Assembly: GCA_021513695.1 (NCBI GenBank)
Contig: CP084166.1
Location: forward strand, 288,001-352,000
Length of the DNA: 64,000 nt
Reading direction: 5' to 3'
Origin: Candidatus Heimdallarchaeum aukensis
GTDB taxonomy: Archaea; Asgardarchaeota; Heimdallarchaeia; Heimdallarchaeales; Heimdallarchaeaceae
Part shown: positions 1 through 64,000 of the stretch, piece by piece
Numbering within the stretch: the first letter of the stretch is position 1
Layout of the letters: each line of letters begins with the position of its first letter
The notes under the pieces: model-generated
What the model saw: the letters and a program-made list of their open reading frames with translations, nothing else
Database searches by the model: none
Told to the model about the DNA's origin: nothing
Made by a program: the position numbers and the translations under genes

Positions 1-3000
1 ATATTTGCTCGAAAAGACTTTTTCAGCAGATAATTCTGATCATATTTTTGTTTGGAAAAAATGGAATGGAACTGATATTATCAACGTTTCTTCAAATATC
101 TATATTAAAAATGATGGTTTATATGATTATGACAGTTATGATTTTGATTTAGATGGAAATGTAGATTTAGTTTGTAATTGGGGTTATTATTCAGGTGTAT
201 GGACAAGATTAGAGTTAGAGAATGGGCTTTTTTCTTCAACTGATTATTCATTTTATAACGGGGGCAGATCTATTTTTGTAGAAGATTTGGATAACGATGG
301 TAATCCAAATGTAGCTGTACTATATGCTGTTGATAAAATAAATATTTATAATTATAATCCGAGTATAAATGATTTCCAATTTCAACAACAAATTACTGGT
401 ATTAGTTCATTAAAAGTAATGTATCCTTGGGATTATGACCATAATGGCTATACTGATATTATTGTTGTTTCTCATGAGACTGGAGTTGTTATTTATTCAT
501 ATGAATGGGATAGTTCTTCTTCTTCTTATGTTCAAAAACTATCATATACCATTCCTGAAGCGACAGATAGTCAATGGACTGGTGTTCCTAGGTATTGTGA
601 TCTTCTTGGAGATGGAGAAATTACAATGGTTTTTGATATTGTCCGTAATTCACGTTCTGAAATAGGTTTTATCACTTATGAAAATAATAACTTTGCTTTT
701 AATTCTATTTATAATCATACAGATAGTTCGAAAATTTATTTTACATCTGCTCAAATTGATAATGATCCAGAAAGAGAAATTCTAGTAAATTATGAAAAGA
801 ATGTAGATGAATTCTATACGAAAATATTAGATTTGGAAGCGTTTAATGAGGGTCGGTATTTTGAAACTTTTGACTCTGATGTTTTTCTTTCTAATCCAAA
901 TATGAAATATTCTTGGAGCAGGAGTAAAGATAATGTAGTCGTATCTAATGGATCTTTAAAAATTTTAGCTGATGAAACAAATGATGATTATGCAAAACTA
1001 CAACTTTTTTCTGGAACTAAATCAATACAAATCAGAGCTAGAGTAACTTTAAATGGTGACAAATTCAACTATCCTGAAATAATAATTAAAAATGACAATA
1101 ATGAAATAGTAGCCAATTTGACATTTAGTCAAATAGATGGATGGCAAACACCACAGTTAAGCTATTTAAGTGATTACAGAGGACCAACAATAAAAGGCGT
1201 TTGGTATGATTTAATGATCAACTTTGGTTTTAATTCTCTTACATTTTATACAAAGAAGCCTTATCAAGATTATTGGCGCTATATTGCCAGATTTAATATT
1301 AATGGAAATTTAAACGAATTAATTTTTTATCAACGCAATAATGCAGAAATAGAAATGGATTCTATTGACATTTTTTATAGTTATGACAGTGATAATGATG
1401 GGTTAAGTGATGATAGCGAAACTCTAATCTATCAAACTGATCCTCTAGATCCTGATACTGATGACGATGCTTATACAGATGGAGATGAAATAGAAACAGG
1501 AACAGACCCACTTGATCCTTTAAGTTATCCCAAATCTTACTCCTCAATTTTTTCAGAAAATTTTGAAACAGGAATATTAGATGAAAATAATTGGAGTTTG
1601 TATTCTTCCAATAATGTTGGAGAATGGACTATTGTTAAATATCAAGGAAACTATTGGGTACAGCATCTTTATTCAGGTAGTGTGATAGGACATACTGATC
1701 CTAACATACTTGTTTCATCTCCTCTAAATTTTGGTGACAATTTTACTATTTCATATGTAGTTAGACCTCTCACTTATCAATACGATGAGGTTGGAATTTT
1801 CTTTCTCTGTCCTAATGGTACAGGTTTCAGACTAGGAACTTTTAATGTATATCATGATTTTATAAGAATAGGTGCTTCTAGCTATTATGATTTTGCTTTC
1901 ACAGCTGATTTAGATAAGACTTATTATATGAAAGTTACTTATGTAGATGATACAGTTACCGTTTTTTGTAATGACTCTCAAATTGCACAGGTAAATAATA
2001 TAGACCTCCCATCTGAAGGATCATTAGGATTAAGGAGTAGAGGATATTATGGTCAAGCTTCTCATGCTCTTTATGACAATATTACAATACATAGTACAGC
2101 TTTGTTAAATGAGACCTTTGATTTTGATATCTTTGACACTTATTCAAATTGGATAAGAGATACTACTTCTTTTACTGTTGATACAACCAATAGTTGGTTA
2201 CATAAAGGTACAACAGGTAGTTATAATCATATTGCAAAATATAATAAAACAATACAATTTCCATTCACTATAAATGTAAGAGGAAGATTGGTAAGTGGAG
2301 GATATGATTATACATTTCCTGGATTATATCTCTGTTATCCAAATGGTTCGTCAATGTCAATTGTTTTTAATGGAGGAGGTACAGGAGGAGACTATTGGAC
2401 ATTTTGGGGTCGCAGAGATTCGGACTATGGTCCTCAAGCAGAAAATGTATGGTGGAATATTAAAGTTCTTTTGGATAATGGAACTCAATTTCTCTACTCC
2501 AAAAGTGACACTGATAGTAGTTGGATTTTAATTGCTAAAACAAATCTTTTATTTGAAAGTAATCATATTTATGTAGGTTTTAGTAGTCCTTGGGACGCTG
2601 TTTTTGACATAGATTATATTGAGATAATTTCGAGGAGTACAAATCCAATTGATACTGATTCTGATGGATTACTAGATGAGGATGAGATAAATATTTACGG
2701 TACTAACCCTTCTAATTCTGATACTGATTCTGATGGTATGCCTGACGGTTGGGAGGTTACTAACAGTTTGGACCCCTTAACTGATGATTCTTCTTTAGAC
2801 GCTGATTCTGATGGTTTAACTAATTTAGAAGAATACTCTTCTGGTACTGACCCCAATAATAGTGATTCTGATAATGATGGTTTAACTGATGGTTCAGAGG
2901 TTAATACTTACAATACTGACCCCAATGATTCTGATACTGATTCTGATGGTATGCCTGACGGTTGGGAAGTAAACTACAGTTTGGACCCCTTAACTGATGA

Positions 3001-6000
3001 TTCTTCTTTAGACGCTGATTCTGACAGTTTAACTAATTTAGAAGAGTATCAAAATAACACTGACCCCAATAATAGTGATTCTGATAATGATGGTTTAACT
3101 GATGGTTCAGAGGTTAATACTTACAATACTGACCCCAATAATTCTGATACTGATTCTGATGGTATGCCTGATGGTTGGGAAGTAAACTACAGTTTGGACC
3201 CCTTAACTGATGATTCTTCTTTAGACCCCGATTCTGACAGTTTAACTAATTTAGAAGAGTATCAAAATAACACTGACCCCAATAATAGTGATTCTGATAA
3301 TGATGATTTAACTGATGGTTCAGAGGTTAATACTTACAATACTGACCCCAATAATTCTGATACTGATTCTGATGGTATGCCTGATGGTTGGGAAGTAAAC
3401 TACAGTTTGGACCCCTTAACTGATGATTCTTCTTTAGACGCTGATTCTGATGGTTTAACTAATTTAGAAGAATACTCTTCTGGTACTAACCCTTCTAATT
3501 CTGATACTGATTCTGATGGTATGCCTGATGGTTGGGAAGTAAACTACAGTTTGGACCCCTTAACTGATGATTCTTCTTTAGACCCCGATTCTGACAGTTT
3601 AACTAATTTAGAAGAGTATCAAAATAACACTGACCCCAATAATAGTGATTCTGATAATGATGATTTAACTGATGGTTCAGAGGTTAATACTTACAATACT
3701 GACCCCAATAATTCTGATACTGATTCTGATGGTATGCCTGATGGTTGGGAAGTAAACTACAGTTTGGACCCCTTAACTGATGATTCTTCTTTAGACGCTG
3801 ATTCTGACAGTTTAACTAATTTAGAAGAATACTCTTCTGGTACTAACCCTTCTAATTCTGATACTGATTCTGATGGTATGCCTGATGGTTGGGAGGTTAC
3901 TAACAGTTTGGACCCCTTAACTGATGATTCTTCTTTAGACGCTGATTCTGATGGTTTAACTAATTTAGAAGAATACTCTTCTGGTACTGACCCCAATAAT
4001 AGTGATTCTGATTCTGATGGTATGCCTGACGGTTGGGAAGTAAACTACAGTTTGGACCCCTTAACTGATGATTCTTCTTTAGACGCTGATTCTGATGGTT
4101 TAACTAATTTAGAAGAGTATCAAAATAACACTGACCCCAATAATAGTGATTCTGATAATGATGGTTTAACTGATGGTTCAGAGGTTAATACTTACAATAC
4201 TGACCCCAATGATTCTGATACTGATTCTGATGGTATGCCTGACGGTTGGGAAGTAAACTACAGTTTGGACCCCTTAACTGATGATTCTTCTTTAGACGCT
4301 GATTCTGACAGTTTAACTAATTTAGAAGAGTATCAAAATAACACTGACCCCAATAATTCTGATTCTGATAATGATGGTTTAACTGATGGTTCAGAGGTTA
4401 ATACTTACGGTACTGACCCTAATAATTCTGATTCTGATAATGATGGTTTAACTGATGGTCAAGAGGTTAATACTTACGGTACTGACCCTAATAATTCTGA
4501 TACTGATGGAGACAGTATGCCTGATGATTGGGAAGCAAATAATAATTTAGATCCTTTAATTGATGATTCTTCTTTTGATGCTGATTCTGACGGTTTAACA
4601 AATTTAGAAGAATACTCTTCTGGTACTGACCCCAATAATAGTGATTCTGATAATGATGGTTTAACTGATGGTTCAGAGGTTAATACTTACTCTACAGATC
4701 CATTAGATTCTGACACCGACTCTGATGGTATGCTTGATGGTTGGGAGGTTACTAACAGTTTGGACCCCTTAACTGATGATTCTTCTTTAGACGCTGATTC
4801 TGACAGTTTAACTAATTTAGAAGAGTATCAAAATAACACTGACCCCAATAATAGTGATTCTGATAATGATGGTTTAACTGATGGTTCAGAGGTTAATACT
4901 TACAATACTGACCCCAATGATTCTGATTCTGATAATGATGGTATGCCTGACGGTTGGGAGGTTACTAACAGTTTGGACCCCTTAACTGATGATTCTTCTT
5001 TAGACGCTGATTCTGATGGTTTAACTAATTTAGAAGAATATTCTTCTGGTACTGGCCCTACTAATTCTGACACTGATTCTGATGGTATGCCTGACGGTTG
5101 GGAGGTTACTAACAGTTTGGACCCCTTAACTGATGATTCTTCTTTAGACACTGATTCTGATGGTTTAACTAATTTAGAAGAATACTCTTCTGGTACTGAC
5201 CCCAATAATAGTGATTCTGATTCTGATGGTATGCCTGACGGTTGGGAGGTTACTAACAGTTTGGACCCCTTAACTGATGATTCTTCTTTAGACGCTGATT
5301 CTGACAGTTTAACTAATTTAGAAGAATACTCTTCTGGTACTGACCCTAATGATTCTGACACTGATTCCGATGGCATACCTGATGGTTCAGAGGTTAATAA
5401 TTACTCCACTGATCCTTCTAATAGTGACACTGATTTTGATGGTTTAACTGATGGTTCAGAGGTTCTCTATGGTACTGATCCTTCTAATAATGACACCGAT
5501 TCTGATGGTTTAACTGATGGTTCAGAGGTTAATACTTACTCTACTGACCCTTTGGCTTCTGACACTGATTTTGATGGTATACCTGATGGTTGGGAAGTTA
5601 CTAACGGTTTAGACCCGTTATCTGATGATTCTTCTTTCGACCCCGATAATGACGGTTTAACTAATTTAGAAGAATACTCTTCTGGTACTGACCCCAATGA
5701 TTCTGACACTGATTCCGATGGCATACCTGACGGTTGGGAGGTTACTAACAGTTTAGACCCATTATCTGATGATTCTTCTTTCGACCCCGATAATGACGGT
5801 TTAACTAATTTAGAAGAATACTCTTCTGGTACTGACCCTAATGATAGTGACACTGATTTTGATGGTTTAACTGATGGTTCAGAGGTTAATATTTACTCCA
5901 CTGACCCTAATAATAGTGACACCGATTCTGATGATATGCCTGATGGGTGGGAAGTCAGCAACAATTTGAACCCATTGAAAGACGATTCTGCTTGGGATAT

Positions 6001-7414
6001 TGATTCTGATGGTTTAACTAATTTAGAAGAATACACTTCTGGTACTGACCCTAATGATTCTGACACTGACTCTGATGGTATGTCTGACGGTTGGGAAGTA
6101 AACTACAGTTTGAATCCGTTATCCGATGATTCCTCTTTGGATGCTGATTCTGATGGTTTAACTAATTTAGAAGAATACTCTTCTGGTACTGACCCTAATG
6201 ATTCTGACACTGATAATGACGGTTTAACAGATTATGAAGAAATAGCGATTTATGGTACAAAACCAAATAAAAACGACACCGATGGAGATGGTGTTCCTGA
6301 TGGTGATGAAATACAAAATGGTTCAAACCCAAACAAACCTTCTTACTTACAGTTTCTGATATTATATTCAATAAAAAGGTATACTTTTGAACTGATATTT
6401 GGAATAATTGCAATAATTGGTATCATTGTAGCTACAATATTCTTAAAGAAAAAGAGAAAAACCCAAAAAATCTTAGCATCAAAAAATAGATCAAGACAAA
6501 GTACAATAAAAAGAGCAAAGAAAAAGAATTTATTGTTATCTTTCAGTGATAATTTGGAGATTATAGAACAGGAATGGAAACAGATTAATGATGAGAAATA
6601 TTCTGATAAAACATTGTTTAATACTGATTATTCTAATAAAATAAAAGAAACTTTTGCTAAATTAATAGAGACTACAATAGAATTTAACTATTACTTTACC
6701 AAAGGGACAAAATATTTGTCAAATGTTGAATGGTTAAATATAAAGAAAAGAATAAACAATTTACTTGACAAATTTAGAGACTTTTTACTACAAGAATTAG
6801 AGAAAGTTGATTTTACTAAAAAATTCTCGATAATAAAAAATGAAATAGAAAAGGTAGTTGTTGAAAATTTGCGAAACTTTGACGAAAAAGAGTTATTAAA
6901 ACCATTTAATATATTAAATACTCTAGCTACTATAAAAAATGAAATAGACAGGACTAAAGAGTTCATCGACGAATTTACTTTTTCTAAATTGACCTCTTAC
7001 TGGGGTAATTTGTCTAATCAAATTACAAATATTATTGTTGAAATAGAAAGACAAAAAGAGGAAACAGAAAGAATTATACAAGAAACAAAGGAAATAATGG
7101 AAAACGAGAAATTGAATCAAGAACGATTAGAAATTCTAAACAAAGTAGTTTCTATCTATACACAAATTTCATTATCTAAACTTTCTTCGTTGCTTAAGTT
7201 ACCTTCGATATCTGCTCTAACTTATTGGTTATCAACTCAAAATTTAGATATTGATTATATAATTGTCGACGATGAAATAATCTTTGAAAAACAAAAAGGA
7301 GAAAAAAATGAAAATGATGTTGATTATGATAACGAAGTAACTAATGCGATAGACTCTCTATTAAAACAATTTGATGAATGGGCAAAAAAGGATGAAGGAA
7401 AAAAAATAGATTAA
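1..7414 (+). CDS. Giant surface adhesin-like protein, 5'-partial. The frame is open from the window edge and no signal peptide is visible, so the N-terminus probably lies upstream. Architecture, N- to C-terminal: FG-GAP/VCBS-like motifs, DUF1080/LamG-like beta-sandwich domains, about 60 thrombospondin-type-3 (TSP3) Ca-binding repeats, a single TM helix, and a roughly 330-aa cytoplasmic K/E-rich coiled-coil tail.
   Basis: ORF track 5..7414; codon 2-4 is not a stop, so the frame continues upstream. FG-GAP-like motifs include DLDGNVDLV, DNDGNPNVAV and DHNGYTDIIVV. DUF1080-like C-terminal signatures include GSLGLRSRGYYGQASHALYDNITIHS. There are dozens of DTDSDGMPDGWEV...LTNLEEY units (DxDxDGxxDxxE). 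The TM helix is FELIFGIIAIIGIIVATIFL, followed by KKKRK. The tail is coiled-coil-like (EIERQKEETERIIQETKEIMENEKLNQERLEILNK). Confidence 0.7.
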   Translation, partial: YLLEKTFSADNSDHIFVWKKWNGTDIINVSSNIYIKNDGLYDYDSYDFDLDGNVDLVCNWGYYSGVWTRLELENGLFSSTDYSFYNGGRSIFVEDLDNDGNPNVAVLYAVDKINIYNYNPSINDFQFQQQITGISSLKVMYPWDYDHNGYTDIIVVSHETGVVIYSYEWDSSSSSYVQKLSYTIPEATDSQWTGVPRYCDLLGDGEITMVFDIVRNSRSEIGFITYENNNFAFNSIYNHTDSSKIYFTSAQIDNDPEREILVNYEKNVDEFYTKILDLEAFNEGRYFETFDSDVFLSNPNMKYSWSRSKDNVVVSNGSLKILADETNDDYAKLQLFSGTKSIQIRARVTLNGDKFNYPEIIIKNDNNEIVANLTFSQIDGWQTPQLSYLSDYRGPTIKGVWYDLMINFGFNSLTFYTKKPYQDYWRYIARFNINGNLNELIFYQRNNAEIEMDSIDIFYSYDSDNDGLSDDSETLIYQTDPLDPDTDDDAYTDGDEIETGTDPLDPLSYPKSYSSIFSENFETGILDENNWSLYSSNNVGEWTIVKYQGNYWVQHLYSGSVIGHTDPNILVSSPLNFGDNFTISYVVRPLTYQYDEVGIFFLCPNGTGFRLGTFNVYHDFIRIGASSYYDFAFTADLDKTYYMKVTYVDDTVTVFCNDSQIAQVNNIDLPSEGSLGLRSRGYYGQASHALYDNITIHSTALLNETFDFDIFDTYSNWIRDTTSFTVDTTNSWLHKGTTGSYNHIAKYNKTIQFPFTINVRGRLVSGGYDYTFPGLYLCYPNGSSMSIVFNGGGTGGDYWTFWGRRDSDYGPQAENVWWNIKVLLDNGTQFLYSKSDTDSSWILIAKTNLLFESNHIYVGFSSPWDAVFDIDYIEIISRSTNPIDTDSDGLLDEDEINIYGTNPSNSDTDSDGMPDGWEVTNSLDPLTDDSSLDADSDGLTNLEEYSSGTDPNNSDSDNDGLTDGSEVNTYNTDPNDSDTDSDGMPDGWEVNYSLDPLTDDSSLDADSDSLTNLEEYQNNTDPNNSDSDNDGLTDGSEVNTYNTDPNNSDTDSDGMPDGWEVNYSLDPLTDDSSLDPDSDSLTNLEEYQNNTDPNNSDSDNDDLTDGSEVNTYNTDPNNSDTDSDGMPDGWEVNYSLDPLTDDSSLDADSDGLTNLEEYSSGTNPSNSDTDSDGMPDGWEVNYSLDPLTDDSSLDPDSDSLTNLEEYQNNTDPNNSDSDNDDLTDGSEVNTYNTDPNNSDTDSDGMPDGWEVNYSLDPLTDDSSLDADSDSLTNLEEYSSGTNPSNSDTDSDGMPDGWEVTNSLDPLTDDSSLDADSDGLTNLEEYSSGTDPNNSDSDSDGMPDGWEVNYSLDPLTDDSSLDADSDGLTNLEEYQNNTDPNNSDSDNDGLTDGSEVNTYNTDPNDSDTDSDGMPDGWEVNYSLDPLTDDSSLDADSDSLTNLEEYQNNTDPNNSDSDNDGLTDGSEVNTYGTDPNNSDSDNDGLTDGQEVNTYGTDPNNSDTDGDSMPDDWEANNNLDPLIDDSSFDADSDGLTNLEEYSSGTDPNNSDSDNDGLTDGSEVNTYSTDPLDSDTDSDGMLDGWEVTNSLDPLTDDSSLDADSDSLTNLEEYQNNTDPNNSDSDNDGLTDGSEVNTYNTDPNDSDSDNDGMPDGWEVTNSLDPLTDDSSLDADSDGLTNLEEYSSGTGPTNSDTDSDGMPDGWEVTNSLDPLTDDSSLDTDSDGLTNLEEYSSGTDPNNSDSDSDGMPDGWEVTNSLDPLTDDSSLDADSDSLTNLEEYSSGTDPNDSDTDSDGIPDGSEVNNYSTDPSNSDTDFDGLTDGSEVLYGTDPSNNDTDSDGLTDGSEVNTYSTDPLASDTDFDGIPDGWEVTNGLDPLSDDSSFDPDNDGLTNLEEYSSGTDPNDSDTDSDGIPDGWEVTNSLDPLSDDSSFDPDNDGLTNLEEYSSGTDPNDSDTDFDGLTDGSEVNIYSTDPNNSDTDSDDMPDGWEVSNNLNPLKDDSAWDIDSDGLTNLEEYTSGTDPNDSDTDSDGMSDGWEVNYSLNPLSDDSSLDADSDGLTNLEEYSSGTDPNDSDTDNDGLTDYEEIAIYGTKPNKNDTDGDGVPDGDEIQNGSNPNKPSYLQFLILYSIKRYTFELIFGIIAIIGIIVATIFLKKKRKTQKILASKNRSRQSTIKRAKKKNLLLSFSDNLEIIEQEWKQINDEKYSDKTLFNTDYSNKIKETFAKLIETTIEFNYYFTKGTKYLSNVEWLNIKKRINNLLDKFRDFLLQELEKVDFTKKFSIIKNEIEKVVVENLRNFDEKELLKPFNILNTLATIKNEIDRTKEFIDEFTFSKLTSYWGNLSNQITNIIVEIERQKEETERIIQETKEIMENEKLNQERLEILNKVVSIYTQISLSKLSSLLKLPSISALTYWLSTQNLDIDYIIVDDEIIFEKQKGEKNENDVDYDNEVTNAIDSLLKQFDEWAKKDEGKKID
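2640..6300 (+). repeat. In-frame DNA tandem-repeat array encoding the TSP3-like repeats. It contains two near-identical unit types: 144 nt (48 aa) and 213 nt (71 aa, which is the 144-nt unit plus a 69-nt insert encoding an extra DxDxDG loop). Copies are nearly identical at the 5' end and more diverged at the 3' end.
   Basis: Direct reading: 'gatactgattctgatggtatgcctga(c/t)ggttggga' recurs at 2933, 3146, 3359 and 3503. The spacings are 213, 213 and 144 nt, and this continues to about 6300. Codon-level identity exceeds 95% among the central copies. Confidence 0.85.
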
Positions 7415-7451
7415 TTTAGTTTTTAATAAATAAAAACAATAACTTTAATTC

Positions 7452-7459
7452 TTTTTTTT
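7452..7459 (+). terminator. Oligo-T tract (T8), candidate archaeal intrinsic terminator downstream of the giant ORF.
   Basis: The 'ctttttttta' tract lies 38 nt after the TAA stop at 7412-7414. Archaeal RNAP terminates at oligo-T stretches. Confidence 0.35.
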
Positions 7460-7669
7460 ATGCTTATTCTTATTAAAAAGTTTTAGTTTTAGATTAAAAA
7501 AATCATGCATTATTATCATACTTTTTATTAAAAGACTGTTTATTCTAACGATATAACAACCAATATTATCAAGTTGAAGATACCATAAATAAACTAAATT
7601 AAGTTAAAAACCGTCTGTTATGATTTTTTTTACTTTCCAAGCATTAATTTTTTATTGAAATATTTTGTT

Positions 7670-9481
7670 TTAAAGAAAATTTGTTATAGCTTTTTGTATT
7701 TGTTCAATTGTTTTGTATCTTTCAAAGCGGAATTCTTTGTTAAATCTAGTTCCTCTTGGGTCTAACAGTATGTGAACTGCTTTATCATTTTCGTTTCTAA
7801 TTGCTCTTCCAAAAGATTGAATTATTCTTTGAACAGTAGGAATAATTATTGTAAAATCTATTGCGAATTTTTTTCCATATTTTTTAGTTAATTCTTCTCT
7901 TAGAATTTGATTTTTTGGGTCAGGTGGAGGAAAAGGGAGGGCTGTGATAATTACTCCTTTGATAATACTCTTACCATTTTTTGTGAATTCTATTCCCTCC
8001 GAGATCTTTCCTCCAACGACACAGGCAACAGCTTTTTTTTCTTCAGCATTAGATAATATTGCTTGAACTGTAGAAATGTCCATTTTTGGTGTTTCTGAGA
8101 TGTCGACATCTAGAAAATAATTCTCTGTAAGGTCGTTTAGATATTTATAAGATGGGCAGAAAACAAGAACATGACCAGGAATAGCTTTATGTATCCTGTC
8201 GATTGCTTTAGCAATTTTTAAGAAATATTTTTCATCTCTGTATTGAAATTTACCATTATAATCTTTGTTTGACAAAATCATGTATTTTGAGTTCTTCGAA
8301 TTGGTTGAATAAAGTTGCAATTTTTCTGATTTAGGAAGACTAAAAAGCCTTTGAAATGAGTGAATAGGTTCAAAGCTTCCACTCATCATTACTATTTTTC
8401 TTGCGTCGACTATTTTCCTTAAAATAGTTGATGGTAGAGGATTTATAGTTGATAATCTTTTTGTGTCTGATATTACTCTCTTTCCTTGACTTTCTTTTAT
8501 AAAGTGGTAAGCAATGTAAGCATTGATTGATTTAATCTCTTCTTTCCTATATTGAGCATTGAGTTTCTTTAATATCTCTTTTTCAAAATTCTTTAGTTCT
8601 TCCTCATCCAATTTATAATTAAAAACCTGTGTTTCAGTTATTTTTTCTAATAGTTCTTGAATAAAAGGATGGTTATTTTCTTCTACTGCTTTTTCTAAAA
8701 TGCTTTTAGTAATCTCTAAATTTAGAACTTGGAATAAATTATGTGCTTCATCTACTGCAATTATGGCTTTAGAAAGGTCAATTTTTAACCTGTTAAAGAG
8801 ATAATTAAAAAGAAAGTAATCTTCAAGAAAAGGGTAGCTGGTTATTACTACATCTGCATTTTGAGCAAGAATAAAATTGACATAATATGGACAATAATTA
8901 GTATTTTCATAGACAGATACCAAATCTTCTTTAGAATTCATATCAGGATAAACTGAAAAAAGGTTTTTGGCAATCTTTTTGATTTGTGAATTTGTAAGGA
9001 GTTTTGTTTTCTGTTTTAAGGTACATTTAGTCAAAGAACAGATGTGGGTATACATCTCTCCAGGGTATTTTTTATTTCTCTTAACACACAATTCATTTTT
9101 TCCCAAGATGGTTAGAACTAAAGGTAAATTGAAATTAAAATGCTCCTTTAATTTGTCCCAATTGGCAATTATTTTTCTATAAATAAGTCCAAATTCTTTC
9201 AAGAAGACGTTTATCTGAGCTTTAGTTCTTACAAAAATAATGACTTTTTCTTCTGGTTTCTTAACTGCGAGCAGACTAACAAGTAAAGCAGCAGTTTTTC
9301 CTACTCCTGTTGTAGCAGAGACAAGTAAAGGATTCTTTGTAGTTAAAACCCTTTGAATAAAGCTTAATTGATCCTTTTTGATTTCTGGAAAAGGGAAAAG
9401 ATCTTTTACTCTATTCCATTCTTCATCCTGTATTTGTGTTATTGACCTATTTAGGTGCTGATTTAGAACCATTTCATCCAT
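7670..9481 (-). CDS. xpd: XPD/Rad3-family 5'-3' DNA helicase with an FeS domain, superfamily 2, DEAH box.
   Basis: Walker A: ATTGVGKTAALL. Four-Cys FeS cluster: C(VKR)...HIC(SLTK)C...NYC(PYY). DEAH box: AVDEAHNL. C-terminal XPD motifs: VLVFCPSY, GGKISEGIEF, ITALPFPPPDP, QSFGRAIRNENDKAVHILLDPR. Confidence 0.7.
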   Translation of the reverse strand: MDEMVLNQHLNRSITQIQDEEWNRVKDLFPFPEIKKDQLSFIQRVLTTKNPLLVSATTGVGKTAALLVSLLAVKKPEEKVIIFVRTKAQINVFLKEFGLIYRKIIANWDKLKEHFNFNLPLVLTILGKNELCVKRNKKYPGEMYTHICSLTKCTLKQKTKLLTNSQIKKIAKNLFSVYPDMNSKEDLVSVYENTNYCPYYVNFILAQNADVVITSYPFLEDYFLFNYLFNRLKIDLSKAIIAVDEAHNLFQVLNLEITKSILEKAVEENNHPFIQELLEKITETQVFNYKLDEEELKNFEKEILKKLNAQYRKEEIKSINAYIAYHFIKESQGKRVISDTKRLSTINPLPSTILRKIVDARKIVMMSGSFEPIHSFQRLFSLPKSEKLQLYSTNSKNSKYMILSNKDYNGKFQYRDEKYFLKIAKAIDRIHKAIPGHVLVFCPSYKYLNDLTENYFLDVDISETPKMDISTVQAILSNAEEKKAVACVVGGKISEGIEFTKNGKSIIKGVIITALPFPPPDPKNQILREELTKKYGKKFAIDFTIIIPTVQRIIQSFGRAIRNENDKAVHILLDPRGTRFNKEFRFERYKTIEQIQKAITNFL

Positions 9482-9564
9482 TAAATTGATTTAATAAATG
9501 ATATAAAAAGTAGAGAAAAATCGTTAATTAACTTTATAATATCAAAAATTTCTAAGTAATTAGA

Positions 9565-10536
9565 ATGACTAAATCGACTGTAACAAAGAATGGAAACAAA
9601 GATTCAAAGATATTACCAATTACATTAAAGCTATCTGTTATAAGTTTTAATCGTGTTTCTATCCCATCTCATTTAAGCTTCATTGAAACTGGTGATACAA
9701 TAATAGGAACTATTGAACATGAACTATTGCCAAGTCCTCAATATTTAAACAAGCAATTAAGTTCTAATCGAACTATAACTTTAGGTTTCTTAAAAAAACA
9801 ATTTCCTGGAAAAAAGCTACCTGAAAATATAACTATAACTATTAGAGAAGTGATAAAAAAGAAAGAATCTTTGCCCACAGTAAATGTTTTTGGGTATATA
9901 AGAAATCAAGACAAACTAATTTATTTTGATAAGTCTGAATTTTCTTCCTCTTCTCTAAAAAAATTAAAAGATAAAGCGAAGAATAGTGTTGAAATATTAT
10001 ATACAAAAAAAGATAATATGCCGTTTACTATTCTTCAAGGAGATTATTTTAAGGATTTAGATCTTTGGGTAGTTCCTATTATTTTCTATCTTCAAGGAGA
10101 TTTTGGTTTAGTTCCATCTTGCCTGTTACTGCTTTTTGATAAAGTAAACTTTACTAAATTTTCATCAATACAAGATAAGGCTAATCTTTTGATAGAGCGA
10201 TATGTTACTTGGTTAAGTTTTGAAGAAGATTTGAATGAAGAAACAATCAAACTCTTTGCTTTACAGCTGACTCATATAATAGAAACTAATACTTTACCAG
10301 CTTTCTATGGATTACAAGAAATACTAACAATGGAAGATGAACTTAAAAAAAGAATATTGATTATCTGCATTAAAAACAGGAAAAAAAATGGAATTACTTT
10401 AGAAGAGTTATTTGAACATTTAGAAAGTTACAGTGAAGAAGTAGTTAAAAACAAAGTTGAACAATTAGAAAAAGAGAATCTTCTTTTATTATTGGACAAA
10501 AAAACTGAATCATATGATATTTCTTGGTTGTTGTAG
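9565..10536 (+). CDS. Hypothetical protein, 323 aa. Its C-terminus looks like a winged helix (ITLEELFEHLESYSEEVVKNKVEQLEKENLLLL). It is divergent from xpd.
   Basis: Long ORF at a coding-like position 83 nt from the divergent xpd start. I recognise no known motif. Confidence 0.45.
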   Translation: MTKSTVTKNGNKDSKILPITLKLSVISFNRVSIPSHLSFIETGDTIIGTIEHELLPSPQYLNKQLSSNRTITLGFLKKQFPGKKLPENITITIREVIKKKESLPTVNVFGYIRNQDKLIYFDKSEFSSSSLKKLKDKAKNSVEILYTKKDNMPFTILQGDYFKDLDLWVVPIIFYLQGDFGLVPSCLLLLFDKVNFTKFSSIQDKANLLIERYVTWLSFEEDLNEETIKLFALQLTHIIETNTLPAFYGLQEILTMEDELKKRILIICIKNRKKNGITLEELFEHLESYSEEVVKNKVEQLEKENLLLLLDKKTESYDISWLL

Positions 10537-10569
10537 TTAAGGCAATTTGAACTTTAATGAACTCTTTTT

Positions 10570-12093
10570 TTGAAAAAGTTAGTAAAAATATATAAAACTA
10601 CAAAACAATCTTTAATTATGGTGCTTTACTTAGCCAAAATAATTAATTTTTACTCAAGGTTTATTGGTTACATATTGTCTTTTATTGTACCCATCTTTTT
10701 GATAGGAATTATCTCATTAGAAGGAGTATCAGTCGAAGCAATAACCTCATCTTCATTCTTGTTTGCTATTACTATTAGTTGGGGTGTGTTATTAGGAAAT
10801 AGTTTACTACTTTCAATAAATGCAATTATCGTTTCTCTTTCTTTTGATAATGAAGTAAGAAAACTAAAAGAAGAAGGAAAACCAATAGAATCTGCTGAAG
10901 GTTTCAGGAATCTAGAAAGACGTTATAAAATGAGCAACTTTTTTATTTTCGTTATACTTTTTCTAGCTATTCTTTCTTGGTTGTTTTTTAACTTCGCTAT
11001 TAAAATAAAAGAAGAGTTAGCAAAGTTCTTTAACTATGTGATTAGTGAAGAAAAACTAGCTTCTCTTAATCTTTATCTAACTTTAAGCTTTCTACTATTT
11101 ACAGTTGCAGCAACTTTAATTTTTCGTATTCCTTCAATTGCAGACCTAAGAATTGGAACTTTGTTGAAATACTATAAACCTTCAAGACACAAATATGTTT
11201 TGAATTCGTACTTTTATGATGTTGTGTTTAGTTTACTTGATCCTATTACTCGCATCTATTTTTTGAAATGGAGTGAGAAGTCAGTTAAACAATTAAACGA
11301 TGATTTTGCTCCTAAAATTGTTTCTTTGATTGAAAGAAAGAATTTAGCTGTTCAAAACATATTAATTCTATATTATTTACATCATCGATTTCCTAGTTTA
11401 ATTGATTTTGATACTTTAAAAAATGAAATCAAAAGAATTATCCCAGAAGAAAGAGTTGATAACCTATTTTACAGATATGAATTCAACTTAGAAACTTGGA
11501 AAAAGATATTTTCAATCTTACTCAAGAAAAATAGGGACTTATTTTTAATTATTGACAGAATAATATTTACTTTGAAAGAAACACCTTATGTTATGAATTC
11601 TAAGAAATACTGGTTTACTAGTGCTGTTCCTCCAACTCAAAAAAAAGAAGAAAGCCAAGACATTATCTTTTTTGTTTGGAATCGAAATAAAAATTCAGGA
11701 TATTCACCATTTATTTCCTTAAGCTTCATTGGAGCTGATGATCTCTCTCCTCACGATTTTGAAATGTCATTTAAAATACGTAAATATGATGATTTCATTT
11801 TAATTCCTGAAGATTATGATTTTGATAAAAACCCTGATTTACGTTTTTTGGTTAAACTTGTTACAGGGATTGTTTATCAAGGAACAGGTATATGGTTTTC
11901 AGTACATAGCGAGAACATTGGTAGCAATATGATTGCCATCGAGTTTAGAGAAAAAGAAGAACCTTTAGAAACACAGATGTTCAACATGAGAGTAGTTATA
12001 GATTTTAGAACAATTTTACAGTCGTGGGGACCAAGATTACTCGCATCCTTTGGTGTGCTTCTACCTTTAGTCAAAGCAATATTAGGGTTATAA
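10570..12093 (+). CDS. Hypothetical membrane protein, 507 aa. It has 4 to 6 N-terminal TM helices and a soluble C-terminal domain. It is probably co-transcribed with the 9565 gene.
   Basis: Hydrophobic segments: FIGYILSFIVPIFLIGIISL, FLFAITISWGVLLGNSLLL, FFIFVILFLAILSWLFF, LYLTLSFLLFTVAATLIF. There is a 33-nt gap to the upstream gene. Confidence 0.45.
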   Translation: MKKLVKIYKTTKQSLIMVLYLAKIINFYSRFIGYILSFIVPIFLIGIISLEGVSVEAITSSSFLFAITISWGVLLGNSLLLSINAIIVSLSFDNEVRKLKEEGKPIESAEGFRNLERRYKMSNFFIFVILFLAILSWLFFNFAIKIKEELAKFFNYVISEEKLASLNLYLTLSFLLFTVAATLIFRIPSIADLRIGTLLKYYKPSRHKYVLNSYFYDVVFSLLDPITRIYFLKWSEKSVKQLNDDFAPKIVSLIERKNLAVQNILILYYLHHRFPSLIDFDTLKNEIKRIIPEERVDNLFYRYEFNLETWKKIFSILLKKNRDLFLIIDRIIFTLKETPYVMNSKKYWFTSAVPPTQKKEESQDIIFFVWNRNKNSGYSPFISLSFIGADDLSPHDFEMSFKIRKYDDFILIPEDYDFDKNPDLRFLVKLVTGIVYQGTGIWFSVHSENIGSNMIAIEFREKEEPLETQMFNMRVVIDFRTILQSWGPRLLASFGVLLPLVKAILGL

Positions 12094-12156
12094 GTTCTCT
12101 TTTTTTTCTTTTTTATTGATTTACAATATACTTTGGAAAAAATAAGAAAAAGGTTA

Positions 12157-13587
12157 TTACAAATTTGTTGCTTTCTTCTGATAAAGAAAATCACTCAAGA
12201 ACCCTTCATGTGGTGCTGCTAAGTCCATCAAGAAAGAACTTTCATTTACAAAAACTTTATGTATTGATGGTTCACGTAGATACTCTCTTGCCTTTTCTTT
12301 CTTATCTGTTATTACGCTTAAAGCAAGAGTATTTTGTACTAACTCATGAGGTAAATACTCGTTAACTCTTGTTATTGTACCAAATGGAAATGGATACTCA
12401 TCTGTCCTCATTTTATGGTCCTCTTTTAGTTCTAGCAATATAGGAAGTAGATAACCAAATTCTCCGTTAAGATAGAGAAAATCATCATATCCTCTATATT
12501 CAGATGTTAGATCTTTTGTATTTTTCATTCGTTGTCTGATATAACTAGCCAAATTTTTTGCTCCTTCTTTCGTCATTGCAGGGAGTTGGGCTTCTTCTTC
12601 AAGAGGATGATAAGGTTCAATCTTTGCTAGTTTTTTAGCAAGCTTATGCTTAAATTCATCATATCCTTCATCTGAATTATATACTATGCTTGATGCATTA
12701 ATGCATCCTCTTCCTCCATCATAAATTATACTTCTATAAGCTATATCAAGAGCTTGACGCATTCTGTATGTACTCATCTTTTCAGCGTCTATTAATATTT
12801 TAGATCTACCAGGTCCATAAGTTTTGATTTGATTATTTTTTCCATACATCTGAATTGTCCAATCTGAACCAAATACTATCCCTAAATCGCTCTTTGTTAT
12901 TAAAGTATCTACTTCTGCATGTGTTGTTACAAAGTGGAAAAGAGCTTCTGAAGGTATTCCTGCTTCCCATAGTGCCTTGCATATTCTATAACTAGTAAAA
13001 GGTTCACTGCTTGAAGAGCGTATTATTGCTGGAATTTTGAATAATGGGATTAAAGCTCCAAATAAAGCTACTGCTGGATGATTCCCTGGAAGAGCTACTC
13101 CAACGTTTTTTCCTTTAGGACTAAAACCAAACTTTGTTGTCCCTCTTACCCCTACTAGCTTATCATATATTTCTATTTCACTTGTAGGACTGTTAGCTAT
13201 TAGAAAACGTTCTAACTGTTCTTTCTTGAAAAAAGCAGGTATCATTTCTACAGCATTTCTTACTACAGAAATTGGCATTCCAGTAGATAAAGTTATCAGT
13301 TTAATCCAATTATTGAGAGTAGTGCTTTGTCCTCCTATCTCCATTTCTTTAGAAAAAATCTTTCCTGCTTCAACATAGATATCAATAAGATCATCTATTG
13401 GGATTTTTGATAGTTTTCGGAAACCAATCCCTCTATTTATTGGAATAGCCATTTGTATATGTAATTCTGGGGAAAAGCTTATGTTAGTAAGAAATCTTCC
13501 GTTTATTGCTTTTAATGGTACCTTTGTTGAACTTAAATATTCTGTACCATTTCTTAATGTTGGTAAATCACTTAGTAAAGAACTCAT
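12157..13587 (-). CDS. Aldehyde-dehydrogenase-superfamily protein, LuxC-like acyl-CoA reductase family.
   Basis: The ALDH-like motif GPGRSKILIDAE resembles ELGGKSPxIVxxDAD. The catalytic-Cys region GGRGCINASSIVY resembles GQRCxA. The 476 aa length is typical of LuxC. Confidence 0.5.
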   Translation of the reverse strand: MSSLLSDLPTLRNGTEYLSSTKVPLKAINGRFLTNISFSPELHIQMAIPINRGIGFRKLSKIPIDDLIDIYVEAGKIFSKEMEIGGQSTTLNNWIKLITLSTGMPISVVRNAVEMIPAFFKKEQLERFLIANSPTSEIEIYDKLVGVRGTTKFGFSPKGKNVGVALPGNHPAVALFGALIPLFKIPAIIRSSSSEPFTSYRICKALWEAGIPSEALFHFVTTHAEVDTLITKSDLGIVFGSDWTIQMYGKNNQIKTYGPGRSKILIDAEKMSTYRMRQALDIAYRSIIYDGGRGCINASSIVYNSDEGYDEFKHKLAKKLAKIEPYHPLEEEAQLPAMTKEGAKNLASYIRQRMKNTKDLTSEYRGYDDFLYLNGEFGYLLPILLELKEDHKMRTDEYPFPFGTITRVNEYLPHELVQNTLALSVITDKKEKAREYLREPSIHKVFVNESSFLMDLAAPHEGFLSDFLYQKKATNL

Positions 13588-13614
13588 TTTATTTTCAATA
13601 ATTTATCACAAAAA

Positions 13615-13639
13615 TCATTTATAAAGAAGGAAATTTTTT
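13615..13639 (-). promoter_or_regulatory. Promoter element containing a TATA box (TTTATAAA) about 30 nt upstream of the LuxC-like gene start. This 25-nt sequence is identical to the one at 25019..25043.
   Basis: On the + strand it reads 'tcatttataaagaaggaaatttttt'. On the coding (-) strand it reads 'aaaaaatttccttctTTATAAATGA', placing the TATA centre about 34 nt upstream of the ATG. Confidence 0.5.
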
Positions 13640-13832
13640 TGTCTACTTTTTTCTTTTAGACTTTTAAGACAGGTAGTCATAAAATTAATACACACATTTT
13701 AGCACGAGAAATCTCTTGCTCCCATATCTGCAGGAGAAGAATTTTCTTCTCCTATATTATATACAGATTAATCTCTTACTACACTAAGACTAACAAAGAT
13801 TTTTTAAATGTTCAAAAAAAGCAAAAGTTGAT

Positions 13833-15860
13833 TTGCAAATAGGAGAATTATTTAGATTTAACTATTATTTTGAAAATGATGCTGAAAATAAATTCTTTAA
13901 TAACATTTCTCCTAATATTTTAGAATTTGCAAATTTTATAGCAGAGAATTGGTCCGAAATAATAGAATCAAAACTTTCTCCTATCCATCAGAGTAGAATA
14001 GCATATGTTTTAAAAATATACAACTTCAAGGAAGAATTAGAACAATTATATTCTAAATACAAGAATCTATGGGTTGGGACTTATTATCTATGTTTTCTTA
14101 ACAAAGAAATGCGTTTGAAAGATGCACAAGAATTAATTTATTTTTTAGAATCGACTGTAAGTAATTTAGAGTTTTCTCCTTTTCTTTATTTCGATTATAC
14201 TATTGAAAAGATACAATTATACCTTAATAGCAATGAAATTGCGCTGATTAATTCACTAATACAAGAAGCAGAAACTATAATCAATAATGTAAAAGAGAAA
14301 TATCCTGAAAGGGTTATCGTTTATTATACTTCAATTCTAAACTATATTAAAGGAAAAGTTAACAATAAAGTAGGTAAGATTGTTAAAGCAAAAGATTTTT
14401 TTTCTCAAGCAATTAGTATTTTAGAAGATAAAGGTTTAGAAGATCAGTATTTATTAGGTTGTATTTTTTCAGATTTAGCATCAATTTTGTTTTATTTCGA
14501 TTTAGATGAAGCTGAAATTCTTTATAGAAAAAGTTTCAATATTTTTGAATTATTGGGAATAGAAAAAAACCAAAATATTGAGAGAGCAAATTTAGCTTAT
14601 TTGAGGTTTCATAAAGGATATGTAGATGAAAGTCTGGATATCTTGATTGAATCAATGTATTACTTTGAAAAAAAGTTTGATGCTCAAAATCTATTTAAAA
14701 TATATTTATTCCTTAGTGAGGATTTCTTAATATTGAAACATTATGAGAATTCAAAATCATATTTGATGAAATCTTTACAACTAATGGAACAATTAAATTT
14801 TGAAGAAAGTCAACTTTATATCACTGCTCTAGATTATTATTTAGCAACTAACAATGAAAGAGAAGCTGAGATATACCTTAATTTATTCAAAAATTTTATA
14901 GAAAGAGTTCAAGATTCTGAAGAAGATTCAAAATATGTTTTTGAATACTGTTTAAGAATGGCTCAATTTGAATTATTAAAAGAGAATATTTGGAATGCTG
15001 AACAACTACTAATAACAAAATTTGTTTGTGATACGAACATAAAGAGCAACTATTTTCTTCTTAAAAGAAATTCTATTTTAATTGAAGTATATCTTCTAAA
15101 ATTCAGGATTTCTGATGAAAAAAATACAATTATTAATAACATTGTCCATCTCTTTAAGGATAGTCATAATGTTTTAAAGAGATATTTTAGTCTCTTTCAG
15201 TGGATTTATTATACTACACAAGTTTCTCAATTTTTCATAATTATAGACTTTGAGGAGAAAGCAGATACTTTTTTCTACAAAATCAAGGAATCATTAGCTA
15301 AATTTAATATCTCTGACTCAATTTTACTTCAAATTATTAATAATATTGAAGTTGAACTCTTTACAAAATATGACAAGAAAAGCAATCAAGTTATAAAATT
15401 AGTGAATAGTTATCCTTATGAAGTAGAACATTTAGAACTCACAGAAATTGACTTTTTTGAGATGATACAAACTTTTACTCCTTTAAGAGAAAATTTGCTA
15501 ATTTTACAAATTATCGATTTAACTAAAGAAAAAGTACTTTTTTCTTATAATTTTATTGAAGAAAATGGTTTCCTTTCAAACGAGTTATTAGGAGGAATGG
15601 TTTCTCTAATCCTTAAAATATCAAGAGAGATTCCAATAGAAAAAACTAATACCAATTATAATAACTGCCGATTTGTTTCTAATTCTGGATTCTTTGCTAC
15701 AATTTTTCCAATGGAGAATTATTCTTTTTCTTTAATATCTAATTTTTATACACACGATGGTAAATCACGATTGATAAATTATGCAATGGATGTTCATCCT
15801 ATACTTAAAAAAGAAGGATCAAATGAAACTATTTTTAAGAAGATTCAAGAACATTTTTAA
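13833..15860 (+). CDS. Hypothetical helical-repeat (TPR-like) protein, 675 aa.
   Basis: Long ORF whose amphipathic helical repeats are rich in Y/L/E/K, consistent with a TPR-like alpha-solenoid. No catalytic motif is present. Confidence 0.45.
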   Translation: MQIGELFRFNYYFENDAENKFFNNISPNILEFANFIAENWSEIIESKLSPIHQSRIAYVLKIYNFKEELEQLYSKYKNLWVGTYYLCFLNKEMRLKDAQELIYFLESTVSNLEFSPFLYFDYTIEKIQLYLNSNEIALINSLIQEAETIINNVKEKYPERVIVYYTSILNYIKGKVNNKVGKIVKAKDFFSQAISILEDKGLEDQYLLGCIFSDLASILFYFDLDEAEILYRKSFNIFELLGIEKNQNIERANLAYLRFHKGYVDESLDILIESMYYFEKKFDAQNLFKIYLFLSEDFLILKHYENSKSYLMKSLQLMEQLNFEESQLYITALDYYLATNNEREAEIYLNLFKNFIERVQDSEEDSKYVFEYCLRMAQFELLKENIWNAEQLLITKFVCDTNIKSNYFLLKRNSILIEVYLLKFRISDEKNTIINNIVHLFKDSHNVLKRYFSLFQWIYYTTQVSQFFIIIDFEEKADTFFYKIKESLAKFNISDSILLQIINNIEVELFTKYDKKSNQVIKLVNSYPYEVEHLELTEIDFFEMIQTFTPLRENLLILQIIDLTKEKVLFSYNFIEENGFLSNELLGGMVSLILKISREIPIEKTNTNYNNCRFVSNSGFFATIFPMENYSFSLISNFYTHDGKSRLINYAMDVHPILKKEGSNETIFKKIQEHF

Positions 15861-15882
15861 TTTAAATCGTTTTTTAAAGGAT

Positions 15883-17574
15883 ATGAGTTTAGCAATTGAC
15901 ATTTTGTTAATATTACTACCATTTCTAATAGCTTCTATCTTGCTTGTGAAATTTAAGTGGAAGGCAGACACTACAGGAACACTGATATTTGTATTATTTT
16001 TGGTTCTCTCTATTTTTTACTTTAAAACAAATTGGAAAATAGCCTTTCTTACTTCTATTGCTGGATTAGCAAAGAGTTTTCCCATTAGTTTGATGGTTTT
16101 AACGAGCATCTTGATGATGACCTATATGGAAAAAACAGGAGCTCTTGCAAAAGTAGTTGTTTCATTCAAAAAAATAGGTGGAGGAAATAAAGCTTTTCAG
16201 ATTATGATAATTAATCTCTCATTCGGTACATTTCTTGTTTCAATTGGAGCAACACCAGTAACTATGCTTCCTCCAGTTTTAGCAGCAATGGGTTATAGCG
16301 CCTTTGCAGCTGTAGCTCTACCTTCTATAGGTTATGATCCTCTGTGTACATACGCTTTGCTTGCTGTTCCTGCTGTATTCTTTGCTGAATTTATGAATAT
16401 CCCCTTGACAGAATCTGGATTAGCTTTTAGTTATTATATGCCCTTGGTTTCTTTAGGAATAGCTTTAGGTATGCTTTATCTCGCAGGAGGAAAAGACTTA
16501 CTTTTTAGTAAGGATGGGTTCATTTTTGGGATTGTAGGAGGGTTAACTACTGGTGGTTCAGCCATTCTATCGAATTATTTTGGAATTGTTAAACTTACAG
16601 GAGTCGTTTCAGGTTTAATTACTGCAGTAGTTTTAGTAATTTTAGCTTTAATTAAAAAAGTAAAAATAATTGATAATAGCATAATTACAGAAGAAGAAAA
16701 GAAGATAGATCAATCAATGTCTTTAGTAAAAGCGATGTTTCCATGGATTTTACTAATTCTTTTCGTAGCACTTGTCAACTTTATACCTTTTCTTGCAGAC
16801 TTGTTTCATAACCAATTGCCTTTTACATTTAGAATAGGCGAAATTGTTATTTCAACAAGATTTCTTGAGCAAGCTTACTTTTGGGTACTTGTTGCTACAA
16901 TTTTGTCTATACCTATTTTAGGATGGAAAAAAGAACAACTTCTTCAAACTACCAAGAAATGGATAAAAAGAAGTTATCGTCCTGTTTATGCTGCAGCTAT
17001 TTATTTTTCAGTTGCTTTTCTAATGATTTATTCTGGTTATATCTTTCAAAATAATTCTTGGTACAAAATTGCTGAAAATAACATCATATATATCTTAGCA
17101 ACTACATCTGCAAAAGCTTTTGGAAAATTCTATCCATTAATTGTTCCTTTTATAGGCCTGTTAGGTGGCTTTGTAAGTGGATCTGAAACTTCATCAATAG
17201 CTATGTTCACACTCTTACACAAAACAGCCTCAGAGCAAATTGGATTAATTGCAATTGCTGTAGGAACTGCTAATGGTGTAGGAGGAGGGTTAGCTTCTGT
17301 TCTATCTCCTGCAAAAATACAAAATGCTGCAGCTGTAATAGATGAAGTAGGAATTGAAGGAGAAGTGATTAAAAAAAGTGCACCAATTGCGCTCTTAATG
17401 ACTCTTTCTGTAGCGACTTTAAGCTTATGCTGGGCTAACAGTTATATCTGGTGGAAATGGATAATTGCGTTCAGTATCTATTCTTTAATCATAGTATTTT
17501 CATTCTTACTTATTTTTTATAAAGAAAGGTTAAAATCGCTTCTTTTTACTAAAAAAAATCGTCAAAGAAAATAA
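15883..17574 (+). CDS. L-lactate/glycolate permease (LctP family) membrane transporter. I have trimmed the start from the track's 15781 to the ATG at 15883, which removes an 80-nt overlap with the upstream gene.
   Basis: QIMIINLSFGTFLVSIGATPVTMLPPVLAAMGYSAFAAVALPSIGYDPLCTYALLAVPAVFFAEF aligns with E. coli LldP ([59 protein letters not shown]). The protein is polytopic over its whole length. Confidence 0.6.
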   Translation: MSLAIDILLILLPFLIASILLVKFKWKADTTGTLIFVLFLVLSIFYFKTNWKIAFLTSIAGLAKSFPISLMVLTSILMMTYMEKTGALAKVVVSFKKIGGGNKAFQIMIINLSFGTFLVSIGATPVTMLPPVLAAMGYSAFAAVALPSIGYDPLCTYALLAVPAVFFAEFMNIPLTESGLAFSYYMPLVSLGIALGMLYLAGGKDLLFSKDGFIFGIVGGLTTGGSAILSNYFGIVKLTGVVSGLITAVVLVILALIKKVKIIDNSIITEEEKKIDQSMSLVKAMFPWILLILFVALVNFIPFLADLFHNQLPFTFRIGEIVISTRFLEQAYFWVLVATILSIPILGWKKEQLLQTTKKWIKRSYRPVYAAAIYFSVAFLMIYSGYIFQNNSWYKIAENNIIYILATTSAKAFGKFYPLIVPFIGLLGGFVSGSETSSIAMFTLLHKTASEQIGLIAIAVGTANGVGGGLASVLSPAKIQNAAAVIDEVGIEGEVIKKSAPIALLMTLSVATLSLCWANSYIWWKWIIAFSIYSLIIVFSFLLIFYKERLKSLLFTKKNRQRK

Positions 17575-17580
17575 TTTTAC

Positions 17581-17605
17581 TTTTCTTTTTTCTTTTTTTT
17601 TTCCT
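17581..17605 (+). terminator. T-rich tract (ttttcttttttctttttttttt) just after the permease stop, candidate terminator.
   Basis: Direct reading of the oligo-T run. Confidence 0.35.
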
Positions 17606-17680
17606 TATTTTAATTATTGTGGATATCTAAAAATATATATAAATAAGTAAAAATTTCTAATTATAAAGCGATTTTACTTC

Positions 17681-18283
17681 GTGAATATTATGACCTTAGA
17701 ACAATGCAATGTCGGCGATGTGATAAACTACTTACTTCAACAGCAATTATTTAAAGAACCTTTTTACCTAATTGATAGAACTTCAAAGAAGCAAATGAAA
17801 ATAACTTGTAGTTCAAAAATAATTGAGAAAATGTATGAAAAGATTTTTTCTATTTCAAAGTTGTGGGAAGAAAGAGGAGAAATTGATTTTATTGAATCGC
17901 TAACCAATATTTTAGGAATTGAGTTTGAAGAAGTTTATTCGATTTATAAAATTAAGTCAGAAGCTTTAGACGATCGCGAAGAAGCAGAATGCTTGAGATT
18001 TATGTTTGCATTATCTGAGTCTATACATCTCTTTCAAAAGAAAGCGATTGAAGAAGCTCATTTTCAAATATTAAAAAAATTTGATTTTGATAAAGAAGTT
18101 TTAAATCAAGTTTTGGGGATACTAAGTCAAAATGCAGATCAAGACCTATCAATTTATCAAAATTTCTATATTCTAAAGAAGTATTCAGACATCGTAAACA
18201 TCAAATTGGAACAAGTTATTATTTCGAAGGTTTTTAATAAAATTGTAAAAAAAGTGGAAAAATCTTATAAAAAGATGGAGTGA
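17681..18283 (+). CDS. Hypothetical alpha-helical protein, 200 aa.
   Basis: The ORF sits in a clean intergenic slot. No recognisable motif. Confidence 0.4.
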   Translation: MNIMTLEQCNVGDVINYLLQQQLFKEPFYLIDRTSKKQMKITCSSKIIEKMYEKIFSISKLWEERGEIDFIESLTNILGIEFEEVYSIYKIKSEALDDREEAECLRFMFALSESIHLFQKKAIEEAHFQILKKFDFDKEVLNQVLGILSQNADQDLSIYQNFYILKKYSDIVNIKLEQVIISKVFNKIVKKVEKSYKKME

Positions 18284-18446
18284 AAGTAAAAAATTCTTTT
18301 TTTATTATCTCGTTGTTAGTACAAGATTAAAATACTAAGATAATGTTAAGAGAAGAAAAACAAGGAAATTGTATCAAATAAAAGCTACATTACAATGAAT
18401 TTTGGAAAAACTTTTTTAACATGCAAACTATTGAAAAGCGATAGAT

Positions 18447-19790
18447 TTGAACTCATCATTTGATGTTATTATTATTGGAGCTGGTCCTGCAGGATTGATT
18501 CTTGCTTACTCTTTAGGTAAAAATAGATTAAAAGCTCTACTTATAGAACAAAAACCAATGGAATTAATCGGAGAAAAAACATGTGGAGACGCTCTTGGCT
18601 TTGACAGAACAGAGGAACTTAAAGATCTTATTCAAATAGAAGAACCAAACCCAGAAGTTATTTGTGCGATACTTGAAACAGCTCATCTTTCTTCTGAAAA
18701 TAAGTTTGAGATAAGTATACCTTTTCAATGTAGAACAATTAACAGATTAAAGTATGGTCAACAATTGTTAAAAAATATACAACAATTTTCAACTGTTTCT
18801 ATATTGACAGAAACAAAGGTTGTTGAGCCAATTATTACAAATGATAAACTAGAAGGAGTAGTCATCAGAAATAAAGAAGGAAAGAAAAGCAAGTTTTATG
18901 CTAAAATAATAGTAGATTGTTCTGGATATACTGCAATAATAAGAAAACAGCTTCCTAGTAATTTATTTCCTAAAATAAATCAAGTAGGTAGAGAAGAAAC
19001 TATTGTTTCATGTCGAGAAATTATTCAAACAAAAGAAGAACATTCTTTTCAAAAGCAAATGAGAATAGAGTTACATCCTGAGCTTCCTCCTCCTGGTTAT
19101 TTCTGGATTTTTTCAAAAGGTAAAAAGAAGTTGAACATAGGGGTAGGTTGGTTAATTAATGAACAAAATAAGAAAATTAAACCCAGTGTCATACTTGAAA
19201 AAATAAGGAAAAAGATTTTCCCAGAATGTACAGTTATTAAACATGATACTGATTTACTCCCAGGACGGTTACCTCTGTATTCGATGGTTGGAGACAATTT
19301 TATTGTTTGTGGAGATGCAGCTGCTCTAGCTAACCCTATTAACGGAGAAGGACATGGGCCAGCTTTAATATCTGGATATTATGCTGCCAGTACAATTATT
19401 TCAGCATTAGAAAGAGAAGATTTTTCAGAAAGATCTTTATGGAAATATAATGTTGAGATTTGGAAGAAATTTGGTTATTTAGGTAGTATGGGAATAGCTA
19501 TTCATAAATTTTTAAAGAAATACCCAATATCAGATTTTGAATACTTATTTACTAATGGTATCATAACTCAAGAAGATGTTAATAATATTCTTTACGATCT
19601 TGGTTATAAGCCTTCTATTTTTAATAAATTCATAAAAGCAATGAAGAGACCTAAACTTATGCTTAGGTTAGTAAGAATGATTTTAATTGCAAGAAAAATA
19701 GAAAAATTATGCCTTTCTTATCCAACAGAAGAAAAAGATTTCAATAAATGGAAAAGAAAAATGGTTAAACTAGAATTAAGAGAGTTGTAG
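18447..19790 (+). CDS. FAD-dependent oxidoreductase of the geranylgeranyl reductase family (archaeal digeranylgeranylglycerophospholipid-reductase-like).
   Basis: N-terminal Rossmann fold FDVIIIGAGPAGLILAYSL is followed by ...IEQKP...GEKTCGDALG, matching the GGR PxxxxGDKPCGD signature. The first codon is TTG. Confidence 0.65.
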   Translation: MNSSFDVIIIGAGPAGLILAYSLGKNRLKALLIEQKPMELIGEKTCGDALGFDRTEELKDLIQIEEPNPEVICAILETAHLSSENKFEISIPFQCRTINRLKYGQQLLKNIQQFSTVSILTETKVVEPIITNDKLEGVVIRNKEGKKSKFYAKIIVDCSGYTAIIRKQLPSNLFPKINQVGREETIVSCREIIQTKEEHSFQKQMRIELHPELPPPGYFWIFSKGKKKLNIGVGWLINEQNKKIKPSVILEKIRKKIFPECTVIKHDTDLLPGRLPLYSMVGDNFIVCGDAAALANPINGEGHGPALISGYYAASTIISALEREDFSERSLWKYNVEIWKKFGYLGSMGIAIHKFLKKYPISDFEYLFTNGIITQEDVNNILYDLGYKPSIFNKFIKAMKRPKLMLRLVRMILIARKIEKLCLSYPTEEKDFNKWKRKMVKLELREL

Positions 19791-19808
19791 TTCAGCTGTT
19801 CTTGAGTT

Positions 19809-20678
19809 TTATTTATTTCTCTCTACTATTTTTTTTTCTAATATATCAGCGATTTGTTGAATCGATAAGTGAAGTTCGGAACCTTCAGGAGCAAAATAAT
19901 TACCATTTATAGTTCGATTGTTGATTTCGTCAGAATATCGAATTTCCTTTAGAAATTCTATTTTTTTAGGTTTATACACTTCAATTATTTCCTTTTTCCA
20001 TTTTTCTAATATCTTCTCAACCTCTGGTTCTTTATCAAAAGGAGTTTGATTATAAATGAAATAAGTAGAAGGTTTTTTTGTTTTTGCAGATGATAAAACA
20101 TCAATTTCTCTATACATTTTTTTTAACATATATTTTGCCCCTTTAAAGCTAAAAGTACTTGGTCTGAGAATAAATAAATTAATATCACTAACACATAATG
20201 CGTAAAGACTTTCTATTTTCCACCCTGGTGTACAATCAAAAACTATACAATCATAACCATTCTTTTTTACAGTATTAACAAATTCTATTAATCTAAAAAA
20301 AGCATTGTCTTGAATCTCTTTCATCAAATTTAGGAGACCTGAACCGAATTCAACTTCTTCTTTGGAAACAATTACATCTAAGTTTTCTATATTAGTATAA
20401 CTAACATTATTTTTATTAAAATTCTTGTTCCCAAGCAATATATCATTAATAGTTAATTTAATTTCTTCTTTTGAGATATTAAATACATGTTGAGCAGTTC
20501 CTCCTCCTATGTCTAAATCCACAAAAAGAGTTTTTTTGTTTCTTTTTGCAAATTCTAAAGCTAAGTTAACTGAAATAGTTGTTTTTCCGGGGCCACCCTT
20601 TTGACTATGAACAGCAATAACGCTAATACGTGATCTAGGTTGATTTTCAACATCCCACTTGAATTCGCTAAGTTCCAT
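19809..20678 (-). CDS. ParA/MinD-family P-loop ATPase with a deviant Walker A motif.
   Basis: Walker A: IAVHSQKGGPGKTTISVNLA. Walker A': VDLDIGGG. Walker B: CIVFDCTPG. Confidence 0.7.
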   Translation of the reverse strand: MELSEFKWDVENQPRSRISVIAVHSQKGGPGKTTISVNLALEFAKRNKKTLFVDLDIGGGTAQHVFNISKEEIKLTINDILLGNKNFNKNNVSYTNIENLDVIVSKEEVEFGSGLLNLMKEIQDNAFFRLIEFVNTVKKNGYDCIVFDCTPGWKIESLYALCVSDINLFILRPSTFSFKGAKYMLKKMYREIDVLSSAKTKKPSTYFIYNQTPFDKEPEVEKILEKWKKEIIEVYKPKKIEFLKEIRYSDEINNRTINGNYFAPEGSELHLSIQQIADILEKKIVERNK

Positions 20679-20956
20679 CGTCGCTCAATAAAATATATAG
20701 AATTGACTTTTTAAAGTTATTTAGACATTTTTTGCTTTTTATAACTTGCTTATTATAAAAAAATAAACAATTTTTATAACCAAAATTTCAAAAATTGTGA
20801 AATTATAACAGTAATATTTATCTGTTGAAAAAACTTATTTCATTTAGATGTTTGACCCCTCTAAAGTTGAAAAGATGAAAAAAAAAATTAAGTAATATTA
20901 ACTTTTCTTCGCTTCAAGACCTTAAAAACGAAGAAATCGATGAAATTTATGAAATT

Positions 20957-22552
20957 TTGTTCTTTCTTAACTATAATGAGCGAAGCTCTGAGTTGTTTCA
21001 ATTATACAAAGAATTTCACAAATTTATTAATAATAATAATGTTTACAAAGAGAAGTCTTACATCATAAAGTATTTTCTTCTCTTAAATAACCTATATTCG
21101 CAAGCTATGTTTTTTGATCCTTCTTTACTAAATATCCTGTCAAAAGAAATAGAACAAATATCATCAAAAAGCAAAAATATTCTTGAAATCCAAGCTTTAA
21201 AATGCCGTATTGATGCTGTTGTTCTAAAGATGCAAAAAAAATTAGACCTTTCAGCCGAAAAAATTAAAGAATCATTCCGAATTGCTAAAAAGTTTAAGAA
21301 AAGTAATAGAGATATATTCTATGATATAGCTTTTTCATACCTTTCTTTCTATCCTGAGTTGATACGAAAGAATACAAAAACAGATCACTCATTCTGGAAA
21401 GAAGTTATTAATTATTTTTATAAAACAAATAAGATAAGGTCTTATTTAGTGATCAAATCTTTTTATATTCTATTTTTAATAAGACAAGCTCAAAATGATA
21501 AGGCTAAAAGCCTGATAGAAGAAGTTGAAAGAGAGAATATATTAGAAAAAGTCCATATCGAAATTAGAATAATGATAAGCTTCAGGATTGGTAAAAGTTA
21601 CTATTTATTAAAACAATATTCTCTTGCTGAAAAATACTTTGAACTTTCTTTTAAACTTCAGAAACAATCAAGACTTCTGTTTCATTATTATTTCTTTGCT
21701 CTAGAAAGTTTGAAGTTTCTAGCTCGTTCTGCTGTTTTTAAAGGAAATCTGGAAAAATCTATGAATTATTTGAAAGAATTATATCAAATACTTGCAAAAT
21801 TAAGGGGTAAAATTGAAGAAGAAACGTATGACTATTATTTTTATAAACTCTATTCTACTTTAAGATTTATTTACTATGTTATGGATAAAGACTTTTCAGA
21901 AGAAATATTCCCTAATCTAAAAGAGCAGCTGTCTAAAATAGTTAAAATAGAAGAATTCCTTTTTCTAAAAGACCAGAACTTAATAATCGAGTATTATGCA
22001 GAGAAAAATGATGAGTTGCAAAGTGCATATATTGAATCAGTGGTAGATCTACTTTTTGTTGACGATACCCCTAAAGAAGAAGTTGAAAAAAGATTATTAA
22101 AGCTACACGAAGCACTGAAAAAAAGAACTTTTACTCAAGAATTCTCCATAATAAATAAGCTAGAATCTTGTAAGATCCTTTTATCAAGAGGATTGTTTGA
22201 TTATTTCCATTCTCTGATTGAAGAGCTTGAAAGTGAAATCAAAAATACTGAAGTGATAATTTACAGAATACAATTCAAGATTTATAAACTAATTGACTTA
22301 TATCTGCAAGATAAAGCAAAAAACAAAGAAAGAGCATTACAAGGGTTATCTGAACTTGAAATTGAATGTAAGAAATTAAAGTTTATTAAAATAACTGAAG
22401 AAATAAAGATGTATAAGCTTCTTATTAATTCAGAGTATTTAGCAGAGAAACTTAAAGAAGAATTCATGAAAATTGCCTTACAAGAAGAATATGAAGAGCA
22501 ATCCAAACAATTGATACAAGAGTTCTCAAAAAATAAACAAAAAAAACTTTAG
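20957..22552 (+). CDS. Hypothetical K/E-rich helical-repeat protein, 531 aa.
   Basis: Long ORF with alpha-helical repeat character and no catalytic motifs. It is divergent from the ParA-like gene. Confidence 0.45.
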   Translation: MFFLNYNERSSELFQLYKEFHKFINNNNVYKEKSYIIKYFLLLNNLYSQAMFFDPSLLNILSKEIEQISSKSKNILEIQALKCRIDAVVLKMQKKLDLSAEKIKESFRIAKKFKKSNRDIFYDIAFSYLSFYPELIRKNTKTDHSFWKEVINYFYKTNKIRSYLVIKSFYILFLIRQAQNDKAKSLIEEVERENILEKVHIEIRIMISFRIGKSYYLLKQYSLAEKYFELSFKLQKQSRLLFHYYFFALESLKFLARSAVFKGNLEKSMNYLKELYQILAKLRGKIEEETYDYYFYKLYSTLRFIYYVMDKDFSEEIFPNLKEQLSKIVKIEEFLFLKDQNLIIEYYAEKNDELQSAYIESVVDLLFVDDTPKEEVEKRLLKLHEALKKRTFTQEFSIINKLESCKILLSRGLFDYFHSLIEELESEIKNTEVIIYRIQFKIYKLIDLYLQDKAKNKERALQGLSELEIECKKLKFIKITEEIKMYKLLINSEYLAEKLKEEFMKIALQEEYEEQSKQLIQEFSKNKQKKL

Positions 22553-22690
22553 TCTTTTTTTTACAAAGAAATGAAACTGATGAATTTAAAAAAAAATCTT
22601 TAATTATTTTGTTATAATGGACATAAAAATAAGTCCTAATTTCAATTACAAATTATTTAAGTCTCCAATTTATGCTGATACTATCAAAAA

Positions 22691-22706
22691 ATATATTTAT
22701 TAAAAA
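22691..22706 (+). promoter_or_regulatory. TATA-like element (atatatttattaaaaa) 15 to 30 nt upstream of the pilin-like gene ATG.
   Basis: Direct reading. Weak, because the background is AT-rich. Confidence 0.25.
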
Positions 22707-22720
22707 TAACTAGTTATCTC

Positions 22721-23779
22721 ATGAAACTTAATAAACTAAATAAAAGAGCAGTTTCACCAGTTATTGCAGTTGTTTTATTAATCGCTTTAGTAACTGCAGC
22801 TGTAGCTATAGTATTTTTTGTAGTTTTGCCAATGGTTCAGGGAGATCCTCAACTAGTAGTCTTAAAAATCACTCCAAGTGATACAGATGGAGACAAAAGA
22901 GTTGATACACTGATTATAGATTACCAAAATCTTGGTTCAGGAGAAGCAGTTATTTCAAGTATAATTTTGTACAAGTATAACAATTCAATGGAATGGACAG
23001 TAGATAAAACACTTCCTTATTCTCTAAAATCTAACAAGAAAGACGTAATAACTTTAACTACTTCCGACCCTACCAAACAATTAAAATATCCTGATATCGC
23101 TTATCTTGAAACTACTTACAGCGATGGAATTCTTTTAAGAACAGATATAACAATAGATTCTAGTTTCTCTCCTGTTACTTTAATCTATTCTGAAGACTTC
23201 AACTCATACTCTGACGGATACTCTCCAACTGAATGGACATATTTCCTTGTAGCACAACATAGTCCTACAGGAACACATACTATTAATGATTGGCAAGTAC
23301 AAAGTGGTTCACTCAAAGTAATGGCAAATGATTGTACCTATATTGTTCTTAATTCAAGTACAGGTTATTATTATACTAACGTGAATATGAGCTTTGACCT
23401 TAAAGCAAATGATAACGACGAACTTGGAATCATCTTTAGGTGGCAAATGGACGGAGGAAAAGAAAAATACTACTTAGTAAGCTATACCAGAGATCATGGT
23501 TTATCTGATCACTTTGGAGGAGATAATCCTACAGATGGTTATGTAACTTTATCTTATGTTGAAGACAACACCATTACTGTAATTGATAGTGCTTCATTTA
23601 GCAGAAATGACAACAGTTGGTACAATTATCGATTAGTTACAGATGGTACATCGATAAAGGTATATATCAATGATGTACTCTATATTGACACTACAAGTTC
23701 TCTTTTATCTGGAGGATATATTGGTCTTGTATCAGCTGCAATGAATGGAGCAGAATTTGATAACATTCTTGTCTGGTAA
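22721..23779 (+). CDS. Secreted protein with an archaeal class III (type IV prepilin-like) signal peptide, fused to a DUF1080-type (concanavalin/LamG-like, 3-keto-disaccharide-hydrolase-like) domain.
   Basis: N-terminus: MKLNKLNKRAVSPVIAVVLLIALVTAAVAIVFFVV, matching the KRAVSPVIA prepilin-peptidase motif plus hydrophobic helix of TIGR02537-like proteins. C-terminus: GYIGLVSAAMNGAEFDNILVW, matching the DUF1080 end motif. Confidence 0.6.
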   Translation: MKLNKLNKRAVSPVIAVVLLIALVTAAVAIVFFVVLPMVQGDPQLVVLKITPSDTDGDKRVDTLIIDYQNLGSGEAVISSIILYKYNNSMEWTVDKTLPYSLKSNKKDVITLTTSDPTKQLKYPDIAYLETTYSDGILLRTDITIDSSFSPVTLIYSEDFNSYSDGYSPTEWTYFLVAQHSPTGTHTINDWQVQSGSLKVMANDCTYIVLNSSTGYYYTNVNMSFDLKANDNDELGIIFRWQMDGGKEKYYLVSYTRDHGLSDHFGGDNPTDGYVTLSYVEDNTITVIDSASFSRNDNSWYNYRLVTDGTSIKVYINDVLYIDTTSSLLSGGYIGLVSAAMNGAEFDNILVW

Positions 23780-23845
23780 ATTTCTTTTTCTATTTTTCTT
23801 TTTTTTATTTTCACACAAAAAATTAAAGAAAAAAAAGATAAATAA

Positions 23846-24991
23846 TTAATATACTCCCAATTGTTCATCTTTTTTTAGTATTCTTCTAGGGTTCCTAATT
23901 CCGTCTCTATTGCTGTAAATACCTTTTCCTTTTATTAATTCTCCATAGTCCCCATATTGAATTAAAGCTGGTATCACACATTCGGGGCTTACTCTTTGGC
24001 TAACTACTGTTCCTTCTTCACCATAGCTCCCTCGTTGACTAATGTCATTTTCATCTTTAGTTATGAACATATTCATTCTTTCCCAAGGATAATAATCTAA
24101 ATCATAATTATCATTGGGTAATTCTGTTTGCATTGTTGGTCCAAAAAGTGATTGTCCGTAGTATCCTGCAAGAGGTAATTGTAATTCTTCTTTAACTAGT
24201 CTATGTGTCTCCTGAGACATTGGAACACCCCCATGAATAATTGCTTTAAGATTTCCTTGCTCTTTCATTTTTTTGATTATAGGATACATTTTTTCAATAA
24301 TTACACCAGTTGTAATAACAATTCCTATGTTACTGAATTCTTGTTCTATCAAATTCTGTACTTGAAAATTCATATTTTCTAGGTATAGCTTCGCTGCATT
24401 TGGATCTTTCATCATTGCGACTTTTATAAATCGAGGATCAAGGTCTATGTGATAAATCATTGATTCCATATCTCTATCCCAGTACTTTATTACCCACTTT
24501 CCAGCCATATGTGGGCCTGTAGGAAGCATTGATAAAACATTCAACCCTCTTGGGATTTTGTGTGCATCAATCATTTGTAAAGCTGCTTGACTAGCAACAG
24601 GAAAAGTAGGTGTTTCAATATCGTATGGGTCTAATTCTCCTGGGAGAAGTGTCATATCTTCTAGAAAGACAGTTTTTTTTGGCTTGCCTGTTGTTCCTCC
24701 AGTTTCAACTAAAGGAGTAGATCTATATCTATTCTTCTTTGCCCACTGAAAAGCCCATTTAGTAGTTGTATGGTAAATAGACTTTCTAAACTCATCAGGG
24801 TTTACATTGCCAAAAAACTCTGCAAGTTCAACCCAGTTTCTAACATCACCTTTTTTTACATTTTTCTCCTTTGCTAGATTAATCATCATAGGAGAGCCAT
24901 ATTGTTCATCAATAGCGATATTTACGCATTCTTCAATAAAATCACTTATTTGATTTTTACTTGCTGTTTTACTTTTGGTCTCTGTAATCAT
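23846..24991 (-). CDS. Adenylate-forming enzyme of the PaaK / coenzyme-F390-synthetase / LuxE (acyl-protein synthetase) superfamily.
   Basis: AMP-binding P-loop VETGGTTGKPKKTV, compare PaaK SSGTTGKPT and LuxE TSSGTNG. The 381 aa length resembles LuxE. Confidence 0.5.
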   Translation of the reverse strand: MITETKSKTASKNQISDFIEECVNIAIDEQYGSPMMINLAKEKNVKKGDVRNWVELAEFFGNVNPDEFRKSIYHTTTKWAFQWAKKNRYRSTPLVETGGTTGKPKKTVFLEDMTLLPGELDPYDIETPTFPVASQAALQMIDAHKIPRGLNVLSMLPTGPHMAGKWVIKYWDRDMESMIYHIDLDPRFIKVAMMKDPNAAKLYLENMNFQVQNLIEQEFSNIGIVITTGVIIEKMYPIIKKMKEQGNLKAIIHGGVPMSQETHRLVKEELQLPLAGYYGQSLFGPTMQTELPNDNYDLDYYPWERMNMFITKDENDISQRGSYGEEGTVVSQRVSPECVIPALIQYGDYGELIKGKGIYSNRDGIRNPRRILKKDEQLGVY

Positions 24992-25018
24992 TTTTTCACC
25001 AATTATTTATACCATATT

Positions 25019-25043
25019 TCATTTATAAAGAAGGAAATTTTTT
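25019..25043 (-). promoter_or_regulatory. Second copy of the 25-nt TATA-containing promoter element, about 30 nt upstream of the adenylate-forming enzyme gene.
   Basis: The 25 nt 'tcatttataaagaaggaaatttttt' are identical to 13615..13639, in the same orientation and at the same spacing relative to a minus-strand ATG. Confidence 0.5.
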
Positions 25044-25232
25044 AGAAATCACTGCAATTTTTCTGCAATTTTTTCCATAATAAATTAATTAAATAAAAGT
25101 AAACAATACTCACGAAAAGGAGAATAAAACTCTCTATTGGGTCAAACATCTTTGAGTTTTATTCTTTTTTCTTTCTTTTCTTATCAAAATATGTATCAAA
25201 CAGACATATATAAACCCAAAGAAAATAAATTA

Positions 25233-26885
25233 TCATGAAAAATAGTAAGTATTTAGAACAAGTTTATCATAGATTTCTTGATACATTGAAGCAAGAGCAG
25301 AAGTTGCTAATTCTTTTTCAAATTCTCTCGTAGTAATCTCTTCATCAGTTTTCTTTTTTAACCAATTAAGTCTAAAGATTGAAATTAGTGCTCTTCCGAT
25401 ATAGTATAGACTTAATGGTAAGGCTAAAACAATTTGGACTAAAAGTTTTAGAATATTAATTAAAGCAATTATTCCTTTTTTATCATTTTGTATCTGTAAT
25501 TTCTCATTATCTTTAGATTCTTTTTTGGTTAATTTTTTAATAAATTCTCTTTTCATTTCTTTGAATCGAGTTTTAACATAGATTTTCAAAAAATTCTTCT
25601 GTGTTTTACTTAGGAAAAATTGTGTTTCTGATTTAATATGCTTTATGTAGTCGATGAAAATTTCGACTATGGCTAGTACAGGGCCTAACAAAAAGATTAT
25701 TGTGTTTCGGAGAAAAATCAGAATCTTAAAATACCATGGATTCTCAGTAAAAAAGTCTAATATGTATCTTTGACCTCCTAAAGCTAAAGAAAAAGCTATC
25801 TGACTGAACACATTATCTGATAAATCTATATTGTATTTCTTTTCTAACTCATAAATTCCTCTTAAACTACCTGTAAGCAAAATTGAGTTATAAAATTCAT
25901 CAGAGACAAATTTATCTTTTAATTTGTTGGCTATAAAACTTAAAGCTTTTTTAGCTTCTTTGTATGTTAAGTTGTTATTTTTAGCGAATTGTTTAATTGC
26001 AGGATTTTTTTTCCATGGAAAGAAACTTGATTGCCTTTTCCAGATAAGTAAAGCAAAAGCTCGAGCAATTGAATCCTCTATTTTATGCATGTCAAGTCTT
26101 TCTTGATCAATTTTAGATAGATATTGATTAAATAACTCTTGAGTTTCTTTGCTCATATTAGCTCCGTAAATATTTAGAAAATCCATAACTCTTCGTTTGA
26201 TTGCATCTACATCTTGATGTAAATCAATTTTAAAATCTTCATAAGTTTCTTTAGAAATAGGTGGAGCATCAATAAAACGGTAAGAACTTCTAGAAGCAAG
26301 AAAAGGTAAGGCGAAGATATCTTCCAGTTTTTGGTAATAATAAGCTGCTCGATAAGCTTTATATTTAAGCATAATCATACTCATTTTGTGAAATAGCTTG
26401 AAAAACGGTCCAAAAGAGGCTGTTATTGCACTTAACATTCCTTGAACAGTACTAAAAACTAAAATTAATATTAAAGGATGAATATAGCTAAATTTCTCAA
26501 GAAAAGGTTGTTTCCATACAAATAATGGAAGAAGGACAAAGAGAGAAAAAGTAGAAAATTTATCAAAAAGTTCTCCAACACTTCGTTGGATAGGATAAGC
26601 ATCTCTTATTTTTTCTTGTTTCAAAAGAATATCATCTACTGTTTCTTGTACATTAGCTAACTCCTTTTTCTCTTTACTTGCAAGAATGGTGGAGAGATAA
26701 AGAAGATATTTTCTTTGGATATTTAAAGCAGGAACTAATTCAGTAATACTTCTTGGAATAAAGATATAGGATATAATGAGCAAAATCTTTGAAAGAACTA
26801 CAATTGGAAATAGAAGAGAGACAACAATTATTGCTAAAAAGTCTATCCACTTAGAGTGATGTTCTATCTCTTCTACTTCCGTCAT
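25233..26885 (-). CDS. Hypothetical polytopic membrane protein, 550 aa.
   Basis: Several hydrophobic helices: LAIIVVSLLFPIVVLSKILLIISYIFI, FSLFVLLPLFVW, ILILVFSTVQGMLSAITASFGPFF, IIFLLGPVLAIVEIFI. Confidence 0.45.
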   Translation of the reverse strand: MTEVEEIEHHSKWIDFLAIIVVSLLFPIVVLSKILLIISYIFIPRSITELVPALNIQRKYLLYLSTILASKEKKELANVQETVDDILLKQEKIRDAYPIQRSVGELFDKFSTFSLFVLLPLFVWKQPFLEKFSYIHPLILILVFSTVQGMLSAITASFGPFFKLFHKMSMIMLKYKAYRAAYYYQKLEDIFALPFLASRSSYRFIDAPPISKETYEDFKIDLHQDVDAIKRRVMDFLNIYGANMSKETQELFNQYLSKIDQERLDMHKIEDSIARAFALLIWKRQSSFFPWKKNPAIKQFAKNNNLTYKEAKKALSFIANKLKDKFVSDEFYNSILLTGSLRGIYELEKKYNIDLSDNVFSQIAFSLALGGQRYILDFFTENPWYFKILIFLRNTIIFLLGPVLAIVEIFIDYIKHIKSETQFFLSKTQKNFLKIYVKTRFKEMKREFIKKLTKKESKDNEKLQIQNDKKGIIALINILKLLVQIVLALPLSLYYIGRALISIFRLNWLKKKTDEEITTREFEKELATSALASMYQEIYDKLVLNTYYFS

Positions 26886-27199
26886 ATAGAGTATAAATAA
26901 GATAATACTTATTAAATTTGACTATTTAGAAATAAAGGACTTTTTATTTACATTTCAACGATTGAAATAAAGAATTTAGACACAAAATAAAAAATATAAG
27001 AAAGTGTTTTCAATTAAATAACCAGAAAGGTTGAGCAAAACATTAATTTTGTTGTTCTTAATTGTTCAAAACTAATCATTGGGACAATGGTTTTCTGCAC
27101 AATGGCTTTCTAAATTAACTATTACAAAAAGAAAACACAATACCAATAGAAAATGTCATAAATGCTTCAATAATTTGTGAGTTAATAAGTGAGTAGAGA

Positions 27200-28207
27200 A
27201 TGAGTTTAAAAGGATACATTTTACGGAGAATTTTGTACATCGTTCCCGTAATGGTTGCAATTACATTAATGAATTTCACTTTGATCAATGTAGCTCCTGG
27301 AGATCCTGTTATTGTTCGAGTAGGTCTAATTAAGTGTGAGACTCCAGAGTGCTATAATAATGCGTACAACAAAGCAGCCATCGAAATGGGGTTGATGTCT
27401 CCAAACTATTATACTGTTCCTTGGTTTGAAAGATATGTTTCTTTTATGAATGATTTGTTACATTTTGATTTTGGTAAAAGCTGGTCAAACACTCAAGGAG
27501 GAGAAGGAATACCAGTTGCGGATATTATCAAGCGTCATGCTGTATATACAGTAACATTAAACTCTTTGTCTTTTGTTCTTTCATTATTGCTTTCTACTGC
27601 AATAGGCGTTGTTTCAGCTACTAGATCTAGGTCTTTTTGGGATAAATCCTTGACTGTAGCAATGTTGTTAGGATATTCGATGCCGCTATTTTGGTTGGCA
27701 AAGTTATTAATGTATGTGAGTTTTGTTTTATTTGGATTTACAGGAGTATCAAACAAACAAGCCTTTAACAAGCCTTTATTGCTTAATCCACATTTCTACA
27801 AGTTTATGCTGTTGCCGCTACTATCTTTAACTTTAGGTGGACTAGTGTTTATGGCTAGACTAATAAGGTCACAACTATTGGAAATACTAAGGCAGGATTA
27901 CATAAAAACAGCAATGGCTAAAGGTGTAGAACAACGAGCTGTAATATATAAGCATGCTTTTAGGAATGGTTTACTACCGATAGTGACAATTATAGGGAAT
28001 TCATTACCCGGTTTACTATCTGGGTCAGTGATGATAGAAACAGTTTTTGGTTGGCCAGGGTTAGGAACTTACTTCTTAGAAGCTGCATTTATGAGAGATT
28101 TCCCCATGATGATGGCAACTAATACCATATTCCCGTTCTTGTTTCTCATAGCAAGATTACTAACAGATATAACCTATGTCTTTATAGACCCGCGAATTAA
28201 ATACTAG
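27200..28207 (+). CDS. ABC transporter permease, DppB/OppB (peptide/nickel) family. It is orphaned: no adjacent DppC, ATPase or SBP genes.
   Basis: N-terminus YILRRILYIVPVMVAITLMNFTLINVAPGDP. The EAA loop region is KTAMAKGVEQRAVIYKHAFRNGLLPIVTIIG. Confidence 0.75.
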   Translation: MSLKGYILRRILYIVPVMVAITLMNFTLINVAPGDPVIVRVGLIKCETPECYNNAYNKAAIEMGLMSPNYYTVPWFERYVSFMNDLLHFDFGKSWSNTQGGEGIPVADIIKRHAVYTVTLNSLSFVLSLLLSTAIGVVSATRSRSFWDKSLTVAMLLGYSMPLFWLAKLLMYVSFVLFGFTGVSNKQAFNKPLLLNPHFYKFMLLPLLSLTLGGLVFMARLIRSQLLEILRQDYIKTAMAKGVEQRAVIYKHAFRNGLLPIVTIIGNSLPGLLSGSVMIETVFGWPGLGTYFLEAAFMRDFPMMMATNTIFPFLFLIARLLTDITYVFIDPRIKY

Positions 28208-28277
28208 ATTTTTCTTCTTTTTTCTTTTTATTCTTATTAATCCAAATATTTAAAAAAAATTTTTAACGAGTTGATTT

Positions 28278-29660
28278 ATGGATAAAAATAAGCGAACGCT
28301 ATTTGGGTTAATGCTTTCTAGTTTTATAGTCAATTTAGGTTTTGGAGCAATAATGCCTTTTCTCTCAATATATTCTTCATTGTTTTTCTATCCTATAGAT
28401 TTAGGATTCATAATTATTCGTGAAGTTACTCAAATAGGTTTGCTTACTTCGGCAATGATGATATCTAGAGCTTTTCTTGCTCCATTTTATGGGAGAATGA
28501 GTGATAAAGAGGGAAGAAAAGCAATAATAGTTGTAGGACTTGGATTGTATGTTATTCTGACCTTTGGTTTTGGTTTGGCTACAAGTTTTTACGCTCTATT
28601 TGTTGTAAGATTTGTGCAAGGTATTGCTTCTGCTCTCGTTTGGCCTGTAGCTGAATCTGCAGTTGTAGATGTTTCAAAAGAGGAAGAAAGAGGAAGAAAT
28701 TTAGGATGGTTTATGATGAGTATGACTTTAGGTTGGTCTTTAGGACCATTTCTAAGTACTGTGCTTATTTGGTTTGCTAAATTATTTGTATCAAGTCAAA
28801 TTAAAGCTTTTCAATTCACTTTTTTTATGATGGGAGGATTATCTTTTATTGGTTTTATGATTTTTAATATACTAGTAATTGATCCCAAAACAAATAAAGC
28901 ACGAATGTCCGCTAAAGAAATTTGGACAGCAGTAGTTTTAGTAATAAAGACTACTTTTAATATATCTAATTTAGGAATACCTAGTTTTCTAAAACCTTCA
29001 TTCTGGAAAGAAAGAACTGTAAGCTTAAGAGCAGTTTTTATTATGGCTTTTTCTAATGGTTTCGGATTTGCAATGGTTTTTCCTATCTTTTCTTTATTTT
29101 TCTATCAATTTTATAATTTATCAGAAGAATTTATTGGCACAATTTTTGGAATAGTAGGATTGATAGGTGTGGTATTCAATCCTATTGGTGGATGGGTAAG
29201 TGATAGAACAAATAAAAAAGTGGTCGTGCTTTTCACTGGGTTGATTTCTGGAATTCTTATGGGTTTTGCAGGTTTTCAATTTTCAATAATGTTGATTATA
29301 GGATTGTTTACAGCAAGACAAATAGTTCAACAAATGAATATGCCTTCATTCAGAGCTTTGCAAGCAGATCTAGTAGAACCTGAAAAAAGAGGATTAGAAT
29401 TTGGTAATGTTCAAATGTTTTTTAATACTGGTTCAATTCTTGGACCTATTTTAGGCGGGATTCTCTATGATAAATTTAGTGAGCAAGAGTTTACTTTTAT
29501 GGGTCTACAAGCTTTTGGTGTTGAATATCTGTTTTTAATTACTTCTTCATTAGCAATTATTGCTACAATAGTGTTAATTATTTTTGTCAAAAAAAGAGAT
29601 TTTGTAGTAAACAAATTGAAAGAAAATAAGGAAGAATATAGCTTTATTGCTAAAGAATAA
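28278..29660 (+). CDS. Major facilitator superfamily transporter.
   Basis: 12-TM topology. MFS motif A-like GRMSDKEGRK between TM2 and TM3. Confidence 0.65.
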   Translation: MDKNKRTLFGLMLSSFIVNLGFGAIMPFLSIYSSLFFYPIDLGFIIIREVTQIGLLTSAMMISRAFLAPFYGRMSDKEGRKAIIVVGLGLYVILTFGFGLATSFYALFVVRFVQGIASALVWPVAESAVVDVSKEEERGRNLGWFMMSMTLGWSLGPFLSTVLIWFAKLFVSSQIKAFQFTFFMMGGLSFIGFMIFNILVIDPKTNKARMSAKEIWTAVVLVIKTTFNISNLGIPSFLKPSFWKERTVSLRAVFIMAFSNGFGFAMVFPIFSLFFYQFYNLSEEFIGTIFGIVGLIGVVFNPIGGWVSDRTNKKVVVLFTGLISGILMGFAGFQFSIMLIIGLFTARQIVQQMNMPSFRALQADLVEPEKRGLEFGNVQMFFNTGSILGPILGGILYDKFSEQEFTFMGLQAFGVEYLFLITSSLAIIATIVLIIFVKKRDFVVNKLKENKEEYSFIAKE

Positions 29661-29668
29661 AATAGTGA

Positions 29669-30406
29669 TTATTTTTGAATTATCTGTTTTTCTTTAACAT
29701 CAATTTCAATTAATGAATTATTTTTTAGTAGTTTTGCTTCACCCAGTGAGGGAAGATAGCAGGAACTAATTATAATTGTTGAATCAGAATTATATAGTTT
29801 CATTGTGTAGTACAAAGGATATTTTTTGAAAAAAACACCTATCCAAACTTTTTCATTGTTAGCTAAAATGAAATTTGCACCACTATAATCCCACTCTTTT
29901 ATTAAATTATAAACTGCTTCACTTGATAAAGAACCATTTTTTTCTATTAGTTCCAGTAATTTAAAGAAATATTTTTCAGAGTCTGTGGTTCCTTTAGGGG
30001 TAAATCTGTTTTTATCAACTTTTATTTCTGTTTTTATTGTTCCATTATGCATGAAAACCCACGTCTTTCCTAAAAATTCTTGATCAAATGGGTGATTATT
30101 TTTGATATCAATTTCAATTCCTGGAGAAGCTTTTCTTGCATGTATTAGAGCTATTTCTCCTCTATTTACTTCTGAGTAAATATCAACTGAAGTGGAAAAA
30201 ATAGGTTCAAGGAAGTGAAAAGTTGAAAAACTACCGTTTTTGAGAAAAGAATAACCAAATCCATCAGGATGAGGAAATGTTTGATCCTCATTTCTCTCGT
30301 GAATATCTAGTTTAGGTCCTTTTAGATAATCTTCACAAGAAAGAATAAACTCCGAAATAGCATTCTTTTCTAAATTTTTTCCTATTTTTACGAATAATCT
30401 ACACAT
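29669..30406 (-). CDS. Class II glutamine-amidotransferase-like Ntn hydrolase (YafJ-like).
   Basis: Starts MCRLF, where Cys2 would be the N-terminal nucleophile typical of GATase type 2. The 245 aa length fits. Confidence 0.4.
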   Translation of the reverse strand: MCRLFVKIGKNLEKNAISEFILSCEDYLKGPKLDIHERNEDQTFPHPDGFGYSFLKNGSFSTFHFLEPIFSTSVDIYSEVNRGEIALIHARKASPGIEIDIKNNHPFDQEFLGKTWVFMHNGTIKTEIKVDKNRFTPKGTTDSEKYFFKLLELIEKNGSLSSEAVYNLIKEWDYSGANFILANNEKVWIGVFFKKYPLYYTMKLYNSDSTIIISSCYLPSLGEAKLLKNNSLIEIDVKEKQIIQK

Positions 30407-30549
30407 AACCTTGAAACAAATTATCTATTAAAAAGTATTATTATTAGCTTTTAACTGGTTTTCTGATGAAATTAAACGACAGAAATTGTAAATCTTTATA
30501 TATTTAGCTTTGGAGAGATTAATTATGAGTTGAAATTTTACGTAATTTT

Positions 30550-30730
30550 TTCAGGACTCTACCCAACCAGGCAAAACATCGATGAATGTTAGGACTGGTT
30601 TAAGAGAACAAGAGACACAGTCTACTAATGTTCTCTAAGGGGTTCATCTCCTTATCCCGGGCACTCATAACTCCCAAAGGGAAGACCGGGTGTCGTAGGA
30701 ATGTAACCTACGTCTTAAAGCATCTAGCTC
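30550..30730. ncRNA. Candidate structured non-coding RNA of unknown class; the strand is also unassigned. It is a GC-enriched island of roughly 45% GC in a roughly 28% GC intergenic region, containing several complementary segments.
   Basis: Direct reading: helices agagaaca/tgttctct (30603-30610 and 30629-30636), CCCGG/CCGGG (30656/30686), uccc-aaa-ggga. There is no ORF longer than 30 codons. In AT-rich archaea, stable RNAs stand out by GC content. Confidence 0.25.
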
Positions 30731-30844
30731 AAGACAAAGAATAAATGTGATTTGAGTGAGTATATAAAGACCACAAGAAAACTGTGCCATGCTTTCTGTA
30801 TATCTAAAACACAACCTTCTTAAAATTTACGTAAAAAATTAATT

Positions 30845-31684
30845 ATGGAAAATGAAGAAACTCTAATAAATGAGCTGAAAAGTGGTTTCGGAACTATAGG
30901 GGTTACTTCTCTTGTAGCTTTTATTTTTAATCTTGCTTTTCTAATTTTTCAGCTAAGCTATTTAAGTAATTATTCACATAATAATTTATCATATAGTAAC
31001 TATTATTTAATATATATTGGCGGTAGTAGTATTTCTTCATTGTTGTTTACTCTGATTTACTTTAGTTTTTTGTACTTAAGCAGAAAGATAGATGAAATAG
31101 AAAAAAGCAAAGAAAACACTATATTTAGAATATCAACAACTATTGCAATTTTGATAATATTCTTTAATATTGGATTCTTTTTAGCTCAATTCTTAGTTGT
31201 AAATGCTGATCAATATTCTGATATTTTTAGTATATCTTACATTATTTTGCAGATATGCTTCATTTTCGTTTATATCTTCTTTGCTCTTTCAATAAGTAAA
31301 ATGAATAGTAAAATGGAAGTTGGAGTAATTATTTGGCCAATTGTAATATATGCAACTATTAACTCAATCGGAGCAATATTTAGGCTAATAATTCAAACTC
31401 TTATTATACTACAACTCTCTTCTTCTGCTTTATTCACCAGCATACTATATTCTTTCTTTAAAAGTATTGATCTAGTTGTTGAATTAATATTTATTATAAC
31501 CATGTTCTTTGTAGCAAACAATGCTCAAATTTCTTTATTACATCAAGTACCACGATATACTTCTTATGCATATTCAGGACCTGTATATAAATCCAAACAA
31601 TCAACTAATTTTTGTCCTTTTTGTGGAACAGAAAATTCTCCTGATTCAAAATTTTGTATAAACTGTGGAAAAAGGATAGATTAG
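30845..31684 (+). CDS. Polytopic membrane protein with a C-terminal cytoplasmic zinc ribbon. This is paralog 1 of a tandem pair.
   Basis: Six to seven TM helices. C-terminal CPFCGTENSPDSKFCINCGKRID is a CxxC...CxxC zinc ribbon. Confidence 0.55.
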   Translation: MENEETLINELKSGFGTIGVTSLVAFIFNLAFLIFQLSYLSNYSHNNLSYSNYYLIYIGGSSISSLLFTLIYFSFLYLSRKIDEIEKSKENTIFRISTTIAILIIFFNIGFFLAQFLVVNADQYSDIFSISYIILQICFIFVYIFFALSISKMNSKMEVGVIIWPIVIYATINSIGAIFRLIIQTLIILQLSSSALFTSILYSFFKSIDLVVELIFIITMFFVANNAQISLLHQVPRYTSYAYSGPVYKSKQSTNFCPFCGTENSPDSKFCINCGKRID

Positions 31685-31962
31685 ATTCTCTACCATTTAT
31701 CTTTTTATTTTGCTATAGAAATCCAAACATCAAAAAAATTTTACTAGTTGATTTATAGGTTATTTTTTAATCCTCACAAAAAAGAATGATCTCTGAAAAT
31801 TTTTTGCTTAAATTTTCACTCGAACTTAAAAATTATCTACACTGAAGTTGAAATAAATTATTAATTAAAAAGTATCTTTAGTTTAATTTTCTATAGTTTT
31901 ATTAAGAAGCATGAAAAAATATATTGAAAGCTTTATATATTTGGATTTGTAGCCTTATATTT

Positions 31963-32808
31963 ATGAAAAATGAAGAACTTCTAATTAATGATTTGAAGCT
32001 AGGTTTCAGAAAAATAGGATTTGTTTCAATCTTAACTCTGGCTTTTAGTCTTGCTTTTGTAATTATTCAACTTAACTATGTAAGTAAAATGTCACATGGT
32101 ATAAGTCTTTATTTAGTATATCTAGTAGGGAATATTCTTTCTTTATTGTTTTTAGCTCTAATTTATTTTGCTTTTCTATACTTAAGTGGAAAGATAAATA
32201 AAATAGAGAAAAGTAAAGAAAATACTATATTTAGCACAGTAACGATAATTGCAGTAGTGTTAATATTCTTCGATATTGGATTATTTTTAGGTCAATTTTT
32301 ACTTAGCTTTTCCAATATGCAATTTTCTAATATATTATCCATTATTTATGTTATTTTTTACATTATTTTGTTACTAAGTTCTTTTTTTGTATATATCTTC
32401 TTTCCTCTTTCAATAAATAAAATGAATAGTAAAATGGAAATTGGAGTAATTACCTGGCCAATTGTTATATATGCAATTGTTAATTCAATTGGAGTAATGA
32501 TAAGAATAATAGCACAAGTTTTCATTGTTTTACAAATTACTCCTATGGCTGTATTTACAAGTATTCTCTATTCTATCTTTCAATTTATAAATCTGGCTGT
32601 TGAATTAATGTTTATTATAAGCATGTTTTTTGTAGCTAACAATGCTCAAATTTCTTCATTACATCAAGTACCACAATATGTTCCTTCTGCATATTCAGGG
32701 CCTGTAGATAAATCTAAACAACCAACATTTTGTCCTTTTTGTGGAGCACAAAATTCTCCTGATTCAAAGTTTTGTATAAACTGTGGAAAGAAGATAGATT
32801 CGAATTAG
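31963..32808 (+). CDS. Polytopic membrane protein with a C-terminal zinc ribbon. This is paralog 2 of the tandem pair. I placed the start at the ATG (MKNEELLINDL), which aligns with the paralog 1 N-terminus; the track started at the TTG at 31924.
   Basis: MKNEELLINDLKLGF versus MENEETLINELKSGF. The two are collinear throughout. Zinc ribbon: CPFCGAQNSPDSKFCINCGKKIDSN. Confidence 0.55.
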   Translation: MKNEELLINDLKLGFRKIGFVSILTLAFSLAFVIIQLNYVSKMSHGISLYLVYLVGNILSLLFLALIYFAFLYLSGKINKIEKSKENTIFSTVTIIAVVLIFFDIGLFLGQFLLSFSNMQFSNILSIIYVIFYIILLLSSFFVYIFFPLSINKMNSKMEIGVITWPIVIYAIVNSIGVMIRIIAQVFIVLQITPMAVFTSILYSIFQFINLAVELMFIISMFFVANNAQISSLHQVPQYVPSAYSGPVDKSKQPTFCPFCGAQNSPDSKFCINCGKKIDSN

Positions 32809-32943
32809 TTTATCCTTAATTTCTCTTTTCTTAAATGAGGAGTAACAAACAAAAGTAAAGAATGTTTCGTCTTATTTCCTTCTTTACTGCTTTTTCTCTG
32901 CATTATTTATTTCTAGTTTATATATGAATTTCATTATTATTTA

Positions 32944-33609
32944 TTGGGATTACTTGGGGTTGGAACTTTGCTAGGGCCACAATATTTAGAATTTATAAAT
33001 TTATATGTAAAAATAATATTACTCTCAATAATTGTTAGAGGGATAATTTTTCTCTTACCGGAAAAAGGGTACTACTTTTTTAAAGTGGTTGGAATGATTT
33101 TTCGTTATCCAATCAAAAGACTATTCTATTTTCTTTATGGCGTAGAAGTTTATCATATTGACTGGGAAAAAGTAGAGATTGAAACAAATAAGGTAAAAGA
33201 TTTTGATTGTTTATTCACAACAAATATTGTTGTACCATTTATTTTTCTGAGTACACTTTCCAGTTTCTTGTTATCATATGGTAGTGGATTATTTGAACAA
33301 GGATATTATTGGTTAGGTGGTATACTTTACTCTATTGGAATTATTATGGTTAGTTTTAGCATTCCTGACACAAACGAGGTAAAAATAGTTTTTGATTCTA
33401 ATTTTCAATCAAGTGTAAAATTTTTATTTAAAATAAGTGCTATTGCTGCTGCCTTATTATTAATAAACAAATTTTATCCCAGCATACCTTTTTGGATCTC
33501 GTTGCTTATTTTATGTTTTATTATCGTTGTTCCCTTATACCATTATCATGGAAATAAAAATAAAGAAAAAGAAAGAAAAATTGTAATCACTACTGATCCT
33601 TTCTTTTAG
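32944..33609 (+). CDS. Hypothetical small polytopic membrane protein, 221 aa.
   Basis: Hydrophobic helices. TTG start in the track. Confidence 0.35.
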   Translation: MGLLGVGTLLGPQYLEFINLYVKIILLSIIVRGIIFLLPEKGYYFFKVVGMIFRYPIKRLFYFLYGVEVYHIDWEKVEIETNKVKDFDCLFTTNIVVPFIFLSTLSSFLLSYGSGLFEQGYYWLGGILYSIGIIMVSFSIPDTNEVKIVFDSNFQSSVKFLFKISAIAAALLLINKFYPSIPFWISLLILCFIIVVPLYHYHGNKNKEKERKIVITTDPFF

Positions 33610-33612
33610 TTC

Positions 33613-35244
33613 CTAAACTTTTTTTACTTTTTTAATAATTAAGAAAGTTATACTAGAAACTATTATTAACCCTCCAAGAATAATTCCTAAATATAATCCC
33701 CAGTTTGTATTTTCATTTTCATTTTCTGTTTCAGTTTGTGAGACTTCGTAGTTAGGTTCAATACCCAACTCTTTTATTTCTTCTACACTTAAGAATGTTA
33801 AAGTTATTTCGTTATTTCTTGATGAAATTTCAGAAGAACTATTTTCAACTTTTATTGTCCAATCATATGTTTTTAGTTCTGTTGGGGTAAAGTTTAAGGT
33901 GAACGTTTTAGTTTTTCCTACATCTAATTTATCTATAGTTTCATTTGTTTTTTCACCAAAAGGATTAGTAAACTCAATTGTAATAGTATCGTTTAAGTTA
34001 TCTGTTCCTATGTTGCTAATTGAAACATCAAAATAAACTGTTTCATTAACTAAAACTTGTTTGAATGTTTGAATGTTATCAATTCGGAGATCTACACCAT
34101 CTATTTTGTTAATAGTAATACTATCCATAATAGAATAATCTGTTCTGACAGCCCGAAAGTCAATTTGATTGGGAGTTGCTTGGATGATTGTTGCGTGATT
34201 TACAGCTTCAGAGTAAATAGATTCTGGAATAATATATTCGTCAATAACTTTGTAGGTTGGTGCTCCTGCTCCTCCTGTAATCACATAAGTTATATTATTT
34301 TTTTCCAGTCTTTCGTAAAAATGTTCATGTCCCATAAAAACTAGATCAACATTATATTTTTCGAAGATAGGTACAAAAGTTTCATTAACATCTTGATAAT
34401 CTCCACTATGGTATCTGCTTCCAGAAGAAAAAGGTGGACGGTGCATCAAAATTACCTTCCATTTACCTTCTTCTACTTGTGAAAGATCATTTTCTAACCA
34501 TGCTGCTTGTTCGTCAAAAGTACCACCATAATATGGCGCACCAGTATGAAGAGCAGAGAAATGTATTGGTCCATAATCAAAAGAGTAGTATTCTTCTTTT
34601 CCAGGTAATTCAAACATTTTGTAATAATTAGAATGATTCTTTTCATGATTGCCAAGAATTGGCATAAATGGGCTTATTGAAATGAGTGGGTAAAAATCTG
34701 CAAACCAATTATACCATTGGTTCTTCTCTTTTCCACTATCTACTAAATCTCCTGTAAAGACGCTAAAATCAGGTTGCATATAATATACTGTTTCTATTAC
34801 TTTTCTCCTATCATCACGTAAAGAACGAGAGTCCCCCCAAGCTACAAATCTAGCGTATTTACCATTATTTCCTGTTTTGAAAGTAAAATCTTTTGTCCAT
34901 TTATAGTCTTCTATACCATTATAAATTCTATAATGGTAGATTGTATCAGGTTCAAGGTCTGTTAACTCAACATGATGGTATATCCCTTCTGTTCCATTAA
35001 CAGTGTTTCCGTATTCAGTGGTTTTTCCATACTCAACAATAGAAGGACCTATATCATTTGTTCTCCAACTAACAACAATTGTAGTAGAGGTGTTGCTTTT
35101 CCAAGAAAGATGAATGTTTCGAGCAAAAGTATCAGGAATGCTATTGGCTGACGAAAGTGAGAGTAAAGGAAGGGTAATTGTAGAACTTAAAAAAACGATT
35201 AAAGTTAGTAAAATAATCTTTTTTCGTATTTTCATATAACACAA
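33613..35244 (-). CDS. Secreted purple-acid-phosphatase-like metallophosphoesterase with an N-terminal FN3-like PAP domain and a C-terminal TM anchor.
   Basis: Signal peptide MKIRKKIILLTLIVFLSSTITLPLLSLSSANS. PAP N-domain: IHLSWKSNTSTTIVVSWRT...VEYGKT...YHYRIYN. Calcineurin-like motifs: GDSRS, GDLVD, GNHE, GHEHFYER. C-terminal LYLGIILGGLIIVSSITFLIIKKVKKV. Confidence 0.7.
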   Translation of the reverse strand: MCYMKIRKKIILLTLIVFLSSTITLPLLSLSSANSIPDTFARNIHLSWKSNTSTTIVVSWRTNDIGPSIVEYGKTTEYGNTVNGTEGIYHHVELTDLEPDTIYHYRIYNGIEDYKWTKDFTFKTGNNGKYARFVAWGDSRSLRDDRRKVIETVYYMQPDFSVFTGDLVDSGKEKNQWYNWFADFYPLISISPFMPILGNHEKNHSNYYKMFELPGKEEYYSFDYGPIHFSALHTGAPYYGGTFDEQAAWLENDLSQVEEGKWKVILMHRPPFSSGSRYHSGDYQDVNETFVPIFEKYNVDLVFMGHEHFYERLEKNNITYVITGGAGAPTYKVIDEYIIPESIYSEAVNHATIIQATPNQIDFRAVRTDYSIMDSITINKIDGVDLRIDNIQTFKQVLVNETVYFDVSISNIGTDNLNDTITIEFTNPFGEKTNETIDKLDVGKTKTFTLNFTPTELKTYDWTIKVENSSSEISSRNNEITLTFLSVEEIKELGIEPNYEVSQTETENENENTNWGLYLGIILGGLIIVSSITFLIIKKVKKV

Positions 35245-35281
35245 AAATTAAAAAAAATATATTAAGTTTTTTAAAAAACAA

Positions 35282-35467
35282 TTATTGTTCAGCTTCTCTC
35301 TTTTTAGCCTCTTTGATCAATTTAGCCGCAGCTAGTTTTCTTCTTAATCTAATATCTTTGATTGTGGTATTAATCTTTCTTAAACCTATGAATATTAGCA
35401 AGAATAAGAAGCCAAAAATTGTCATTGTTATAAGCATTGATATTATTGGATTTAACATGATTGCCAT
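35282..35467 (-). CDS. Possible small single-TM protein, 61 aa.
   Basis: MAIMLNPIISMLITMTIFGFLFLLIFIGL followed by the basic tail RKLAAAKLIKEAKKREAEQ. It lies between two same-strand secreted-protein genes. Confidence 0.3.
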   Translation of the reverse strand: MAIMLNPIISMLITMTIFGFLFLLIFIGLRKINTTIKDIRLRRKLAAAKLIKEAKKREAEQ

Positions 35468-35597
35468 TATTTCACACCAATTTCAAAAAAGAAGAAGCAT
35501 TTTAAAATATTTCGTTGTATCTCGACTTAATGCTCGTATCTAATAAAAAGAGAATTAATTACATTTAACATCCAAATACTCTATTTCTAGTATTGCA

Positions 35598-36998
35598 TTA
35601 TGTTTGCTTTTGTTTCCTTTTTCTTTTAAAAATTAAGAAAATTAATGTCAAAATTGTAACATCAAAAAATACAACAACTCTAGAAGTGTTTGTCAAAATG
35701 AATTCTGTATTTTCTTGATATATCACCTCATTTAGAATAAAAATATCTTTTGAGTTAGCTTTTCCATCGATTTTATATTTTCGTCCTATTGAATTTGAAG
35801 GATTCCAATAGTTGCCTATTTTTTGATACTCATCATACCATTTGTTATTAGTTCCATCATCATAAGCTTGTGAACTACCTTCTAAATTGTTGTTTATAAA
35901 ATCATTCAAGTAAATAAGAAATTCTGAACTACCTTCGTTTAGAAAAATAGCATAGTTATTATTAGAAATGAAGCTGTTTTTAGTTATTACAATATTATAT
36001 GAATTGTTGGACATGATTCCGATATTATTATCCTTTATTATATTCTCTACAATTCTAAATTCTTCAGAGTTAATAAGCTCAACACCAAATTTGCTTATTT
36101 TTAAAATTGAATTTCTAGTTAAATTTACTTCTGTAGAATCTTTATTGTACAACCCAATTTGTCCTTTTTTAATATTGTTTTTATTAACTTGAACGTTGTA
36201 TGTTTTTAATAGAAATAGTGCAAAATTCTCGTTATTTAGAAAAAAGTTCTCTTCAATAATAATTTCAGAAGATTTGTCCGCAAAAATACCATAACTACTT
36301 AATGAACAGTTATTTTTTTCAAATTGTAAAAATGAGCTCGATGAAACAAAAATTCCTTGTAAATTATTTGTGATCTCATTAGAAAAGATCTCTATCGAAT
36401 GACTCGAAGAAATGACTAAACCAAAGTCTGAGTTACTTTTAAGAACATTATCCTCGACGGATATGCTTTTACAATCGTACAAATATATTCCAGTTCCTCC
36501 TTCATAGAAACCAGAGAAACTTGAAAATACTTTATTATTTTTTATAAGACAATTTTCTCCTCCAAATACCTTTATTCCTAAAAGACAATAGTAGATGTAA
36601 TTATTCTCAATTTGAATACCGTTTGATTTCTCTATGTCAATAGCTATATCACCACATTCTTGTATGGAGTTGTTTAGGATTTTTCCTGTGTTGTTGGCTA
36701 TATTCTCGATAAATATCGCTTTTTTACCACTTGTCAAGAAATTATTTTGTATAATAAAGTACTTAGTTGTGTTTTTTATGTGTATAAGATCAGAAAAATA
36801 ACTAATAGATAAATTTTCAATTAAGTATGGATTGTTCTTACTTCCATTTCCTTTGAAATTGTATTTAGAAAAATCTTCATCACATAGTATTTCTATTTTA
36901 GTTCTTATCACTTCTTGTGACGCTTGTGCTTTAGGTGTGTATCTTAAGTTAGCAATGGTTATTATAATAAAAAAGAAAATTACTACTCTTTTTCTCAT
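35598..36998 (-). CDS. Secreted right-handed parallel beta-helix repeat protein (pectin-lyase fold, NosD-like) with a C-terminal TM anchor.
   Basis: Signal peptide MRKRVVIFFFIIITIANLRYTPKAQA. Repeated N/I/G-rich beta-helix rungs (IENNYIYYC.., IKNNKVFSS.., VEDNVLKSN.., SNEITNN.., ITKNSFISNN). C-terminal VVVFFDVTILTLIFLIFKRKRKQ. Confidence 0.5.
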   Translation of the reverse strand: MRKRVVIFFFIIITIANLRYTPKAQASQEVIRTKIEILCDEDFSKYNFKGNGSKNNPYLIENLSISYFSDLIHIKNTTKYFIIQNNFLTSGKKAIFIENIANNTGKILNNSIQECGDIAIDIEKSNGIQIENNYIYYCLLGIKVFGGENCLIKNNKVFSSFSGFYEGGTGIYLYDCKSISVEDNVLKSNSDFGLVISSSHSIEIFSNEITNNLQGIFVSSSSFLQFEKNNCSLSSYGIFADKSSEIIIEENFFLNNENFALFLLKTYNVQVNKNNIKKGQIGLYNKDSTEVNLTRNSILKISKFGVELINSEEFRIVENIIKDNNIGIMSNNSYNIVITKNSFISNNNYAIFLNEGSSEFLIYLNDFINNNLEGSSQAYDDGTNNKWYDEYQKIGNYWNPSNSIGRKYKIDGKANSKDIFILNEVIYQENTEFILTNTSRVVVFFDVTILTLIFLIFKRKRKQKQT

Positions 36999-37164
36999 CT
37001 GTTTTTCTTATTAACTTTATAATTAACATCTATATTTCCCTTTTTATTCTCGATTTGCTATGTGCATATATGCCACACAACAAGTTCTTTAAAAAATAAG
37101 CAGATAGGCACTTAAGGAAGCTATTTCTAGATGTATATATGGGTAGCAAAGGAGAGTCTAAAAC

Positions 37165-38199
37165 TTGAGATATGTAAAATTAAAAAAAGAAAAAATTAGA
37201 GAGTTCTTGCTTGCTCTACAAGACTATGGGGAACTTTATGCACCAATTAAGGTTTCGGAGAAATATTTTGATTTTAGAAGGATTACAAATGAGCAAGTAG
37301 ACGAAGTAGTTTTAGATTACAATCGTACTCTTCGTCCTCCGAGGAGATTTTTCTTTCCTGAAAAAGAAGTATTGTTTACCTTTAACAGCAAAAAAGTAGA
37401 AATGTACGAGAATAAAGAAGCTTTTACTTCTGAACCTGTGGTCTTATTTGGAGTACATGCATGTGATATTGTTGGTTTACGGATAATGGATTCAAGATTT
37501 ATAGATGATCAGCCAGATCCTTATTATCGAGCTAGAAGAGAGAAAGGAATAATTATTGGTATTAGTTGTTTACCTGATGAATACTGTTTTTGTAATGTTC
37601 GAAGAGCTGAGTTTGTAGATAGCGGTTTTGATTTGTTTTTAAGTGAAGTAGAAGATGGTTATGTCATTCGTGTAGGTAGTGTAAAAGGGCATAAGATAAT
37701 TGATGCAACAGAGCATCTTTATGTTAAAGTAACAAAGAAAGATAGTGATGACTTAACTGCTTTTGATGTCAAAAAAAGTAAAATGTTTACAGTTTCTGGA
37801 AATTGGGACTCTTTACGATATACTCTCGAACTAAATGATGAACATCCAGTTATTTGGATGAGAGAAAGTGAAAAGTGTTTGGGGTGTGGAAACTGTACCA
37901 TTACTTGTCCTACTTGTAGATGTTATGATGTAAAAGATTATCCCAACTTAGACGGAGAAACAGGTGTTAGAGTAAGAATATGGGATTCATGCCAATTCAG
38001 AGAACATGGATTAGTTGCAGGAGGACATAATTTTCGACCAACAAAAGAAAGTAGGTTCAAGAACAGATACATGTGCAAAAATGCTTATTGTAAAGAAGTT
38101 ACAACAGCATATTGTGTCGGTTGTGGAAGATGTACGTATTTCTGTCCTGCTGGTATAAATTACAAGCAGAATTTAATTGAAATTAGAGGTGGAATTTAA
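37165..38199 (+). CDS. hydB: Group 3b [NiFe]-hydrogenase (sulfhydrogenase) beta subunit, FeS protein.
   Basis: MRYVKL N-terminus as in the Pyrococcus sulfhydrogenase beta subunit. Two ferredoxin-like 4Fe-4S motifs: CLGCGNCTITCPTCRC and CVGCGRCTYFCPAG. TTG start preceded by GGAGAG 10 nt upstream. Confidence 0.75.
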   Translation: MRYVKLKKEKIREFLLALQDYGELYAPIKVSEKYFDFRRITNEQVDEVVLDYNRTLRPPRRFFFPEKEVLFTFNSKKVEMYENKEAFTSEPVVLFGVHACDIVGLRIMDSRFIDDQPDPYYRARREKGIIIGISCLPDEYCFCNVRRAEFVDSGFDLFLSEVEDGYVIRVGSVKGHKIIDATEHLYVKVTKKDSDDLTAFDVKKSKMFTVSGNWDSLRYTLELNDEHPVIWMRESEKCLGCGNCTITCPTCRCYDVKDYPNLDGETGVRVRIWDSCQFREHGLVAGGHNFRPTKESRFKNRYMCKNAYCKEVTTAYCVGCGRCTYFCPAGINYKQNLIEIRGGI

Positions 38200-39086
38200 T
38201 GACTGAAGAATCACATAGAAGATACATTCCTGATGGTCAAGATAACTTGTACGATACACATAAATGTAGAGTACTTCGTGTTTATAAGCAAACTGAAATG
38301 GATAAAGTGTTTTTATTCAGGTTCGTAGATCAAGAAGTCGGTAAAAATTGGAAGTTTAAACCAGGGCAATTTGTAGAATTATCTCTACCTGGAATAGGTG
38401 AAGTGCCAATTTCAATATGTTCTTCTGCAATGCGTATTGGATTCTTTCAATTATGTATTAGAAAAGCAGGAAGGGTTACAACGAAGATACATGAGTTGAA
38501 ACCTGGAGATATCGTGGGAATAAGAGGACCTTATGGAAATGGTTTTCCAATGGAGAAATTTTTTGGAAGAAATCTCTTGCTTGTTGCAGCAGGATTAGGA
38601 ATGGCCCCCTTACGTTCTGTTTTCCTATATGCAATAGATAATAGATGGAGATTCGGAGATATAACTATTATTAACTCTGCTAAATATGAAAGAGAACTCT
38701 TATTTGCAAGAGAGTTAGAAGCTATGAGAGATATAGCAGAAGCAGAAAATATACAAATTATTCAGACAGTAACAAGAGAAGACAGTCCTAATAGATTGAA
38801 GGGTAGAGCTTCAGAGCATTTAGATAAAGTAATGATAGATCCAAAGAATAGTACAGTAGCGTTATGTGGTCCTCCAAGAATGTATAAGAGTATGTTTGAA
38901 AAATTAGTTGAAATGAATTATGATCCACGGAGAATATTTGTAACTCTAGAAAGAAGAATGAAGTGTGGAATAGGAAAGTGTGGGCACTGTAATCTCGGAA
39001 ACTCCACTTCTTGGAAATACGCTTGTATTGATGGTCCTGTTTTTGACTACTACGATATCATCAGCACCCCAGGAATGTTAGAATAG
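38199..39086 (+). CDS. hydG: Sulfhydrogenase gamma subunit: FAD/NAD(P)-binding oxidoreductase with a 2Fe-2S cluster.
   Basis: Flavoprotein-pyridine-nucleotide-reductase-like domain, with GxGxAP in LVAAGLGMAP. C-terminal cluster motif CGIGKCGHC. The start overlaps the hydB stop (ATGA). Confidence 0.75.
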   Translation: MTEESHRRYIPDGQDNLYDTHKCRVLRVYKQTEMDKVFLFRFVDQEVGKNWKFKPGQFVELSLPGIGEVPISICSSAMRIGFFQLCIRKAGRVTTKIHELKPGDIVGIRGPYGNGFPMEKFFGRNLLLVAAGLGMAPLRSVFLYAIDNRWRFGDITIINSAKYERELLFARELEAMRDIAEAENIQIIQTVTREDSPNRLKGRASEHLDKVMIDPKNSTVALCGPPRMYKSMFEKLVEMNYDPRRIFVTLERRMKCGIGKCGHCNLGNSTSWKYACIDGPVFDYYDIISTPGMLE

Positions 39087-39097
39087 GAGGAAAAAAA

Positions 39098-39952
39098 ATG
39101 TCGATGAAAACAACAATAATCCCTGAAGATCAGAAGATAGAAATAAAAGAGGAAACTAAAAGAAAACCTACAATTGGAGTTTATGCTTTGACTTCTTGTT
39201 ATGGTTGTCAATTAAAAATAGCTACTGTTTCAAAGATTCTTGAGATTGCTGAAAGTGTAGACATAGAAAGCTTTTACATGTTATCTTCTGATAGCAGTAT
39301 ACATAAGAAAGTCGATATCGCTTTTGTTGAAGGTTCTGTTTCAACAAAGAAAGATTTAGAAGAATTACTCGAGATAAGAAAAAATAGTAAAACTCTAGTG
39401 GGTGTAGGAGCTTGTGCTTTACAGGGCGGTGTCCAAAGCTGGAGTAATGGTATTAAGAGCTATGATGAGCTTTTTGAAAATGTATATGGAAAAAACAAGA
39501 TTGAGATATCAGAAGCTATAGAAGCAAAACCGATAGAAGAATATGTTGAAGTTGATTTTAGATTACCTGGTTGTCCTCCTGAAGAAGAAGAAATAATTTA
39601 TTTCATCTCTACTTTCCTATTTGGTTCATGGCCAGAAGAAAAAGACTATCCTGTATGTCAAGAGTGCAGATTCGCAGGAAATATTTGTTTGCTTATTGAA
39701 AAGAATGAGCCTTGTTTAGGTTCAATAACAACTGCAGGATGCAATGCACGTTGTATCTCATATAATGTTCCTTGTATTGGATGTCGAGGACCTGTACCTA
39801 ACGATGTAGCATGGTTTGATTCTCTAGCAAAAGTCTTTGTAGAGAAAGGATTTACAGAAGAGTATATCAGAGAAAGAATGAAGATCTTCGGTTCTCACCA
39901 TCCTAAATTAGAAGAGTTGTTAGCTAAAGTTTTTGGAGGAGAAAAAAAATGA
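39098..39952 (+). CDS. hydD: [NiFe]-hydrogenase small (delta) subunit, NuoB-like FeS protein.
   Basis: ALTSCYGCQ proximal-cluster motif, plus further Cys ligands (GACALQGG, CPP, C..C..C). Confidence 0.75.
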   Translation: MSMKTTIIPEDQKIEIKEETKRKPTIGVYALTSCYGCQLKIATVSKILEIAESVDIESFYMLSSDSSIHKKVDIAFVEGSVSTKKDLEELLEIRKNSKTLVGVGACALQGGVQSWSNGIKSYDELFENVYGKNKIEISEAIEAKPIEEYVEVDFRLPGCPPEEEEIIYFISTFLFGSWPEEKDYPVCQECRFAGNICLLIEKNEPCLGSITTAGCNARCISYNVPCIGCRGPVPNDVAWFDSLAKVFVEKGFTEEYIRERMKIFGSHHPKLEELLAKVFGGEKK

Positions 39953-41259
39953 CAACAATAAAATTTACACAACCTATAACCGTTGATCATATTGCGAGGA
40001 TTGAAGGAAAGGCAGGAATAGAAGTACAAATTAATGATAAAAAAGAAGTAGAAGTTAAAGTAAATATCTTTGAAGGTCCTCGTCTTTTTGAAAGTATAGT
40101 AATAGGAAAGAGTGTAGAGGAGGCAACAGCGGTATTTCCGAGAGTATGCTCTTTTTGTGCTGCTGCACATAAAATAACAGGATTGCTAGCTGCTGAAGAT
40201 GCTATTGGTTTACAAGTTTCAGAGCAAACAAGCAAAATAAGAGAACTAATGTATATTGGTGATATGATTGAAAGTCATGCTTTACATCTATTTTTACTAG
40301 CTTTACCTGACTTCCTAGGTTATCCAGATGGAATAAGCATGGGCAAAGAACACCCTTCTGTAATTAAAGCAGCTCTTCAACTGAAAGATTTAGGTGCTAT
40401 TATTCAAACAATTACAGGTTCTAGATATATTCATCAAGAGAATGCTTTAATGGGTGGTTTTGGAAAAATACCTACAAAGGCTAAACTAAACGAAATTATT
40501 AAACTCTTACATGATTCTAAAGATGTTTCTACTGTTGCACTTGAGCAATTTGCAAAGTATGAATTGTGGGAAGAAGTAAGTTCAGAGAGACTACATCTAG
40601 CTTTAGAACCAAAAAACGATGTTTATGGAATAATAGGAGAGAAAATAAAAGCAAGTGATGGAACAAGTTTTAATGCCAATGAATACATGAAAAATATAGA
40701 AGAAAGAGTTGTTCCACATTCATTCGCAAAGCATTCAAGTTATAAAGGAAAGAGGTTCACAACAGGAGCTCTATCAAGAATAACTTTGTTCAATTCTTTG
40801 TTAAATGACAAAAGCAAAGAGTTATACAGCAACTATAACAATTTCATTGATGCTAATAATCCACTATCTAACAATATAGCCCAAGCAATTGAATTAAGTT
40901 ATTTCATAGACCGCGCAGAAGAGTTAACTTTAGACATATTAGAGAATTATAAGGATGAGCAGCGTATAAAGCCTACTTTTAAAGAGGGTATAGGTTATGC
41001 CGTAACAGAAGCTCCTAGAGGGTTGCTAGCTTACATGATTAGTGTAAATGACGAGGGTAAAGTAACAAAAGCAGATATCATTACTCCTACTGCAATGTTC
41101 CTAGCACAAAAAGAAGTAGACTTGAAAAAAATGACAGAATCCATGATTGAGAAAGGAGTTGAAGATCCTTCAGAAATAAGTAAGAAATTAGAAACAATAG
41201 TCAGGTCTTATGATCCTTGTGTGTCCTGTAGTGTTCATGTTACTAAATTAAGAAAATAA
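39949..41259 (+). CDS. hydA: [NiFe]-hydrogenase large (alpha) subunit.
   Basis: N-terminal NiFe ligand motif RVCSFCAAAH (RxCxxCxxxH). C-terminal DPCVSCSVH followed by a short extension that the maturation protease removes. Translationally coupled: ATGA overlap with hydD. Confidence 0.8.
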   Translation: MTTIKFTQPITVDHIARIEGKAGIEVQINDKKEVEVKVNIFEGPRLFESIVIGKSVEEATAVFPRVCSFCAAAHKITGLLAAEDAIGLQVSEQTSKIRELMYIGDMIESHALHLFLLALPDFLGYPDGISMGKEHPSVIKAALQLKDLGAIIQTITGSRYIHQENALMGGFGKIPTKAKLNEIIKLLHDSKDVSTVALEQFAKYELWEEVSSERLHLALEPKNDVYGIIGEKIKASDGTSFNANEYMKNIEERVVPHSFAKHSSYKGKRFTTGALSRITLFNSLLNDKSKELYSNYNNFIDANNPLSNNIAQAIELSYFIDRAEELTLDILENYKDEQRIKPTFKEGIGYAVTEAPRGLLAYMISVNDEGKVTKADIITPTAMFLAQKEVDLKKMTESMIEKGVEDPSEISKKLETIVRSYDPCVSCSVHVTKLRK

Positions 41260-41720
41260 TGATTTATATGAACAAAACACTTATTCTTTCCCTTGGTAGT
41301 AGAGTAATGTCAGATGACGCTATTGGACATGTCATTGTTCAAAACCTTCAACAAAAGAAAGTTAAAGCTGATATTATTCAATTAGATACTGATATTTTCA
41401 AATTAAACTTATTTTTTGATAATCATAAAAGAATAATAATCATCGACGCTATTCAAAGCAGTGATTCACCAGGGACAGTTCATGTAATTCCTTTTCATGA
41501 TTTTGAAAAGGAGATCGAAGGAAAAATTAGAGGAAGTCATTTTTTGGACATGAAAGAAGGTTTAGAACTTCTGCGTATAGCTAACTCCAAAATTGCTGAA
41601 GCTGAAATATTTTTAGTAGGTATAGTTATTAAAAAAATTGAACTAGGAACGGATTTAACTCCAGTTTTATTAAAAAAAATTGATGAAGTTTGTAATATTA
41701 TATCTGATCTTATAATATAG
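41259..41720 (+). CDS. hycI: Hydrogenase maturation endopeptidase (HycI/HybD family).
   Basis: LGSRVMSDDAIGHVIV matches the GNxxxxDDGxG motif. The 153 aa length fits. It sits immediately after the large subunit. Confidence 0.7.
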   Translation: MIYMNKTLILSLGSRVMSDDAIGHVIVQNLQQKKVKADIIQLDTDIFKLNLFFDNHKRIIIIDAIQSSDSPGTVHVIPFHDFEKEIEGKIRGSHFLDMKEGLELLRIANSKIAEAEIFLVGIVIKKIELGTDLTPVLLKKIDEVCNIISDLII

Positions 41721-41730
41721 TTCATTAAAG

Positions 41731-41738
41731 TTTTTTTT
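41731..41738 (+). terminator. Oligo-T (T8) 11 nt after the hycI stop, candidate operon terminator.
   Basis: Direct reading: 'aaagttttttttgaa'. Confidence 0.4.
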
Positions 41739-41803
41739 GAATTCATATCTTCATATCTTAATTTTTTAATATATACTTCTGAAATTTAACAAGAGGGCAT
41801 GAT

Positions 41804-43621
41804 ATGAGCTTTTCAAAGAAAGAATTATTAAAATATGGTTTGACTTTTACATTAATTATAGTCACTGTTGTTCTTACAATGGTTTTTACTAAAGGAACAG
41901 TTCAGACTGGTGAACATGTAGCTACACTTGAATGTTATTACGACAATGGTAAAGAACAGTTTAATTATACATACACATTTAGTTTTGAGCTAATTAAAGG
42001 TTCAAGTTATCCTTCAGTTACTGAAGTATTACCTCTTGGAGACATCTATAAACTTTGGATTCAATATGTTCCCAAAATTCATGTTGGTTATGATGAACAG
42101 ATGTTCATAAAAGTCTCAATTACTGATTTGGTAGATGATAATGTTAAACCAGTTCCTGTAATTGGTAATTTTTCCTTGGAGATAAGGAGTCTTTCAGGAA
42201 AGGGACTAGATTTAGTTCTTCCCGCTTCTGGTATAGAGGAAGATTATAGAGGACAAAAGTGGATAGACTTTAAATTACGATTACCTTATGAAACAAATGT
42301 AGTTTTGTCTCTATTGTTTGTAGTGGGTATTCTATGGGTTACTGAAACCATTCCTTTAGTTGCTACAAGTTTTCTTATCCCTGTTATAGGAGTAATGGCT
42401 CTTAATTTAAGTGCAAAGGGTTTGCTTGCTCCATTTGCAGAACCTGTTATATTCCTATTTCTCGGTGGTTTTGTAATTTCTAAAGCAATGAATAGAACAG
42501 GGTTAGATAAATGGATTAGTCTCAATATTGTAAGAATTAGTCCTAACAAACCTAAAATACTTATGTTATTAATGATGACATTTAGTGCAATTTTGTCAAT
42601 GTTTATGTCTAATACTGCTACGGCTGCAACGATGATTCCAATAGCAACAGCAGTTTCTGATAAATTAAAAACAGGGAAAAAAGAAGAAGATGTTCATATT
42701 GAAAGATACGGAAAAGCTCTAATTTTAGGAATTGCGTATAGTGCTTCACTGGGAGGAATAGGATCTGCAATTGGTACTCCAGCTAACCCTATTGCTATTG
42801 CTCTATTAAGAGACTATGCAGGAGTAGAAATAAGCTTCATTAAATGGTTTGTATTTGGACTTCCTATTGTTTTCGTAATGTTGCCTATAATGTGGTTATA
42901 CATCTGGGCTGTTTACAAGCCTCAAGTTCCTTCAGGAAGAATAGAAAACGCAAAAGTGGCAGTAAAGAAAGAAATAGATAACATGGGTCCATTAAACAAA
43001 AAACAAATTTACGTATTATTTGTATTCTTAACAGCATTAACTCTATGGTTCTTGGAAAGACCTTTAAAGAAAATTATGCCTACTTTTTCAAGTAGTATAG
43101 TTGCTATTATTGCTGCAATTATGATTTTTGTTCCTAATGTTTTGCAAGATAAAGATATCAATGATTTAAATTGGAATGCTTTACTTATCTTTGGTGGAGG
43201 GCTAGTGCTGGGAGTTATTATGACTGAATCTGGAACAGGAGACATGATAGCTTTTTCAATTGCTAATTTTCAGATTACAAGTAAGTTACTATTCTTATTC
43301 ATAATTACAATACTAAGTGTAGCACTAACGTTTGTAGCTTCAAATACTGGAGCAGCAGCAATTATTGTTCCGCTGGTTATACCACTAGGATTAATATTTG
43401 ATATTGATCCAGTTTTGTTGGCTGTAATCGCCGCAATTGGTTCAAGTATTGATTTTATGCTTCCTCAAGGAACTCCACCAACAATGATTGCTTATAGTAC
43501 AGGAAAATATACAGTAAAGGAAATGGTGAAAATAGGATTTCTAATTGTATTACTTGGTACTGTACTTCTTGCCTTTGTGTTCCCATTCTTCTGGAGATTT
43601 ATTGGAGTAGTCTATTTCTAA
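41804..43621 (+). CDS. DASS/SLC13-family (ArsB/NhaD permease superfamily) anion:Na+ symporter with a roughly 170-aa N-terminal extracytoplasmic extension.
   Basis: Signature SNTATAATMIPIA (compare DASS SNTATTAMMLPI), with a second repeat SNTGAAAIIVPLV. About 12 TM helices. Confidence 0.6.
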   Translation: MSFSKKELLKYGLTFTLIIVTVVLTMVFTKGTVQTGEHVATLECYYDNGKEQFNYTYTFSFELIKGSSYPSVTEVLPLGDIYKLWIQYVPKIHVGYDEQMFIKVSITDLVDDNVKPVPVIGNFSLEIRSLSGKGLDLVLPASGIEEDYRGQKWIDFKLRLPYETNVVLSLLFVVGILWVTETIPLVATSFLIPVIGVMALNLSAKGLLAPFAEPVIFLFLGGFVISKAMNRTGLDKWISLNIVRISPNKPKILMLLMMTFSAILSMFMSNTATAATMIPIATAVSDKLKTGKKEEDVHIERYGKALILGIAYSASLGGIGSAIGTPANPIAIALLRDYAGVEISFIKWFVFGLPIVFVMLPIMWLYIWAVYKPQVPSGRIENAKVAVKKEIDNMGPLNKKQIYVLFVFLTALTLWFLERPLKKIMPTFSSSIVAIIAAIMIFVPNVLQDKDINDLNWNALLIFGGGLVLGVIMTESGTGDMIAFSIANFQITSKLLFLFIITILSVALTFVASNTGAAAIIVPLVIPLGLIFDIDPVLLAVIAAIGSSIDFMLPQGTPPTMIAYSTGKYTVKEMVKIGFLIVLLGTVLLAFVFPFFWRFIGVVYF

Positions 43622-43642
43622 ATTATTCTTCTTTTTATTTTT

Positions 43643-44506
43643 TTATTCTTCAAAAATTCTTTTTCTAATTTCTCTTGCTGTTGGAGTGTTAGCAATTCCT
43701 CCTAAACCTGTTTCTTTCAGTTCGTAAGCCATTTTCTTGCCCACATTACTCATTGCAGCAACTACTTCATCAACAGGAATGATGGAAGATACCCCGCTTA
43801 AAGCTAACTCAGAAGCTAGAAAAGCATTCATTACTCCAATAGTATTTCTCTTAATGCAAGGAGAAATTACTAAACCAGCTACAGGGTCACATACTAAGCC
43901 CATTAAATTGATCAAGCACAAAGATATTGCTTCAAAAATCTGACTTAATGATCCTCCAGCTAAATAAGTAATTGCTGCAGCGCTCATTGCTGAAGCTACA
44001 CCCACTTCAGCTTGACAACCTCCTTCACTCCCAGAAAGAGTAGCTTTATTGCCAATAATTGCTCCAACAACTCCTCCTACAATCAGAGCTTTAAGTGATT
44101 TTTCTTTACTTGTTTTTAATTTTTCTTCAGCTTTGAACAAAACAGCAGGAAAAACCCCAGAAGAACCAGCTGTAGGACAAGCAACAATTACTCCCATACC
44201 GCTATTATATTCTGCAATACTCATAGTCCAATAAACAGCTTCTTTCATATCTTCATCTAAAAAGAAAGGTGCAGAAGTTAATTTGTCACTTTGACCGATC
44301 GCTTCTTCGATAGGTAGAATAGTTTTCTCAGATAGAGCATTTTCAAGAGATTTTTTCATGGTTTCATAGATTTTGTTAGTTCTTTCAAGAATCTCTTCTT
44401 TTGTTTTGCCAGTTGTATGTATTTCTTCAAGAATAATAAATTCAGCAATGTCATCAATTTTGCTTTTTATAAATTCATCATAAAAATGAATAAATGATTC
44501 AAACAT
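43643..44506 (-). CDS. sdaAA: L-serine dehydratase, iron-sulfur-dependent, alpha subunit.
   Basis: SEGGCQAEVGVASAMSAAA signature. Length 287 aa. Confidence 0.8.
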   Translation of the reverse strand: MFESFIHFYDEFIKSKIDDIAEFIILEEIHTTGKTKEEILERTNKIYETMKKSLENALSEKTILPIEEAIGQSDKLTSAPFFLDEDMKEAVYWTMSIAEYNSGMGVIVACPTAGSSGVFPAVLFKAEEKLKTSKEKSLKALIVGGVVGAIIGNKATLSGSEGGCQAEVGVASAMSAAAITYLAGGSLSQIFEAISLCLINLMGLVCDPVAGLVISPCIKRNTIGVMNAFLASELALSGVSSIIPVDEVVAAMSNVGKKMAYELKETGLGGIANTPTAREIRKRIFEE

Positions 44507-45173
44507 TTAGAACCCTCACTAATTTTACGTTTTCTAATTGCTCTATCTCAGAAGAAAGTTCTTCAGAAATTATTGAGTTTACTTCAATCCAAGTTAGTGC
44601 TTCTCTTTTTCTTGTATTCTTGGTCAATTTCATAGAATCTATATTTATTTTATGTTTTGCAATCACAGAGGTTATTTTAGATATTATTCCAGGTAAATCT
44701 TTATGAACAATTATTAAAGTAGGCAAATCTGCGTTGAAACCTGCTTCATAACCATCAATTTCTTTAATTATAATATTTCCACCACCAATTGAGCTTCCTA
44801 TTAATTCGATTTTTTTGTTCTCTTTTTTTATTCGAAGTAATACAGAATTTGGATGAAAGTCTCCACCTAAATCACTTCTTATTATTCTAAATTTCATTCC
44901 ATTTTCTTCTGCGAAAAAGAAAGCCTTTCTTATTCTCTCATCATCAGGCTTGAAACCTAAAAGTCCTGCTACTATTGCTTTATCTGTTCCATGTCCTTTG
45001 TAAGTTTCTGAAAAAGATCCATGTAAAATAATTTCTGCTTGTGTTGGAGTATCACCTAATAATTGGTAGGTAACATAAGCTATTCTACAAGCTCCTGCTG
45101 TATGGCTAGAACTTGGCCCTACCATTATATGACCTATAACGTCAAATATTGAATCGTATTTCACATATTCCAA
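44499..45173 (-). CDS. sdaAB: L-serine dehydratase, iron-sulfur-dependent, beta subunit with an ACT-like domain.
   Basis: N-terminal FDVIGHIMVGPSSSHTAGACRIA. It overlaps sdaAA by 8 nt. Confidence 0.75.
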   Translation of the reverse strand: MEYVKYDSIFDVIGHIMVGPSSSHTAGACRIAYVTYQLLGDTPTQAEIILHGSFSETYKGHGTDKAIVAGLLGFKPDDERIRKAFFFAEENGMKFRIIRSDLGGDFHPNSVLLRIKKENKKIELIGSSIGGGNIIIKEIDGYEAGFNADLPTLIIVHKDLPGIISKITSVIAKHKINIDSMKLTKNTRKREALTWIEVNSIISEELSSEIEQLENVKLVRVLNV

Positions 45174-45188
45174 AAAAAGAATTTAATC

Positions 45189-46565
45189 TTAAACTTTCTC
45201 TTTATATTGTGGAAAAACTATACGAAAGACTACTTTTCCATTGTTATTTGAAGAGACCTCTATTGATGCATTATATCTTTCTAATATTTTTCTTACTAAA
45301 TATAACCCTAGGCCTGAGCCTCTATGTTCTCCAGCTGAGAATCCCTTATCAAAAATGTACTCTTTTATTGATTGATCAATTTTTGAACCATTGTTCTGGA
45401 TTTCTAGAATAGCCTCTTCATTATCTTTCTTTATATTAAATTCTATTTTATTTGCTTTACCATGTTTGATTGCATTAGAAATAATATTTGATAACGCAAA
45501 AATCAGCAATTTATCACAATTTACTTCCGCATCACCATTAATAGTAAATTCTATTGGTTCTGCTAGATAAATAATAATTATCTTTTCAATAACTTCTTTT
45601 AAACTAACAATTTCAAAGTTTAATGCTGATGATAATGTTTCATGAAGAATGTTTATTCTATGAATTAACTGAAAACCTCTATTTACAGCTCTTAGAGCTC
45701 TGTGAAGCAAATTTTTATCTTCTGTTTCTAAATAAACATCAATCATCCCTTCTATCACTAATAAGTCATTTTGTAAATCATGTCTTAAAACACTTAGTAA
45801 AGTTTCTAATACTTCACTGTATTTGTTAGCTTCAGCTATGGCTCTCTCTTGAGCTGAAACATTTATACCAGTTGCAATAATATATTCTACTTCTTTCTTA
45901 TTGCAGATAATAGAATAAGACCACGAAATCTCAACAACTTCATTTGATTTTGTTTGTAGTTCACTTACAAAACTAAATGGGTTACTTTTGCATTCAAGTT
46001 GTTTGAAGAAAATATCTTTTATTCTTTCTTTTTCAGTTTTAATGAAAAAATCCCAAAAATATTTTCCTTCAATTTCTTGAACTGAAAAGCCTATTAGTTT
46101 TTCAAGCTCGTTATTGAATTTTATGATTTTGCCTTTATTATCAATAACTACAAGTAAATTTCTTGAAATTTTTGCTATTGAATTGAAAATATCAAACTCT
46201 TTTTTTTCTACTAAAATATCTCCAGCAGTTTTTGATTTGATTGCATGTATAAGTAAATAGTTCTCGTTCATAGATTGACTGTAAAATAGTTTAAATGGAA
46301 TTTGGTTACCATGTTTATTAATTAATCTTCCATCTTCCATGAAAAAAATATCTTTTTTATTTTTTTCAAATATTAAATTACACACTTCATTTGGCATAAT
46401 TTTGGTAATTTTTTCATTAATTATCTCTTCTCGATGAAATTCTAGTTCCTTTGCAAGTGAGTTATGTATGAAAACAATTTCTTTGCTTTCAGTATTAATA
46501 ACTATAGAAAATACTTGTGAATCTTCTAGAAATTCAACTAATTTTAAATCGTCTAATTTCATCAA
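45189..46565 (-). CDS. Sensor histidine kinase with PAS domains. It is cytoplasmic (no TM helices) and an orphan: no response regulator is adjacent.
   Basis: H-box LSVLRHDLQNDL. HATPase N-box NAIKHG and G-box GSGLGLYLV. Two PAS-like segments lie upstream. Confidence 0.7.
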   Translation of the reverse strand: MMKLDDLKLVEFLEDSQVFSIVINTESKEIVFIHNSLAKELEFHREEIINEKITKIMPNEVCNLIFEKNKKDIFFMEDGRLINKHGNQIPFKLFYSQSMNENYLLIHAIKSKTAGDILVEKKEFDIFNSIAKISRNLLVVIDNKGKIIKFNNELEKLIGFSVQEIEGKYFWDFFIKTEKERIKDIFFKQLECKSNPFSFVSELQTKSNEVVEISWSYSIICNKKEVEYIIATGINVSAQERAIAEANKYSEVLETLLSVLRHDLQNDLLVIEGMIDVYLETEDKNLLHRALRAVNRGFQLIHRINILHETLSSALNFEIVSLKEVIEKIIIIYLAEPIEFTINGDAEVNCDKLLIFALSNIISNAIKHGKANKIEFNIKKDNEEAILEIQNNGSKIDQSIKEYIFDKGFSAGEHRGSGLGLYLVRKILERYNASIEVSSNNNGKVVFRIVFPQYKEKV

Positions 46566-46606
46566 AAGAAATAAAGAAAAGAACTATATATTCTTTTTTT
46601 TATGTC

Positions 46607-49063
46607 TTAAAACTCATCGCCGAAAAATAGTTCGTCTTTTTCTTCTTTTGGGAGTTTACTTGGCCACCAATTCCATTTTTGTGCAAGAGACATTATTGCA
46701 GGAACAAGAATAGTCCTAATAACAAAAGTGTCAACTATGACAGCAAAGCATAACATAAAGCCAAATTGATTTAGAACCATCTCTTTACTCAGCATTAAAC
46801 CTGAAAAAGCTATAGCCATTATAATTCCTGCAGCAGAAATTATTGGACCTGTTCTATATACCCCTTTATGTATAGAAGCTGTTTCTGTATATCCTTTTTT
46901 TCTATATTCACTTATTCTACTCAACAAGAAGATGTCATAATCTAGACCCAACCCTACTAGAATTGAAAAAGCCATTATAGGAGTGATCCAATACATAGCA
47001 TCTACTGTTTTAAGGGGTTCAAAAAGCCAATCTACAATATTCAATTCAAAAATTAAAACAGCAAATCCATATATCCAGCTTAAAGTTAAAGCAATAGTAA
47101 ACAACAGTCTCAAAGGAACAAAAACTGATCCAAACATTAGTGCAATAAGTACATAAACAATAATTATTGTAACTATTATCATTATCGGGAATAATTCATA
47201 CACCTTATCTATAGAGTCAACTATTGTACAGATTCCTCCTGCAAGATAAAACTTGTAGTCTGAAGAAGTTAAATTTGCACTGAATTCATCTAGGAATATT
47301 CTTACTTGTTTTACAAAATCTTCTGAAGCAAAGGGGTCAAAAGGTGTGTTTATTTGAATTACTGCTGAAGAATTAGAAGGGTTAACATATCTTTGAAAAG
47401 CGATTCTGTACAATTGAGCTTCGTTGGAATAGTAAAGAGAGGAATTAGAATCAAGAAATTGCAAAGCATAAATATAAGGAATAGGAAGGCCATTAGGTTG
47501 AGTGAAAATAGATAGAATATTTTCGTATGGAATATTCAAAGAGGTGTTTATGCTTTCAATTAATTGTTGTGCTACATTGAAGAAAGTTTGATTAAATACT
47601 GCATTATCCTCAGGACCTTGAATAATAATATAATAAGGAAAAATCACTCCAGGATCAAATTCTTCTATAAGCATGTTATAGGTCTGTACAGATGGCATGT
47701 TTCTTGGAAAAACTTGGTTTGTATCAACTGTATGTTTAAGTTTAACCACTTGGATACTTATTGGAATGGCTGCAATCAAAACAACCAAAATAATAATTAC
47801 AGAATATTTAGTTGAAAATTTAGAGATTCTATACCAGATAGATTTTAGTTGGTTTTCCAACTCAATGCTTTCTTTGTCTTTAACAGAGATGTCTTTTTCT
47901 TTTTTTCTTCTTTCAGCTATTTTCCTAGCAAAGAAAAAGTCACTGAAGAATTTCTGGAAAATCAAAAGTAATGAAGGAGTAATAGTTAAGTTTACGATAA
48001 TAGTTATAAGAACGGCAATTGAAGCACCGATTCCTATTGATTGAAGTAAATCCATTGGGAAAAATATTAGTCCCATGAAACATATAGCAAGAGTTAATCC
48101 TGAAACAATGATTGTATGTCCCGCATGTTCACTCATCAAGGCTACAGCAGTAGAAACATTTTTACCCTTTAATATTTCTTCTCTATATCTTGTTAAAAGA
48201 AAAAGGCTATAGTCGATAGACATTGCAATAACACAAGACATTATTACGCTAGGTGCAAATGAAATAACGTTTATTGAGTTGGAAATAGGTAACATGATTA
48301 AGAATGAAGTAAAAGTGCTTAAAATCATTGTAAATATGGGTATTATCATTAACCTGAAACTTCGTAAAACTAAAGCTAAAACAATAAGAGCTATAGGAAG
48401 AACAACTGCATCCATTCTTGCTAAATCATGTTTTGTTCCATTTTCAATATCTAAAATTAAAATATCAGAGCCTGTTAGACCGATATAATATTTTTCTTTA
48501 TCAATGTCTAGTTTCTCAATTTCATTTTCAAGAAAATTTTGTAAAGCTTGAATTTGATTTTTGGAAGCATTAAGATACTCAATAACGGTGATAAGAGAGT
48601 AACCATCTTTAGAAACAAGTTCATTAGCCAGATCTGTAAATCCTAAATTTACAAGAGTAAAGTAATCCTGCGTAGATTCGATTATTTCGTTATATTCAAA
48701 ATTTTCTAATGAAGAAATTATACTTTTTACTGTCTCATTAACTTCTTGATTTATAACTGATTGCTGCTCTTTGTTTTTGATTAAAATTATTATATTTGAT
48801 TCACTTTCTCTATCAGGAAATTCTGAAATAAATATTTCTTCGGCTATAGCTGATGGAGAACCCGCAGGAGAGTCAAAAACTAGTTTTGTATTAGACAAGA
48901 ATCTAGGCCCTAACCATACTCCAAACGCAAGAATTACCAACCAGAGTATTAAAACTACATGTTTATATTTTTGTAAGAACTTGTGATACAGTTGAACAAA
49001 TTTCATATTGAAAGATATTTCGTGCAAATTATTTATTATTTTCGTAATATTTTTTTTATACAT
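46607..49063 (-). CDS. MMPL/RND-superfamily exporter (12 TM, two large periplasmic-type loops).
   Basis: Two 6-TM bundles with SSD-like character, each followed by a roughly 250-aa hydrophilic loop. Length 818 aa. Confidence 0.55.
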   Translation of the reverse strand: MYKKNITKIINNLHEISFNMKFVQLYHKFLQKYKHVVLILWLVILAFGVWLGPRFLSNTKLVFDSPAGSPSAIAEEIFISEFPDRESESNIIILIKNKEQQSVINQEVNETVKSIISSLENFEYNEIIESTQDYFTLVNLGFTDLANELVSKDGYSLITVIEYLNASKNQIQALQNFLENEIEKLDIDKEKYYIGLTGSDILILDIENGTKHDLARMDAVVLPIALIVLALVLRSFRLMIIPIFTMILSTFTSFLIMLPISNSINVISFAPSVIMSCVIAMSIDYSLFLLTRYREEILKGKNVSTAVALMSEHAGHTIIVSGLTLAICFMGLIFFPMDLLQSIGIGASIAVLITIIVNLTITPSLLLIFQKFFSDFFFARKIAERRKKEKDISVKDKESIELENQLKSIWYRISKFSTKYSVIIILVVLIAAIPISIQVVKLKHTVDTNQVFPRNMPSVQTYNMLIEEFDPGVIFPYYIIIQGPEDNAVFNQTFFNVAQQLIESINTSLNIPYENILSIFTQPNGLPIPYIYALQFLDSNSSLYYSNEAQLYRIAFQRYVNPSNSSAVIQINTPFDPFASEDFVKQVRIFLDEFSANLTSSDYKFYLAGGICTIVDSIDKVYELFPIMIIVTIIIVYVLIALMFGSVFVPLRLLFTIALTLSWIYGFAVLIFELNIVDWLFEPLKTVDAMYWITPIMAFSILVGLGLDYDIFLLSRISEYRKKGYTETASIHKGVYRTGPIISAAGIIMAIAFSGLMLSKEMVLNQFGFMLCFAVIVDTFVIRTILVPAIMSLAQKWNWWPSKLPKEEKDELFFGDEF

Positions 49064-49180
49064 ATTTTATGCGCTCAGATGAACTTCTTAGTGGCAAAAT
49101 CGTTTAACCATCTAATTTTACTGTTTAAATTTTTTTTGAAACAGAAAAAGATTAAAAAAGGAAGAAAGAAACACTAAATT

Positions 49181-51190
49181 ATGAATAGTGAATTAATACA
49201 GATTGAAGATTATTATAAAATTAAGAAGATCAACAAAGTTCTTTTTTCATCTGATAAAAAGATTATTTTTGAAGAACAAAAGGTTTTGAAGAAAAAAAAT
49301 GACTATTCTACTACTTTTTATCTTATTGATGAAAATAATAAAGCTAGACAATTCTCTTTAGGAATGGATAAAGATTATTCTATGAAATTTAACTCCTCAA
49401 AGAATGAAATGGCTTTTCTTTCTATTAGAGGAGAAAAAAAGGCAAAACCTCAAATATTTCTTATTCGTATGGATGGAGGAGAAGCTATAAAACTAACTTC
49501 TGTTCCTAATGGTGTTCAATTTTTCAACTGGTCACTTGATGACAAAAAAATTGTTTTTCTTCATAGAATTAATAAACAAGAGGAAGAAGAGGAAAACAAG
49601 AAAAAAGAAAATAAAAAAGAAAAAGATAAAGACGAAATAGAAGAGAAAGTTATCAATTTAATAAAAGAGGAGAAAGAGAAAAAGAAAGTTGATCCACGTA
49701 TAGTAAAGAAAATTGTTTATAGAAAAGGAACAAATTATTTAGATGATAGATATTCTCATATTTACATTTTTGATATAGAAACAAAGAAAATAGAGCGTGT
49801 GACTTCTGGTGATTTTGATTACTTTTCTCCTGTATTAGGAGACAAAATCATTTATGCAGTAAAACATAAAGTACAAAATAATCTTAATGATTCTACAACT
49901 TTTTCTATTGTGAAAATAGATTTAGAAAGTAGAAAAGAAATTGAAATAAAAGAAGTTTATGGATGGTCTGTAAATTTAGCTCTTACAAAAGATTTGAATT
50001 GGTTAGTCTACAATTGTTCTCTTGAAAAAGAAGGTATTTCTAGACAAAATATGGATTTAAAGGCTTTTAATTTGGAGACTATGGAAGAAACATGGATAAC
50101 AGAACAAATTGATAACCATGCTTTTAATTTTAAAATCAAAGGAAATTATGTTTACTTTGTTTCTGATTCTTGGGAAATTCATGAACTTTGGAGATATGAT
50201 CTGGAAAATAAGAAATTAGAAAAAATTCTAACAGATAATTTTATGATTTATGATTATGATGTAGAACTTGAAAACAACCAAGTAGTAATAAATGCATCTA
50301 AAGAAGATGAGATTTCTTCACTGATAATTTACGATTTAAGCAAAAAGAACCAAAAAACGATTTATAAATCAAATGAGGATTGGTTAAAAGACAAAAAACT
50401 CGCTAAACATGAAGAGATTAGGTATAAAGGATACAATAATAAAGAGATTCAAGGATGGATAGTCAAACCTCCAAATTTCGATGAAAACAAGAAATATCCA
50501 GTTATTTTAGAGATACATGGAGGACCTTCAGCTACATGGTCTCCACATGAAAGAACTATGTGGCACGAATTTCAATCTTTTGCTTCAATGGGTTATGTAA
50601 TATTTTATTGCAACCCTAGAGGAAGTAGTGGTCGAGGACTAGAATACAGAAATGTAAAAGGAAATTGGGGAGAAGAACCTTCAACTGACATCCTACGTGG
50701 ATTTAATTTAGTTTTAGAAAAAACATATGTAGATAAAGATAATGCATTCATTACAGGAGGAAGTTATGGAGGTTACATGACAGCTTGGATTATAGGTCAT
50801 GATAACAGGTTTCAAGCTGCAGTTCCCCAAAGAGGAGTATATAATTTAGTAAGTTTCTGGAGTACTACAGATATCACCCAGTTTACAAAAGAGCAAATGG
50901 GTTATTATCCTTGGGAAAACATGGAACTGCTTTGGAAGCAATCTCCTATAGCATATGTTGAAGATATAAAGACACCAACAAGAATAATACATTCAGAGAA
51001 CGATTTTAGAGTACCAATCTCGCAAGGAGAAGAACTTTTTGCTTCTTTACTCAAATTAGGTGTAGAAACAGAATTGATCCGTTATCCAAAAGAGGGACAC
51101 GAACTTTCTCGTTCAGGGATGCCAAAACACATTGAAGATAGATTGAATAAAATAATTGAATGGTTTGAAAAACACAAGAACAAAAAATAA
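49181..51190 (+). CDS. S9-family serine peptidase (acylaminoacyl-peptidase / prolyl-oligopeptidase-like) with an N-terminal beta-propeller and a K/E-rich low-complexity insert.
   Basis: The catalytic Ser nucleophile elbow GGSYGGYMT (GxSxGG), plus downstream Asp and His motifs (ENDFRVP, EGHEL). The insert is QEEEEENKKKENKKEKDKDEIEEK. Confidence 0.8.
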   Translation: MNSELIQIEDYYKIKKINKVLFSSDKKIIFEEQKVLKKKNDYSTTFYLIDENNKARQFSLGMDKDYSMKFNSSKNEMAFLSIRGEKKAKPQIFLIRMDGGEAIKLTSVPNGVQFFNWSLDDKKIVFLHRINKQEEEEENKKKENKKEKDKDEIEEKVINLIKEEKEKKKVDPRIVKKIVYRKGTNYLDDRYSHIYIFDIETKKIERVTSGDFDYFSPVLGDKIIYAVKHKVQNNLNDSTTFSIVKIDLESRKEIEIKEVYGWSVNLALTKDLNWLVYNCSLEKEGISRQNMDLKAFNLETMEETWITEQIDNHAFNFKIKGNYVYFVSDSWEIHELWRYDLENKKLEKILTDNFMIYDYDVELENNQVVINASKEDEISSLIIYDLSKKNQKTIYKSNEDWLKDKKLAKHEEIRYKGYNNKEIQGWIVKPPNFDENKKYPVILEIHGGPSATWSPHERTMWHEFQSFASMGYVIFYCNPRGSSGRGLEYRNVKGNWGEEPSTDILRGFNLVLEKTYVDKDNAFITGGSYGGYMTAWIIGHDNRFQAAVPQRGVYNLVSFWSTTDITQFTKEQMGYYPWENMELLWKQSPIAYVEDIKTPTRIIHSENDFRVPISQGEELFASLLKLGVETELIRYPKEGHELSRSGMPKHIEDRLNKIIEWFEKHKNKK

Positions 51191-51228
51191 TCCTCTTTTT
51201 TTTGTAAAAAAAATAAAATGGAAAAAGG

Positions 51229-54200
51229 TTAGTTTCTTTTTCTCTTTCTTAAAACTACAATTGGAATAAGTAATGTCAGTGCTGAAATGTACAACAAGTC
51301 TATAGATCCAACTCTTCTTGTTTTGTCTTGTCCACCAGTGTATATGTCTGCACCTGCACTTGATCCTGTTGAGGTAGAAGCTCCGTAATCTTCCCAATTA
51401 CTTGATTCAGCTTCTTGTGAAGAACCATCTAAAGCTTGGAAAACTTGAAGTGATTCCATTCCTCCTTCCTTATCTCCTTCAAGCTCGTTTTCAAATCTGC
51501 TATCATAAATTATTTCAGCTGCAGGGATGTAACAACCGTCAGATGTTAAGAATAACCAGTGCATTGTTAATGTAACTGAGTCTCCAGGATAAAGTGTTAT
51601 TCCTTCGACTCTAATGTAACCCATTCCAAAGTAAGTTCCGTTAGAAATACTGCCTTTTGTTGTCGTCTTGGATAACAATGAAAGTTCTGTTAGGTTATAG
51701 AATTGTGTGATAGTTATATGCGTTTCAGCATCTCCTACGTTCGTAATTGTAAGAGTTACTTCAATTTCCCAAGGTGCATTTTCAGGAATGATAATTTCTA
51801 CGCTTGTTTCAATATCAAGTACTGGTTGTGGGAAAGCAGGTCTACGTTCATTGGTTCGTGGTATCAATAAAGCCCAATCCATGTTGGATAAAACCCATTC
51901 ATGAGTTTGAGCAGCACCTTCAAATTCTGCTGTAATATTGGGTTCCCAGAAATTATAAACTGGAAGAGCTTCTTGTCCATAATCACTGTCAAATTCTACA
52001 ACAGCATAAACAGGATGAATACCCAAGAATGAGTTAGCATCTACTTGTACCTCAAAGTTATATTGAGTACCATTTTCAATTGTACCTATTTCTTCATAAT
52101 AGAACAAGTCAGGATCTTCAATTTGCCAATCATTACCCATTCTACCATGGAATAGATAAAGTTTGACATTTTCAGCGTTAATATCTCCCGTGTTTCTAAT
52201 ATAACCTGTAATAGTTACTGGGTCTCCAACTTTGTAACTTGTTTGGTTTAATTCTACATGTGCGTTAATGACAGCTTCATCGTCAGCAAGCTGGAAGTTT
52301 ATACCGTTACTGAAACCAAAGTACTCAAATCCTTCAGGGTCTTGATATCTAAATCTGGCTCCAACAGATAACCAAACATCAGCTTCTTCGTCATAGTAGC
52401 TAATCGGACGACCATAAGCTAGCTGTCCTGCATCATCAGCGAAACCAAGTATCATTTGCATCATTTCTAAATAGTTATGCTTTCGAGTAATCAGTTTTAC
52501 ACCATCAGAACCCTCTAGTTCTTCTCCTCTCATAACACCAAATTCCATACTTTGAGAGGTAACATTTTCTAGAGCCCAACTCAAATGAACAGTTTCATTT
52601 GGCGCAAGGCTGGGTATAACTGCTTCAAGGAAGTATTCTGTATGTTCTTGTCCCACAGGTCCTACAGTTCTTTCAATATATTCAAAGTCTTGTAAATTAG
52701 GATCAAAAAGTGTTTGCTCCTCATAGAGTGTTGCTTGTATTGCTACTACTGAATAAGCAATACCTGTCCATAAAGCTTCTCCATAATCGTTTATTAAGCT
52801 ATCAAGATCTTCTGCGATAATATAATCTGTTAGGTCAATTTGACTTAAGTAGTAGGCAACTAGAAACGTTAAGATTGTGTTTAAACCAGTTTCAGATTTT
52901 AGAGTTGCATTTACAGTTATTGAACCAGTTCCAGGAATTCCAAATGGAGTTGTATCAAATTCTTTGTAATCAAAATTAACTATTTGCTCTGTTGCGCTTT
53001 CGTTCCAGAAAGATAATTGACCATCAGTAATATTTCTGTACCATCCATCGAAAACTAAGACAGTTACATTGACATAAAAGTCTTCTAATCCTTCTAAAGA
53101 ACCACCAAAATCAATTAGTAAAGTAGCATTAGTTTTGCTGTAAAATTCTTCATCAATTGTAACATCATCTCTTAATTTGTAGATGGTTGGACTATTAACT
53201 ATCATATCAATAAAGTCAGGACCTAAAGGATAGCTTATAGTTATATTTTCTGCAGTTTCAGTTCCTGTGTTAGTTACTTCATAATTCATCTGAAGAATTC
53301 CGTCTTCATTCAATAATTCTTGATCATAATCCATGTTAACGCTTACTCTTGGTGAAGAAGCTAATTCTGCTTGGTTCATAGTATAAACTACTTCAAAATT
53401 ACCTGTCATATCTCTCAATTTCCATGGTACTTGCATTATCCAGTCCATTTTTCCTGAAATTTGTGGTGCAACATTGTTAGGTGTTGGTGTGATAGATGAA
53501 GCGTTTATCAAATATGGGAATCTGAATTTAAGAATACTATATTTAGTTACTCCTAGTTTATCATACACCTCTAAATCTGCTCCAAACAAATTATTTGTAG
53601 AAAGTGTATATTCTCCGTTTTCTTCAACTATGGCGCCAGGATCAACATAATAGATTCCTCTAAAGTAAGTAGCTGAACGAAAATCTTCGCCAATAAAGAC
53701 TGCCTTAACAGGAGATCCAGAAACATCAGTTGTTTCAATAGCTGAAGCATAACCGCTAGTTATGTCTCCTTTGATCTCATCTGTCAGAAGTTCTATTTGT
53801 TCATCTGTTGAACCACTTGAAAAGACATATAAATAGTCTCCCTTTTCTGTTGAAGATGCTCCAGCCCAATGTAATTCTAAATTGTAATGCTCATCAAATA
53901 GTTGAGCTATCCTTAAAGATTGATTAAGACTTCCATCTGTTCCTAAAGAACCATCAATTTCAAGCAAAAGAGTAGCATTATCAGGAGCTCTGAAAGGTCT
54001 TCTCAGTAGATAATCAGCGTATTCTGTTTGATCGCTAAGAATGAAAGCCCAACTGAGGACATCCTCAAATTCGCTAGATGATACTTTTAGAGGGTTAGTT
54101 CCTCCTAAAAGACTGAGTTTGACTAGTGCAGAGCTTTCAATTCCTGCTATTATTTTCATTTCTTCAATGAATAGCTCTCTGTCCATTCCTGTACTTCCAA

Positions 54201-54300
54201 ATCCAGAAGAAGAATAAACAAGAGCTTGTGTTGTTGAACTACTAACAACAAGTAACATAATTGGTAAAACTACCAAAAATAATGTCGCTTTTTTTTTCAT
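51229..54300 (-). CDS. Large acidic secreted cell-surface protein (1,023 aa) with a signal peptide and a C-terminal TM anchor plus basic tail. It is a possible S-layer or surface-array protein and contains CARDB-like segments.
   Basis: N-terminal MKKKATLFLVVLPIMLLVVSSSTTQA. C-terminal IDLLYISALTLLIPIVVLRKRKRN. The CARDB-like stretch is VTITGYIRNTGDINAENVKLYLF. Confidence 0.5.
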   Translation of the reverse strand: MKKKATLFLVVLPIMLLVVSSSTTQALVYSSSGFGSTGMDRELFIEEMKIIAGIESSALVKLSLLGGTNPLKVSSSEFEDVLSWAFILSDQTEYADYLLRRPFRAPDNATLLLEIDGSLGTDGSLNQSLRIAQLFDEHYNLELHWAGASSTEKGDYLYVFSSGSTDEQIELLTDEIKGDITSGYASAIETTDVSGSPVKAVFIGEDFRSATYFRGIYYVDPGAIVEENGEYTLSTNNLFGADLEVYDKLGVTKYSILKFRFPYLINASSITPTPNNVAPQISGKMDWIMQVPWKLRDMTGNFEVVYTMNQAELASSPRVSVNMDYDQELLNEDGILQMNYEVTNTGTETAENITISYPLGPDFIDMIVNSPTIYKLRDDVTIDEEFYSKTNATLLIDFGGSLEGLEDFYVNVTVLVFDGWYRNITDGQLSFWNESATEQIVNFDYKEFDTTPFGIPGTGSITVNATLKSETGLNTILTFLVAYYLSQIDLTDYIIAEDLDSLINDYGEALWTGIAYSVVAIQATLYEEQTLFDPNLQDFEYIERTVGPVGQEHTEYFLEAVIPSLAPNETVHLSWALENVTSQSMEFGVMRGEELEGSDGVKLITRKHNYLEMMQMILGFADDAGQLAYGRPISYYDEEADVWLSVGARFRYQDPEGFEYFGFSNGINFQLADDEAVINAHVELNQTSYKVGDPVTITGYIRNTGDINAENVKLYLFHGRMGNDWQIEDPDLFYYEEIGTIENGTQYNFEVQVDANSFLGIHPVYAVVEFDSDYGQEALPVYNFWEPNITAEFEGAAQTHEWVLSNMDWALLIPRTNERRPAFPQPVLDIETSVEIIIPENAPWEIEVTLTITNVGDAETHITITQFYNLTELSLLSKTTTKGSISNGTYFGMGYIRVEGITLYPGDSVTLTMHWLFLTSDGCYIPAAEIIYDSRFENELEGDKEGGMESLQVFQALDGSSQEAESSNWEDYGASTSTGSSAGADIYTGGQDKTRRVGSIDLLYISALTLLIPIVVLRKRKRN

Positions 54301-54568
54301 TTTTTATATATCCTCCAAAAATGTCTAAGAACCTTTATTATAATTTATTTTAAGACTTCTTTTAGTCTTAACTAGAAATTTTATTATTCGAGAAAATTCG
54401 AACTATAATTAAAAAACGTGAAAGAGCATTTTTTTGAAGGTTTTTTGCCTTACTCAAATAGATTACAAAAACTATCTTTTTGCATTCTCTAACTACATTC
54501 TAGAAATTTTCACTTTTGTGAAGATAAATTTTATAAAAGAGTAATATAGGCATTTATTTCACTTTACG

Positions 54569-55801
54569 GTGAATAGTATGAATAAAAAAATAGTTGTTTT
54601 TAAAATAATGTTATTAATTATACTATCAACTACTTTGGCTTCTATAAATTCTAACGCTGCACAGATTGATGATATACAAGCAGAAGTAGAGTTGAGTTCG
54701 ATGCAAGAAACAAACAATAACCAAAAAGAAATAACATTAGCTGATGATGGAACAAACAACCTTAACTATAACGGATTAGTGCCTGGAGATATTATCTTAC
54801 TCGGAACAGAAGGAACATTCTTTGATTATCTAATACCCGGAGAATTTAGTCATACTGAAATATTCTGCGGTTTTGTACAACCTGGGGAATATATTTGGGA
54901 TAGAGATAATCACGAATGGATGGCACCAGGAACTCCTTATGTTATTCATTCTACTAAAAGTGACAATGCTGGAAATGGAATAGGCTATTCTACATGGTCG
55001 GTAGGTGTAAACGAACATGCTGAAAATGCTGTAGCTATTAGAGTTAAAGGATTAACTGATAGTCAAAGACAACAAGCTGTTAACTGGATGAAAAGTTTTG
55101 CAGGCGATGGAACAAATCCTGAAGCTTATCCCTATGACTGGGGATGGACTTCAAAACAAATTTATGGTACAAATAGCATATCTGGAGTAAATGGATGGTA
55201 TTGTTCAGAACTTGCCTGGGCAGCATACAAAGACCTTTTTGGAATCGATCTTGATCCAGATGGTGATTCATGGAGTTGGACAACAGCCTATGGAGTAAGT
55301 CCAAGTGATTTATTCGAAGACAGCGACACTGAAGTAGTTATAACAGATGATTGGTCTGCAGAAGATTGCTATTATGTGAAAATCAATTTAGTGGGTATTT
55401 ATTATGAAGATGATTACGATCCATGGCCAAAAGGTGCAGGAGAAGAATATGTGAAATGGTTTGTCGGAGATGGATGGGGTGGAAGTGGATATGTGGTTAA
55501 TAATTTCTACGGAACAGTAAAAAGAGATGGAAGTGGATATATTTACTGGAAGGTAAATCTCGCTAATGTCCTTATTCCAAAAACTCATCCATTAAAAATA
55601 CGTGTAGAAGCTTGGGAAGAAGATAGTTGGCCTGATTCAGATGATCAATACCCTGTTTTCAATTGGTGGACTGACTATATGTTAGATTTTGTTAATACCG
55701 GTTGGTGGTGGTGGAACTACGTCGATTTAGGTGATGCTCGTTATTGTATAGAATTTAGTATAAGTACATCTCCAATTGGTACAAGTCCTAATGGTGTTTA
55801 G
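54569..55801 (+). CDS. Secreted protein with a circularly permuted papain-like (NlpC/P60 superfamily, YaeF/YiiX C92-like) amidase domain plus a Trp-rich C-terminal domain.
   Basis: Signal peptide MNKKIVVFKIMLLIILSTTLASINSNAA. Permuted motifs GDIILLG, then HTEIF, then WYCSELAWAAY. C-terminal WWTDYML..GWWWWNY. Confidence 0.4.
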   Translation: MNSMNKKIVVFKIMLLIILSTTLASINSNAAQIDDIQAEVELSSMQETNNNQKEITLADDGTNNLNYNGLVPGDIILLGTEGTFFDYLIPGEFSHTEIFCGFVQPGEYIWDRDNHEWMAPGTPYVIHSTKSDNAGNGIGYSTWSVGVNEHAENAVAIRVKGLTDSQRQQAVNWMKSFAGDGTNPEAYPYDWGWTSKQIYGTNSISGVNGWYCSELAWAAYKDLFGIDLDPDGDSWSWTTAYGVSPSDLFEDSDTEVVITDDWSAEDCYYVKINLVGIYYEDDYDPWPKGAGEEYVKWFVGDGWGGSGYVVNNFYGTVKRDGSGYIYWKVNLANVLIPKTHPLKIRVEAWEEDSWPDSDDQYPVFNWWTDYMLDFVNTGWWWWNYVDLGDARYCIEFSISTSPIGTSPNGV

Positions 55802-55880
55802 AAAACAATTTTCTAAAATTTCTTTTTTCCTTTTATTCTTTTTTTTGATAAAATTTAATAAATAGCATAATACTGCAAAA

Positions 55881-57368
55881 TTGATGTTTCCAAAAGAAAA
55901 AATAGAAGATGAACAAGAAAACAACTTTGATAAAACAGATGCAGAAAAATTAGAATTTATCAGTTCTCAAGAAAATAAAGAACTTGTTTCTGATTCTGCA
56001 AAACTTAAAGTAAAACGAATAATCTCAATAGACGCTTTACGAGGAGGAGCAGTTGTAGGAATGATTTTTGTTCATTCTCTAATGCGTATCTACGATTATA
56101 CTTGGATTTCTAAGAATCCAGAAGTAATAAGCTCTTTACCTTTATGGTTGATTGTAATAATTGCAATTATGGGCTATTTAGGAATGTGGATTTCATTCTT
56201 TATCTTTTTATCCAGTATAGTTAATTCTTACAATATGACAATAAAAACCACTAAAGACAAAAAACCTTGGAAACAGCTAAAAAATCAGCTTTTTGCAGGT
56301 TTTACAATCCTATGCGTTTCTTATTTAAGAGAAGCATTAATAGGTTATTATGGTATTTTTGGACGTATTATTAGATACGGAAAAGTAACTAGTTTTTCCA
56401 TTCTGTTTGATGCTCTCTACATAATGAAACCTTTGAGTGCTATTGGGTGGTCAGTTATTATTGGAAGTTTAATTCATGCTTTTTTATTAATGAATAAAGG
56501 ATATGAAAAGAAATATCGTAATTTAATTATTTATTTATTATTGTTTATTATTGCTGTCTCTATTACCCCATTTGTTTATGATTGGGGTGTTAAAGTAGCA
56601 TCTAGTGGAAAGATAAATTTTAGCTATATTTTGGCTAGTTTTATCAGTGGAACTGTTGGAGGAGATACAGATCCCTTGTTACCCTATTTAGGAACAGTTT
56701 TTGTAGGTAACTCAATTGGAATGTTTCTTGCACAAAAAGAACCTCCCAAAAGACTTCCTTTAATTGGAAGTTTTTTTGCACTTTTCTTAGTTATTGTTTC
56801 TATAATCATGATAATACTCGGTGTCGCAGTTAATTTTCCAAACACAATATTTAGAAAACCTCCTGAAGTTCCCATATATTTGTTTCTACTTTCAGGTCAA
56901 ATAGGATTAACTATGTTTTTGTTGCGTTTCGTAGAATATGAGGGTAAAATGGTAAAGTTCGGGAATAATTGGTTAATAAAAAAACTGAGACTATGGTCAA
57001 TGGTTTCATTAACACTCTTTGTGCTGGATGTTTATGATTTTGTACCAAGAGCATTTCTCTCTTTGATTTTAATACCTTTCAAAATAGATTTGCTACGTGA
57101 TCACATATTCAGGGGTATAACTGGTTTTTATTATACTATTTCAATTGCTGTGTTTAATGTATTATGGTTTGATTTTACTTTAAAGCTTTGGTCAAGGTAT
57201 AATTTTGTTGGAAGCTTTGAATGGATGATAATTAAATTACAAAAAATTATTCTTAAAAAGAGAACGACAAAACTTGATGTTACATTTATCTTTTCTAATA
57301 AAGAATGGTATGGAAAGGAAACTGTAGAAAGACAACAATCAACCAACTTTGTATCACAAATAGAATAA
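55881..57368 (+). CDS. Polytopic membrane protein, possibly a DUF1624/HGSNAT-like acyltransferase.
   Basis: RIISIDALRGGAVVGMIFVHS resembles the conserved N-terminal motif of DUF1624-family proteins. About 10 TM helices. Confidence 0.35.
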   Translation: MMFPKEKIEDEQENNFDKTDAEKLEFISSQENKELVSDSAKLKVKRIISIDALRGGAVVGMIFVHSLMRIYDYTWISKNPEVISSLPLWLIVIIAIMGYLGMWISFFIFLSSIVNSYNMTIKTTKDKKPWKQLKNQLFAGFTILCVSYLREALIGYYGIFGRIIRYGKVTSFSILFDALYIMKPLSAIGWSVIIGSLIHAFLLMNKGYEKKYRNLIIYLLLFIIAVSITPFVYDWGVKVASSGKINFSYILASFISGTVGGDTDPLLPYLGTVFVGNSIGMFLAQKEPPKRLPLIGSFFALFLVIVSIIMIILGVAVNFPNTIFRKPPEVPIYLFLLSGQIGLTMFLLRFVEYEGKMVKFGNNWLIKKLRLWSMVSLTLFVLDVYDFVPRAFLSLILIPFKIDLLRDHIFRGITGFYYTISIAVFNVLWFDFTLKLWSRYNFVGSFEWMIIKLQKIILKKRTTKLDVTFIFSNKEWYGKETVERQQSTNFVSQIE

Positions 57369-57537
57369 TGTATTAATTAATTAGAATCGAATTGTTAATA
57401 CTCTAATTCTTACAATGGTTAGAACTCTTTTGATTTCAAATAGATCTAAAAAGTAATATCTATCTTTTGCTTGAAAATCAGATATTGAGATATCTTAAAT
57501 CATAAATAATTCATTTATAGGTAAAAGAATTTAGATA

Positions 57538-57960
57538 TTAAAAAATTATATTCAGAAGTTCAATGAATAGATCTTTTGAAAACTCTTGATTTACTACTGG
57601 AAAAGCAAAAACCCATTTTCCAGATTTTTCTAAACGAATTATCCTTGACTCAGATAAAATTTTTAGGTGATGTGAAACAGTAGATTGAGAAAGTTCTAGA
57701 AGAAACTCTATTTCACAAGAGCATCTAACTCCTGACATAATTAATTGAAGTATTGCTAGCCTAGTTTTGCTCCCTAAAGCTTTGAATACTTTTTCATATT
57801 CTAATACACTTCTTTCATTTATAAAATTACAAATCATGTCTTTTAGTTCTTTCAGTTTTTTTAGTCTATCTTCTTCTGTCTCAGGTATAATGCCAATTTC
57901 GGTTAGTTCACTTAATTTATTCTTAAGTTCTGTATCTGTTTTTTTATTGTAATTTTTCAT
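57538..57960 (-). CDS. arsR: ArsR/SmtB-family metalloregulatory transcription factor with an N-terminal coiled-coil extension.
   Basis: HTH region FKALGSKTRLAILQLIMSGVRCSCEIEFLLELSQSTVSHHLKIL, with a CxC metal site before the recognition helix. Confidence 0.75.
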   Translation of the reverse strand: MKNYNKKTDTELKNKLSELTEIGIIPETEEDRLKKLKELKDMICNFINERSVLEYEKVFKALGSKTRLAILQLIMSGVRCSCEIEFLLELSQSTVSHHLKILSESRIIRLEKSGKWVFAFPVVNQEFSKDLFIELLNIIF

Positions 57961-58142
57961 GATTTTAACCTTTGATTGCTATAATTGAAAATTGTACTTT
58001 TTAAATAAATATCTTTTCTATTTCAACCTTTTTCTGTTTTTTCATTTTTTAATTTGCTTTAAGCTTATTTTATCTCTTTTTAGCTTGATTATAACTAAGT
58101 ATGCTGCGATATATTTAAATACATCTATTTGAACAACCGCGT

Positions 58143-59174
58143 ATGAGTAGAAAAAATTTAGGACTATTAGATAAATATTTACCTATTTGGATAGGTTTAA
58201 CTATGGTTTTTGGAGTAATGTTAGGAAAATTTGCTCCTAAAGTAGCAGAAATAATAGACAGTGTTAAAATAGATACAGTATCTGTACCCATTGCTATAGG
58301 GCTTTTATGGATGATGTATCCTGTTTTAGCAAAAGTCAATTATGAAAAAATCCCCCAAGTGACAAGAGATTGGAAAGTATTTACTTATTCGATAATTCTT
58401 AACTGGGCAGTGGGACCATTTCTAATGTATGGGCTAGCAAAATTATTTTTGTCTAATTATCCAGAATATCAAATAGGTCTAATTATTGTTGGAATAGCTC
58501 GATGCATTGCAATGGTTCTTATCTGGAATTTACTTGCAGAAGGAGATAACGAAAAAGCAGCTATACTAGTTGCCCTAAATTCAGTTATGCAGATTTTCTT
58601 ATATTCCGTTTATGCTTATTTTCTAATTGGAACGCATATAAACATAACAATGTGGGATATTGCTAAAAATGTTCTAATTTATTTAGGTATTCCACTTTTA
58701 GCAGGTTTCTTAACTAGATTTATTCTCATTCGAGTAAAAGATCAAGAGTGGTATGACAATAAATTTATGCCTAAATTGTCTCCAACAGCAATGATTGGGC
58801 TACTCTTTACAATTGTCGTTATGTTTGCTATGCAAGGAGAGACTATAGTAGATAATCCTTTAGACATTCTAATTATAGCTGTTCCTTTAACTTTATACTT
58901 TCTAATAATGTTCTTGGCTAGCATTTTTTCTTCCAAACTCCTAGGCTTTAAATATAAAGACAGTGTCACAATCTCTTTTACAGCAGCAAGTAACAATTTC
59001 GAATTAGCTATTGCTGTTGCAGTAGGGTTATTTACTATTACATCAAAACAAGCTTTAGCAACAACTGTTGGACCTTTAATTGAAGTTCCTGTGTTATTAT
59101 CTCTTGTTTATTTTGCTAAATGGTCTAAGAGTTGGTTGTTCAAAGAAAAAGATGTATTAAATAAAAGTAAATGA
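58143..59174 (+). CDS. acr3: Arsenite efflux permease, ACR3 family.
   Basis: N-terminal LGLLDKYLPIWIGLTMVFGVMLGKFAP, typical of Acr3 (LSFLDRYLTxWI..). Ten TM helices, 343 aa. Confidence 0.8.
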   Translation: MSRKNLGLLDKYLPIWIGLTMVFGVMLGKFAPKVAEIIDSVKIDTVSVPIAIGLLWMMYPVLAKVNYEKIPQVTRDWKVFTYSIILNWAVGPFLMYGLAKLFLSNYPEYQIGLIIVGIARCIAMVLIWNLLAEGDNEKAAILVALNSVMQIFLYSVYAYFLIGTHINITMWDIAKNVLIYLGIPLLAGFLTRFILIRVKDQEWYDNKFMPKLSPTAMIGLLFTIVVMFAMQGETIVDNPLDILIIAVPLTLYFLIMFLASIFSSKLLGFKYKDSVTISFTAASNNFELAIAVAVGLFTITSKQALATTVGPLIEVPVLLSLVYFAKWSKSWLFKEKDVLNKSK

Positions 59175-59246
59175 AATTGTTAATTTTACTTTTTTGTCTT
59201 TTTTTAAAAGCAAACCTATTTATAGGATTTTATTTCAAAAATATTT

Positions 59247-59687
59247 ATGTCTGAGAAACTTATTATTGAATTAGAAGAACTGCTTATTCCGTATGCTCTT
59301 GAAAGATTTAGTTTTCAGAATAATCCCGCTGCTCAAATGATTGCATCAAATCCTCTTTTTAAATCAATGATTAAGAAGACTCTAACTCAAGCTGAGAACT
59401 ATATATCTGAATTTGTTAGTTGGCTCTGCAAAGCATTTGTAAGAGTTATTGTGAGTACAGATAGTTCAATTAAATTATCTGACATTGCTTCAGTTATTTT
59501 AGCTGAATCTTATTTAATGATGGATCTTCCTCCGTATGGGTATGTCAGTTCATCAAAAGATGGAGACAAATCTGATGCAAAAGTAATGGTTGAAATAGAG
59601 GTGCATAGATGGTTTGTCTTTCTTGAAAACGAAGGTAAATTACCTGGAAGATACAATCGATTTACAGGTATTTACTCTACTAATTAA
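59247..59687 (+). CDS. Hypothetical protein, 146 aa. It is not ArsC or ArsD-like.
   Basis: The ORF sits between acr3 and the methyltransferase. No CX5R motif or paired-Cys motifs. Confidence 0.4.
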   Translation: MSEKLIIELEELLIPYALERFSFQNNPAAQMIASNPLFKSMIKKTLTQAENYISEFVSWLCKAFVRVIVSTDSSIKLSDIASVILAESYLMMDLPPYGYVSSSKDGDKSDAKVMVEIEVHRWFVFLENEGKLPGRYNRFTGIYSTN

Positions 59688-59693
59688 CCATTT

Positions 59694-60278
59694 TTATTTT
59701 GTTGCTTCAAAAATAAATGTTGATTTGTTAGGTCTTTTTATATTTATGTCTTCAAAAGGATGATTTTTAACCATTTCTTCAAGTTCGAAAGGAGTAAGGA
59801 ATTTACTCTTGAACATTAAAATTTTTTCAAAAAGAATAAGAAAGAAGTTCCAAAAGTAAGATCTATCATAATCACGAATAATTAGTTTACCTTGTTTACC
59901 TAAAACATAATAGCAATCATCTATTGTTTCTTTTTGTTCTCTTATGTGGTGTATAGTGTCATTTAGAAAGATTTTATTTACACTATTGTTTTTTAAAGGA
60001 ATTTTGTTTGATAATCCTTGAATTAAAAAGAGAGATTTTGAAGATTTTTTAGCTTGTTTTAGCATTTCAATTGATCTTTCAAGTATGATACACTGGTTTA
60101 CTTCCTTTTCTAAAATTTTAGAAGCTCTTCCTGTTCCACCACCAATATCAAGCAAAATATCATTTTGATTTAAGTCTAAATATTCTTTTAAAGAATGGTA
60201 GTCAAAATCACCAATTAATTTATCGTAATAACTTGCGATTCTTGAAAACAAATCTTTTTTCTTTTTTTTCTTTGACAT
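59694..60278 (-). CDS. Class I SAM-dependent methyltransferase, short at 194 aa.
   Basis: Motif I: LLDIGGGTGRASKIL. Post-I acidic residue at ILERS. Confidence 0.6.
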   Translation of the reverse strand: MSKKKKKKDLFSRIASYYDKLIGDFDYHSLKEYLDLNQNDILLDIGGGTGRASKILEKEVNQCIILERSIEMLKQAKKSSKSLFLIQGLSNKIPLKNNSVNKIFLNDTIHHIREQKETIDDCYYVLGKQGKLIIRDYDRSYFWNFFLILFEKILMFKSKFLTPFELEEMVKNHPFEDINIKRPNKSTFIFEATK

Positions 60279-60353
60279 ATTCTCTATTTACAATCTAATC
60301 AAGATATTTTAATTTATTTTGTTTTACTAATTTTCAAAAAATAAAAATAGAAA

Positions 60354-61103
60354 TTAACTGAAAAAGTCGTCATCATCTCTTTCTTGAATATCTCCAGGTC
60401 TAATAACTGGTTCAACTTTATATACAACTTTTCCTTTCCAATAGTATTCTCCTGTTTTATAGATTGGGTTTTTCCTTATATAAGCTAAAGTGCTTCTTGG
60501 TATTCCAAACTTGTTTGAAATCGTACTCATAGTAGCATTATCCTCGAACATTTGAAAGATCTCAATTAACTTTGGTCTCATCTCTTCATCAACTATAAGT
60601 TTTCCATTTTCAATTTTATAGCCTAATGGAGGTCTAGACATTATCTTTTGTTCTCCAATTCTTCGTTTAATACCATATTTCCTTTTTTCTCTATACTTTT
60701 TCAGTTCTTCTTCTCCTAAAATATCATAAATTCTAGTAACGAGTTGTTCTTGAGACTCTTCAGTTGCTCTAATTTCTACTCCCATGCTTCTTAGAATAAC
60801 AGTAGCGTAACCCAACATGTCTACTTGCCTTGAAATTCTATCTCTTGTTTGAACCCAAACTTCTCTTATTGGATCACCAGCATTATTCTTATTGTAAGTT
60901 CTAATGAATTCTAGCATCTTCTTGAAACCTGGTCTCTCTTCTACGTGACTATCACCACTCACTTCTTCATCAATAAAAGTTTCAATAACATGTCTATATC
61001 CAACTGACTTAATTTTTTGTCTAATTACTTCTTCTTGTGTACCTAATCCTGATTCTTGGTCTGCTGTACTCACTCTTAGATAACAAACAACATTAACATG
61101 CAT
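60354..61103 (-). CDS. Serine recombinase (resolvase/invertase catalytic domain plus the start of a 'recombinase' domain). It is short, at 249 aa, for a large serine recombinase, so it is either a compact archaeal form or a truncated one.
   Basis: Catalytic motif CYLRVSTADQ (Ser nucleophile), TRDRISR (DRLxR). The recombinase-domain start is SRPPLGYKIENGKLIVDEEMRPKLIEIFQMF...ISNKFGIP. The zinc ribbon and coiled coil are missing. Confidence 0.65.
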   Translation of the reverse strand: MHVNVVCYLRVSTADQESGLGTQEEVIRQKIKSVGYRHVIETFIDEEVSGDSHVEERPGFKKMLEFIRTYNKNNAGDPIREVWVQTRDRISRQVDMLGYATVILRSMGVEIRATEESQEQLVTRIYDILGEEELKKYREKRKYGIKRRIGEQKIMSRPPLGYKIENGKLIVDEEMRPKLIEIFQMFEDNATMSTISNKFGIPRSTLAYIRKNPIYKTGEYYWKGKVVYKVEPVIRPGDIQERDDDDFFS

Positions 61104-61212
61104 GGTTATAAGAAGGTAGGTACATATTAAAAAGCTTATGTAATACTCAAGTTTTATGGTTATTGTCGGAATTTTAGATATTTGTAGAAATGATGACCTT
61201 TAAAAACAAGCA

Positions 61213-62070
61213 ATGAGAGAAACACAAAAAGGAGAATTGATGTTAATGAGAGAAGAAGAACAAATTTGGGAAAAATTAACTAATTTTTTTGCTGACAAAT
61301 CTGTAGTTATTGCTTTTTCTGGTGGATTAGATAGCACAGTGTTGCTAGAAGCTGCACTTGAGAAAGCAAAGAAAGTTTTAGCAGTTTTTATCAAAACAGA
61401 TCTTATACAAAACGAAGATGAAGAAGTGGTAAAAGAATATACAAAAAAACGAAATGTAGAATTAAGGATATTTAGGATAAATCTGTTGGATAATAAAGAT
61501 GTTATTAAGAATGATGCAATAAGATGTTATTACTGTAAAAAAACATTATTCTCCAAAGTAAAAGAAGAGATGAGTAAGGAAAATTTTGATATTGTTGCAG
61601 AAGGAACAAACTTCACTGACCTCTCTGATTATCGCCCTGGATTGAAAGCAATAAAAGAATTAGAGATTTCTAGTCCATTCATTGAATTTGGTGTCAGTAA
61701 GGAGCAAATAAAAAAGATTGCAGAATATTACTCATTTCCAATTTTGAAAAAAGGAGCTACAACATGTTTGGCCACAAGAATCGCTTACAATATTGAAATA
61801 ACAAAAGAAAGACTAGAAAGAATAGAAGAAGCTGAAATATTTATTAACAACCTTGTAGAAGTAAGTTCTCTTCGTGTGAGAGACCATGGAGATCTTGCAA
61901 GAATAGAGGTTAATCCTTCTGCTATTGTAAAGTTAGTGGAACCAGAAATAAGAAAAAAAATCATAGAAACTTTTAACAAAAAAGGTTTCAAATACATTAC
62001 ACTAGACTTGGAAGGATATGTTCAAGGGAGTATGAACAGAGAGATTCAACAAGATACAAAGAATGAGTGA
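61213..62070 (+). CDS. larE: LarE-family PP-loop ATP-dependent sulfur transferase (nickel-pincer nucleotide cofactor biosynthesis).
   Basis: PP-loop VVIAFSGGLDSTVL. Conserved Cys in GATTCLATRIAY (CLASR-like). The true start may be Met10 or Met12. Confidence 0.65.
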   Translation: MRETQKGELMLMREEEQIWEKLTNFFADKSVVIAFSGGLDSTVLLEAALEKAKKVLAVFIKTDLIQNEDEEVVKEYTKKRNVELRIFRINLLDNKDVIKNDAIRCYYCKKTLFSKVKEEMSKENFDIVAEGTNFTDLSDYRPGLKAIKELEISSPFIEFGVSKEQIKKIAEYYSFPILKKGATTCLATRIAYNIEITKERLERIEEAEIFINNLVEVSSLRVRDHGDLARIEVNPSAIVKLVEPEIRKKIIETFNKKGFKYITLDLEGYVQGSMNREIQQDTKNE

Positions 62071-63292
62071 TAAAATGGAAGTTATTATTATTGATCCAAG
62101 ATTAGCAGGAGCATCAGGAGATATGCTCCTTTCTGCTATTGTTGATCTTGTGGGTAAAAAGCATCTTTTAGAGTTTATAGAACAACTAAATGAATACTTT
62201 AAAACAGGAGTTAGTATTAATATAAATAGAATAAAAAAGAAAGGCTTAAACTCTGTTTACCTTGAGATGGCAATTAATAGAGATATACCTTTTAATCATG
62301 TTGTAGACCTAAAAAGAGAACTAAACGGTTTTCTGGAGTATTTACCCATATCTTCAGAAGCAAAATCTAAAATAAAAGAAACTTTTCAACTAATTTTTGA
62401 AGCTGAGTCTATTGTACATAATAAACCATTAGAAACTTTACATCTTCATGAAACAGCAAGTATTGACACATTTTTAGATATAGTGGGGTTCTACTATCTA
62501 CTGGAAAAAAACAATTTGTTAAATGTACCTTTTCTAAGTCTCCCCATAAATACTGGTTCTGGTTTTATAGAAATCTCGCATGGAAAAGTTTCTGTACCTG
62601 CTCCTGCTGTAAGCGAAATAGCTAGGGCAAAAAGTCTATTAATTTTTTCCGATGAAACTAAAGGAGAGTTGTTAACTCCAACAGGAATAGCTATTATTGC
62701 TTCTGTTATTACTAAACAAATAGAAACACTTCCTCCAATGGTCATTAAAAAGATAGCTAGGGGAGCAGGAACAAAGAATCTAAAAAATAAAGCAAATGTT
62801 GTAACGCTATTTTTCTCTGATATCCCAGAAGACGAAAGTAAACATTATCTGTCTGTTCTAGAAACTCATGTGGATGATGTTTCAGGTGAAATACTAGGTT
62901 CAATTGTTTCTTTATTACTAGAAAAAGGAGCTCTAGATGTTTCATATTATCCTTTAGTTATGAAGAAAAATCGCCCTGCTTGGAATTTGAGAATTATTTG
63001 TGAAAAAGATAAATCTTCAGAACTTGCACATTTTGTAATGCTCGAATTGGGAACTTTAGGAGTAAGGGAGACAATAGTTACAAGATATGAGTTAGAAAGA
63101 CAAATTACTATAAAAAAAGTTGAAATCAATGGGAAAATCTTTGAATGTAGATTCAAGGAAAGGAAGGTACAAGGAGAAATAGTAGGAGCTAAACCAGAAT
63201 ATGAAGACATGAAGAGAATATCCAACGAAACTGGAATTCCTCTTATTGATTTGGAAAAGCAATTACAACGACAATATTCAATAGGTGAGTAA
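62063..63292 (+). CDS. larC: LarC-family (DUF111) nickel insertase / CTP-dependent nickel chelatase.
   Basis: N-terminal VIIIDPRLAGASGDMLLSAIVDL (GxSGDM motif). Length 409 aa. It overlaps larE by 8 nt. Confidence 0.7.
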   Translation: MSDKMEVIIIDPRLAGASGDMLLSAIVDLVGKKHLLEFIEQLNEYFKTGVSININRIKKKGLNSVYLEMAINRDIPFNHVVDLKRELNGFLEYLPISSEAKSKIKETFQLIFEAESIVHNKPLETLHLHETASIDTFLDIVGFYYLLEKNNLLNVPFLSLPINTGSGFIEISHGKVSVPAPAVSEIARAKSLLIFSDETKGELLTPTGIAIIASVITKQIETLPPMVIKKIARGAGTKNLKNKANVVTLFFSDIPEDESKHYLSVLETHVDDVSGEILGSIVSLLLEKGALDVSYYPLVMKKNRPAWNLRIICEKDKSSELAHFVMLELGTLGVRETIVTRYELERQITIKKVEINGKIFECRFKERKVQGEIVGAKPEYEDMKRISNETGIPLIDLEKQLQRQYSIGE

Positions 63293-64000
63293 ATGAAAAG
63301 AAGAGAGATACTTGAGAAGATATACAAAAATGAGATTACAGTGGAAGAAGCTGAAGATTTGCTTTCAAAAAACAATATTGAAGTTGTAGATGAATTTCTA
63401 AGATTTGATATTTTCAGAGAGCAAAGAACAAGCATACCTGAAATTGTTTATGCAGAAACAAAAAGTCCTGAAAATGTAGCTGAAATTGTAAAAAAAATTG
63501 CTTTAAAAAAAGAAATTTTGTTAGTCTCTCGAACTACAGAAAAACATGTTAAAAAATTAAAAGAGATAGAAGATTCGCTAAAAGATTTCAATTTTGAATA
63601 TGGCCCAGAAGAAAGATTTTGTTTAGTAAAAAAGAAAGGATATAAAGTAAAAAAAGAAAATGGAAAAGTAGGTATTATCACTGCAGGAACGTCTGACATT
63701 CCAGTAGCAACAGAAGCAAAAGTTGTTGCTGAAATGATGGGTTGTGAAACTATTTTGATAAATGATGTTGGAGTAGCTGGATTACATAGACTATTTGAAC
63801 CACTGAATTCTATTCTAAAGGAAAAAGTAGATGTTTTAATCGTTGCAGCAGGAATGGAAGGGGCTTTGCCGACAGTTATTGCAGGATTAGTAGATATCCC
63901 AGTAATTGGATTGCCAATCTCCACAGGTTATGGATTTGGAGGAAAAGGCCAAACAGCTTTAATGAGTATGCTACAAACTTGTGCACTAGGGTTGGCAGTA
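63293..64000 (+). CDS. larB: LarB-family pyridinium-3,5-biscarboxylic acid mononucleotide synthase (PurE-like carboxylase/hydrolase). It is 3'-partial and runs off the window.
   Basis: Translating from the ATG at 63293 gives an open frame to 64000. PurE-like motif GKVGIITAGTSDIPVATEAKVVAEMMG...NDVGVAGLHRL. Confidence 0.7.
   Translation, partial: MKRREILEKIYKNEITVEEAEDLLSKNNIEVVDEFLRFDIFREQRTSIPEIVYAETKSPENVAEIVKKIALKKEILLVSRTTEKHVKKLKEIEDSLKDFNFEYGPEERFCLVKKKGYKVKKENGKVGIITAGTSDIPVATEAKVVAEMMGCETILINDVGVAGLHRLFEPLNSILKEKVDVLIVAAGMEGALPTVIAGLVDIPVIGLPISTGYGFGGKGQTALMSMLQTCALGLAV

Follow-up and report, generated by a model that had tools for sequence, protein, structure and literature searches.

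A very large surface protein of a Heimdallarchaeum-type archaeon with a TSP3 stalk and a predicted PCI-type winged helix in its cytoplasmic tail

Our analysis of a 64,000-nucleotide stretch of archaeal DNA (hereafter the window) indicates that the gene at its 5' edge encodes a real, very large type I membrane protein on the surface of an Asgard archaeon of the Heimdallarchaeum type, probably 'Ca. Heimdallarchaeum aukensis', and that the interesting, eukaryote-flavoured part of this protein is its tail and not its ectodomain. The predicted structure of the tail shows fold similarity to the PCI-type winged helix, and the tail defines a rare, undescribed family, being a portable C-terminal domain. 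The reading which we favour, and which we hold to be probable, is that of a type I surface protein in which an exchangeable head and a TSP3 stalk are joined to a PCI-like tail that docks cytoplasmic partners.

The gene (positions 2-7414, forward strand, as are all features below) is a single open reading frame, uninterrupted over 7.4 kb and truncated at its 5' end by the edge of the window. The first-pass annotation had reported more than 2,469 amino acid residues in a frame open at the edge, and 2,470 codons are indeed visible before the stop. That annotation had also suggested a low-GC, Asgard-like archaeon, which was borne out, the closest genome to the window being that of 'Ca. Heimdallarchaeum endolithica' PR6. 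In the alignment with the PR6 ortholog, the first visible residue pairs with residue 173, suggesting that about 172 N-terminal residues are absent from the window copy and that the full protein would have roughly 2,640 residues. All the motifs quoted previously were located, namely DLDGNVDLV (aa 49), DNDGNPNVAV (aa 97), DHNGYTDIIVV (aa 146), GLRSRGYYGQASHALYDNITIHS (aa 676) and the transmembrane segment (aa 2129-2148). The reading frame, motifs, repeats, domains and topology are not attributable to chance in a genome of 30% GC. Neither tRNA genes nor Rfam matches were found in the 64-kb window.

So long a frame could also be an artefact of assembly or annotation (collapsed or expanded repeats, or fused genes) or a decaying pseudogene. 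In keeping with this, a short-read Logan contig from the same organism (SRR15988954_191), which carries the neighbouring helicase, stops inside the 3' end of the gene; the relatives L011, L005 and P0002 are split by frame changes; and repeats in the DNA are as much as 96% identical. However, the frame is unbroken across its whole length, in the PR6 genome, which was closed independently, a single reading frame holds head, stalk, transmembrane helix and tail in identical order, and the non-repetitive parts on both flanks of the repeat array are conserved, and we consider an artefact extremely unlikely. The complete PR6 ortholog also supplied the upstream sequence that the first-pass annotation had wished to see: its N-terminus is signal-like, and a fusion artefact was rejected on this ground.

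The order of modules described earlier (propeller-like head, beta-sandwich domains, calcium-binding repeat array, one transmembrane helix and a long cytoplasmic tail) was retained, except that the tail is not a plain coiled coil. The head (aa 1-290, positions 2-871, +) is a beta-propeller of the FG-GAP/VCBS type, 87% identical to that of PR6, with blades bearing DxDxDG-type calcium motifs at aa 47, 95 and 144. The FG-GAP/VCBS blades proposed previously were supported by Pfam, in which the 290-aa segment matched FG-GAP_3 (PF13517) in four stretches with 39.8 bits, above the gathering cutoff of 26.9. The relative L011 matches multiple beta-propeller families; the visible window head is without its approximately 172 N-terminal residues.

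Three beta domains follow the propeller. The first (aa 291-458, positions 872-1375, +) is 76% identical to PR6, has no Pfam match and is a distant paralog of the third (25% identity, E = 5e-5). A short linker with two TSP3 units (aa 459-504, positions 1376-1513, +; TSP3_bac match at aa 462-484) separates it from the second (aa 505-700, positions 1514-2101, +), which is succeeded by the third (aa 701-878, positions 2102-2635, +); the second and third domains are both missing from the PR6 ortholog. The DUF1080 domain assigned here by the first-pass annotation fell below threshold: domain 2 matched PF06439 (3-keto-disaccharide hydrolase, formerly DUF1080) with 16.1 bits against a cutoff of 26.8, the match being confined to profile positions 128-186 of 187, that is, the C-terminal third, and the domain had no similarity to the window's own true PF06439 protein. 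Domain 2 is collinear with a Laminin_G_3 domain of L011 (88.5 bits), although it is the TSP3 linker that drives the pairwise alignment. Because L011 has a true Laminin_G_3 at the equivalent position, a ConA-like or LamG-type sandwich of unproven family is plausible for domain 2. The Pfam search gave no direct ConA-like or Laminin_G_3 match for the beta domains of the window, and no homologs of domains 2 and 3 were found in a word-indexed database. Weak matches of the three domains to proteasome beta chains in a PDB sequence search were regarded as spurious.

The largest part of the protein is an array of 52 TSP3 units of the bacterial type (aa 879-2112, positions 2636-6337, +). TSP3_bac (PF18884) matched 38 stretches (E = 7e-114, 371 bits against a cutoff of 25), and a scan for D.D.D[GDS] gave 56 sites, of which 52 lie in the main array (aa 884-2105) and two each in the propeller and the linker. 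The TSP3-type repeats noted earlier are present, with a count of 54 units (52 in the array and two in the linker) instead of about 60, although the unit number may be imprecise. The units of the array are of three types, A (26 aa), B (22 aa) and C (23 aa), ordered as AB and ABC super-repeats, in agreement with the 144-bp and 213-bp periods of the DNA. With 23% Asp, a net charge of -354 and 41 N-x-S/T sequons, the array presumably forms an extended stalk; calcium binding by the protein is predicted by analogy with the families concerned.

These outer modules bear on the earlier description of the protein as a 'eukaryote-like', 'integrin-like' adhesin, on which view it would be homologous or functionally equivalent to an adhesion receptor of eukaryotes (of the integrin alpha or thrombospondin type) and would perform outside-in signalling through a coiled-coil tail. 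Such a receptor would fit the FG-GAP-type motifs and the FG-GAP_3 match, the calcium-binding-type DxDxDG units, the type I layout with a long tail, and the Asgard host. Against this reading, FG-GAP/VCBS propellers are widespread in prokaryotes. A full-length Pfam scan at E <= 1 returned the model named 'Bacterial TSP3 repeat' and Binary_toxB only, the eukaryotic TSP_3, thrombospondin C-terminal and integrin leg families being absent, and the named proteins that come closest to the repeats are adhesins of bacteria. Likewise, no GFFKR-type motif stands behind the transmembrane helix, and the PCI-like folded tail is unrelated to integrin tails. Integrin alpha shares with the window protein the FG-GAP-type calcium-binding blades and the type I topology, but the window protein has no match to the Thigh or Calf families and no known beta partner (no candidate beta subunit was seen in the window), and the integrin alpha tail is short whereas the tail here has 322 residues and is predicted to be folded. 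Integrin homology was rejected on the leg families, the GFFKR motif and the tail, and we give the eukaryotic receptor reading almost no credence. The outer part consists of ordinary prokaryotic adhesin modules and is not citable as an ancestor of integrin or thrombospondin. Our search of the literature on Asgard integrin-like or surface proteins found nothing relevant.

Bacterial TSP3 adhesins, such as Myxococcus CglD (gliding) and MtsD (cell-cell cohesion) and TSP3_bac proteins generally, likewise combine long acidic DxDxDG arrays and binding heads on a secreted or surface protein. CglD was the sole NCBIfam match of the window ectodomain (16.9 bits against a cutoff of 400), and P0005, a relative with a different head, matched MtsD with 43.8 bits against a cutoff of 800; scores so far under the family cutoffs indicate similarity at the level of the repeats only. 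The bacterial proteins of the CglD and MtsD type are lipoproteins or outer-membrane-associated, and we know of no bacterial TSP3 adhesin that has a transmembrane helix and a PCI-like cytoplasmic domain of 300 residues.

The stalk leads to the single transmembrane helix FELIFGIIAIIGIIVATIFL (aa 2129-2148, positions 6386-6445, +; Kyte-Doolittle 2.74), behind which the sequence KKKRKTQK begins a stretch of 30 residues with a net charge of +14. The hydrophobic signal at the N-terminus of the PR6 ortholog and the positive-inside rule after the helix give a type I topology, which agrees with the single transmembrane helix and inside tail proposed earlier; for the window protein itself, a signal sequence is expected from the ortholog. 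In the remaining surface proteins of the window, the cytoplasmic part is a short, basic stub of just 6-9 residues.

The cytoplasmic tail has 322 residues (aa 2149-2470; K 14%, E 11%) and is helical. The first-pass annotation had described it as a K/E-rich coiled coil; it is instead predicted to fold into a conserved domain that contains a winged helix of the PCI type. AlphaFold, which gave an unusable model with two sequences as input (pLDDT 62), returned a folded helical domain with an alignment of 18 sequences (model md7afb3e35363, mean pLDDT 84, pTM 0.67), in line with the structural check proposed earlier. In this model, tail residues 1-220 (positions 6446-7105, +) would form a long juxtamembrane helix and then a helical bundle, in which the motif FIDEFTFSKLTSYW is conserved. 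Residues 221-281 (positions 7106-7288, +) are predicted to form the PCI-type winged helix, in the order H-beta-H-H-beta-beta. An acidic linker of low confidence (pLDDT <50 at residues 284-294) then precedes a conserved amphipathic helix (residues 292-316) and a basic end, ...NAIDSLLKQFDEWAKKDEGKKID (positions 7289-7411, +). In the 18-sequence full-tail alignment (A3), all sequences share I302, L305 and L306, and W261 and K319 are conserved to >=90%. The terminal helix and the GKK end are nearly invariant even in very divergent members.

The class of the winged helix was suggested by both structure and profiles. With the tail model, almost all of the top approximately 45 Foldseek matches were PCI subunits of the proteasome lid, CSN, eIF3 and Csn12 (best E = 2.5e-3). 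Among 17 family members, 8 matched Pfam PCI, 6 matched CSN8/PSMD8/eIF3K and 5 matched Paf67, with P0013 exceeding the PCI gathering cutoff. The tail of the window protein itself scores 16.8 bits for PCI, under the Pfam cutoff, its PDB profile matches have E of about 0.15-0.3, and its global TM-scores against PCI subunits are low (0.15-0.25). Judged against PCI (PF01399 and related), the tail has a PCI-type winged-helix subdomain, and its helical part is not demonstrably a PCI-type solenoid. Compared with the PCI subunits CSN7, Rpn12/PSMD8, eIF3a and eIF3c, the domain of the window protein differs in being membrane-tethered behind a giant ectodomain, in addition to its sub-threshold sequence score and low TM-scores. 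To our knowledge, a multi-subunit PCI/MPN complex has yet to be described from archaea.

An exhaustive HMMER scan of 1.84 billion proteins gave only 17 clusters with the tail, always at the extreme C-terminus. Its length is 292-322 residues in eight full-length members (P0014 has 242, and P0011 is cut short). A metagenome scan with a tighter tail alignment gave only the known P0001 fragment, and a word-indexed database gave one fragment for the tail and nothing for the profile of its end-module. Neither tail nor end-module has a family in NCBIfam or PADLOC, on which basis a role in a known defence system was rejected.

While the tail is constant, the heads vary among members, being either a propeller (with LamG-like domains) or a NosD beta-helix. 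Beta_helix/NosD heads stand on five long members, and TSP3 arrays are present in four of these five but not in P0014. The PR6 head is 87% identical to that of the window, but its stalk base shares only 38% identity with the window copy as against 89% with P0002, and its tail only 54% as against 74%. These comparisons show that heads have been swapped between family members, probably by recombination within the repeat array. Note that between the two species the tail diverges faster than the head (54% versus 87%). Neither the shuffling of head and tail through a TSP3 array nor this new portable C-terminal domain was found described in the literature searched.

The end-module also terminates soluble LRR proteins. 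Three soluble proteins bear it in locus L004, where several end-module proteins and a JAB/MPN gene lie together, and four consecutive genes end in it in L014; the terminal motif (helix and basic end) is common to the soluble proteins of both loci. EAP30-family (ESCRT-II-like) genes occur in the vicinity of family members in both L002 and L004, the two EAP30 proteins being homologous (E = 3e-9), and a ThiF-JAB-Ubl-E2 (E1-JAB-Ubl-E2) operon lies directly upstream of a family member in L004 and L005. The best match of its E2 is UFC1. The 87-residue Ubl of L004 has no UFM1 match at the sequence level, and we call it 'Ufm1-like' because of the UFC1-like E2 and its -VG end. The EAP30 association covers two lineages and the Ubl association one, and both were noticed post hoc; a functional link of the tail family to these genes may exist. 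No ESCRT or ubiquitin-type genes were seen among the 40 ORFs scanned in the window, and the downstream synteny between the window and PR6 is not conserved.

In the docking mechanism that we favour, the propeller head and the three beta-sandwich domains would be the likely ligand- or partner-binding part, contacting an external surface, a polymer or a partner cell. The highly acidic stalk, calcium-loaded by family analogy, would set the reach of the head. Inside the cell, the winged-helix and terminal-helix module would dock the surface protein to cytoplasmic partners, which may be EAP30/ESCRT-II-like proteins with tandem winged helices or soluble LRR proteins that share the module, and the outcome could be receptor clustering, sorting or turnover. 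The analysis shows the architecture, the signals of topology, the family, the similarity of fold and the mosaic of heads and tails, while we infer the calcium binding, the adhesion and every partner interaction. The locus offers a concrete and testable candidate for a link between the Asgard cell surface and the eukaryote-like ESCRT, ubiquitin-like modifiers and small GTPase/LRR proteins inside the cell. If docking is true, these would be the first receptor-like Asgard proteins with a defined intracellular coupling domain; if it is wrong, the head/tail shuffling and the new C-terminal domain still stand as descriptions.

A simpler possibility is a passive structural protein (an envelope fibre, matrix component or adhesin), the tail of which only anchors it or serves its lateral oligomerisation within the membrane, with coincidental neighbourhoods and no coupling to ESCRT, ubiquitin-like or signalling systems. 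The ectodomain modules are all standard prokaryotic surface modules, PCI winged helices are oligomerisation devices (PMC10936438), the window has no ESCRT or Ubl neighbours, and the tail evolves fast between sister species, all of which would suit a passive role. However, the end-module is also found at the end of LRR and other soluble proteins, for which a membrane anchor is superfluous; a short basic stub suffices for other surface proteins of this genome; very divergent members retain the terminal helix and GKK end almost unchanged; and two distant lineages have an EAP30 gene in the neighbourhood. We regard the passive role as rather unlikely.

Beyond docking, the end-module could be an archaeal PCI-type assembly domain that would bring surface receptors and soluble LRR proteins together at the membrane, in one assembly with ESCRT-II-like proteins, a Ufm1-like conjugation system and a JAB/MPN protease. 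This more far-reaching idea is in our view improbable. If it is true, the eukaryotic PCI/MPN complexes (proteasome lid, CSN and eIF3), or else the DDRGK1-UFL1 membrane platform, would have a forerunner in prokaryotes, by which cell-surface events would be coupled to ubiquitin-like modification and membrane remodelling. In a variant of the idea, the C-terminal helix (D-x-x-L-L-x-x-F-x-x-W, then basic) would act like the MIM1 of ESCRT-III and recruit a MIT-domain ATPase.

Makarova et al. (2024, PMC10936438) described membrane-associated Ser/Thr kinases from archaeal ESCRT loci, which end in a PCI-like winged helix and are genomically linked to ESCRT-type winged-helix proteins, as well as Asgard ESCRT-linked proteins with HTH/PCI domains, and proposed oligomerisation or interaction between winged helices for the PCI-like domain. 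Compared by description only, these kinases resemble the window protein in being archaeal and membrane-associated with a small C-terminal PCI-like winged helix, but they have an N-terminal transmembrane segment and Ig-like repeats, whereas the window protein, which is not an enzyme, has a type I topology and a TSP3 stalk. DDRGK1/UFBP1 is a membrane-anchored adaptor of the UFM1 ligase with a PCI-like winged helix, an N-terminal anchor and no ectodomain. DDRGK1 orthology was rejected, since the tail had no DDRGK match in Pfam and no DDRGK1 or UFL1 chain was among its PDB profile and Foldseek matches. By analogy only, DDRGK1 and the window protein share a membrane-tethered cytosolic helical region with a PCI-like winged helix; the family member of one lineage directly follows the E1-JAB-Ubl-E2 operon with its UFC1-like E2.

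The giant gene is a single open frame at window 2-7414 (+) of 2,470 codons that runs past the 5' edge, and all of the motifs quoted in the first-pass annotation were found in the translation where it had placed them. The repeat region has a local GC content of 35-38%, compared with about 30% for the whole window, and Tandem Repeats Finder detected nested DNA periods of 69, 78, 144, 213, 357 and 495 bp with copies up to 96% identical. At the protein level the array consists of 52 units, a count to be taken as approximate because the giant gene is interrupted in the short-read assembly of this organism. The units are of three kinds, A (DTDSDGMPDGWEV..LDPLTDDSSL; 26 aa), B (DADSDGLTNLEEY..GTDPNNS; 22 aa) and C (DSDNDGLTDGSEVNTYNTDPNNS; 23 aa), which are ordered into AB and ABC super-repeats, and a short linker at aa 459-504 contains two more TSP3 units. 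Matches to the Pfam repeat family TSP3_bac (371 bits, 38 stretches) confirmed the proposed type of the repeats, although not their proposed number (about 60, against 52 + 2 units). Antisense ORFs of 91-158 aa inside the giant gene (window 4900-5376, 5536-5853 and 6691-6966, all -) sit in or beside the array and most likely reflect only its composition rather than being genes.

The propeller head matched Pfam FG-GAP_3 above the cutoff (39.8 vs 26.9 bits), as had been read from its motifs. The DUF1080 assignment failed: PF06439 (the former DUF1080) scored only 16 bits and matched only in the last third of the model. Among the three beta domains between the head and the main TSP3 array, domains 1 and 3 are distantly paralogous to each other (25% identity, E 5e-5) and domain 2 is separate; the latter has no similarity to the genuine PF06439 protein of the window (22721-23779, 38 bits). 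In L011, a related giant gene, an FG-GAP_3 propeller (72 bits) is followed by a short TSP3 linker and then by Laminin_G_3 (88.5 bits) at the spot equivalent to domain 2, and therefore domain 2 is plausibly a ConA-like beta-sandwich. The ectodomain is a prokaryotic-type adhesin. The initial observation as a whole was confirmed, except that the eukaryote-like integrin/thrombospondin label and the DUF1080 call were unsupported. The genuine PF06439 protein (+, 352 aa) has an archaeal type-IV-pilin-like N-terminus (weak Pilin_N/DUF7289 matches) and may be a pilin-like protein that displays a lectin or hydrolase domain at the surface.

Consistent with the single-TM claim, the giant protein has a single segment of strong hydrophobicity (aa 2126-2150, Kyte-Doolittle 2.74). 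This segment, the net charge of +14 over the 30 residues that follow it, the net charge of -354 and 41 N-x-S/T sequons of the repeat array, and the N-terminal start of the complete ortholog from Ca. Heimdallarchaeum endolithica PR6 (MLSDAKISFLLILIILPSFTIMY) indicate, by sequence rules, a type I protein with its tail in the cytoplasm.

The tail had been regarded as a coiled coil. A word-indexed search with it returned only one fragment, and when 1.84 billion cluster representatives were scanned exhaustively with HMMER, it was found in 17 proteins, in all of which the match reaches the last residue. Among the long members, five combine a signal or anchor with a NosD-type right-handed beta-helix head, one TM and the tail; four of them also have a TSP3 array, which P0014 lacks. 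The tail is 292-322 aa long in the eight full-length members (242 aa in P0014), and its most conserved part is the last ~100 residues (...ISLxKLxxLLxF....WL....IEGxEVIF....AIDxLLxQFxEWExxGKGKK), beyond which several short family proteins contain little. The family contigs are low in GC (29-37%) and Heimdallarchaeum-like.

Pfam PCI matched eight of the 17 members (best E 1.8e-6), CSN8/PSMD8/eIF3K six and Paf67/eIF3l five, and the 106-aa member P0013 exceeded the PCI gathering score (28 vs 22 bits). The top matches of the PDB profile search were a proteasome PCI protein, eIF3a and eIF3c, at E-values of only 0.15-0.3. The AlphaFold model of the tail, made from an 18-sequence alignment (pLDDT 84, pTM 0.67), has helices to residue 219; a canonical winged helix (H-beta-H-H-beta-beta, residues 221-281) follows, and an acidic linker modelled with low confidence separates it from a terminal helix (292-316). 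Its best ~45 Foldseek matches were almost exclusively PCI subunits (proteasome lid, CSN, eIF3 and Csn12-Thp3), with modest E-values (best 2.5e-3) and low TM-scores. From these family matches and the structural comparison, we conclude that the modelled winged helix is of PCI type. The tail is thus a conserved PCI-like cytoplasmic domain rather than just a coiled coil, and defines a rare, undescribed family; no description of it was found in the literature.

The C-terminal end-module of the tail (the winged helix plus the conserved terminal helix) is portable. At locus L004 it occurs on three soluble proteins, two of LRR type and one of 288 aa that terminates in IDELLNQFQKWEVEGEGKKK. At L014 1856-7495 (+), the products of four genes in a row, three of them LRR proteins and the other ScoMcrA_N-like, all terminate in the same winged helix and EAEIDALLxKYKxWExxQVGK; a PIN-domain gene lies upstream, and the contig GC of 37% is above that of the other loci. 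At L005, a second membrane member directly follows the member P0009. Two genes downstream of the giant gene, a 323-aa product without a Pfam match (window 9565-10536, +) has a C-terminus (…GITLEELFEHLESYSEEVVKNKVEQLEKENLLLLLD…) that reads like a winged helix-turn-helix, and the end-module HMM did not match it.

The N-terminal 880 aa of the giant protein matched one locus among species-representative genomes, CP084167.1 of PR6 (80% identity). PR6 and its sister species, Ca. H. aukensis PM71, were both described by Wu et al. 2022 (PMC8813620), whose main text contains none of the words adhesin, integrin, thrombospondin and 'surface protein'; the window most likely comes from this sister species or a close relative of it. 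The PR6 ortholog (2,162 aa) lacks domains 2 and 3 and keeps the parts in the same order within one ORF, which excludes the fusion artefact considered in the first-pass annotation. The heads of the two proteins are 87% identical, but the stalk base and the tail are only 38% and 54% identical, whereas those of PR6 share 89% and 74% identity with P0002, which represents the 3' part of a gene with a beta-helix head from another organism. It follows that recombination has brought together different heads and tails, with the repetitive array between them as the obvious, though presumed, substrate. At L011 1619-7736, L005 11714-16341 and L008 311-3597, a frame change or a short overlap, located in the repeat region or close to it, divides the family gene into two ORFs; repeat misassembly, pseudogene formation or genuine phase variation could each account for these splits.

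The tail HMM found no second copy in the window. Three further predicted surface proteins there have a signal and a C-terminal TM with a stub of just 6-9 basic residues behind it, apparently the way in which this genome usually anchors such proteins, and the long tail of the giant protein is exceptional among them. They are a purple acid phosphatase with fn3 and CARDB (33613-35244, -), a 1,023-aa CARDB/DUF11 protein (51229-54300, -) and a 466-aa Beta_helix/NosD protein with a 9-residue stub (35598-36998, -). The last shares 28% identity with the head of P0014, lacks the tail, and could be related to the exchangeable beta-helix heads or have served as their donor.

L004 2955-5746 and L005 5047-7850, close relatives counted as one lineage, encode on the same strand a ThiF E1, a JAB/MPN protein, an 87-aa protein ending in ...NRGIVG and an E2-like protein, with a family member directly downstream. 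The best four PDB matches of the E2-like protein were all UFC1 (E 0.01-0.08), and the 87-aa Ubl had no sequence-level match to UFM1; the operon has the appearance of a conjugation cassette of Ufm1/UFC1 type that includes a JAB protease. Köstlbacher et al. 2026 (PMC12962969) reported Ufm1 homologues in nine Asgard clades, in a main text from which the words DDRGK, UFL1, UFC1, PCI and signalosome are absent. EAP30/Vps36-family (ESCRT-II-like, tandem winged-helix) genes are near members in two distant lineages: next to the member at L004 (9760-10794, +; only two PDB matches, both SNF8/Vps22) and 1.7 kb upstream of the PR6 ortholog (L002 6944-7759, -; 44 bits). Their products are homologous (E 3e-9), and both genes stand outside any obvious larger ESCRT cluster. 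No ESCRT/Ubl-type gene was found among the 40 ORFs scanned in the window, beyond which the upstream side of the giant gene lies, or in the available sequence of L003 and L006-L011. The association with EAP30 and Ubl genes, which we noticed post hoc, is no more than suggestive.

From family knowledge, the TSP3 units would bind Ca and form an extended stalk, and the propeller and beta-sandwich head would bind an external ligand or partner. The gene context suggests that the tail may dock to cytoplasmic proteins, either carriers of the same module or EAP30-like winged-helix proteins, which could lead to clustering, sorting or turnover. The tail is more interesting than first supposed, to a degree that depends on whether this cytoplasmic coupling is real. 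Speculatively, the spacing and position of the terminal helix may be similar to those of an ESCRT-III MIM1-type motif. A parallel of the tail with DDRGK1/UFBP1 would be equally speculative; no DDRGK1 or UFL1 chains appeared in the PDB profile or Foldseek searches. Makarova et al. 2024 (PMC10936438) described membrane-associated kinases of archaeal ESCRT loci that carry a PCI-like winged helix at the C-terminus, as well as HTH/PCI-domain proteins linked to ESCRT in Asgard archaea, and proposed oligomerisation or wH-wH contacts.

The window neighbours of the giant gene are archaeal (XPD-type helicase, geranylgeranyl reductase and NiFe hydrogenase). A ~670-aa TPR protein is encoded no more than a few kb from a family member in the window (13833-17574, +), L007 (1-3126) and L008 (11273-13270), and adjoins a lactate permease in the first two. 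L007 proteins are 66-90% identical to those of the window, and this proximity may be plain synteny among close relatives. Two neighbouring ~280-290-aa proteins (30845-31684 and 31924-32808, both +), for which a C-terminal zinc ribbon is the only family assignment, are probably paralogs. The compact NiFe hydrogenase cluster (37165-41720, +) comprises a Fer4_22 protein, a FAD/NAD-binding DHODB-type subunit, the Oxidored_q6 small subunit, the NiFeSe large subunit and a 153-aa ORF, a layout that resembles a cytoplasmic group-3-type enzyme.

Follow-up and report, generated by a model that had tools for sequence, protein, structure and literature searches.

The window analysed here, a stretch of 64,000 nucleotides from Candidatus Heimdallarchaeum aukensis, contains two minus-strand genes, one for a 476-aa protein of the ALDH superfamily and the other for a 381-aa adenylating enzyme (AFE), which are 10 kb apart and share an upstream repeat. 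The features of the locus are the following.

12157 to 13587, minus strand: EhpG/ThnO-type ALDH-superfamily protein, 476 aa, a presumed NAD(P)H-dependent acyl reductase (Pfam and alignments).
13584 to 13639, minus strand: predicted promoter, short leader and start codon of the reductase gene, a 56-nt unit and the reference copy of repeat family D1.
13615 to 13639, minus strand: first 25-mer copy (exact match), predicted core promoter of the reductase gene, TATA box at 13618-13625.
13640 to 23845, no strand: separating block of 10.2 kb (ORF list and family assignments).
22679 to 25228, no strand: segment of ~2.6 kb, inverted relative to a relative whose AFE is 94% identical (blastn and gene orders).
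23846 to 24991, minus strand: EhpF/ThnN-type adenylating enzyme, 381 aa (alignments, profile search, Foldseek and motifs).
24988 to 25043, minus strand: predicted promoter, short leader and start codon of the adenylating-enzyme gene, 82% identical to 13584-13639 in the same register, repeat family D1.
25019 to 25043, minus strand: second 25-mer copy (exact match), predicted core promoter of the adenylating-enzyme gene, TATA box at 25022-25029.

The separating block encodes a TPR protein, a lactate-permease family protein, a 200-aa protein, a geranylgeranyl (DGGGP) reductase, a ParA-like ATPase, and proteins of 531 and 352 aa. The inverted segment holds the 352-aa pilin-like gene, the adenylating-enzyme gene and its ~240-nt upstream region.

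The 25-mer TCATTTATAAAGAAGGAAATTTTTT occurs on the plus strand in two exact copies in the whole window, in the same orientation to the two minus-strand genes, as the preliminary description had stated. No further copy was found in the window on either strand at up to three mismatches, and 100 dinucleotide-preserving shuffles of the window gave 0 matches. On the gene strand, the first copy reads AAAAAATTTCCTTCTTTATAAATGA. Both copies are exactly 27 nt from the ATG (at 13587 and 24991), and therefore the TTTATAAA box lies at -38 to -31 of each start codon, where the TATA box had been placed before. A repeat search shows the 25-mer to be the identical portion of a gapless 56-nt direct repeat that extends from the start codon through the 25-mer and thus exceeds the length first given. 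The window holds 16 occurrences of TTTATAAA alone against 12.7 expected, which is no enrichment, and it is therefore the flanking sequence that gives the match its significance. Ranked by upstream similarity, the AFE-ALDH pair is first of the 630 gene pairs in the window, with a score of 29 against 20.5 for the runner-up and a median of 6.5.

The shared element does not appear to be a generic promoter: other genes of the window have A-rich sequence at the BRE position followed by TATATA-like boxes, an arrangement that matches the general description of the archaeal BRE (PMC7289017). The predicted promoter unit of the two genes consists of C/T-rich sequence and TTTATAAATGA. The sequence GGTGA is found 5 nt upstream of the adenylating-enzyme ATG, at -9 to -5. 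The TATA box is palindromic and the ALDH site has an A-rich stretch on its ATG-proximal side; divergent transcription from this site towards the TPR gene may be possible.

In four other Heimdall genomes, too, both genes are preceded by the cis-element. When all gene pairs were ranked for upstream similarity in five Heimdall genomes, in 4 of which the two genes are dispersed, the AFE-ALDH pair was placed 1/630, 1/496, 1/66, 1/28 and, tied in GCA_054001415, 1/36. An alignment of 16 promoters shows a C/T-rich tract and TTTATAAA (CTTATAAA in one), then mostly TGA, and a TATA-to-ATG distance of 30-35 nt in 15 of them. When 240 kb of Heimdall DNA were scanned with a PWM, the sites of the paired genes scored 20.6-29.3 bits and everything else at most 17.8 bits, scores that are circular for the training sites and informative on the absence of other sites. 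No third gene with the motif was found in these 240 kb. The shared cis-element of the earlier suggestion is real, and the scanned DNA adds no further member of a regulon to the two genes.

Conservation differs between the two copies. A 45-nt block around the first copy (13613-13657) is perfectly conserved in contig L016, which encodes an ALDH protein of 90% identity, and is the second-longest perfect run in an 8.7-kb block around the ALDH promoter that is 82.6% identical overall. At the site orthologous to the second copy in contig L012 (AFE protein identity 94%), 20 of the 25 positions match (tttcctcaTTTATAAAtaa), and five differences are what the neutral divergence of this spacer (76%) would give. 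Only the window genome has two exactly identical copies; a short tract of gene conversion, or retention by chance, may therefore explain the 25/25 match, rather than selection for identity. From this, it could be argued that the pair is real but that the 25-mer is a leftover of promoter duplication, re-homogenised by gene conversion, in front of genes with ordinary constitutive promoters. The C/T-rich part varies among orthologous promoters (CCTTC, CCCTCC, CCACC, CTCGAG), so its exact sequence is not required, the separated reductase gene of contig L004 has a different promoter that lacks the motif, and promoters of weak similarity, pyrimidine-rich with a TATA box, score 15-17 bits at a few other genes. 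However, the pair is the best upstream pair in 5/5 genomes (one tied), including independently rearranged lineages, few stretches of its 8.7-kb block are as well conserved as the ALDH promoter, and lineages with proteins of only ~50% identity retain the TATA-to-ATG distance and the TGA after the TATA box. We consider a mere leftover unlikely, though it deserves some weight.

The 381-aa protein belongs to the ANL superfamily but is atypical in having no C-terminal domain of the usual kind. Its relatives carry the annotation 'hypothetical protein', and many of its bacterial homologues bear the JGI label 'ThnN'. Pfam AMP-binding matches it with an E-value of 0.066 only. The closest match among solved structures is EhpF (366 aa; PDB 3hgu, 3hgv and 3l2k), encoded together with EhpG in the D-alanylgriseoluteic acid (phenazine) cluster of Pantoea agglomerans. 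EhpF aligns end to end with the 381-aa protein (24% identity, E 2e-16), has the same P-loop and, like it, ends in GVY; the Heimdall enzymes differ in an insertion of ~20 residues after the P-loop. ThnN, from the thienamycin cluster of Streptomyces cattleya (pSCAT), aligns over residues 138-344 (29% identity, E 3e-26). When a Heimdall-only profile was compared with PDB sequences, EhpF was the only significant match (6e-21) and nothing else fell below 0.1. Foldseek likewise placed EhpF first (6e-18), using an AlphaFold model of moderate confidence (pLDDT 70.5; TM 0.51-0.57 to EhpF). The next-best structural neighbours were PaaK-type phenylacetate-CoA ligases (1e-10; PDB 2y4n and 2y27) and BT_0428, of the same ANL branch. 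In contrast to the 381-aa protein, PaaK has ~430 aa with a C-terminal domain that makes the CoA thioester, and no PaaK chain appeared at E<=1 in the sequence-profile search of solved structures. The invariant motifs of the adenylating family are ETGGTTGxPK, PTGPH, IDLDPR..K, HGGT, YG and the carboxy-terminal GVY.

The specific relatives of the 476-aa protein are EhpG (23% identity, E 2e-23, residues 73-472) and ThnO (25.5%, E 7e-26, residues 90-473), and a partner protein from Halalkalicoccus aligns over residues 8-470 (26%, E 1e-48). With EhpG it shares the same divergent ALDH type, including the GPGRSK, G-x-x-C and PH(E/D)G motifs. The protein motifs quoted in the preliminary description (GPGRSK, GGRGCINAS and TGGTTGKPK) are all present in the two proteins. 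N169, C295, E397 and H460 are invariant in the reductase family, so that the catalytic Cys and Asn are kept. The position of the ALDH general base Glu268 is occupied by Y257, and none of 18 family members has Glu there; EhpG also lacks Glu268.

The two proteins had first been read as LuxC-like and LuxE/PaaK-type, a possible split fatty-acyl reductase. In a LuxC/LuxE-type system, the fatty acid would be adenylated, passed to a C-terminal Cys of the LuxE-like synthetase and reduced by LuxC to fatty aldehydes or alcohols for lipids. In luminous bacteria, this system also uses two proteins, ATP and NADPH to convert an acid to an aldehyde via an enzyme thioester, and its general scheme, adenylation and then reduction of a thioester, is shared by the present proposal. 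The Heimdall reductase belongs to the same ALDH/LuxC superfamily: it passes the Pfam LuxC gathering cut-off (39.7 against 21 bits), and the solved LuxC 7xc6 is a weak profile match (8.5e-4). Yet its Aldedh score is higher (47.3 bits), it reaches 26 bits on the NCBIfam LuxC equivalog with a cut-off of 750, and it aligns nearly full length with EhpG, the haloarchaeal partner and ThnO. The LuxE assignment of the adenylating enzyme was ruled out: there is no PF04443 match even at E<=10, the family has no conserved Cys that could accept the acyl group (Cys337 is Thr in a ~49%-identity clade), and EhpF is its specific relative. The Heimdall pair has no LuxD either. A geranylgeranyl reductase gene that shares the syntenic block, both in contig L006 and in the window, might hint at lipids, but this linkage is missing in contigs L001, L003, L004, L098 and L099. 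What is known of substrates in this family concerns aromatic or specialised metabolites and not fatty acids, and we saw no sign of fatty-acyl substrates. A LuxC/LuxE-type system is therefore highly improbable here.

That an adenylating enzyme and an ALDH/LuxC-like reductase form a functional pair, as was proposed, is supported by gene order. The genes lie directly next to each other, on one strand, in Heimdall contigs L001 and L002 (26-nt gap) and L005 and L006 (330-nt gap), in L003, a contig of assembly GCA_016840025.1 with relatives that bear the name Hodarchaeota (33-nt gap), and in the haloarchaeon Halalkalicoccus (142 nt). In Pantoea, ehpF and ehpG lie on the same strand with no gap, the annotated genes sharing one base, whereas in S. 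cattleya the adjacent, overlapping genes are in the reverse order, thnO before thnN, and in a context of carbapenem biosynthesis. An EhpG-like gene is found within ~400 nt on the same strand in 47 of the 80 best genome loci. It is absent within 6 kb in about 32 of the 80, so that the adenylating enzyme may also act without an EhpG-like partner. These absences, the dispersal of the genes in several Heimdall genomes and the second-tier structural matches to PaaK-type ligases could be taken to mean two unrelated enzymes, a bona fide ALDH and a PaaK-like aryl-CoA ligase, with a coincidental or historical promoter likeness. We regard this as very unlikely, given the adjacency across Bacteria and Archaea, a reductase without the Glu needed for hydrolytic aldehyde oxidation, and an adenylating enzyme that stops where EhpF stops, before the ANL C-terminal domain for the CoA thioester.

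The adjacency in other archaea, in bacteria and in 47 of the 80 loci identifies the arrangement in the window as a split operon, and the genes are dispersed in at least three further Heimdall lineages as well. Our preferred reading, to which we assign a probability of roughly 0.6, is that the pair is an EhpF/EhpG-type (equivalently ThnN/ThnO-type) two-protein carboxylic-acid reductase encoded by a split operon with paired promoters.

As judged from sequence, the 381-aa enzyme would convert ATP and a carboxylate to an acyl-adenylate, doing so without a C-terminal thioester-forming domain. Its 476-aa partner would take the acyl group onto Cys295, followed by NAD(P)H reduction and release of the aldehyde; because the general-base Glu for hydrolysis is missing, it is proposed to reduce the thioester. 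The EhpF/EhpG chemistry is itself a published proposal and is not known to have been demonstrated biochemically. In that proposal, Bera et al. (2010) reportedly suggested reduction of a carboxylate to an aldehyde via an acyl-adenylate. Identity between the Pantoea and Heimdall proteins is only 23-24%, and phenazine genes are absent near the Heimdall pair, so the substrate probably differs; moreover, the Pantoea genes form an operon, whereas those of the window are dispersed with duplicated promoters. ThnN and ThnO belong to the same two families, and we know of no settled function for them. Single-chain CAR enzymes catalyze the net reaction proposed here, from carboxylate, ATP and NADPH to aldehyde, but combine an adenylation domain, a phosphopantetheinyl carrier domain and an SDR-type reductase domain, whereas the Heimdall pair has no carrier domain and its reductase is an ALDH fold with an active-site Cys.

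Comparison of the loci shows that the ancestral state was a two-gene operon, as in bacteria, the haloarchaeon, some Heimdall contigs and the Hodarchaeota-type contig. The first change in the window's Heimdallarchaeaceae lineage was that the reductase gene acquired its own copy of the upstream promoter, a stage still seen in L006 (AFE protein identity 80%), where the adjacent genes have a 330-nt spacer and two predicted promoters and where part of the separating block (199aa-GGR-ParA-559aa) lies upstream of the pair. One ~11-kb inversion with a breakpoint in the 330-nt spacer would suffice to separate the genes. The adenylating gene was flipped in the window lineage by a second inversion of 2.6 kb; by blastn, L012:2693-5261 aligns with window positions 25228-22679, and the flanks are collinear on both sides.

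In the window, both genes begin 30 nt past an identical unit, AAAAAATTTCCTTC-TTTATAAA-TGA, interpreted as a TATA box after an unusual C/T-rich sequence at the BRE position. From the DNA alone, these units are predicted to act as equivalent promoters, with transcription starting so as to leave leaders of roughly 8-12 nt, and would keep both proteins co-expressed without an operon. The gene pair is a tidy case of a split operon and belongs to a system of a known kind.

Two minus-strand genes of the window, which encode an adenylating enzyme (AFE) and an aldehyde-dehydrogenase-like (ALDH) reductase and lie 10.2 kb apart, carry an identical 25-nt element, TCATTTATAAAGAAGGAAATTTTTT, in their upstream regions. 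The window has a G+C content of about 30%, and close homologues of both proteins are encoded in MAGs named Candidatus Heimdallarchaeaceae (Asgard archaea). The features concerned are listed below.

12157-13587, minus strand: ALDH-like reductase gene, 476 aa
13584-13639: 56-nt direct repeat, copy at the reductase gene
13615-13639: 25-mer, copy upstream of the reductase gene
23846-24991, minus strand: AFE gene, 381 aa
24988-25043: 56-nt direct repeat, copy at the AFE gene
25019-25043: 25-mer, copy upstream of the AFE gene

Both copies of the 25-mer lie exactly 27 nt from the ATG. No third match with three or fewer mismatches occurs on either strand of the window, and none was found in 100 shuffles of it. 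The preliminary description of this DNA had noted the two copies upstream of two minus-strand genes, and they are borne out, although the repeat is slightly larger than was noted: it is a gapless direct repeat of 56 nt, 82% identical, that extends from the start codon to the far end of the 25-mer. Read on the gene strand, the element is AAAAAATTTCCTTC-TTTATAAA-TGA, and the TATA box lies at -38 to -31 from the ATG, as had been described for both genes. When the 70-nt upstream regions of the window are compared in 630 pairs, the AFE-ALDH pair comes first with a score of 29, the next pair reaching 20.5 and the median being 6.5. The second-ranked pair belongs to an MFS transporter gene (28278) and a 495-aa ORF (55884) and has a T-rich stretch in common, which is probably a low-complexity similarity. 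A fragment of a mobile element or repeat family is ruled out as the source of the 25-mer by the presence of only two copies, by their same register to the ATG and by the orthologous positions kept elsewhere.

No Pfam family matches the 381-aa protein at E ≤ 0.001; with the limit relaxed to E ≤ 10, AMP-binding (0.066) and a chance methyltransferase match are all that appear. Among solved structures its sole significant sequence match is EhpF (phmmer E 1.6e-12), which is encoded with EhpG in the phenazine cluster of Pantoea agglomerans. With a profile drawn only from 13 Heimdall sequences, EhpF is found among PDB sequences at 6.3e-21, and the next match is at 0.1. By BLASTP, residues 7-380 align with residues 13-366 of EhpF from the P. 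agglomerans plasmid (24% identity, E 2e-16), and the similarity to ThnN, from the thienamycin cluster of Streptomyces cattleya, is 29% (E 3e-26). An alignment of 25 sequences from Heimdall genomes, Hodarchaeota, bacteria and a haloarchaeon, with EhpF and ThnN included, has as invariant motifs ETGGTTGxPK, PTGPH, IDLDPR..K, HGGT, YG and a C-terminal GVY. The first of these, ETGGTTGKPK in the 381-aa protein, is the P-loop of the ANL superfamily (T/S-G-G-T-T-G-x-P-K), after which the Heimdall proteins have an insertion of about 20 residues. The protein stops, as EhpF does, at the GVY that forms the C-terminus of both, without the ANL C-terminal domain of about 110 aa. The AlphaFold model (pLDDT 70.5) gives the same ranking by Foldseek, with EhpF on top (E 6e-18, TM 0.51-0.57) and PaaK-like ligases second (1e-10); EhpF is covered end to end by the model, while the PaaK targets are about 50 residues longer. 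From its sequence relationships, the 381-aa protein is an EhpF/ThnN-type adenylating enzyme of the ANL superfamily that lacks the C-terminal domain and would adenylate a carboxylate.

Two other assignments were considered for this protein. LuxE, an acyl-protein synthetase, has a conserved acyl-accepting Cys near its C-terminus. The 381-aa protein gives no match to LuxE (PF04443) at E ≤ 10 and none to the NCBIfam LuxE model; its family has no conserved Cys, with no invariant or near-invariant Cys column in alignments A1 or A3, and Cys337 is replaced by Thr in the clade of about 49% identity. LuxE is rejected on these grounds. A PaaK-type phenylacetate-CoA ligase is likewise rejected, as PaaK chains are absent from the PDB profile matches at E ≤ 1, the NCBIfam PaaK models give no match and the C-terminal domain is absent; the sole resemblance to PaaK is the second-tier structural similarity of the model.

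The 476-aa protein matches the Pfam families Aldedh (47.3 bits) and LuxC (PF05893; 39.7 bits over residues 100-331, cut-off 21). The NCBIfam LuxC equivalog (NF052251) scores 26 bits against a cut-off of 750, and no NCBIfam equivalog comes near its cut-off. Residues 73-472 align with EhpG, the product of the aldehyde-dehydrogenase-family gene that abuts ehpF (23% identity, E 2e-23), residues 8-470 with the partner of the EhpF-like gene of Halalkalicoccus jeotgali (26%, E 1e-48) and residues 90-473 with ThnO (25.5%, E 7e-26). The thnO gene was placed by tblastn directly upstream of thnN, which it overlaps; two ORFs downstream of thnN were rejected as ThnO candidates, having no similarity. In an alignment of 18 ALDH-like sequences, N169, C295, E397 and H460 are invariant, and HMMER alignments to the ordinary aldehyde dehydrogenases 8hap and 3ros identify C295 as the catalytic Cys and N169 as the oxyanion Asn. 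The general-base Glu268 (ELGG) of 8hap and 3ros aligns with Y257 (motif TYGPGRSK), and this column holds Y, H or Q, never E, in the 18 sequences. The 476-aa protein is thus, to judge from sequence, an EhpG/ThnO-type ALDH-like protein, and because the thiol is kept and a base for thioester hydrolysis is missing, it fits an acyl-thioester reductase that would work in the aldehyde-forming direction.

Bera et al. reportedly described EhpF in 2010 as lacking the ANL C-terminal domain, and are said to have proposed that with EhpG it turns phenazine-1,6-dicarboxylate into an aldehyde via an adenylate. The observed repeat, family assignments, adjacency elsewhere, rearrangements and recurrent paired promoters are read here, with a probability of roughly 0.6, as the two halves of a split operon that encode a two-protein carboxylate reductase of the EhpF/EhpG type. 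Their co-expression would be kept up by core promoters that are duplicated, near-identical and followed by very short leaders. The AFE would adenylate the carboxylate, the acyl group would pass from the adenylate to Cys295 of the ALDH-like partner, and reduction with NAD(P)H by that partner would release the aldehyde. The duplicated promoters, if active, would allow co-expression of the two genes without an operon. The preliminary description, which took the genes for a possible LuxC/LuxE-like fatty-acyl pair, was right in seeing a functional pair; its type is that of EhpF/EhpG instead, and nothing indicates a fatty-acyl role.

A scan of a genome collection with one genome per species listed 599 candidate stretches, at least 578 of which encode relatives of the AFE, and most of the relatives listed are bacterial (Streptomyces, Acidobacteriota, Verrucomicrobiota, Brocadia and Ktedonobacteria); the window's species and its closest relative considered here, GCA_054387635.1 (AFE protein identity 94%, ALDH 90%), are not among the loci listed. 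Of the best 80 of these at least 578 loci, 47 have an EhpG-like gene on the same strand at a distance of about 400 nt or less. Since the genes are adjacent both there and in Asgard contigs, the coupling of AFE and ALDH is old and crosses domains. The arrangements in individual contigs are given below.

Arrangement of the AFE and ALDH genes, with AFE protein identity to the window where given
L001/L002 (54%): AFE then ALDH, one strand, 26-nt gap, GGAGG before the second ATG
L003 (GCA_016840025.1, Hodarchaeota-type): AFE then ALDH, one strand, 33-nt gap
L005/L006 (80%): AFE then ALDH, one strand, 330-nt gap
L004 (70%): two genes, about 3 kb, between AFE and ALDH

Dispersal is common in Heimdallarchaeia, since a partner within 6 kb of the AFE is absent in all six Heimdall species among the loci listed (48-49% identity), the two genes lie 19 kb apart on the same strand in ERZ4220366 NODE_84, and they are on different contigs in GCA_054001415. 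The toxin-antitoxin modules and other genes that lie between the pair in NODE_84 suggest that it was split there by insertion of mobile material; the gap opens, at 11255-13270 of this contig, with VapBC-like, RHH and PemK-like modules.

The order of neighbouring genes allows the separation to be followed. In the relative of 80% AFE identity, the order is a 199-aa gene, GGR, ParA (minus), a 559-aa gene, AFE, ALDH, a 320-aa gene (minus) and a helicase gene. In the 94% relative, one contig (L012) carries ParA (minus), a 564-aa gene, AFE (plus), a 352-aa gene (minus) and a 550-aa gene (minus), and another (L016) carries a helicase gene, a 323-aa gene, a 491-aa gene, ALDH and a TPR gene, collinear with window 7648-16395. 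From these gene orders, a single inversion would convert the former order into the latter, if it covered the block between the TPR gene and AFE inclusive and broke in the spacer of AFE and ALDH. The window differs from the 94% relative by a further inversion of about 2.6 kb (22679-25228), which flips the 352-aa gene (pilin-N/3-keto-disaccharide-hydrolase-domain), the AFE gene and the whole AFE upstream region; inverted repeats were looked for at its borders, and none was convincing. Related genomes preserve several stages of operon break-up: the tight operon, the pair still adjacent but with its promoter duplicated, and the pair separated by 3, 10 or 19 kb.

Neighbouring genes vary from lineage to lineage and give no common hint of a substrate; those of the bacterial pairs are mixed, and no theme common to them extends to Heimdall. 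In a Bacillota MAG (L024, 3306-12084), the pair lies among Asn-synthase-like, Orn/DAP decarboxylase, ArgJ, B12-binding radical-SAM and KAS III-like genes, a layout that resembles a carbapenem/thienamycin-type cluster. A sodium:solute symporter gene is directly upstream of the pair in Candidatus Pelagisphaera (L062, a Verrucomicrobiota-type MAG) and in Halalkalicoccus (L011), and a glycosyltransferase gene is beside it in L050. Between the two genes of the window, at 15781-17574 and about 2 kb from the reductase gene, lies a gene of the lactate permease family (hydroxy-carboxylate transporter), a linkage not kept in L005/L006. A very long ORF (5-7414, 2469 aa) runs in from the window edge and has internal repeats roughly 360 nt apart; at several offsets (3151-6033), these repeats match the NosD/beta-helix gene of L005.

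The upstream regions of 16 AFE and ALDH genes from nine genomes were aligned on the TATA box. Common to all are a T-run, a C/T-rich tract (CCTTC, CCCTCC, CCCAC, CCACC, CCTCC, CTCGAG or CTTCC) and TTTATAAA, most often followed by TGA, and in 15 of the 16 the TATA box is 30-35 nt away from the ATG. In the tight operons L001 and L003, only the first gene is preceded by the motif. The 80% relative has it before both genes while they are still adjacent, so that promoter duplication preceded gene separation. The likeness between the two upstream regions stands out in each of the five genomes listed below.

Rank of the AFE-ALDH pair among all pairs of upstream regions
Window: 1 of 630
ERZ4220366: 1 of 496
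GCA_054387635: 1 of 66
L005: 1 of 28
GCA_054001415: tied 1 of 36

A position matrix run over 240 kb of Heimdall DNA gives the AFE/ALDH sites 20.6-29.3 bits, values that are circular for the sites that built the matrix, and at most 17.8 bits elsewhere. Of the regulon suggested in the preliminary description, the shared and specific promoter, top-ranked in five genomes with one tie, is supported, and no third gene with the motif is present in the 240 kb. The archaeal BRE is A-rich and lies next to the TATA box, which in turn lies about 25-30 nt upstream of the transcription start (PMC7289017). The AFE and ALDH promoters conserve the TATA box and have a C/T-rich rather than an A-rich BRE position. 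The element is not the generic promoter of this genome, since elsewhere in the window genes are preceded by A-rich sequence and then TATATA-like boxes. An exact scan of metagenome contigs with the 19-mer TTTCCTTCTTTATAAATGA gave 73 matches, in a collection that lacks the window's own AFE promoter, which leaves the scan little power on the regulon question; one match is from Heimdall (L105, the reductase promoter of the close relative) and the other 72 have no similarity to the window. A scan for sigma-70 promoters and terminators, models not applicable to archaea, gave counts at shuffle expectation.

The C/T-rich tract by the TATA box is conserved upstream of both genes across Heimdall lineages and absent from about 230 neighbouring genes. 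It is conceivable, and in our judgement very improbable, that the tract is the site of a dedicated factor governing a small promoter-level regulon that replaced the operon, and that the pair makes a lipid-type or central-metabolite aldehyde and not a secondary metabolite. The factor would then be, for example, a specific regulator or an alternative TFB, and the aldehyde might be used, for example, to make alcohols or ether lipids, the geranylgeranyl reductase gene lying close by.

The two promoters of the window differ in how well they are conserved in the 94% relative. In an 8.7-kb alignment that is 82.6% identical, the two longest stretches of perfect identity both fall at the ALDH gene: one of 45 nt (13613-13657) contains the ALDH promoter, and one of 83 nt (13517-13599) contains the ALDH leader and the first 23 codons. 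Such strong synonymous-site conservation suggests that the 5' end of the reductase mRNA is under constraint. Of the 25 positions of the AFE promoter, 20 match, and the spacer that holds it has an overall identity of 76%; this promoter is less constrained than that of ALDH. The 25/25 identity of the window copies is therefore specific to this genome; its source is either gene conversion from the ALDH copy over a short tract or drift in the 94% relative.

Further elements surround the two promoters. The divergent ALDH-TPR intergenic region contains, at 13713-13753, a perfect palindrome able to form a hairpin, GGAGAAGAA-N4-TTCTTCTCC, and after it a 30-nt block, ATTCTTCTCCTGCAGATATGGGAGCAAGAG, which is perfectly conserved in L016. 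This hairpin and block lie shortly before a TATATTATATA box that is directed towards the TPR gene; they have no Rfam match and may be an operator. About 10 nt upstream of the AFE 25-mer, at about 25051-25071 on the minus strand (AATTGCAGAAAAATTGCAG), stands a tandem TTGCAG-N5-TTGCAG, which is kept in L012, occurs in L176 as TTGCAGTAGAATTGCAG and has no counterpart upstream of the reductase gene; a factor that acts on the AFE gene alone could bind there. The AFE upstream region also has an inverted repeat with a 21-nt loop, AAAGGAGAATAAAACTC ... GAGTTTTATTCTTTTTT, at 25116-25170. L012 conserves this repeat, which in the window has come to lie immediately beyond the stop codon of the gene for the 550-aa membrane protein. 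The sole Rfam match in 12-26 kb, below threshold and due to chance, falls at this inverted repeat (Plastid-psbA-2, E 0.55); the 25-mer and the 56-nt repeats have none.

Beyond the two bacterial antibiotic clusters from which it is known, the EhpF/EhpG (ThnN/ThnO) module occurs widely and reaches Asgard archaea and haloarchaea. What is new here is an archaeal pair of this known kind with an instructive gene-order history. The analysis also proposes a function, as the adenylating half of a carboxylate-to-aldehyde reductase, for a family that has no Pfam match and is called 'hypothetical protein' in Heimdallarchaeaceae records. The biological importance of the pair hinges on its substrate, and the locus offers a clean natural case of how archaea may keep partner genes co-expressed without an operon.

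Follow-up and report, generated by a model that had tools for sequence, protein, structure and literature searches.

The window analysed here is a 64,000-nt stretch of the genome of Candidatus Heimdallarchaeum aukensis PM71, the sister species of Ca. Heimdallarchaeum endolithica (Wu et al. 2022, PMC8813620). It contains an intergenic region bounded on one side by a GATase-like gene on the minus strand (29669-30406) and on the other by two tandem plus-strand genes for multi-pass membrane proteins with a C-terminal zinc ribbon, the first of 279 aa (30845-31684) and the second its paralogue (31964-32808). The GC fraction of this region rises to 0.42–0.48 across 30550-30749, compared to 0.22–0.35 on either side (100-nt windows). 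In 120-nt windows the maximum of the whole 64 kb, 0.475, lies at 30580 (mean 0.304, sd 0.056, a deviation of ~3 sd), with a few coding regions coming close at 0.458–0.467. The original prediction, made from the sequence by eye, placed a GC-rich island at 30540-30800 and proposed it as a candidate unannotated non-coding RNA. Its compositional part was borne out, with 30541-30770 as the top GC peak of the 64 kb.

The complementary sequences that had been quoted for this island could all be located: AGAGAACA at 30603-30610 with TGTTCTCT at 30629-30636, CCCGG at 30656-30660 with CCGGG at 30686-30690, and the hairpin motif TCCC-AAA-GGGA at 30672-30682. The claim that it contains no long ORF also held, the longest island-overlapping frame being 49 aa, or 53 aa from stop to stop. 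Compared to dinucleotide shuffles, the 261 nt first quoted folded only modestly better (z = –2.06 on the plus strand, –1.77 on the minus strand). For the 209-nt unit 30527-30735 the z scores were –2.9 (plus) and –2.3 (minus), with 1–2 of 200 shuffles equalling it, and its two strands folded about equally well. The folding check suggested with the prediction thus gave z scores better than shuffles on both strands, and the same fold was found in two subfamilies of the sequence described below.

The suggested covariance-model check was run on the whole window, and no Rfam 15 family matched at the gathering score; nor did ARAGORN find a tRNA in the window. At E ≤ 10, the window copy and one copy from the PR6 genome (see below) gave chance-level Rfam matches only, without similarity to any family, HEARO included. 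The difficulty met by eye in matching the island confidently to an SRP RNA, RNase P RNA or tRNA consensus was therefore borne out by these tools. None of the known stable or regulatory RNA families considered (SRP, RNase P, tRNA, 5S, HEARO, riboswitches) was recognized in Rfam 15 or by ARAGORN, and the ideas of a C/D- or H/ACA-type sRNA, a tRNA-like module or a 5S-like module were dropped as the tools gave them no support. One false lead is removed, in that this GC island does not account for any housekeeping RNA still missing in Heimdallarchaeum.

An insertion at the start codon of the first zinc-ribbon gene

Host promoters at 30495, 31932 and 58114 share the box TTTATATA in the context TC-TTTATATA-TTT, 21–23 nt before an ATG. 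Upstream of the second zinc-ribbon gene, TTTATATA (box ~31932) stands 23 nt before the ATG at 31964. The corresponding plus-strand TATA box of the first zinc-ribbon gene (30495..30502) is also followed after 23 nt by an ATG, at 30525, which opens no reading frame. The working ATG of this gene lies 320 nt beyond the ancestral one (30525-30527), and the displaced box is now 343 nt from it instead of 23. Compared to its paralogue, the first gene therefore has ~320 extra nt between promoter and ATG.

Orthologous contigs (L021, L023 and L024) were reached through P0002, a homologue of the GATase-like protein with 87% identity. Their intergenic region measures 120 nt compared to 438 nt in the window, and the alignment shows one clean gap that corresponds to window 30525/27-30844/46. 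Because the orthologous region is without the element and the paralogue keeps its promoter 23 nt from the ATG, the 320-nt stretch is an insertion (30525..30846, read here on the minus strand) that separates the ATG of the first zinc-ribbon gene from its TATA box. AT is found at both junctions, leaving a 2-nt ambiguity at each end. The start codon of the gene is the insertion point. An island at the syntenic position in all relatives, which we looked for, was thus not found, as the three orthologous contigs are without it. The original prediction had somewhat underestimated the extent of the feature, which has sharp ends at 30525/27 and 30844/46. It had located the island correctly, immediately upstream of the zinc-ribbon gene pair, but this position carries no functional association, because the insertion happened to fall on the ATG.

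In the metagenome contig L015 this site is likewise filled, by an element of 372 nt, which indicates that the window copy has lost 48 nt internally. A 10-nt direct repeat, ATTAATTATG on the plus strand (30518..30527 and 30838-30847), flanks the insertion, and its left copy includes the ancestral start codon at 30525-30527. This sequence is present once in the empty site, and its doubling is confined to the locus shared by the window and L015; other insertions share AT(G) only. Simple duplication of a 10-bp target was considered by eye and abandoned, as no tool supported it. Candidate origins of the repeat are chance in AT-rich DNA, extended target homology and boundary slippage, the last of which has been reported for IS605 elements (PMC10055086). 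Judging from the promoter arrangement, expression of the first zinc-ribbon gene now requires transcription across the element or initiation in weak AT-rich sequence at the element's far end; otherwise the gene is silent, with the paralogue intact. An element sitting on a start codon in this manner would provide an example of the rewiring of leaderless promoters by elements of this sort.

A dispersed family with sharp ends and a common target motif

When the complete PR6 genome of Ca. Heimdallarchaeum endolithica (CP084167.1) was searched with a 20-mer from the core of the island, eight exact matches were obtained, each sitting inside a repeat of ~375–385 bp, so that this genome has at least eight copies. 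Among themselves the PR6 copies share 92–98% identity, compared to ~85% with the window copy, to which none is identical. A second 21-mer retrieved eight further contigs from JGI metagenomes (hydrothermal), among them the L015 filled site, a pair of PR6-like loci in other strains, members of a third subfamily (L013, L014 and L016) and a rearranged copy, L020. The PR6 and metagenome copies have unrelated flanks, and homology between them breaks off sharply at either end; the family occurs at 12 or more unrelated loci. Multiple copies, sharp ends, unrelated flanks, filled and empty sites and the absence of coding capacity are the generic features of a non-autonomous transposable element, and we regard the identity of the feature as a mobile element as firm. 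The GC island is the core of a non-autonomous element of ~320–385 bp that is so far specific to Heimdallarchaeum.

Outside these loci the sequence was not encountered. Searches with blastn and nhmmer of the 64 kb window and the retrieved loci yielded no further copy, degenerate or otherwise, phage and plasmid collections gave no match to the element, and neither did IMG/VR viral contigs queried with four patterns (the core twice and each end once). The publications consulted on Heimdallarchaeum mobile elements and archaeal insertion sequences give generic 'non-tandem repeats' and unclassified repeat counts but do not describe this family, and the supplements of Wu et al. 2022 and of a 2026 archaeal IS survey contain no transposase-family lists for these genomes. 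The family is now defined by exact ends, a target motif, an empty site and three subfamilies. We consider its novelty modest, as it is a new family of an already known kind of element in an interesting lineage. Conservation in related genomes, which the original prediction had named as a test, was found for the sequence itself, but as a mobile element away from the syntenic position. In the same way, the proposal of an unclassified RNA holds in that the island is GC-rich, non-coding and structured, with a plausible RNA product, but not in its form of a single-copy stable RNA gene, as the feature is a 320-nt insertion and a dispersed repeat.

On the plus strand all copies share one layout: flank-YYAT / GAGTTGAAATTTTACGTAATTTC ... 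core ... ATATATAAAGA ... filler ... TTTTTTACGTAAAAAAGTATCTCAT / G-flank. Each end contains a hairpin or palindrome centred on TTACGTAA. At the end next to the core, which we call the RNA-side end, a minus-strand hairpin (30532..30549) pairs GAAATT-loop-AATTTY around TTACGTAA and is followed by AACTC-AT and the flank. The far-end palindrome (30822..30838) reads AAAATTTACGTAAAAAA in the window and TTTTTTACGTAAAAAA in PR6 copies. Between the promoter described below and the far end lies a poorly conserved filler (30772..30821), 54% identical to PR6 copies and 48 nt shorter than in L015. When the junction AT is assigned by the minus-strand IS605 convention, the subterminal hairpins stand 7 nt from either end. 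As an inverted repeat the ends match at 17 of 22 positions, starting with ATGAG, and as both arms are palindromic around TTACGTAA, direct and inverted similarity are indistinguishable here.

The insertion motif is YYAT/GGA on the plus strand, or TCCAT/RR on the minus strand, and no duplication of fixed length accompanies it. Across 12–13 independent sites, A at –2 and T at –1 of the plus-strand flank are invariant, –3 is always a pyrimidine (C in seven, T in five) and –4 is a pyrimidine in 11 of 12 (T in six, C in five, A in one). Downstream, +1 is G in 12 of 13 sites, +2 is G in eight of 13 and +3 is A in eight of 13. Read on the minus strand, the pentamer before the element is TCCAT at six of 13 sites and ends in CAT at 12 of 13. 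Orientation relative to this non-palindromic motif was identical in all copies compared. The base before AT differs between the two junctions in four of 13 copies. CATG occurs at both junctions at six of 12 independent sites, or at seven of 13 when L018, which comes from another strain and represents the L012 locus, is included.

The PR6 locus L010 has an FG-GAP repeat ORF whose start coincides with the RNA-side end of the element. We sought an empty site through homologues of this FG-GAP protein and found none at E ≤ 1e-30. Targeting of start codons as such is a weakened idea: the window copy is the sole certain case, with L010 and L005 as possible ones.

The rearranged copy L020 occupies the same locus as L006 and differs from it by an exact inversion of the first 146 nt, between the TATGAGT end and an internal ACTCATA. 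In the window this internal pseudo-end lies at 30663..30669 on the plus strand; it is the inverse of the junction TATGAGT and falls, on the RNA strand, within the large internal loop UUAUGAGUG. The inversion fits excision at CTCAT acting as a pseudo transposon-encoded end motif, followed by re-insertion at an opposite-strand transposon-adjacent motif. The identical product would also result if the 7-nt inverted repeats recombined with each other.

Mosaic conservation, predicted promoter and predicted RNA

Conservation within the element is mosaic when the window copy is compared to the PR6 copy L009. Identity is 97.5% in the RNA-side end next to the core, 71% in the variable helices (30567-30636), 97% in the 99-nt core (30637-30735) and 62% in the spacer beside the promoter. 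It rises again in the TATATAAAGA motif, which contains the TATA sequence (10 of 11 identical), before falling to 54% over the remaining ~110 nt and 52% at the far end. The constrained block spans exactly the TATA motif, the multi-hairpin core and the adjoining terminal hairpin. This block is equally conserved in the young PR6 copies, which places the constraint on the family as a whole and not on the window locus.

A protein product does not account for this pattern. In most copies a plus-strand frame is open across the core, with a length of up to 86 aa (in L006), but it carries TGA stops in two of 15 copies (L013 and L016) and has no conserved start codon. A manual count of its changes gave ~10 non-synonymous and four synonymous substitutions, no homologue of the core-frame protein was found among 5.8 billion proteins, and the minus-strand 49-aa ORF had no Pfam match. 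The element thus encodes no protein. Sequence constraint on the island is strong, and it may plausibly have an RNA product.

Between the filler and the core lies a predicted archaeal promoter on the minus strand (30761..30775), with the box TTTATATA running from 30768 to 30761 and facing the core. The minus-strand motif, TC-TTTATATA-(T/C)T, matches the host promoters in both box and context, and all 15 aligned copies retain the internal box. Downstream of it, at 26 nt in the window type and at 22 nt in the PR6 type, stands a G that in either case is the first base of the 9-bp hairpin M1. The start of a minus-strand RNA is accordingly predicted at the G of GUCUUGAGC, at about 30735 in the window.

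RNAalifold and independent folds gave a predicted RNA scaffold that coincides with the GC island (30527..30735, minus strand). It opens with hairpin M1 (30712-30735) as the predicted 5' end, followed by M2 (30694-30712) and M3 (30656-30690) and then by a three-way junction, all read on the minus strand. Inside the junction are the variable helices H1 (30567-30598) and P2 (30603-30636), also on the minus strand, in which sequence diverges and pairing is kept; a terminal hairpin (helix 10) follows at the RNA-side end. Window-type and PR6-type sequences folded independently to this one architecture (z = –2.3 and –2.9). The RNAalifold consensus of 15 copies contains 61 pairs, with 98.5% of cells paired, and on the same columns the minus strand scored –53.9 kcal/mol compared to –46.5 kcal/mol for the plus strand. 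Covariation is weak because 45 of the 61 pairs never vary. We conclude from these models that the GC island probably specifies a structured, unclassified RNA product.

The evidence on the strand of this RNA is mixed. In helix 9/H1 the variation consists of G.U to G-C and U-A to U.G exchanges together with two double-sided changes, valid on the minus strand only. A constant G.U, in the hairpin AAGGGG/CUCCUU, and the junction-closing helix favour the plus strand. Our assignment to the minus strand rests mainly on the promoter and the conservation boundary, and from these we infer that the block of TATA box, core and terminal hairpin is a minus-strand transcription unit for an RNA of ~210 nt. No U-tract precedes the element end, so that the predicted RNA would run out of the element. 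Given this and the promoter direction, the flank AAUUAAUCUCUCCAAAGCUA (30505..30524, minus strand) would form a 3' extension of the RNA, and would be its 'guide' if the RNA is omegaRNA-like.

Relation to known elements and rival explanations

The explanation that we prefer, while regarding it as evenly poised between right and wrong, is that the element is a non-autonomous IS200/IS605-like PATE carrying a self-promoted, omegaRNA-like RNA that is used by a protein encoded in trans. Under this explanation the minus strand would be the top strand, TCCAT the transposon-adjacent motif (TAM) directly 5' of the left end, and CTCAT, in the AACTCAT after the right-end hairpin, the transposon-encoded end motif (TEM) that resembles it; the junction AT can be assigned to flank or element, which leaves the TAM/TEM reading ambiguous at these two bases. 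Filler would occupy the place of tnpA/tnpB, and promoter and structured RNA would overlap the right end. A Y1 HUH transposase would mobilize the element in trans by 'peel and paste'. The internal promoter would start the ~210-nt RNA at M1, and the transcript would pass through core and terminal hairpin into the neighbouring DNA. With its flank-derived 3' tail, such an omegaRNA-like cofactor could let a trans-encoded TnpB-type nuclease recognize the emptied site, that is TAM plus flank, and this recognition would help the element to be retained. The empty site has T(T/C)CAT directly before the sequence of the would-be RNA 3' tail, which is the order that cleavage of a vacated site by a TnpB-type nuclease would require.

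Several observations are consistent with this explanation. The element has subterminal hairpins at both ends, and a TAM, a similar TEM and a fixed orientation can be read in the copies. Experiments have defined TTCAT and TTTAT as TAMs within the IS605 family (PMC10055086), PATEs encoding omegaRNAs for trans-acting TnpB have been described (Meers et al., PMC10055086), and IS200/IS605 elements are reported in >65% of Asgard genomes (PMC13343696). The geometry of an omegaRNA, a right-end RNA transcribed outward with the flank as guide, fits if the conserved TATA box is active, subject to the mixed strand evidence. No association with a TnpB or IscB protein was seen in the element, which has no ORF for one and no HEARO or other Rfam match. 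No partner, whether TnpA, TnpB or another protein, turned up in the window or in ~64 kb of PR6 flanks, and a crude motif scan of the window and fetched loci for a Y1 TnpA or a TnpB zinc finger was negative. No autonomous element with these ends occurred in the window, the 64 kb PR6 flanks or the viral contigs. Pfam searches with 10 window ORFs (one of 323 aa, the rest of 343–550 aa) gave no transposase; with 10 ORFs beside PR6 and metagenome copies they gave one, an IS481-like rve transposase in L005 with unrelated ends and a 17-nt duplication.

Like PATEs (Meers et al., PMC10055086), the element is small, non-coding and multi-copy, with subterminal hairpins at both ends. As in PATEs, insertion takes place next to a pyrimidine-rich 5-nt motif of the form ...AT, the opposite end carries a motif resembling it, and duplications of fixed length are absent. 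A predicted structured RNA at one end points outward, and the empty-site motif stands directly before the would-be guide. Unlike PATEs, it is without a linked Y1 transposase or TnpB in the sequences examined, its RNA has no detectable similarity to the known omegaRNA/HEARO models in Rfam, it has its own predicted consensus archaeal promoter, its ends show the extra inverted symmetry ATGAG...CTCAT, and its host is an Asgard archaeon. The far-side hairpin begins only 7 nt from the end, whereas this distance is 19 nt in IS608. TnpB-associated omegaRNAs or reRNAs and the archaeal sotRNAs of IS1341-type elements likewise are ~200-nt multi-stem RNAs that overlap a transposon end on the strand reading into the flank. 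They differ in that they overlap or follow a tnpB ORF, which the element does not have; homology to them was compared through Rfam only. Similar to the bridge RNAs of IS110/IS1111, the element has a predicted structured RNA near one end, and the internal loop UUAUGAGUG carries target-plus-end junction sequence. However, its sites share ~7 nt and not one long specific target of about 11–14 nt, no DEDD recombinase is linked, and the RNA does not adjoin a recombinase gene. An IS110 bridge RNA was rejected on the diversity of targets, as the flanks share only YYAT/GGA.

We judge it unlikely, though deserving of serious weight, that the element is an ordinary MITE mobilized by a DDE transposase. 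It would then have imperfect terminal inverted repeats, ATGAGTTGAAATTTTACGTAA and ATGAGATACTTTTTTACGTAA, and an AT or ATG duplication in (C/T)ATG, and its core would be a binding or architectural region or a passenger; the whole could act as a mobile promoter in the manner of Correia elements, with the RNA incidental. The inverted symmetry of the ends (17/22, beginning with ATGAG), AT at both junctions, and CATG at both in 6/12 independent sites all speak for such an element, the target being readable as CATG with duplication of AT. So do the true-looking 10-bp duplication at the window copy, which an IS605 model does not predict, and the insertions that abut gene starts (the window, L010 and possibly L005), where an outward promoter would count. 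Against this stand the mismatch of the base before AT between junctions in 4/13 copies and the constant orientation relative to a motif, ATG, that is not palindromic. Nor is there a duplication of fixed length, only AT(G) being common and the 10-nt repeat being confined to the window and L015. A passive passenger would not be expected to stay at 97% identity over 99 nt while the remainder drifts to 52–62%, and a DDE element sharing these ends was not encountered; the one transposase found nearby, the IS481-like one of L005, has unrelated ends. The likeness to Neisseria Correia elements and other classical MITEs with outward promoters lies in short length, inverted-repeat-like ends, a location in promoter regions and the capacity to transcribe neighbours. 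Correia elements possess clear terminal inverted repeats along with duplication of TA, and they lack a long, invariant and structured core. In our element the internal 99 nt are better conserved than one end, which sets it apart from them.

A host-recruited small RNA gene derived from the mobile element, with the window copy immobile and its RNA kept as an sRNA or as a leader of the neighbouring gene, would explain why this copy conserves promoter, core and hairpin only, its far end and filler having decayed with a 48-nt deletion compared to L015, and why the insertion is common to two strains. We consider it improbable, as the block is equally conserved in the evidently mobile PR6 copies, related genomes are without the element at this locus, and no evidence of function was found there. 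The reading of the original prediction, a single-copy unclassified stable RNA gene, or else a riboswitch-like 5' leader of the zinc-ribbon gene, drew on the structured, intergenic GC island and would suit its place between TATA box and ATG. It has become very hard to maintain: the island is absent from the orthologous locus and from the paralogue, present at 12 or more unrelated loci and without an Rfam or tRNA match, and empty site and dispersed copies together contradict any chromosomal RNA gene or leader. Scarcely credible, finally, is a gene for a small basic protein (44–47 aa) or a decayed fragment of a gene; the plus-strand frame that is open in most copies, up to the 86 aa of L006, would fit it, and the TGA stops in L013 and L016, the lack of a conserved start, the mostly non-synonymous substitutions and the absence of protein homologues and Pfam matches argue against it.

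Returning to the IS200/IS605-like explanation, a self-promoted guide-like RNA in Asgard archaea appears plausible. A more far-reaching form of it, which we put forward tentatively and think rather doubtful, is a protein-less guide-RNA cassette of Asgard archaea. Such a cassette would consist of the ends and a ~210-nt scaffold, would take its 3' tail from the DNA in which it lands, and would thereby program a TnpB/Fanzor-like or unknown effector in trans. In a bolder variant the internal loop UUAUGAGU, which combines the YYAT target with the GAGU end and whose U may pair with A or G, might help to choose the YYAT target or the element end. If either the cassette or the loop reading were true, it would represent a new class of RNA that serves to maintain transposons, in the archaea most closely related to eukaryotes. 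If the conserved block is an RNA used in trans, it would offer a compact and tractable handle on RNA-guided transposon biology in Asgard archaea. A side effect of the outward promoter would be transcription of DNA beyond the element end, here towards the GATase-like gene, which lies on the same strand 118 nt past that end.

Direct repeat and gene context of the window copy

The copy of the protein-less mobile element in the window is flanked on both sides by a 10-nt direct repeat, ATTAATTATG, at 30518-30527 and 30838-30847. This flanking repeat was confined to the window copy; the other copies have only AT(G) in common. At the empty site, the orthologous intergenic region without the element, ATTAATTATG is present once.

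The window copy ends at the start codon of the first of two tandem paralogous genes (30845-31684 and 31964-32808), each encoding a multi-pass membrane protein with a C-terminal zinc ribbon. In both paralogues, TTTATATA is located 23 nt upstream of the ATG, which for 30845-31684 is the ancestral ATG. This spacing suggests leaderless transcripts. In the right flank of another element copy, at locus L009 of Ca. Heimdallarchaeum endolithica PR6, begins a short ORF whose N-terminus (MDNETLQKKL...) resembles those of the zinc-ribbon paralogues.

A rearranged copy and mismatched flanks

Metagenome contig L020 (1778-2155) and L006 (2000-2378) represent one locus in two strains. Relative to L006, L020 carries an inversion of the element's first 146 nt, bounded exactly by the 7-nt inverted repeats TATGAGT, the element-end junction, and ACTCATA, within the element core. 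The inversion is a polymorphic rearrangement at this internal pseudo-end. Contigs L018 and L012 have the element flank in common on one side and differ on the other; for this one-sided match, either the metagenome assembly joined unrelated sequences across the repeat into a chimera, or copies of the element recombined.

PR6 locus L005 also contains an IS481-like element (5724-6765) encoding a 314-aa transposase with HTH and rve domains (5799-6740). A 17-nt direct repeat, ACTCACTTATTTCTCTG, lies on either side of it, and its ends showed no relation to those of the studied repeat.

Other features of the window

Wu et al. 2022 (PMC8813620) report that the 5S rRNA gene was not predictable in the two complete Heimdallarchaeum genomes, and an Rfam search of the whole 64-kb window found neither 5S nor any other RNA family. 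Several ORFs of 320-550 aa (23846-24991, 25233-26885, 20957-22552 and 9565-12093) had no Pfam match at E<=0.001. A very long ORF of 2469 aa (5-7414) occupies the window's extreme start, its start listed as TTG at position 5. By Pfam tags, a gene cluster at 37165-41720 carries ferredoxin-like, FAD/NAD-binding, NiFe-hydrogenase small and large subunit, and HycI maturation protease domains.

Follow-up and report, generated by a model that had tools for sequence, protein, structure and literature searches.

The three genes at the end of the window (the whole 64-kb stretch of DNA analyzed) are larE, larC, and larB, a vertically inherited set that would make NPN, the nickel-pincer nucleotide cofactor, for a client enzyme probably encoded elsewhere in the genome; the serine recombinase gene beside them is a conserved neighbor and not a vehicle of recent transfer. 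The probability of this reading as a whole is put at roughly 0.9. The genes are arranged as follows:

61213-62070, plus strand: larE, 285 aa as the longest ORF; TIGR00268, 256.9 bits (cut-off 150)
62063-63292, plus strand: larC, 409 aa, one ORF that fuses LarC1 and LarC2; PF01969 (Ni_insertion), E = 1.9e-98
63293-64000, plus strand: larB, 236 aa in the window and 261 aa in full on contigs L001 and L003; NF033503, 222.9 bits (cut-off 175)

A larE-larC-larB operon in a Heimdallarchaeaceae archaeon

All three Lar proteins scored above the cut-offs of NCBIfam equivalog models in a profile search, confirming the larE-larC-larB assignment that had been made from the sequence alone, and each of the motifs quoted in that sequence-only reading was recovered (SGGLDS at LarE residue 36, TCLATR at LarE residue 184, GASGDM at LarC residue 16, AGTSD at LarB residue 131, and GVAGLHR at LarB residue 160). 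The three ORFs are co-directional on the plus strand; larE and larC overlap by 8 nt, and the larB start codon stands right after the larC stop (gap of 0 nt). Since their stop and start codons overlap or abut, larE, larC, and larB form one operon, and the three are translationally coupled. The last gene, larB, runs past the end of the window, which leaves 236 of the 261 residues of LarB, with the NF033503 cut-off passed despite the missing end. The start of larE is ambiguous (61213, 61240, or 61246): the true start is likely the ATG at 61240, which gives 276 aa and has a GGAG 8 nt upstream, with the ATG at 61246 possible too; the NCBI gene call on the identical contigs L001 and L002 also gives a LarE of 276 aa.

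The archaeal host that had been proposed proved to be a member of the Heimdallarchaeaceae, in the Heimdall group of the Asgard archaea, and its LarC and that of Ca. Heimdallarchaeum endolithica share 91% identity. Three MAG contigs from NCBI carry an identical operon, and the closed genome of Ca. H. endolithica has the operon too, with proteins that are 82-92% identical. The locus is an ordinary NPN-cofactor operon that was annotated before, the NCBI pipeline naming lar genes in Heimdall MAGs. The result matters little beyond correct annotation, because NPN biosynthesis genes are widespread and already named by NCBI in these MAGs, and it is published that the LarA superfamily is highly prevalent across the Asgard group (PMC11770544). 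The host group comprises the archaea closest to eukaryotes.

Conserved residues of LarE, LarC, and LarB

LarE contains the PP-loop ATP-binding motif SGGxDS as SGGLDS (residues 36-41) and exactly three cysteines, C105, C108, and C185, which form a CxxC...C pattern. Its best solved relative was 8cnz (E = 1.1e-29), and 5udq was matched as well; the segments RCYYCKK and TCLATR align with RCYNCKK and TCMATR of 8cnz. In Thermotoga maritima LarE, the CxxC...C cysteines bind a [4Fe-4S] cluster that is needed for sulfur transfer (PMC9283937). The PP-loop motif and the CxxC...C pattern are both shared with T. maritima LarE and 8cnz, and both cysteine segments align; however, T. maritima LarE has a fourth nearby cysteine whereas the present LarE has three, and identity to [4Fe-4S]-dependent LarE is ~35-40%, the cluster here being predicted from sequence. 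Because its three cysteines fall in the CxxC...C pattern, LarE is probably of the [4Fe-4S]-dependent, catalytic type and not of the sacrificial type of L. plantarum, which has a single sacrificial Cys176 and SWYYAKK in contrast to the triad and RCYYCKK found here. The single active-site cysteine without CxxC that marks the sacrificial subclass is not what this LarE has, and with an enzyme of the Fe-S-dependent type, the word “sacrificial” in the NCBIfam label is probably wrong here. The cysteine of CLATR to which the sequence-only reading had drawn attention is present, but as part of the CxxC...C triad and not as a lone sacrificial residue.

PF01969 spans LarC residues 9-395, and both domains are present, LarC1 at residues 89-250 (TIGR00299, 144.2 bits, cut-off 90) and LarC2 at residues 264-384 (NF052512, 116.7 bits, cut-off 50). 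The solved relatives found by sequence were 12bi and 6bwo, with LarC residues 14-396 aligning with the full-length Moorella thermoacetica LarC (12bi); the two proteins share the single-chain LarC1-linker-LarC2 organization, although overall similarity is modest (127.7 bits). Residues were mapped by reading the HMMER alignment by eye, and counterparts of the entire histidine patch and acidic pocket of M. thermoacetica LarC were found: H119, H127, H129, and H173 align with H108, H116, H118, and H160 of the patch, and D20, E115, E130, D135, D139, and E202 align with D15, E104, E119, D124, D128, and E187 of the pocket. The patch and pocket residues are essential in the M. thermoacetica enzyme (PDB 12bi; PMC13510736). 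One difference is R71, whose substitution reduces the activity of M. thermoacetica LarC and which is replaced by Asn in the LarC described here.

Over residues 5-256, the full 261-aa LarB of contigs L001 and L003 could be aligned with that of L. plantarum (7mj0, E = 1.9e-40). Its C230, in the segment MLQTCALG, aligns with the cysteine of MLNSCASG in 7mj0, in the position of the near-C-terminal active-site cysteine, which we take to be Cys221 of the L. plantarum protein.

Predicted NPN pathway and comparison with the Lactiplantibacillus-type operon

In the predicted pathway, LarB, as an NaAD C5-carboxylase/hydrolase, would carboxylate C5 of the NaAD pyridinium ring and hydrolyze the phosphoanhydride to yield P2CMN. 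LarE, an ATP-dependent PP-loop sulfur insertase, would adenylylate each carboxylate in turn and replace oxygen by sulfur, converting P2CMN to P2TMN; a [4Fe-4S] cluster, most likely held by C105, C108, and C185 and carrying a non-core sulfide, would permit LarE to turn over without sacrificing a cysteine. LarC, a CTP-dependent nickel insertase (cyclometallase), would then CMPylate P2TMN and insert Ni(II) to form NPN, which would probably be passed to at least one LarA-family 2-hydroxyacid racemase or epimerase encoded elsewhere in the genome.

LarB, LarC, and LarE are homologous over near-full length to 7mj0, 6bwo, and 5udq, respectively, and the chemistry from NaAD to NPN, as predicted here, is the same as in L. 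plantarum. The L. plantarum operon, however, is organized as larA-larB-larC1/C2-larD-larE and accompanied by larR and larMNQO, whereas in the window no larA, larD, larR, or nickel transporter adjoins the lar genes, the gene order is E-C-B, and LarC is encoded by one ORF with no C1/C2 frameshift.

The client enzyme

No LarA was in view in the sequence-only reading, and this held for the whole 64-kb window. The LarA N-terminal family (PF09861/COG3875) had no match among window ORFs of at least 140 aa in a Pfam scan, in which one near-duplicate paralog and a 2469-aa repeat protein were inspected by eye only, and searches by phmmer --max and tblastn for which the query was L. plantarum LarA, itself checked on 5huq (945 bits), returned nothing from the window or from the ~100 fetched loci. 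The suggestion that the client may lie downstream fared less well. In the sister contigs and in H. endolithica, larB is followed by genes for a 518-aa multi-pass membrane protein (with a weak, below-cut-off Pfam match, E = 0.034), a NosD/beta-helix protein, SufC, SufBD, and a GH2 glycosidase; no LarA lies within 10 kb downstream of larB in either, the family being absent from the Pfam-annotated genes of that interval in the closed H. endolithica genome (CP084167.1). The SufC and SufBD genes are ~6 kb downstream in H. endolithica, and a functional tie between them and an Fe-S-dependent LarE was considered and found unsupported, with unrelated genes lying between. The Heimdallarchaeum genome paper mentions neither a racemase nor LarA, in its text or its supplements.

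The client is probably encoded elsewhere in the genome, because an unlinked larA is not unusual, none of ~70 fetched bacterial larBCE loci having a LarA match within 10 kb, and because LarA homologs occur in seven of the eight Asgard genomes in the COG database, with a mean of 2.8 per genome (PMC11770544 and its supplement). The lactate permease homolog that had been placed ~45 kb upstream was verified (15781-17574; PF02652, E = 6.9e-41), and the enrichment that yielded Ca. H. endolithica was fed lactate (PMC8813620). Taken together, the operon, the permease, and the lactate-fed enrichment of a sister species are a small testable lead on 2-hydroxyacid metabolism.

It is unlikely that the genome has no LarA-family gene at all and that NPN serves a client unlike LarA, as proposed for cyanobacteria. 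Such a client would suit the lack of a LarA homolog over a contiguous ~74 kb made up of the window and the downstream flank on L005, as well as the ~15% of surveyed genomes that have larB, larC, and larE but no larA (PMC11796402), and a candidate might be sought in the short-chain dehydrogenase (SDR) gene that overlaps the larB stop codon in other Heimdall lineages (L007, 12032-12823). However, the SDR gene is kept at the lar-less AB_125-type locus L010 and is thus independent of NPN, and the bacterial loci and the Asgard genomes cited above both weigh against the proposal, in that unlinked larA appears common and LarA homologs are numerous in this group. The likeness to larBCE-only genomes (e.g., those of cyanobacteria; PMC11796402) consists of biosynthetic genes without a linked LarA gene; in those genomes LarA is absent genome-wide, whereas the scope here is the 64-kb window and, in a sister genome, the 10 kb that follow larB, and Asgard genomes, unlike them, usually carry LarA homologs.

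The neighboring serine recombinase and the divergent intergenic region

The operon shares an intergenic region with the divergent recombinase gene:

60354-61103, minus strand: serine recombinase, 249 aa; PF00239 (Resolvase), E = 5.4e-18
61104-61239, no strand: divergent intergenic region, with the sequence read directly and aligned across 10 lineages

The recombinase adjoins the lar cluster as originally described, ending its gene 109 nt from the longest larE ORF (61213) and 136 nt from the ATG at 61240. The 249-aa protein belongs to the serine recombinase superfamily, having the nucleophilic serine, the conserved arginines, and a matching fold; an alignment of 31 sequences shows conservation of at least 90% for R9, S11, and the DRISR segment (D87-R88-x-S90-R91). 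It had no match in the PDB by sequence and was placed by fold search alone. The best Foldseek matches to its AF2 model (pLDDT 83) are the Bxb1, PhiC31, and TP901-1 integrases, with a probability of 1.00 for Bxb1, ISC1926 TnpA, TP901-1, and gamma-delta resolvase, and the modeled C-terminal part matches the recombinase domain of 4kis. The PHROG families that it matched are annotated as integrase and DNA invertase, and it matched Pfam Recombinase (PF07508) faintly (E = 0.12). With the large serine recombinases (the Bxb1, PhiC31, TP901-1, and A118 integrases) it has in common the catalytic domain, the long E-helix, and a superposing C-terminal domain; however, it is not one of them, since it ends at residue 249 after a helix/hairpin domain of ~90 residues and has no zinc-ribbon or coiled-coil domain. 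Also in contrast to that group, it is restricted to the Heimdallarchaeaceae, is unusually conserved, and in most loci lacks a recognizable mobile element around it.

The order of recombinase followed by larE-larC-larB was found at 12 independent Heimdall loci, and wherever a Heimdall lar locus has enough flank, the recombinase is found next to larECB. It is also the most conserved protein of the neighborhood (73-78% identity versus 31-75% for the others). The recombinase is a conserved chromosomal neighbor of lar in the Heimdallarchaeaceae that is not needed for NPN synthesis; a recombinase beside a gene cluster is not in itself evidence of transfer, and at this locus no other gene is as well conserved. 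In AB_125-type genomes, larECB is missing at exactly this junction. Relatives of the recombinase also occur on DNA of element-like character, among it a repeat unit of 10,172 bp; for the ORFs carried there, PHROGs yielded nothing informative, and a 146-aa neighbor was unmatched in both Pfam and PHROGs.

On the plus strand, toward larE, the intergenic region contains an A/T-rich TATA-like box and the GGAG, and on the minus strand, toward the recombinase, it contains another TATA-like box. Promoter roles for these boxes are suggested by their sequence, and the lar operon would probably be transcribed from the TATA-like box in the 136-nt region that it has in common with the divergent recombinase gene. 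A conserved motif, TTCCGACAATAA, read on the minus strand, lies at plus-strand coordinates 61160-61171, and the 10-lineage alignment shows that GTATTACA, TTATAAAAAG, and ACCTTCT, which are proximal to the recombinase, are conserved. In seven lineages, a YCCGAYAAWA motif stands 66-88 nt upstream of the recombinase start. A second copy of the conserved intergenic 12-mer was not found above expectation (11 matches at two or fewer mismatches versus 8.3 expected).

Functional coupling of the recombinase to lar, for example if NPN synthesis were switched or lost through site-specific inversion or excision in the intergenic region between them, is distinctly unlikely. It would account for a divergent pairing kept in 12 loci across lineages, for the high conservation of the recombinase relative to its neighbors, and for the variable DNA beyond the motif upstream of the recombinase start, where one finds larE directly, an additional pair of small genes, or a gene for an S8 peptidase; L010 and L096, which keep the recombinase and have no lar at exactly this junction, would also fit. 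However, such loci retain the recombinase and the motif upstream of it in the absence of lar, and lar is therefore not required for the function of the recombinase. In addition, the window contains no second motif copy and no inverted repeats, the window and H. endolithica are collinear across the intergenic region, and shared ancestry alone can explain the synteny. A broader form of the idea is just as doubtful and is offered as speculation: the recombinase could be a domesticated host gene specific to the Heimdallarchaeaceae, as opposed to a mobile-element relic, and programmed site-specific recombination at or near YCCGAYAAWA could switch, excise, or exchange adjoining DNA, including larECB.

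Inheritance of lar and the adjacent ars genes

The lar genes are separated by the recombinase from two arsenic-resistance-type genes:

57538-57960, strand not given: ArsR, confirmed by profile search
58143-59174, strand not given: Acr3; TIGR00832, 409 bits

The larE-larC-larB genes are vertically inherited and were not brought by the neighboring recombinase, contrary to the suggestion that lar and/or the ars genes had come by horizontal transfer. In GC, GC3, and codon usage, the genes for lar, the recombinase, and ars all fall within the window's own distribution (lar GC3 of 0.17-0.22 versus a window mean of 0.20, sd 0.03; codon-usage distances typical), and the compositional comparison proposed earlier thus gave no foreign signature. 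Direct and inverted repeats in the 54-64 kb interval were chance-level AT-rich matches only, and no RNA or tRNA genes were found in the window (Rfam at gathering thresholds, ARAGORN). The best 30 LarC matches were all from the Heimdall group, followed by other archaea, and in a neighbor-joining LarC tree the Heimdall sequences formed one clade and the bacterial sequences another. The neighborhood is syntenic across the family (F6, F7, the S8 peptidase, SDR, a luciferase-like gene, and others), and recombinase, larECB, and neighborhood remain syntenic even where LarC is ~54% identical. The nearest relatives of Acr3 are likewise from the Heimdallarchaeaceae (70-78% identity). Because LarA is absent from the 10 kb downstream and the phylogeny is archaeal and vertical, the claims of transfer and of a downstream client fail the refutation test that the sequence-only reading had set, and the annotation stands.

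A horizontally acquired island of lar and/or arsR-acr3, integrated by the adjoining serine recombinase, is disfavored and very improbable. Three observations could be cited for it: a recombinase whose catalytic residues look intact lies between the ars and lar genes, arsR, acr3, and a methyltransferase gene occupy this position only in the genus Heimdallarchaeum (the window and L015), and, as noted, relatives of the recombinase are found on element-like DNA. Against these stand the native composition and codon usage, flanking repeats that do not exceed chance, the absence of a tRNA gene, and a presence that is not patchy, none of which is expected of a genomic island, together with the synteny across divergent lineages, the placement of LarC in the Heimdall clade, the affiliation of Acr3, and a scan of viral contigs in which no relative of the recombinase was found.

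Specificity of the gene assignments

Profiles of other PP-loop families (TilS, GuaA, QueC, ArgG, and NadE) scored far under their own cut-offs on LarE, and the PurE model TIGR01162 gave 37 bits on LarB against a cut-off of 149.6. Misassigned paralogs, with a tRNA thiolase or other PP-loop ATPase taken for LarE and PurE for LarB, are disfavored to the point of being scarcely credible: Pfam by itself placed LarE in generic families only (ATP_bind_3, QueC, PAPS_reduct) and LarB in AIRC, but the family-specific equivalog models are far above their cut-offs while the rival models are far below theirs, both genes are translationally coupled with an unmistakable larC, and the best solved relatives of the two proteins are LarE and LarB themselves. 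The reassignment to PurE or to a tRNA thiolase that had been named as a possible objection is thus answered by the profile searches, and the Lar assignments stand.

Identity and organization of the lar operon

Three co-directional ORFs fill the final 2.9 kb of the window, and all three scored above the cut-offs of the corresponding NCBIfam equivalog models:

61213-62070, + strand: larE, 285 aa as the longest ORF (LarE equivalog, 256.9 bits; cut-off 150)
62063-63292, + strand: larC, 409 aa (LarC1 equivalog, 144.2 bits, cut-off 90; LarC2 equivalog, 116.7 bits, cut-off 50)
63293-window end, + strand: larB, 236 aa, truncated by the window end (LarB equivalog, 222.9 bits; cut-off 175)

Together with the presence of every motif quoted in the sequence-only reading, these scores bear out its assignment of the genes to LarE, LarC, and LarB. 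The larC product was also matched by Pfam Ni_insertion (E = 1.9e-98); TilS, QueC, GMP synthase, and PurE were rejected as identities for the Lar ORFs, with NCBIfam scores far under their cut-offs. The larC start precedes the larE stop codon by 8 nt and larB starts at the base directly after the larC stop codon, so that the three genes are translationally coupled within one operon. The LarC protein was found unchanged on three NCBI MAG contigs, where larB is complete (261 aa); on L001 and L002 among these, larE was called by NCBI as 276 aa, a length that fits initiation at the ATG at 61240, 8 nt downstream of a GGAG. The feature is an ordinary nickel-pincer nucleotide (NPN) biosynthesis operon that was already annotated, and that annotation is correct.

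Comparison with characterized Lar enzymes

The closest solved relative of LarE was 8cnz (E = 1.1e-29), followed by Lactiplantibacillus plantarum LarE (5udq). Only three cysteines occur in the window LarE (C105 and C108 within RCYYCKK; C185 within TCLATR), and Cys-containing segments of 8cnz align with both sites, whereas the L. plantarum enzyme has SWYYAKK at the first. In Thermotoga maritima LarE, a CxxC...C motif binds a [4Fe-4S] cluster needed for catalytic sulfur transfer (PMC9283937). Based on the three cysteines in this arrangement, the 8cnz alignment, and the T. maritima precedent, the window LarE is predicted to be of the Fe-S type rather than the sacrificial type, a useful, if predicted, correction. 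Full-length LarB aligned end to end with L. plantarum LarB (7mj0), C-terminal cysteine included, and residues 14-396 of LarC aligned with full-length Moorella thermoacetica LarC (12bi). The histidine-patch and acidic-pocket residues essential in the latter (PMC13510736) were all matched in the window LarC, except R71, which is Asn here.

Search for a client enzyme

The client of NPN, probably a LarA-family enzyme, had been suggested to lie possibly downstream; however, no LarA is encoded in the 10 kb past larB in the closed genome of the sister species, Ca. Heimdallarchaeum endolithica (CP084167.1, L005), which instead holds a 518-aa membrane protein, a small ORF, a NosD-like beta-helix protein, SufC, SufBD, and a GH2 glycosidase. 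No LarA domain was found among the window ORFs of ≥140 aa scanned against Pfam; two others, a near-duplicate paralogue and the repeat protein of 2469 aa, were inspected by eye only. Similarly, an L. plantarum LarA query, validated against 5huq (945 bits), gave no tblastn or phmmer --max match in the window or any fetched locus. Such a lack of linkage is not unusual: LarA was within 10 kb in 0 of ~70 fetched bacterial larBCE loci. LarA homologues are reported for seven of eight Asgard genomes at 2.8 per genome (PMC11770544 supplement), and ~15% of genomes overall are reported to carry larBCE without larA (PMC11796402). A client enzyme probably lies elsewhere in the Heimdallarchaeum genome. The lactate permease homologue noted upstream of the operon is present (15781-17574), and lactate was used to enrich the sister species (PMC8813620).

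In Ca. H. endolithica, the genes of a minimal Fe-S assembly system, SufC and SufBD, follow larB at a distance of ~5-6 kb (L005, 17381-19064). Since unrelated genes intervene, this nearness to the lar operon is probably coincidence.

The adjacent serine recombinase and inheritance of the operon

The gene beside larE encodes a recombinase:

60354-61103, - strand: serine recombinase, 249 aa, catalytically intact

Its predicted fold (pLDDT 83) was best matched by large serine recombinases, whose recombinase domain superposes on the C-terminal domain of the predicted model; the zinc-ribbon and coiled-coil parts of those enzymes are missing. The family comprises just 49 clusters, almost all of them 249 aa long and 60-96% identical, and was found only in the Heimdall group, to which all named clusters belong. 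Relatives were examined in the window, L007, L010, L012-L019, L021, L023, and L095-L104; in most of these loci the gene is chromosomal and beside larECB, and elsewhere it also occurs amid runs of small unannotated ORFs.

Proximity to this gene had raised the possibility that the lar and/or ars genes were acquired horizontally. The evidence argues against the recombinase marking a recent lar insertion. In 12 of 12 independent Heimdall lar loci with enough flank, window included, the recombinase is divergent from and adjoins larE, within a larger neighborhood that is syntenic across Heimdallarchaeaceae. Between lineages it is 73-78% identical without indels, compared with 46% for LarE, 54% for LarC, 60-68% for LarB, and 31-75% for other syntenic orthologues, making it the most conserved protein of its neighborhood across the family. 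Two lineages, the AB_125 type (L010) and L096, lack lar but keep the recombinase, and a YCCGAYAAWA motif is located 66-88 nt upstream of the recombinase gene in seven lineages, lar-less ones included.

Composition and phylogeny also spoke against horizontal acquisition. The lar, recombinase, and ars genes fell inside the spread of the window's other 36 genes in GC, GC3, and codon usage; no flanking repeats above chance level and no tRNA or Rfam matches were found in the window. The best LarC matches were from Ca. H. endolithica (91%) and other Heimdallarchaeaceae, then other archaea (33-41%), and bacterial LarC from fetched genome contigs were ~30% identical. In a neighbor-joining LarC tree without support values, the Heimdall sequences all formed one clade and the bacterial sequences another. 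Conservation of the recombinase, a finding to the side of the main question, may deserve separate study.

Recombinase relatives with 70-75% identity were located among runs of small unannotated ORFs. In one such contig, L014 (ENA ERZ4220366, NODE_1293, 15,935 bp), the outermost 2,683 bp at both ends of the fetched stretch are 100% identical, implying a unit of 10,172 bp that is either circular or tandemly repeated. This unit encodes a recombinase 70% identical to that of the window, along with ORFs lacking a Pfam or PHROG match, and it may represent a small Heimdall archaeal plasmid or virus.

Neighboring ars and accessory genes

The arsR, acr3, and SAM methyltransferase genes (57538-60278) are located between conserved neighbors in the genus Heimdallarchaeum only. 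The window Acr3 is intact (343 aa) and 100% identical to a protein labelled Candidatus Heimdallarchaeaceae archaeon by NCBI; its nearest relatives are from other Heimdallarchaeaceae (70-78% identity), giving no sign of recent bacterial origin. In Ca. H. endolithica, acr3 is broken into two pieces (170 aa and 129 aa) on assembly L004 and is uncalled on the closed genome (L005, 6084-7121), and is therefore probably a pseudogene.

A 146-aa protein (59247-59687, + strand) without a Pfam or PHROG match is the usual convergent neighbor of the recombinase in L010, L096, L097, L099, L103, and L104; in the window, the methyltransferase gene intervenes between the two. In other Heimdall lineages (L007, 11229-12823; also L016 and L018), the larB stop codon falls within a 4-nt overlap with a short-chain dehydrogenase gene, which thus looks co-transcribed with larECB; this gene is still present in the lar-less L010.

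Other features of the window

A 381-aa protein (23846-24991, - strand) contains a GGTTGKPK segment resembling adenylate-forming enzymes, with no significant Pfam match (AMP-binding, E = 0.066). Tandem paralogous membrane proteins (30845-31684 and 31924-32808, + strand) each end in a zinc ribbon, FCPFCG...CINCGK. The ORF at 5-7414 (+ strand) encodes a giant protein (at least 2469 aa) built from dozens of near-identical repeats rich in D/N/S/T (DSDGMPDGWEV...LDPL..DSS.D.DSD.LTNLEEY), which precede a transmembrane segment and a tail resembling a coiled coil; because this ORF begins at the edge of the window, the full protein may extend further. The window also contains a second nickel-dependent system, a five-gene cluster:

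37165-41720, + strand: [NiFe]-hydrogenase genes, encoding the Fe-S subunit, FAD/NAD-binding subunit, small subunit, large subunit, and HycI-type maturation protease
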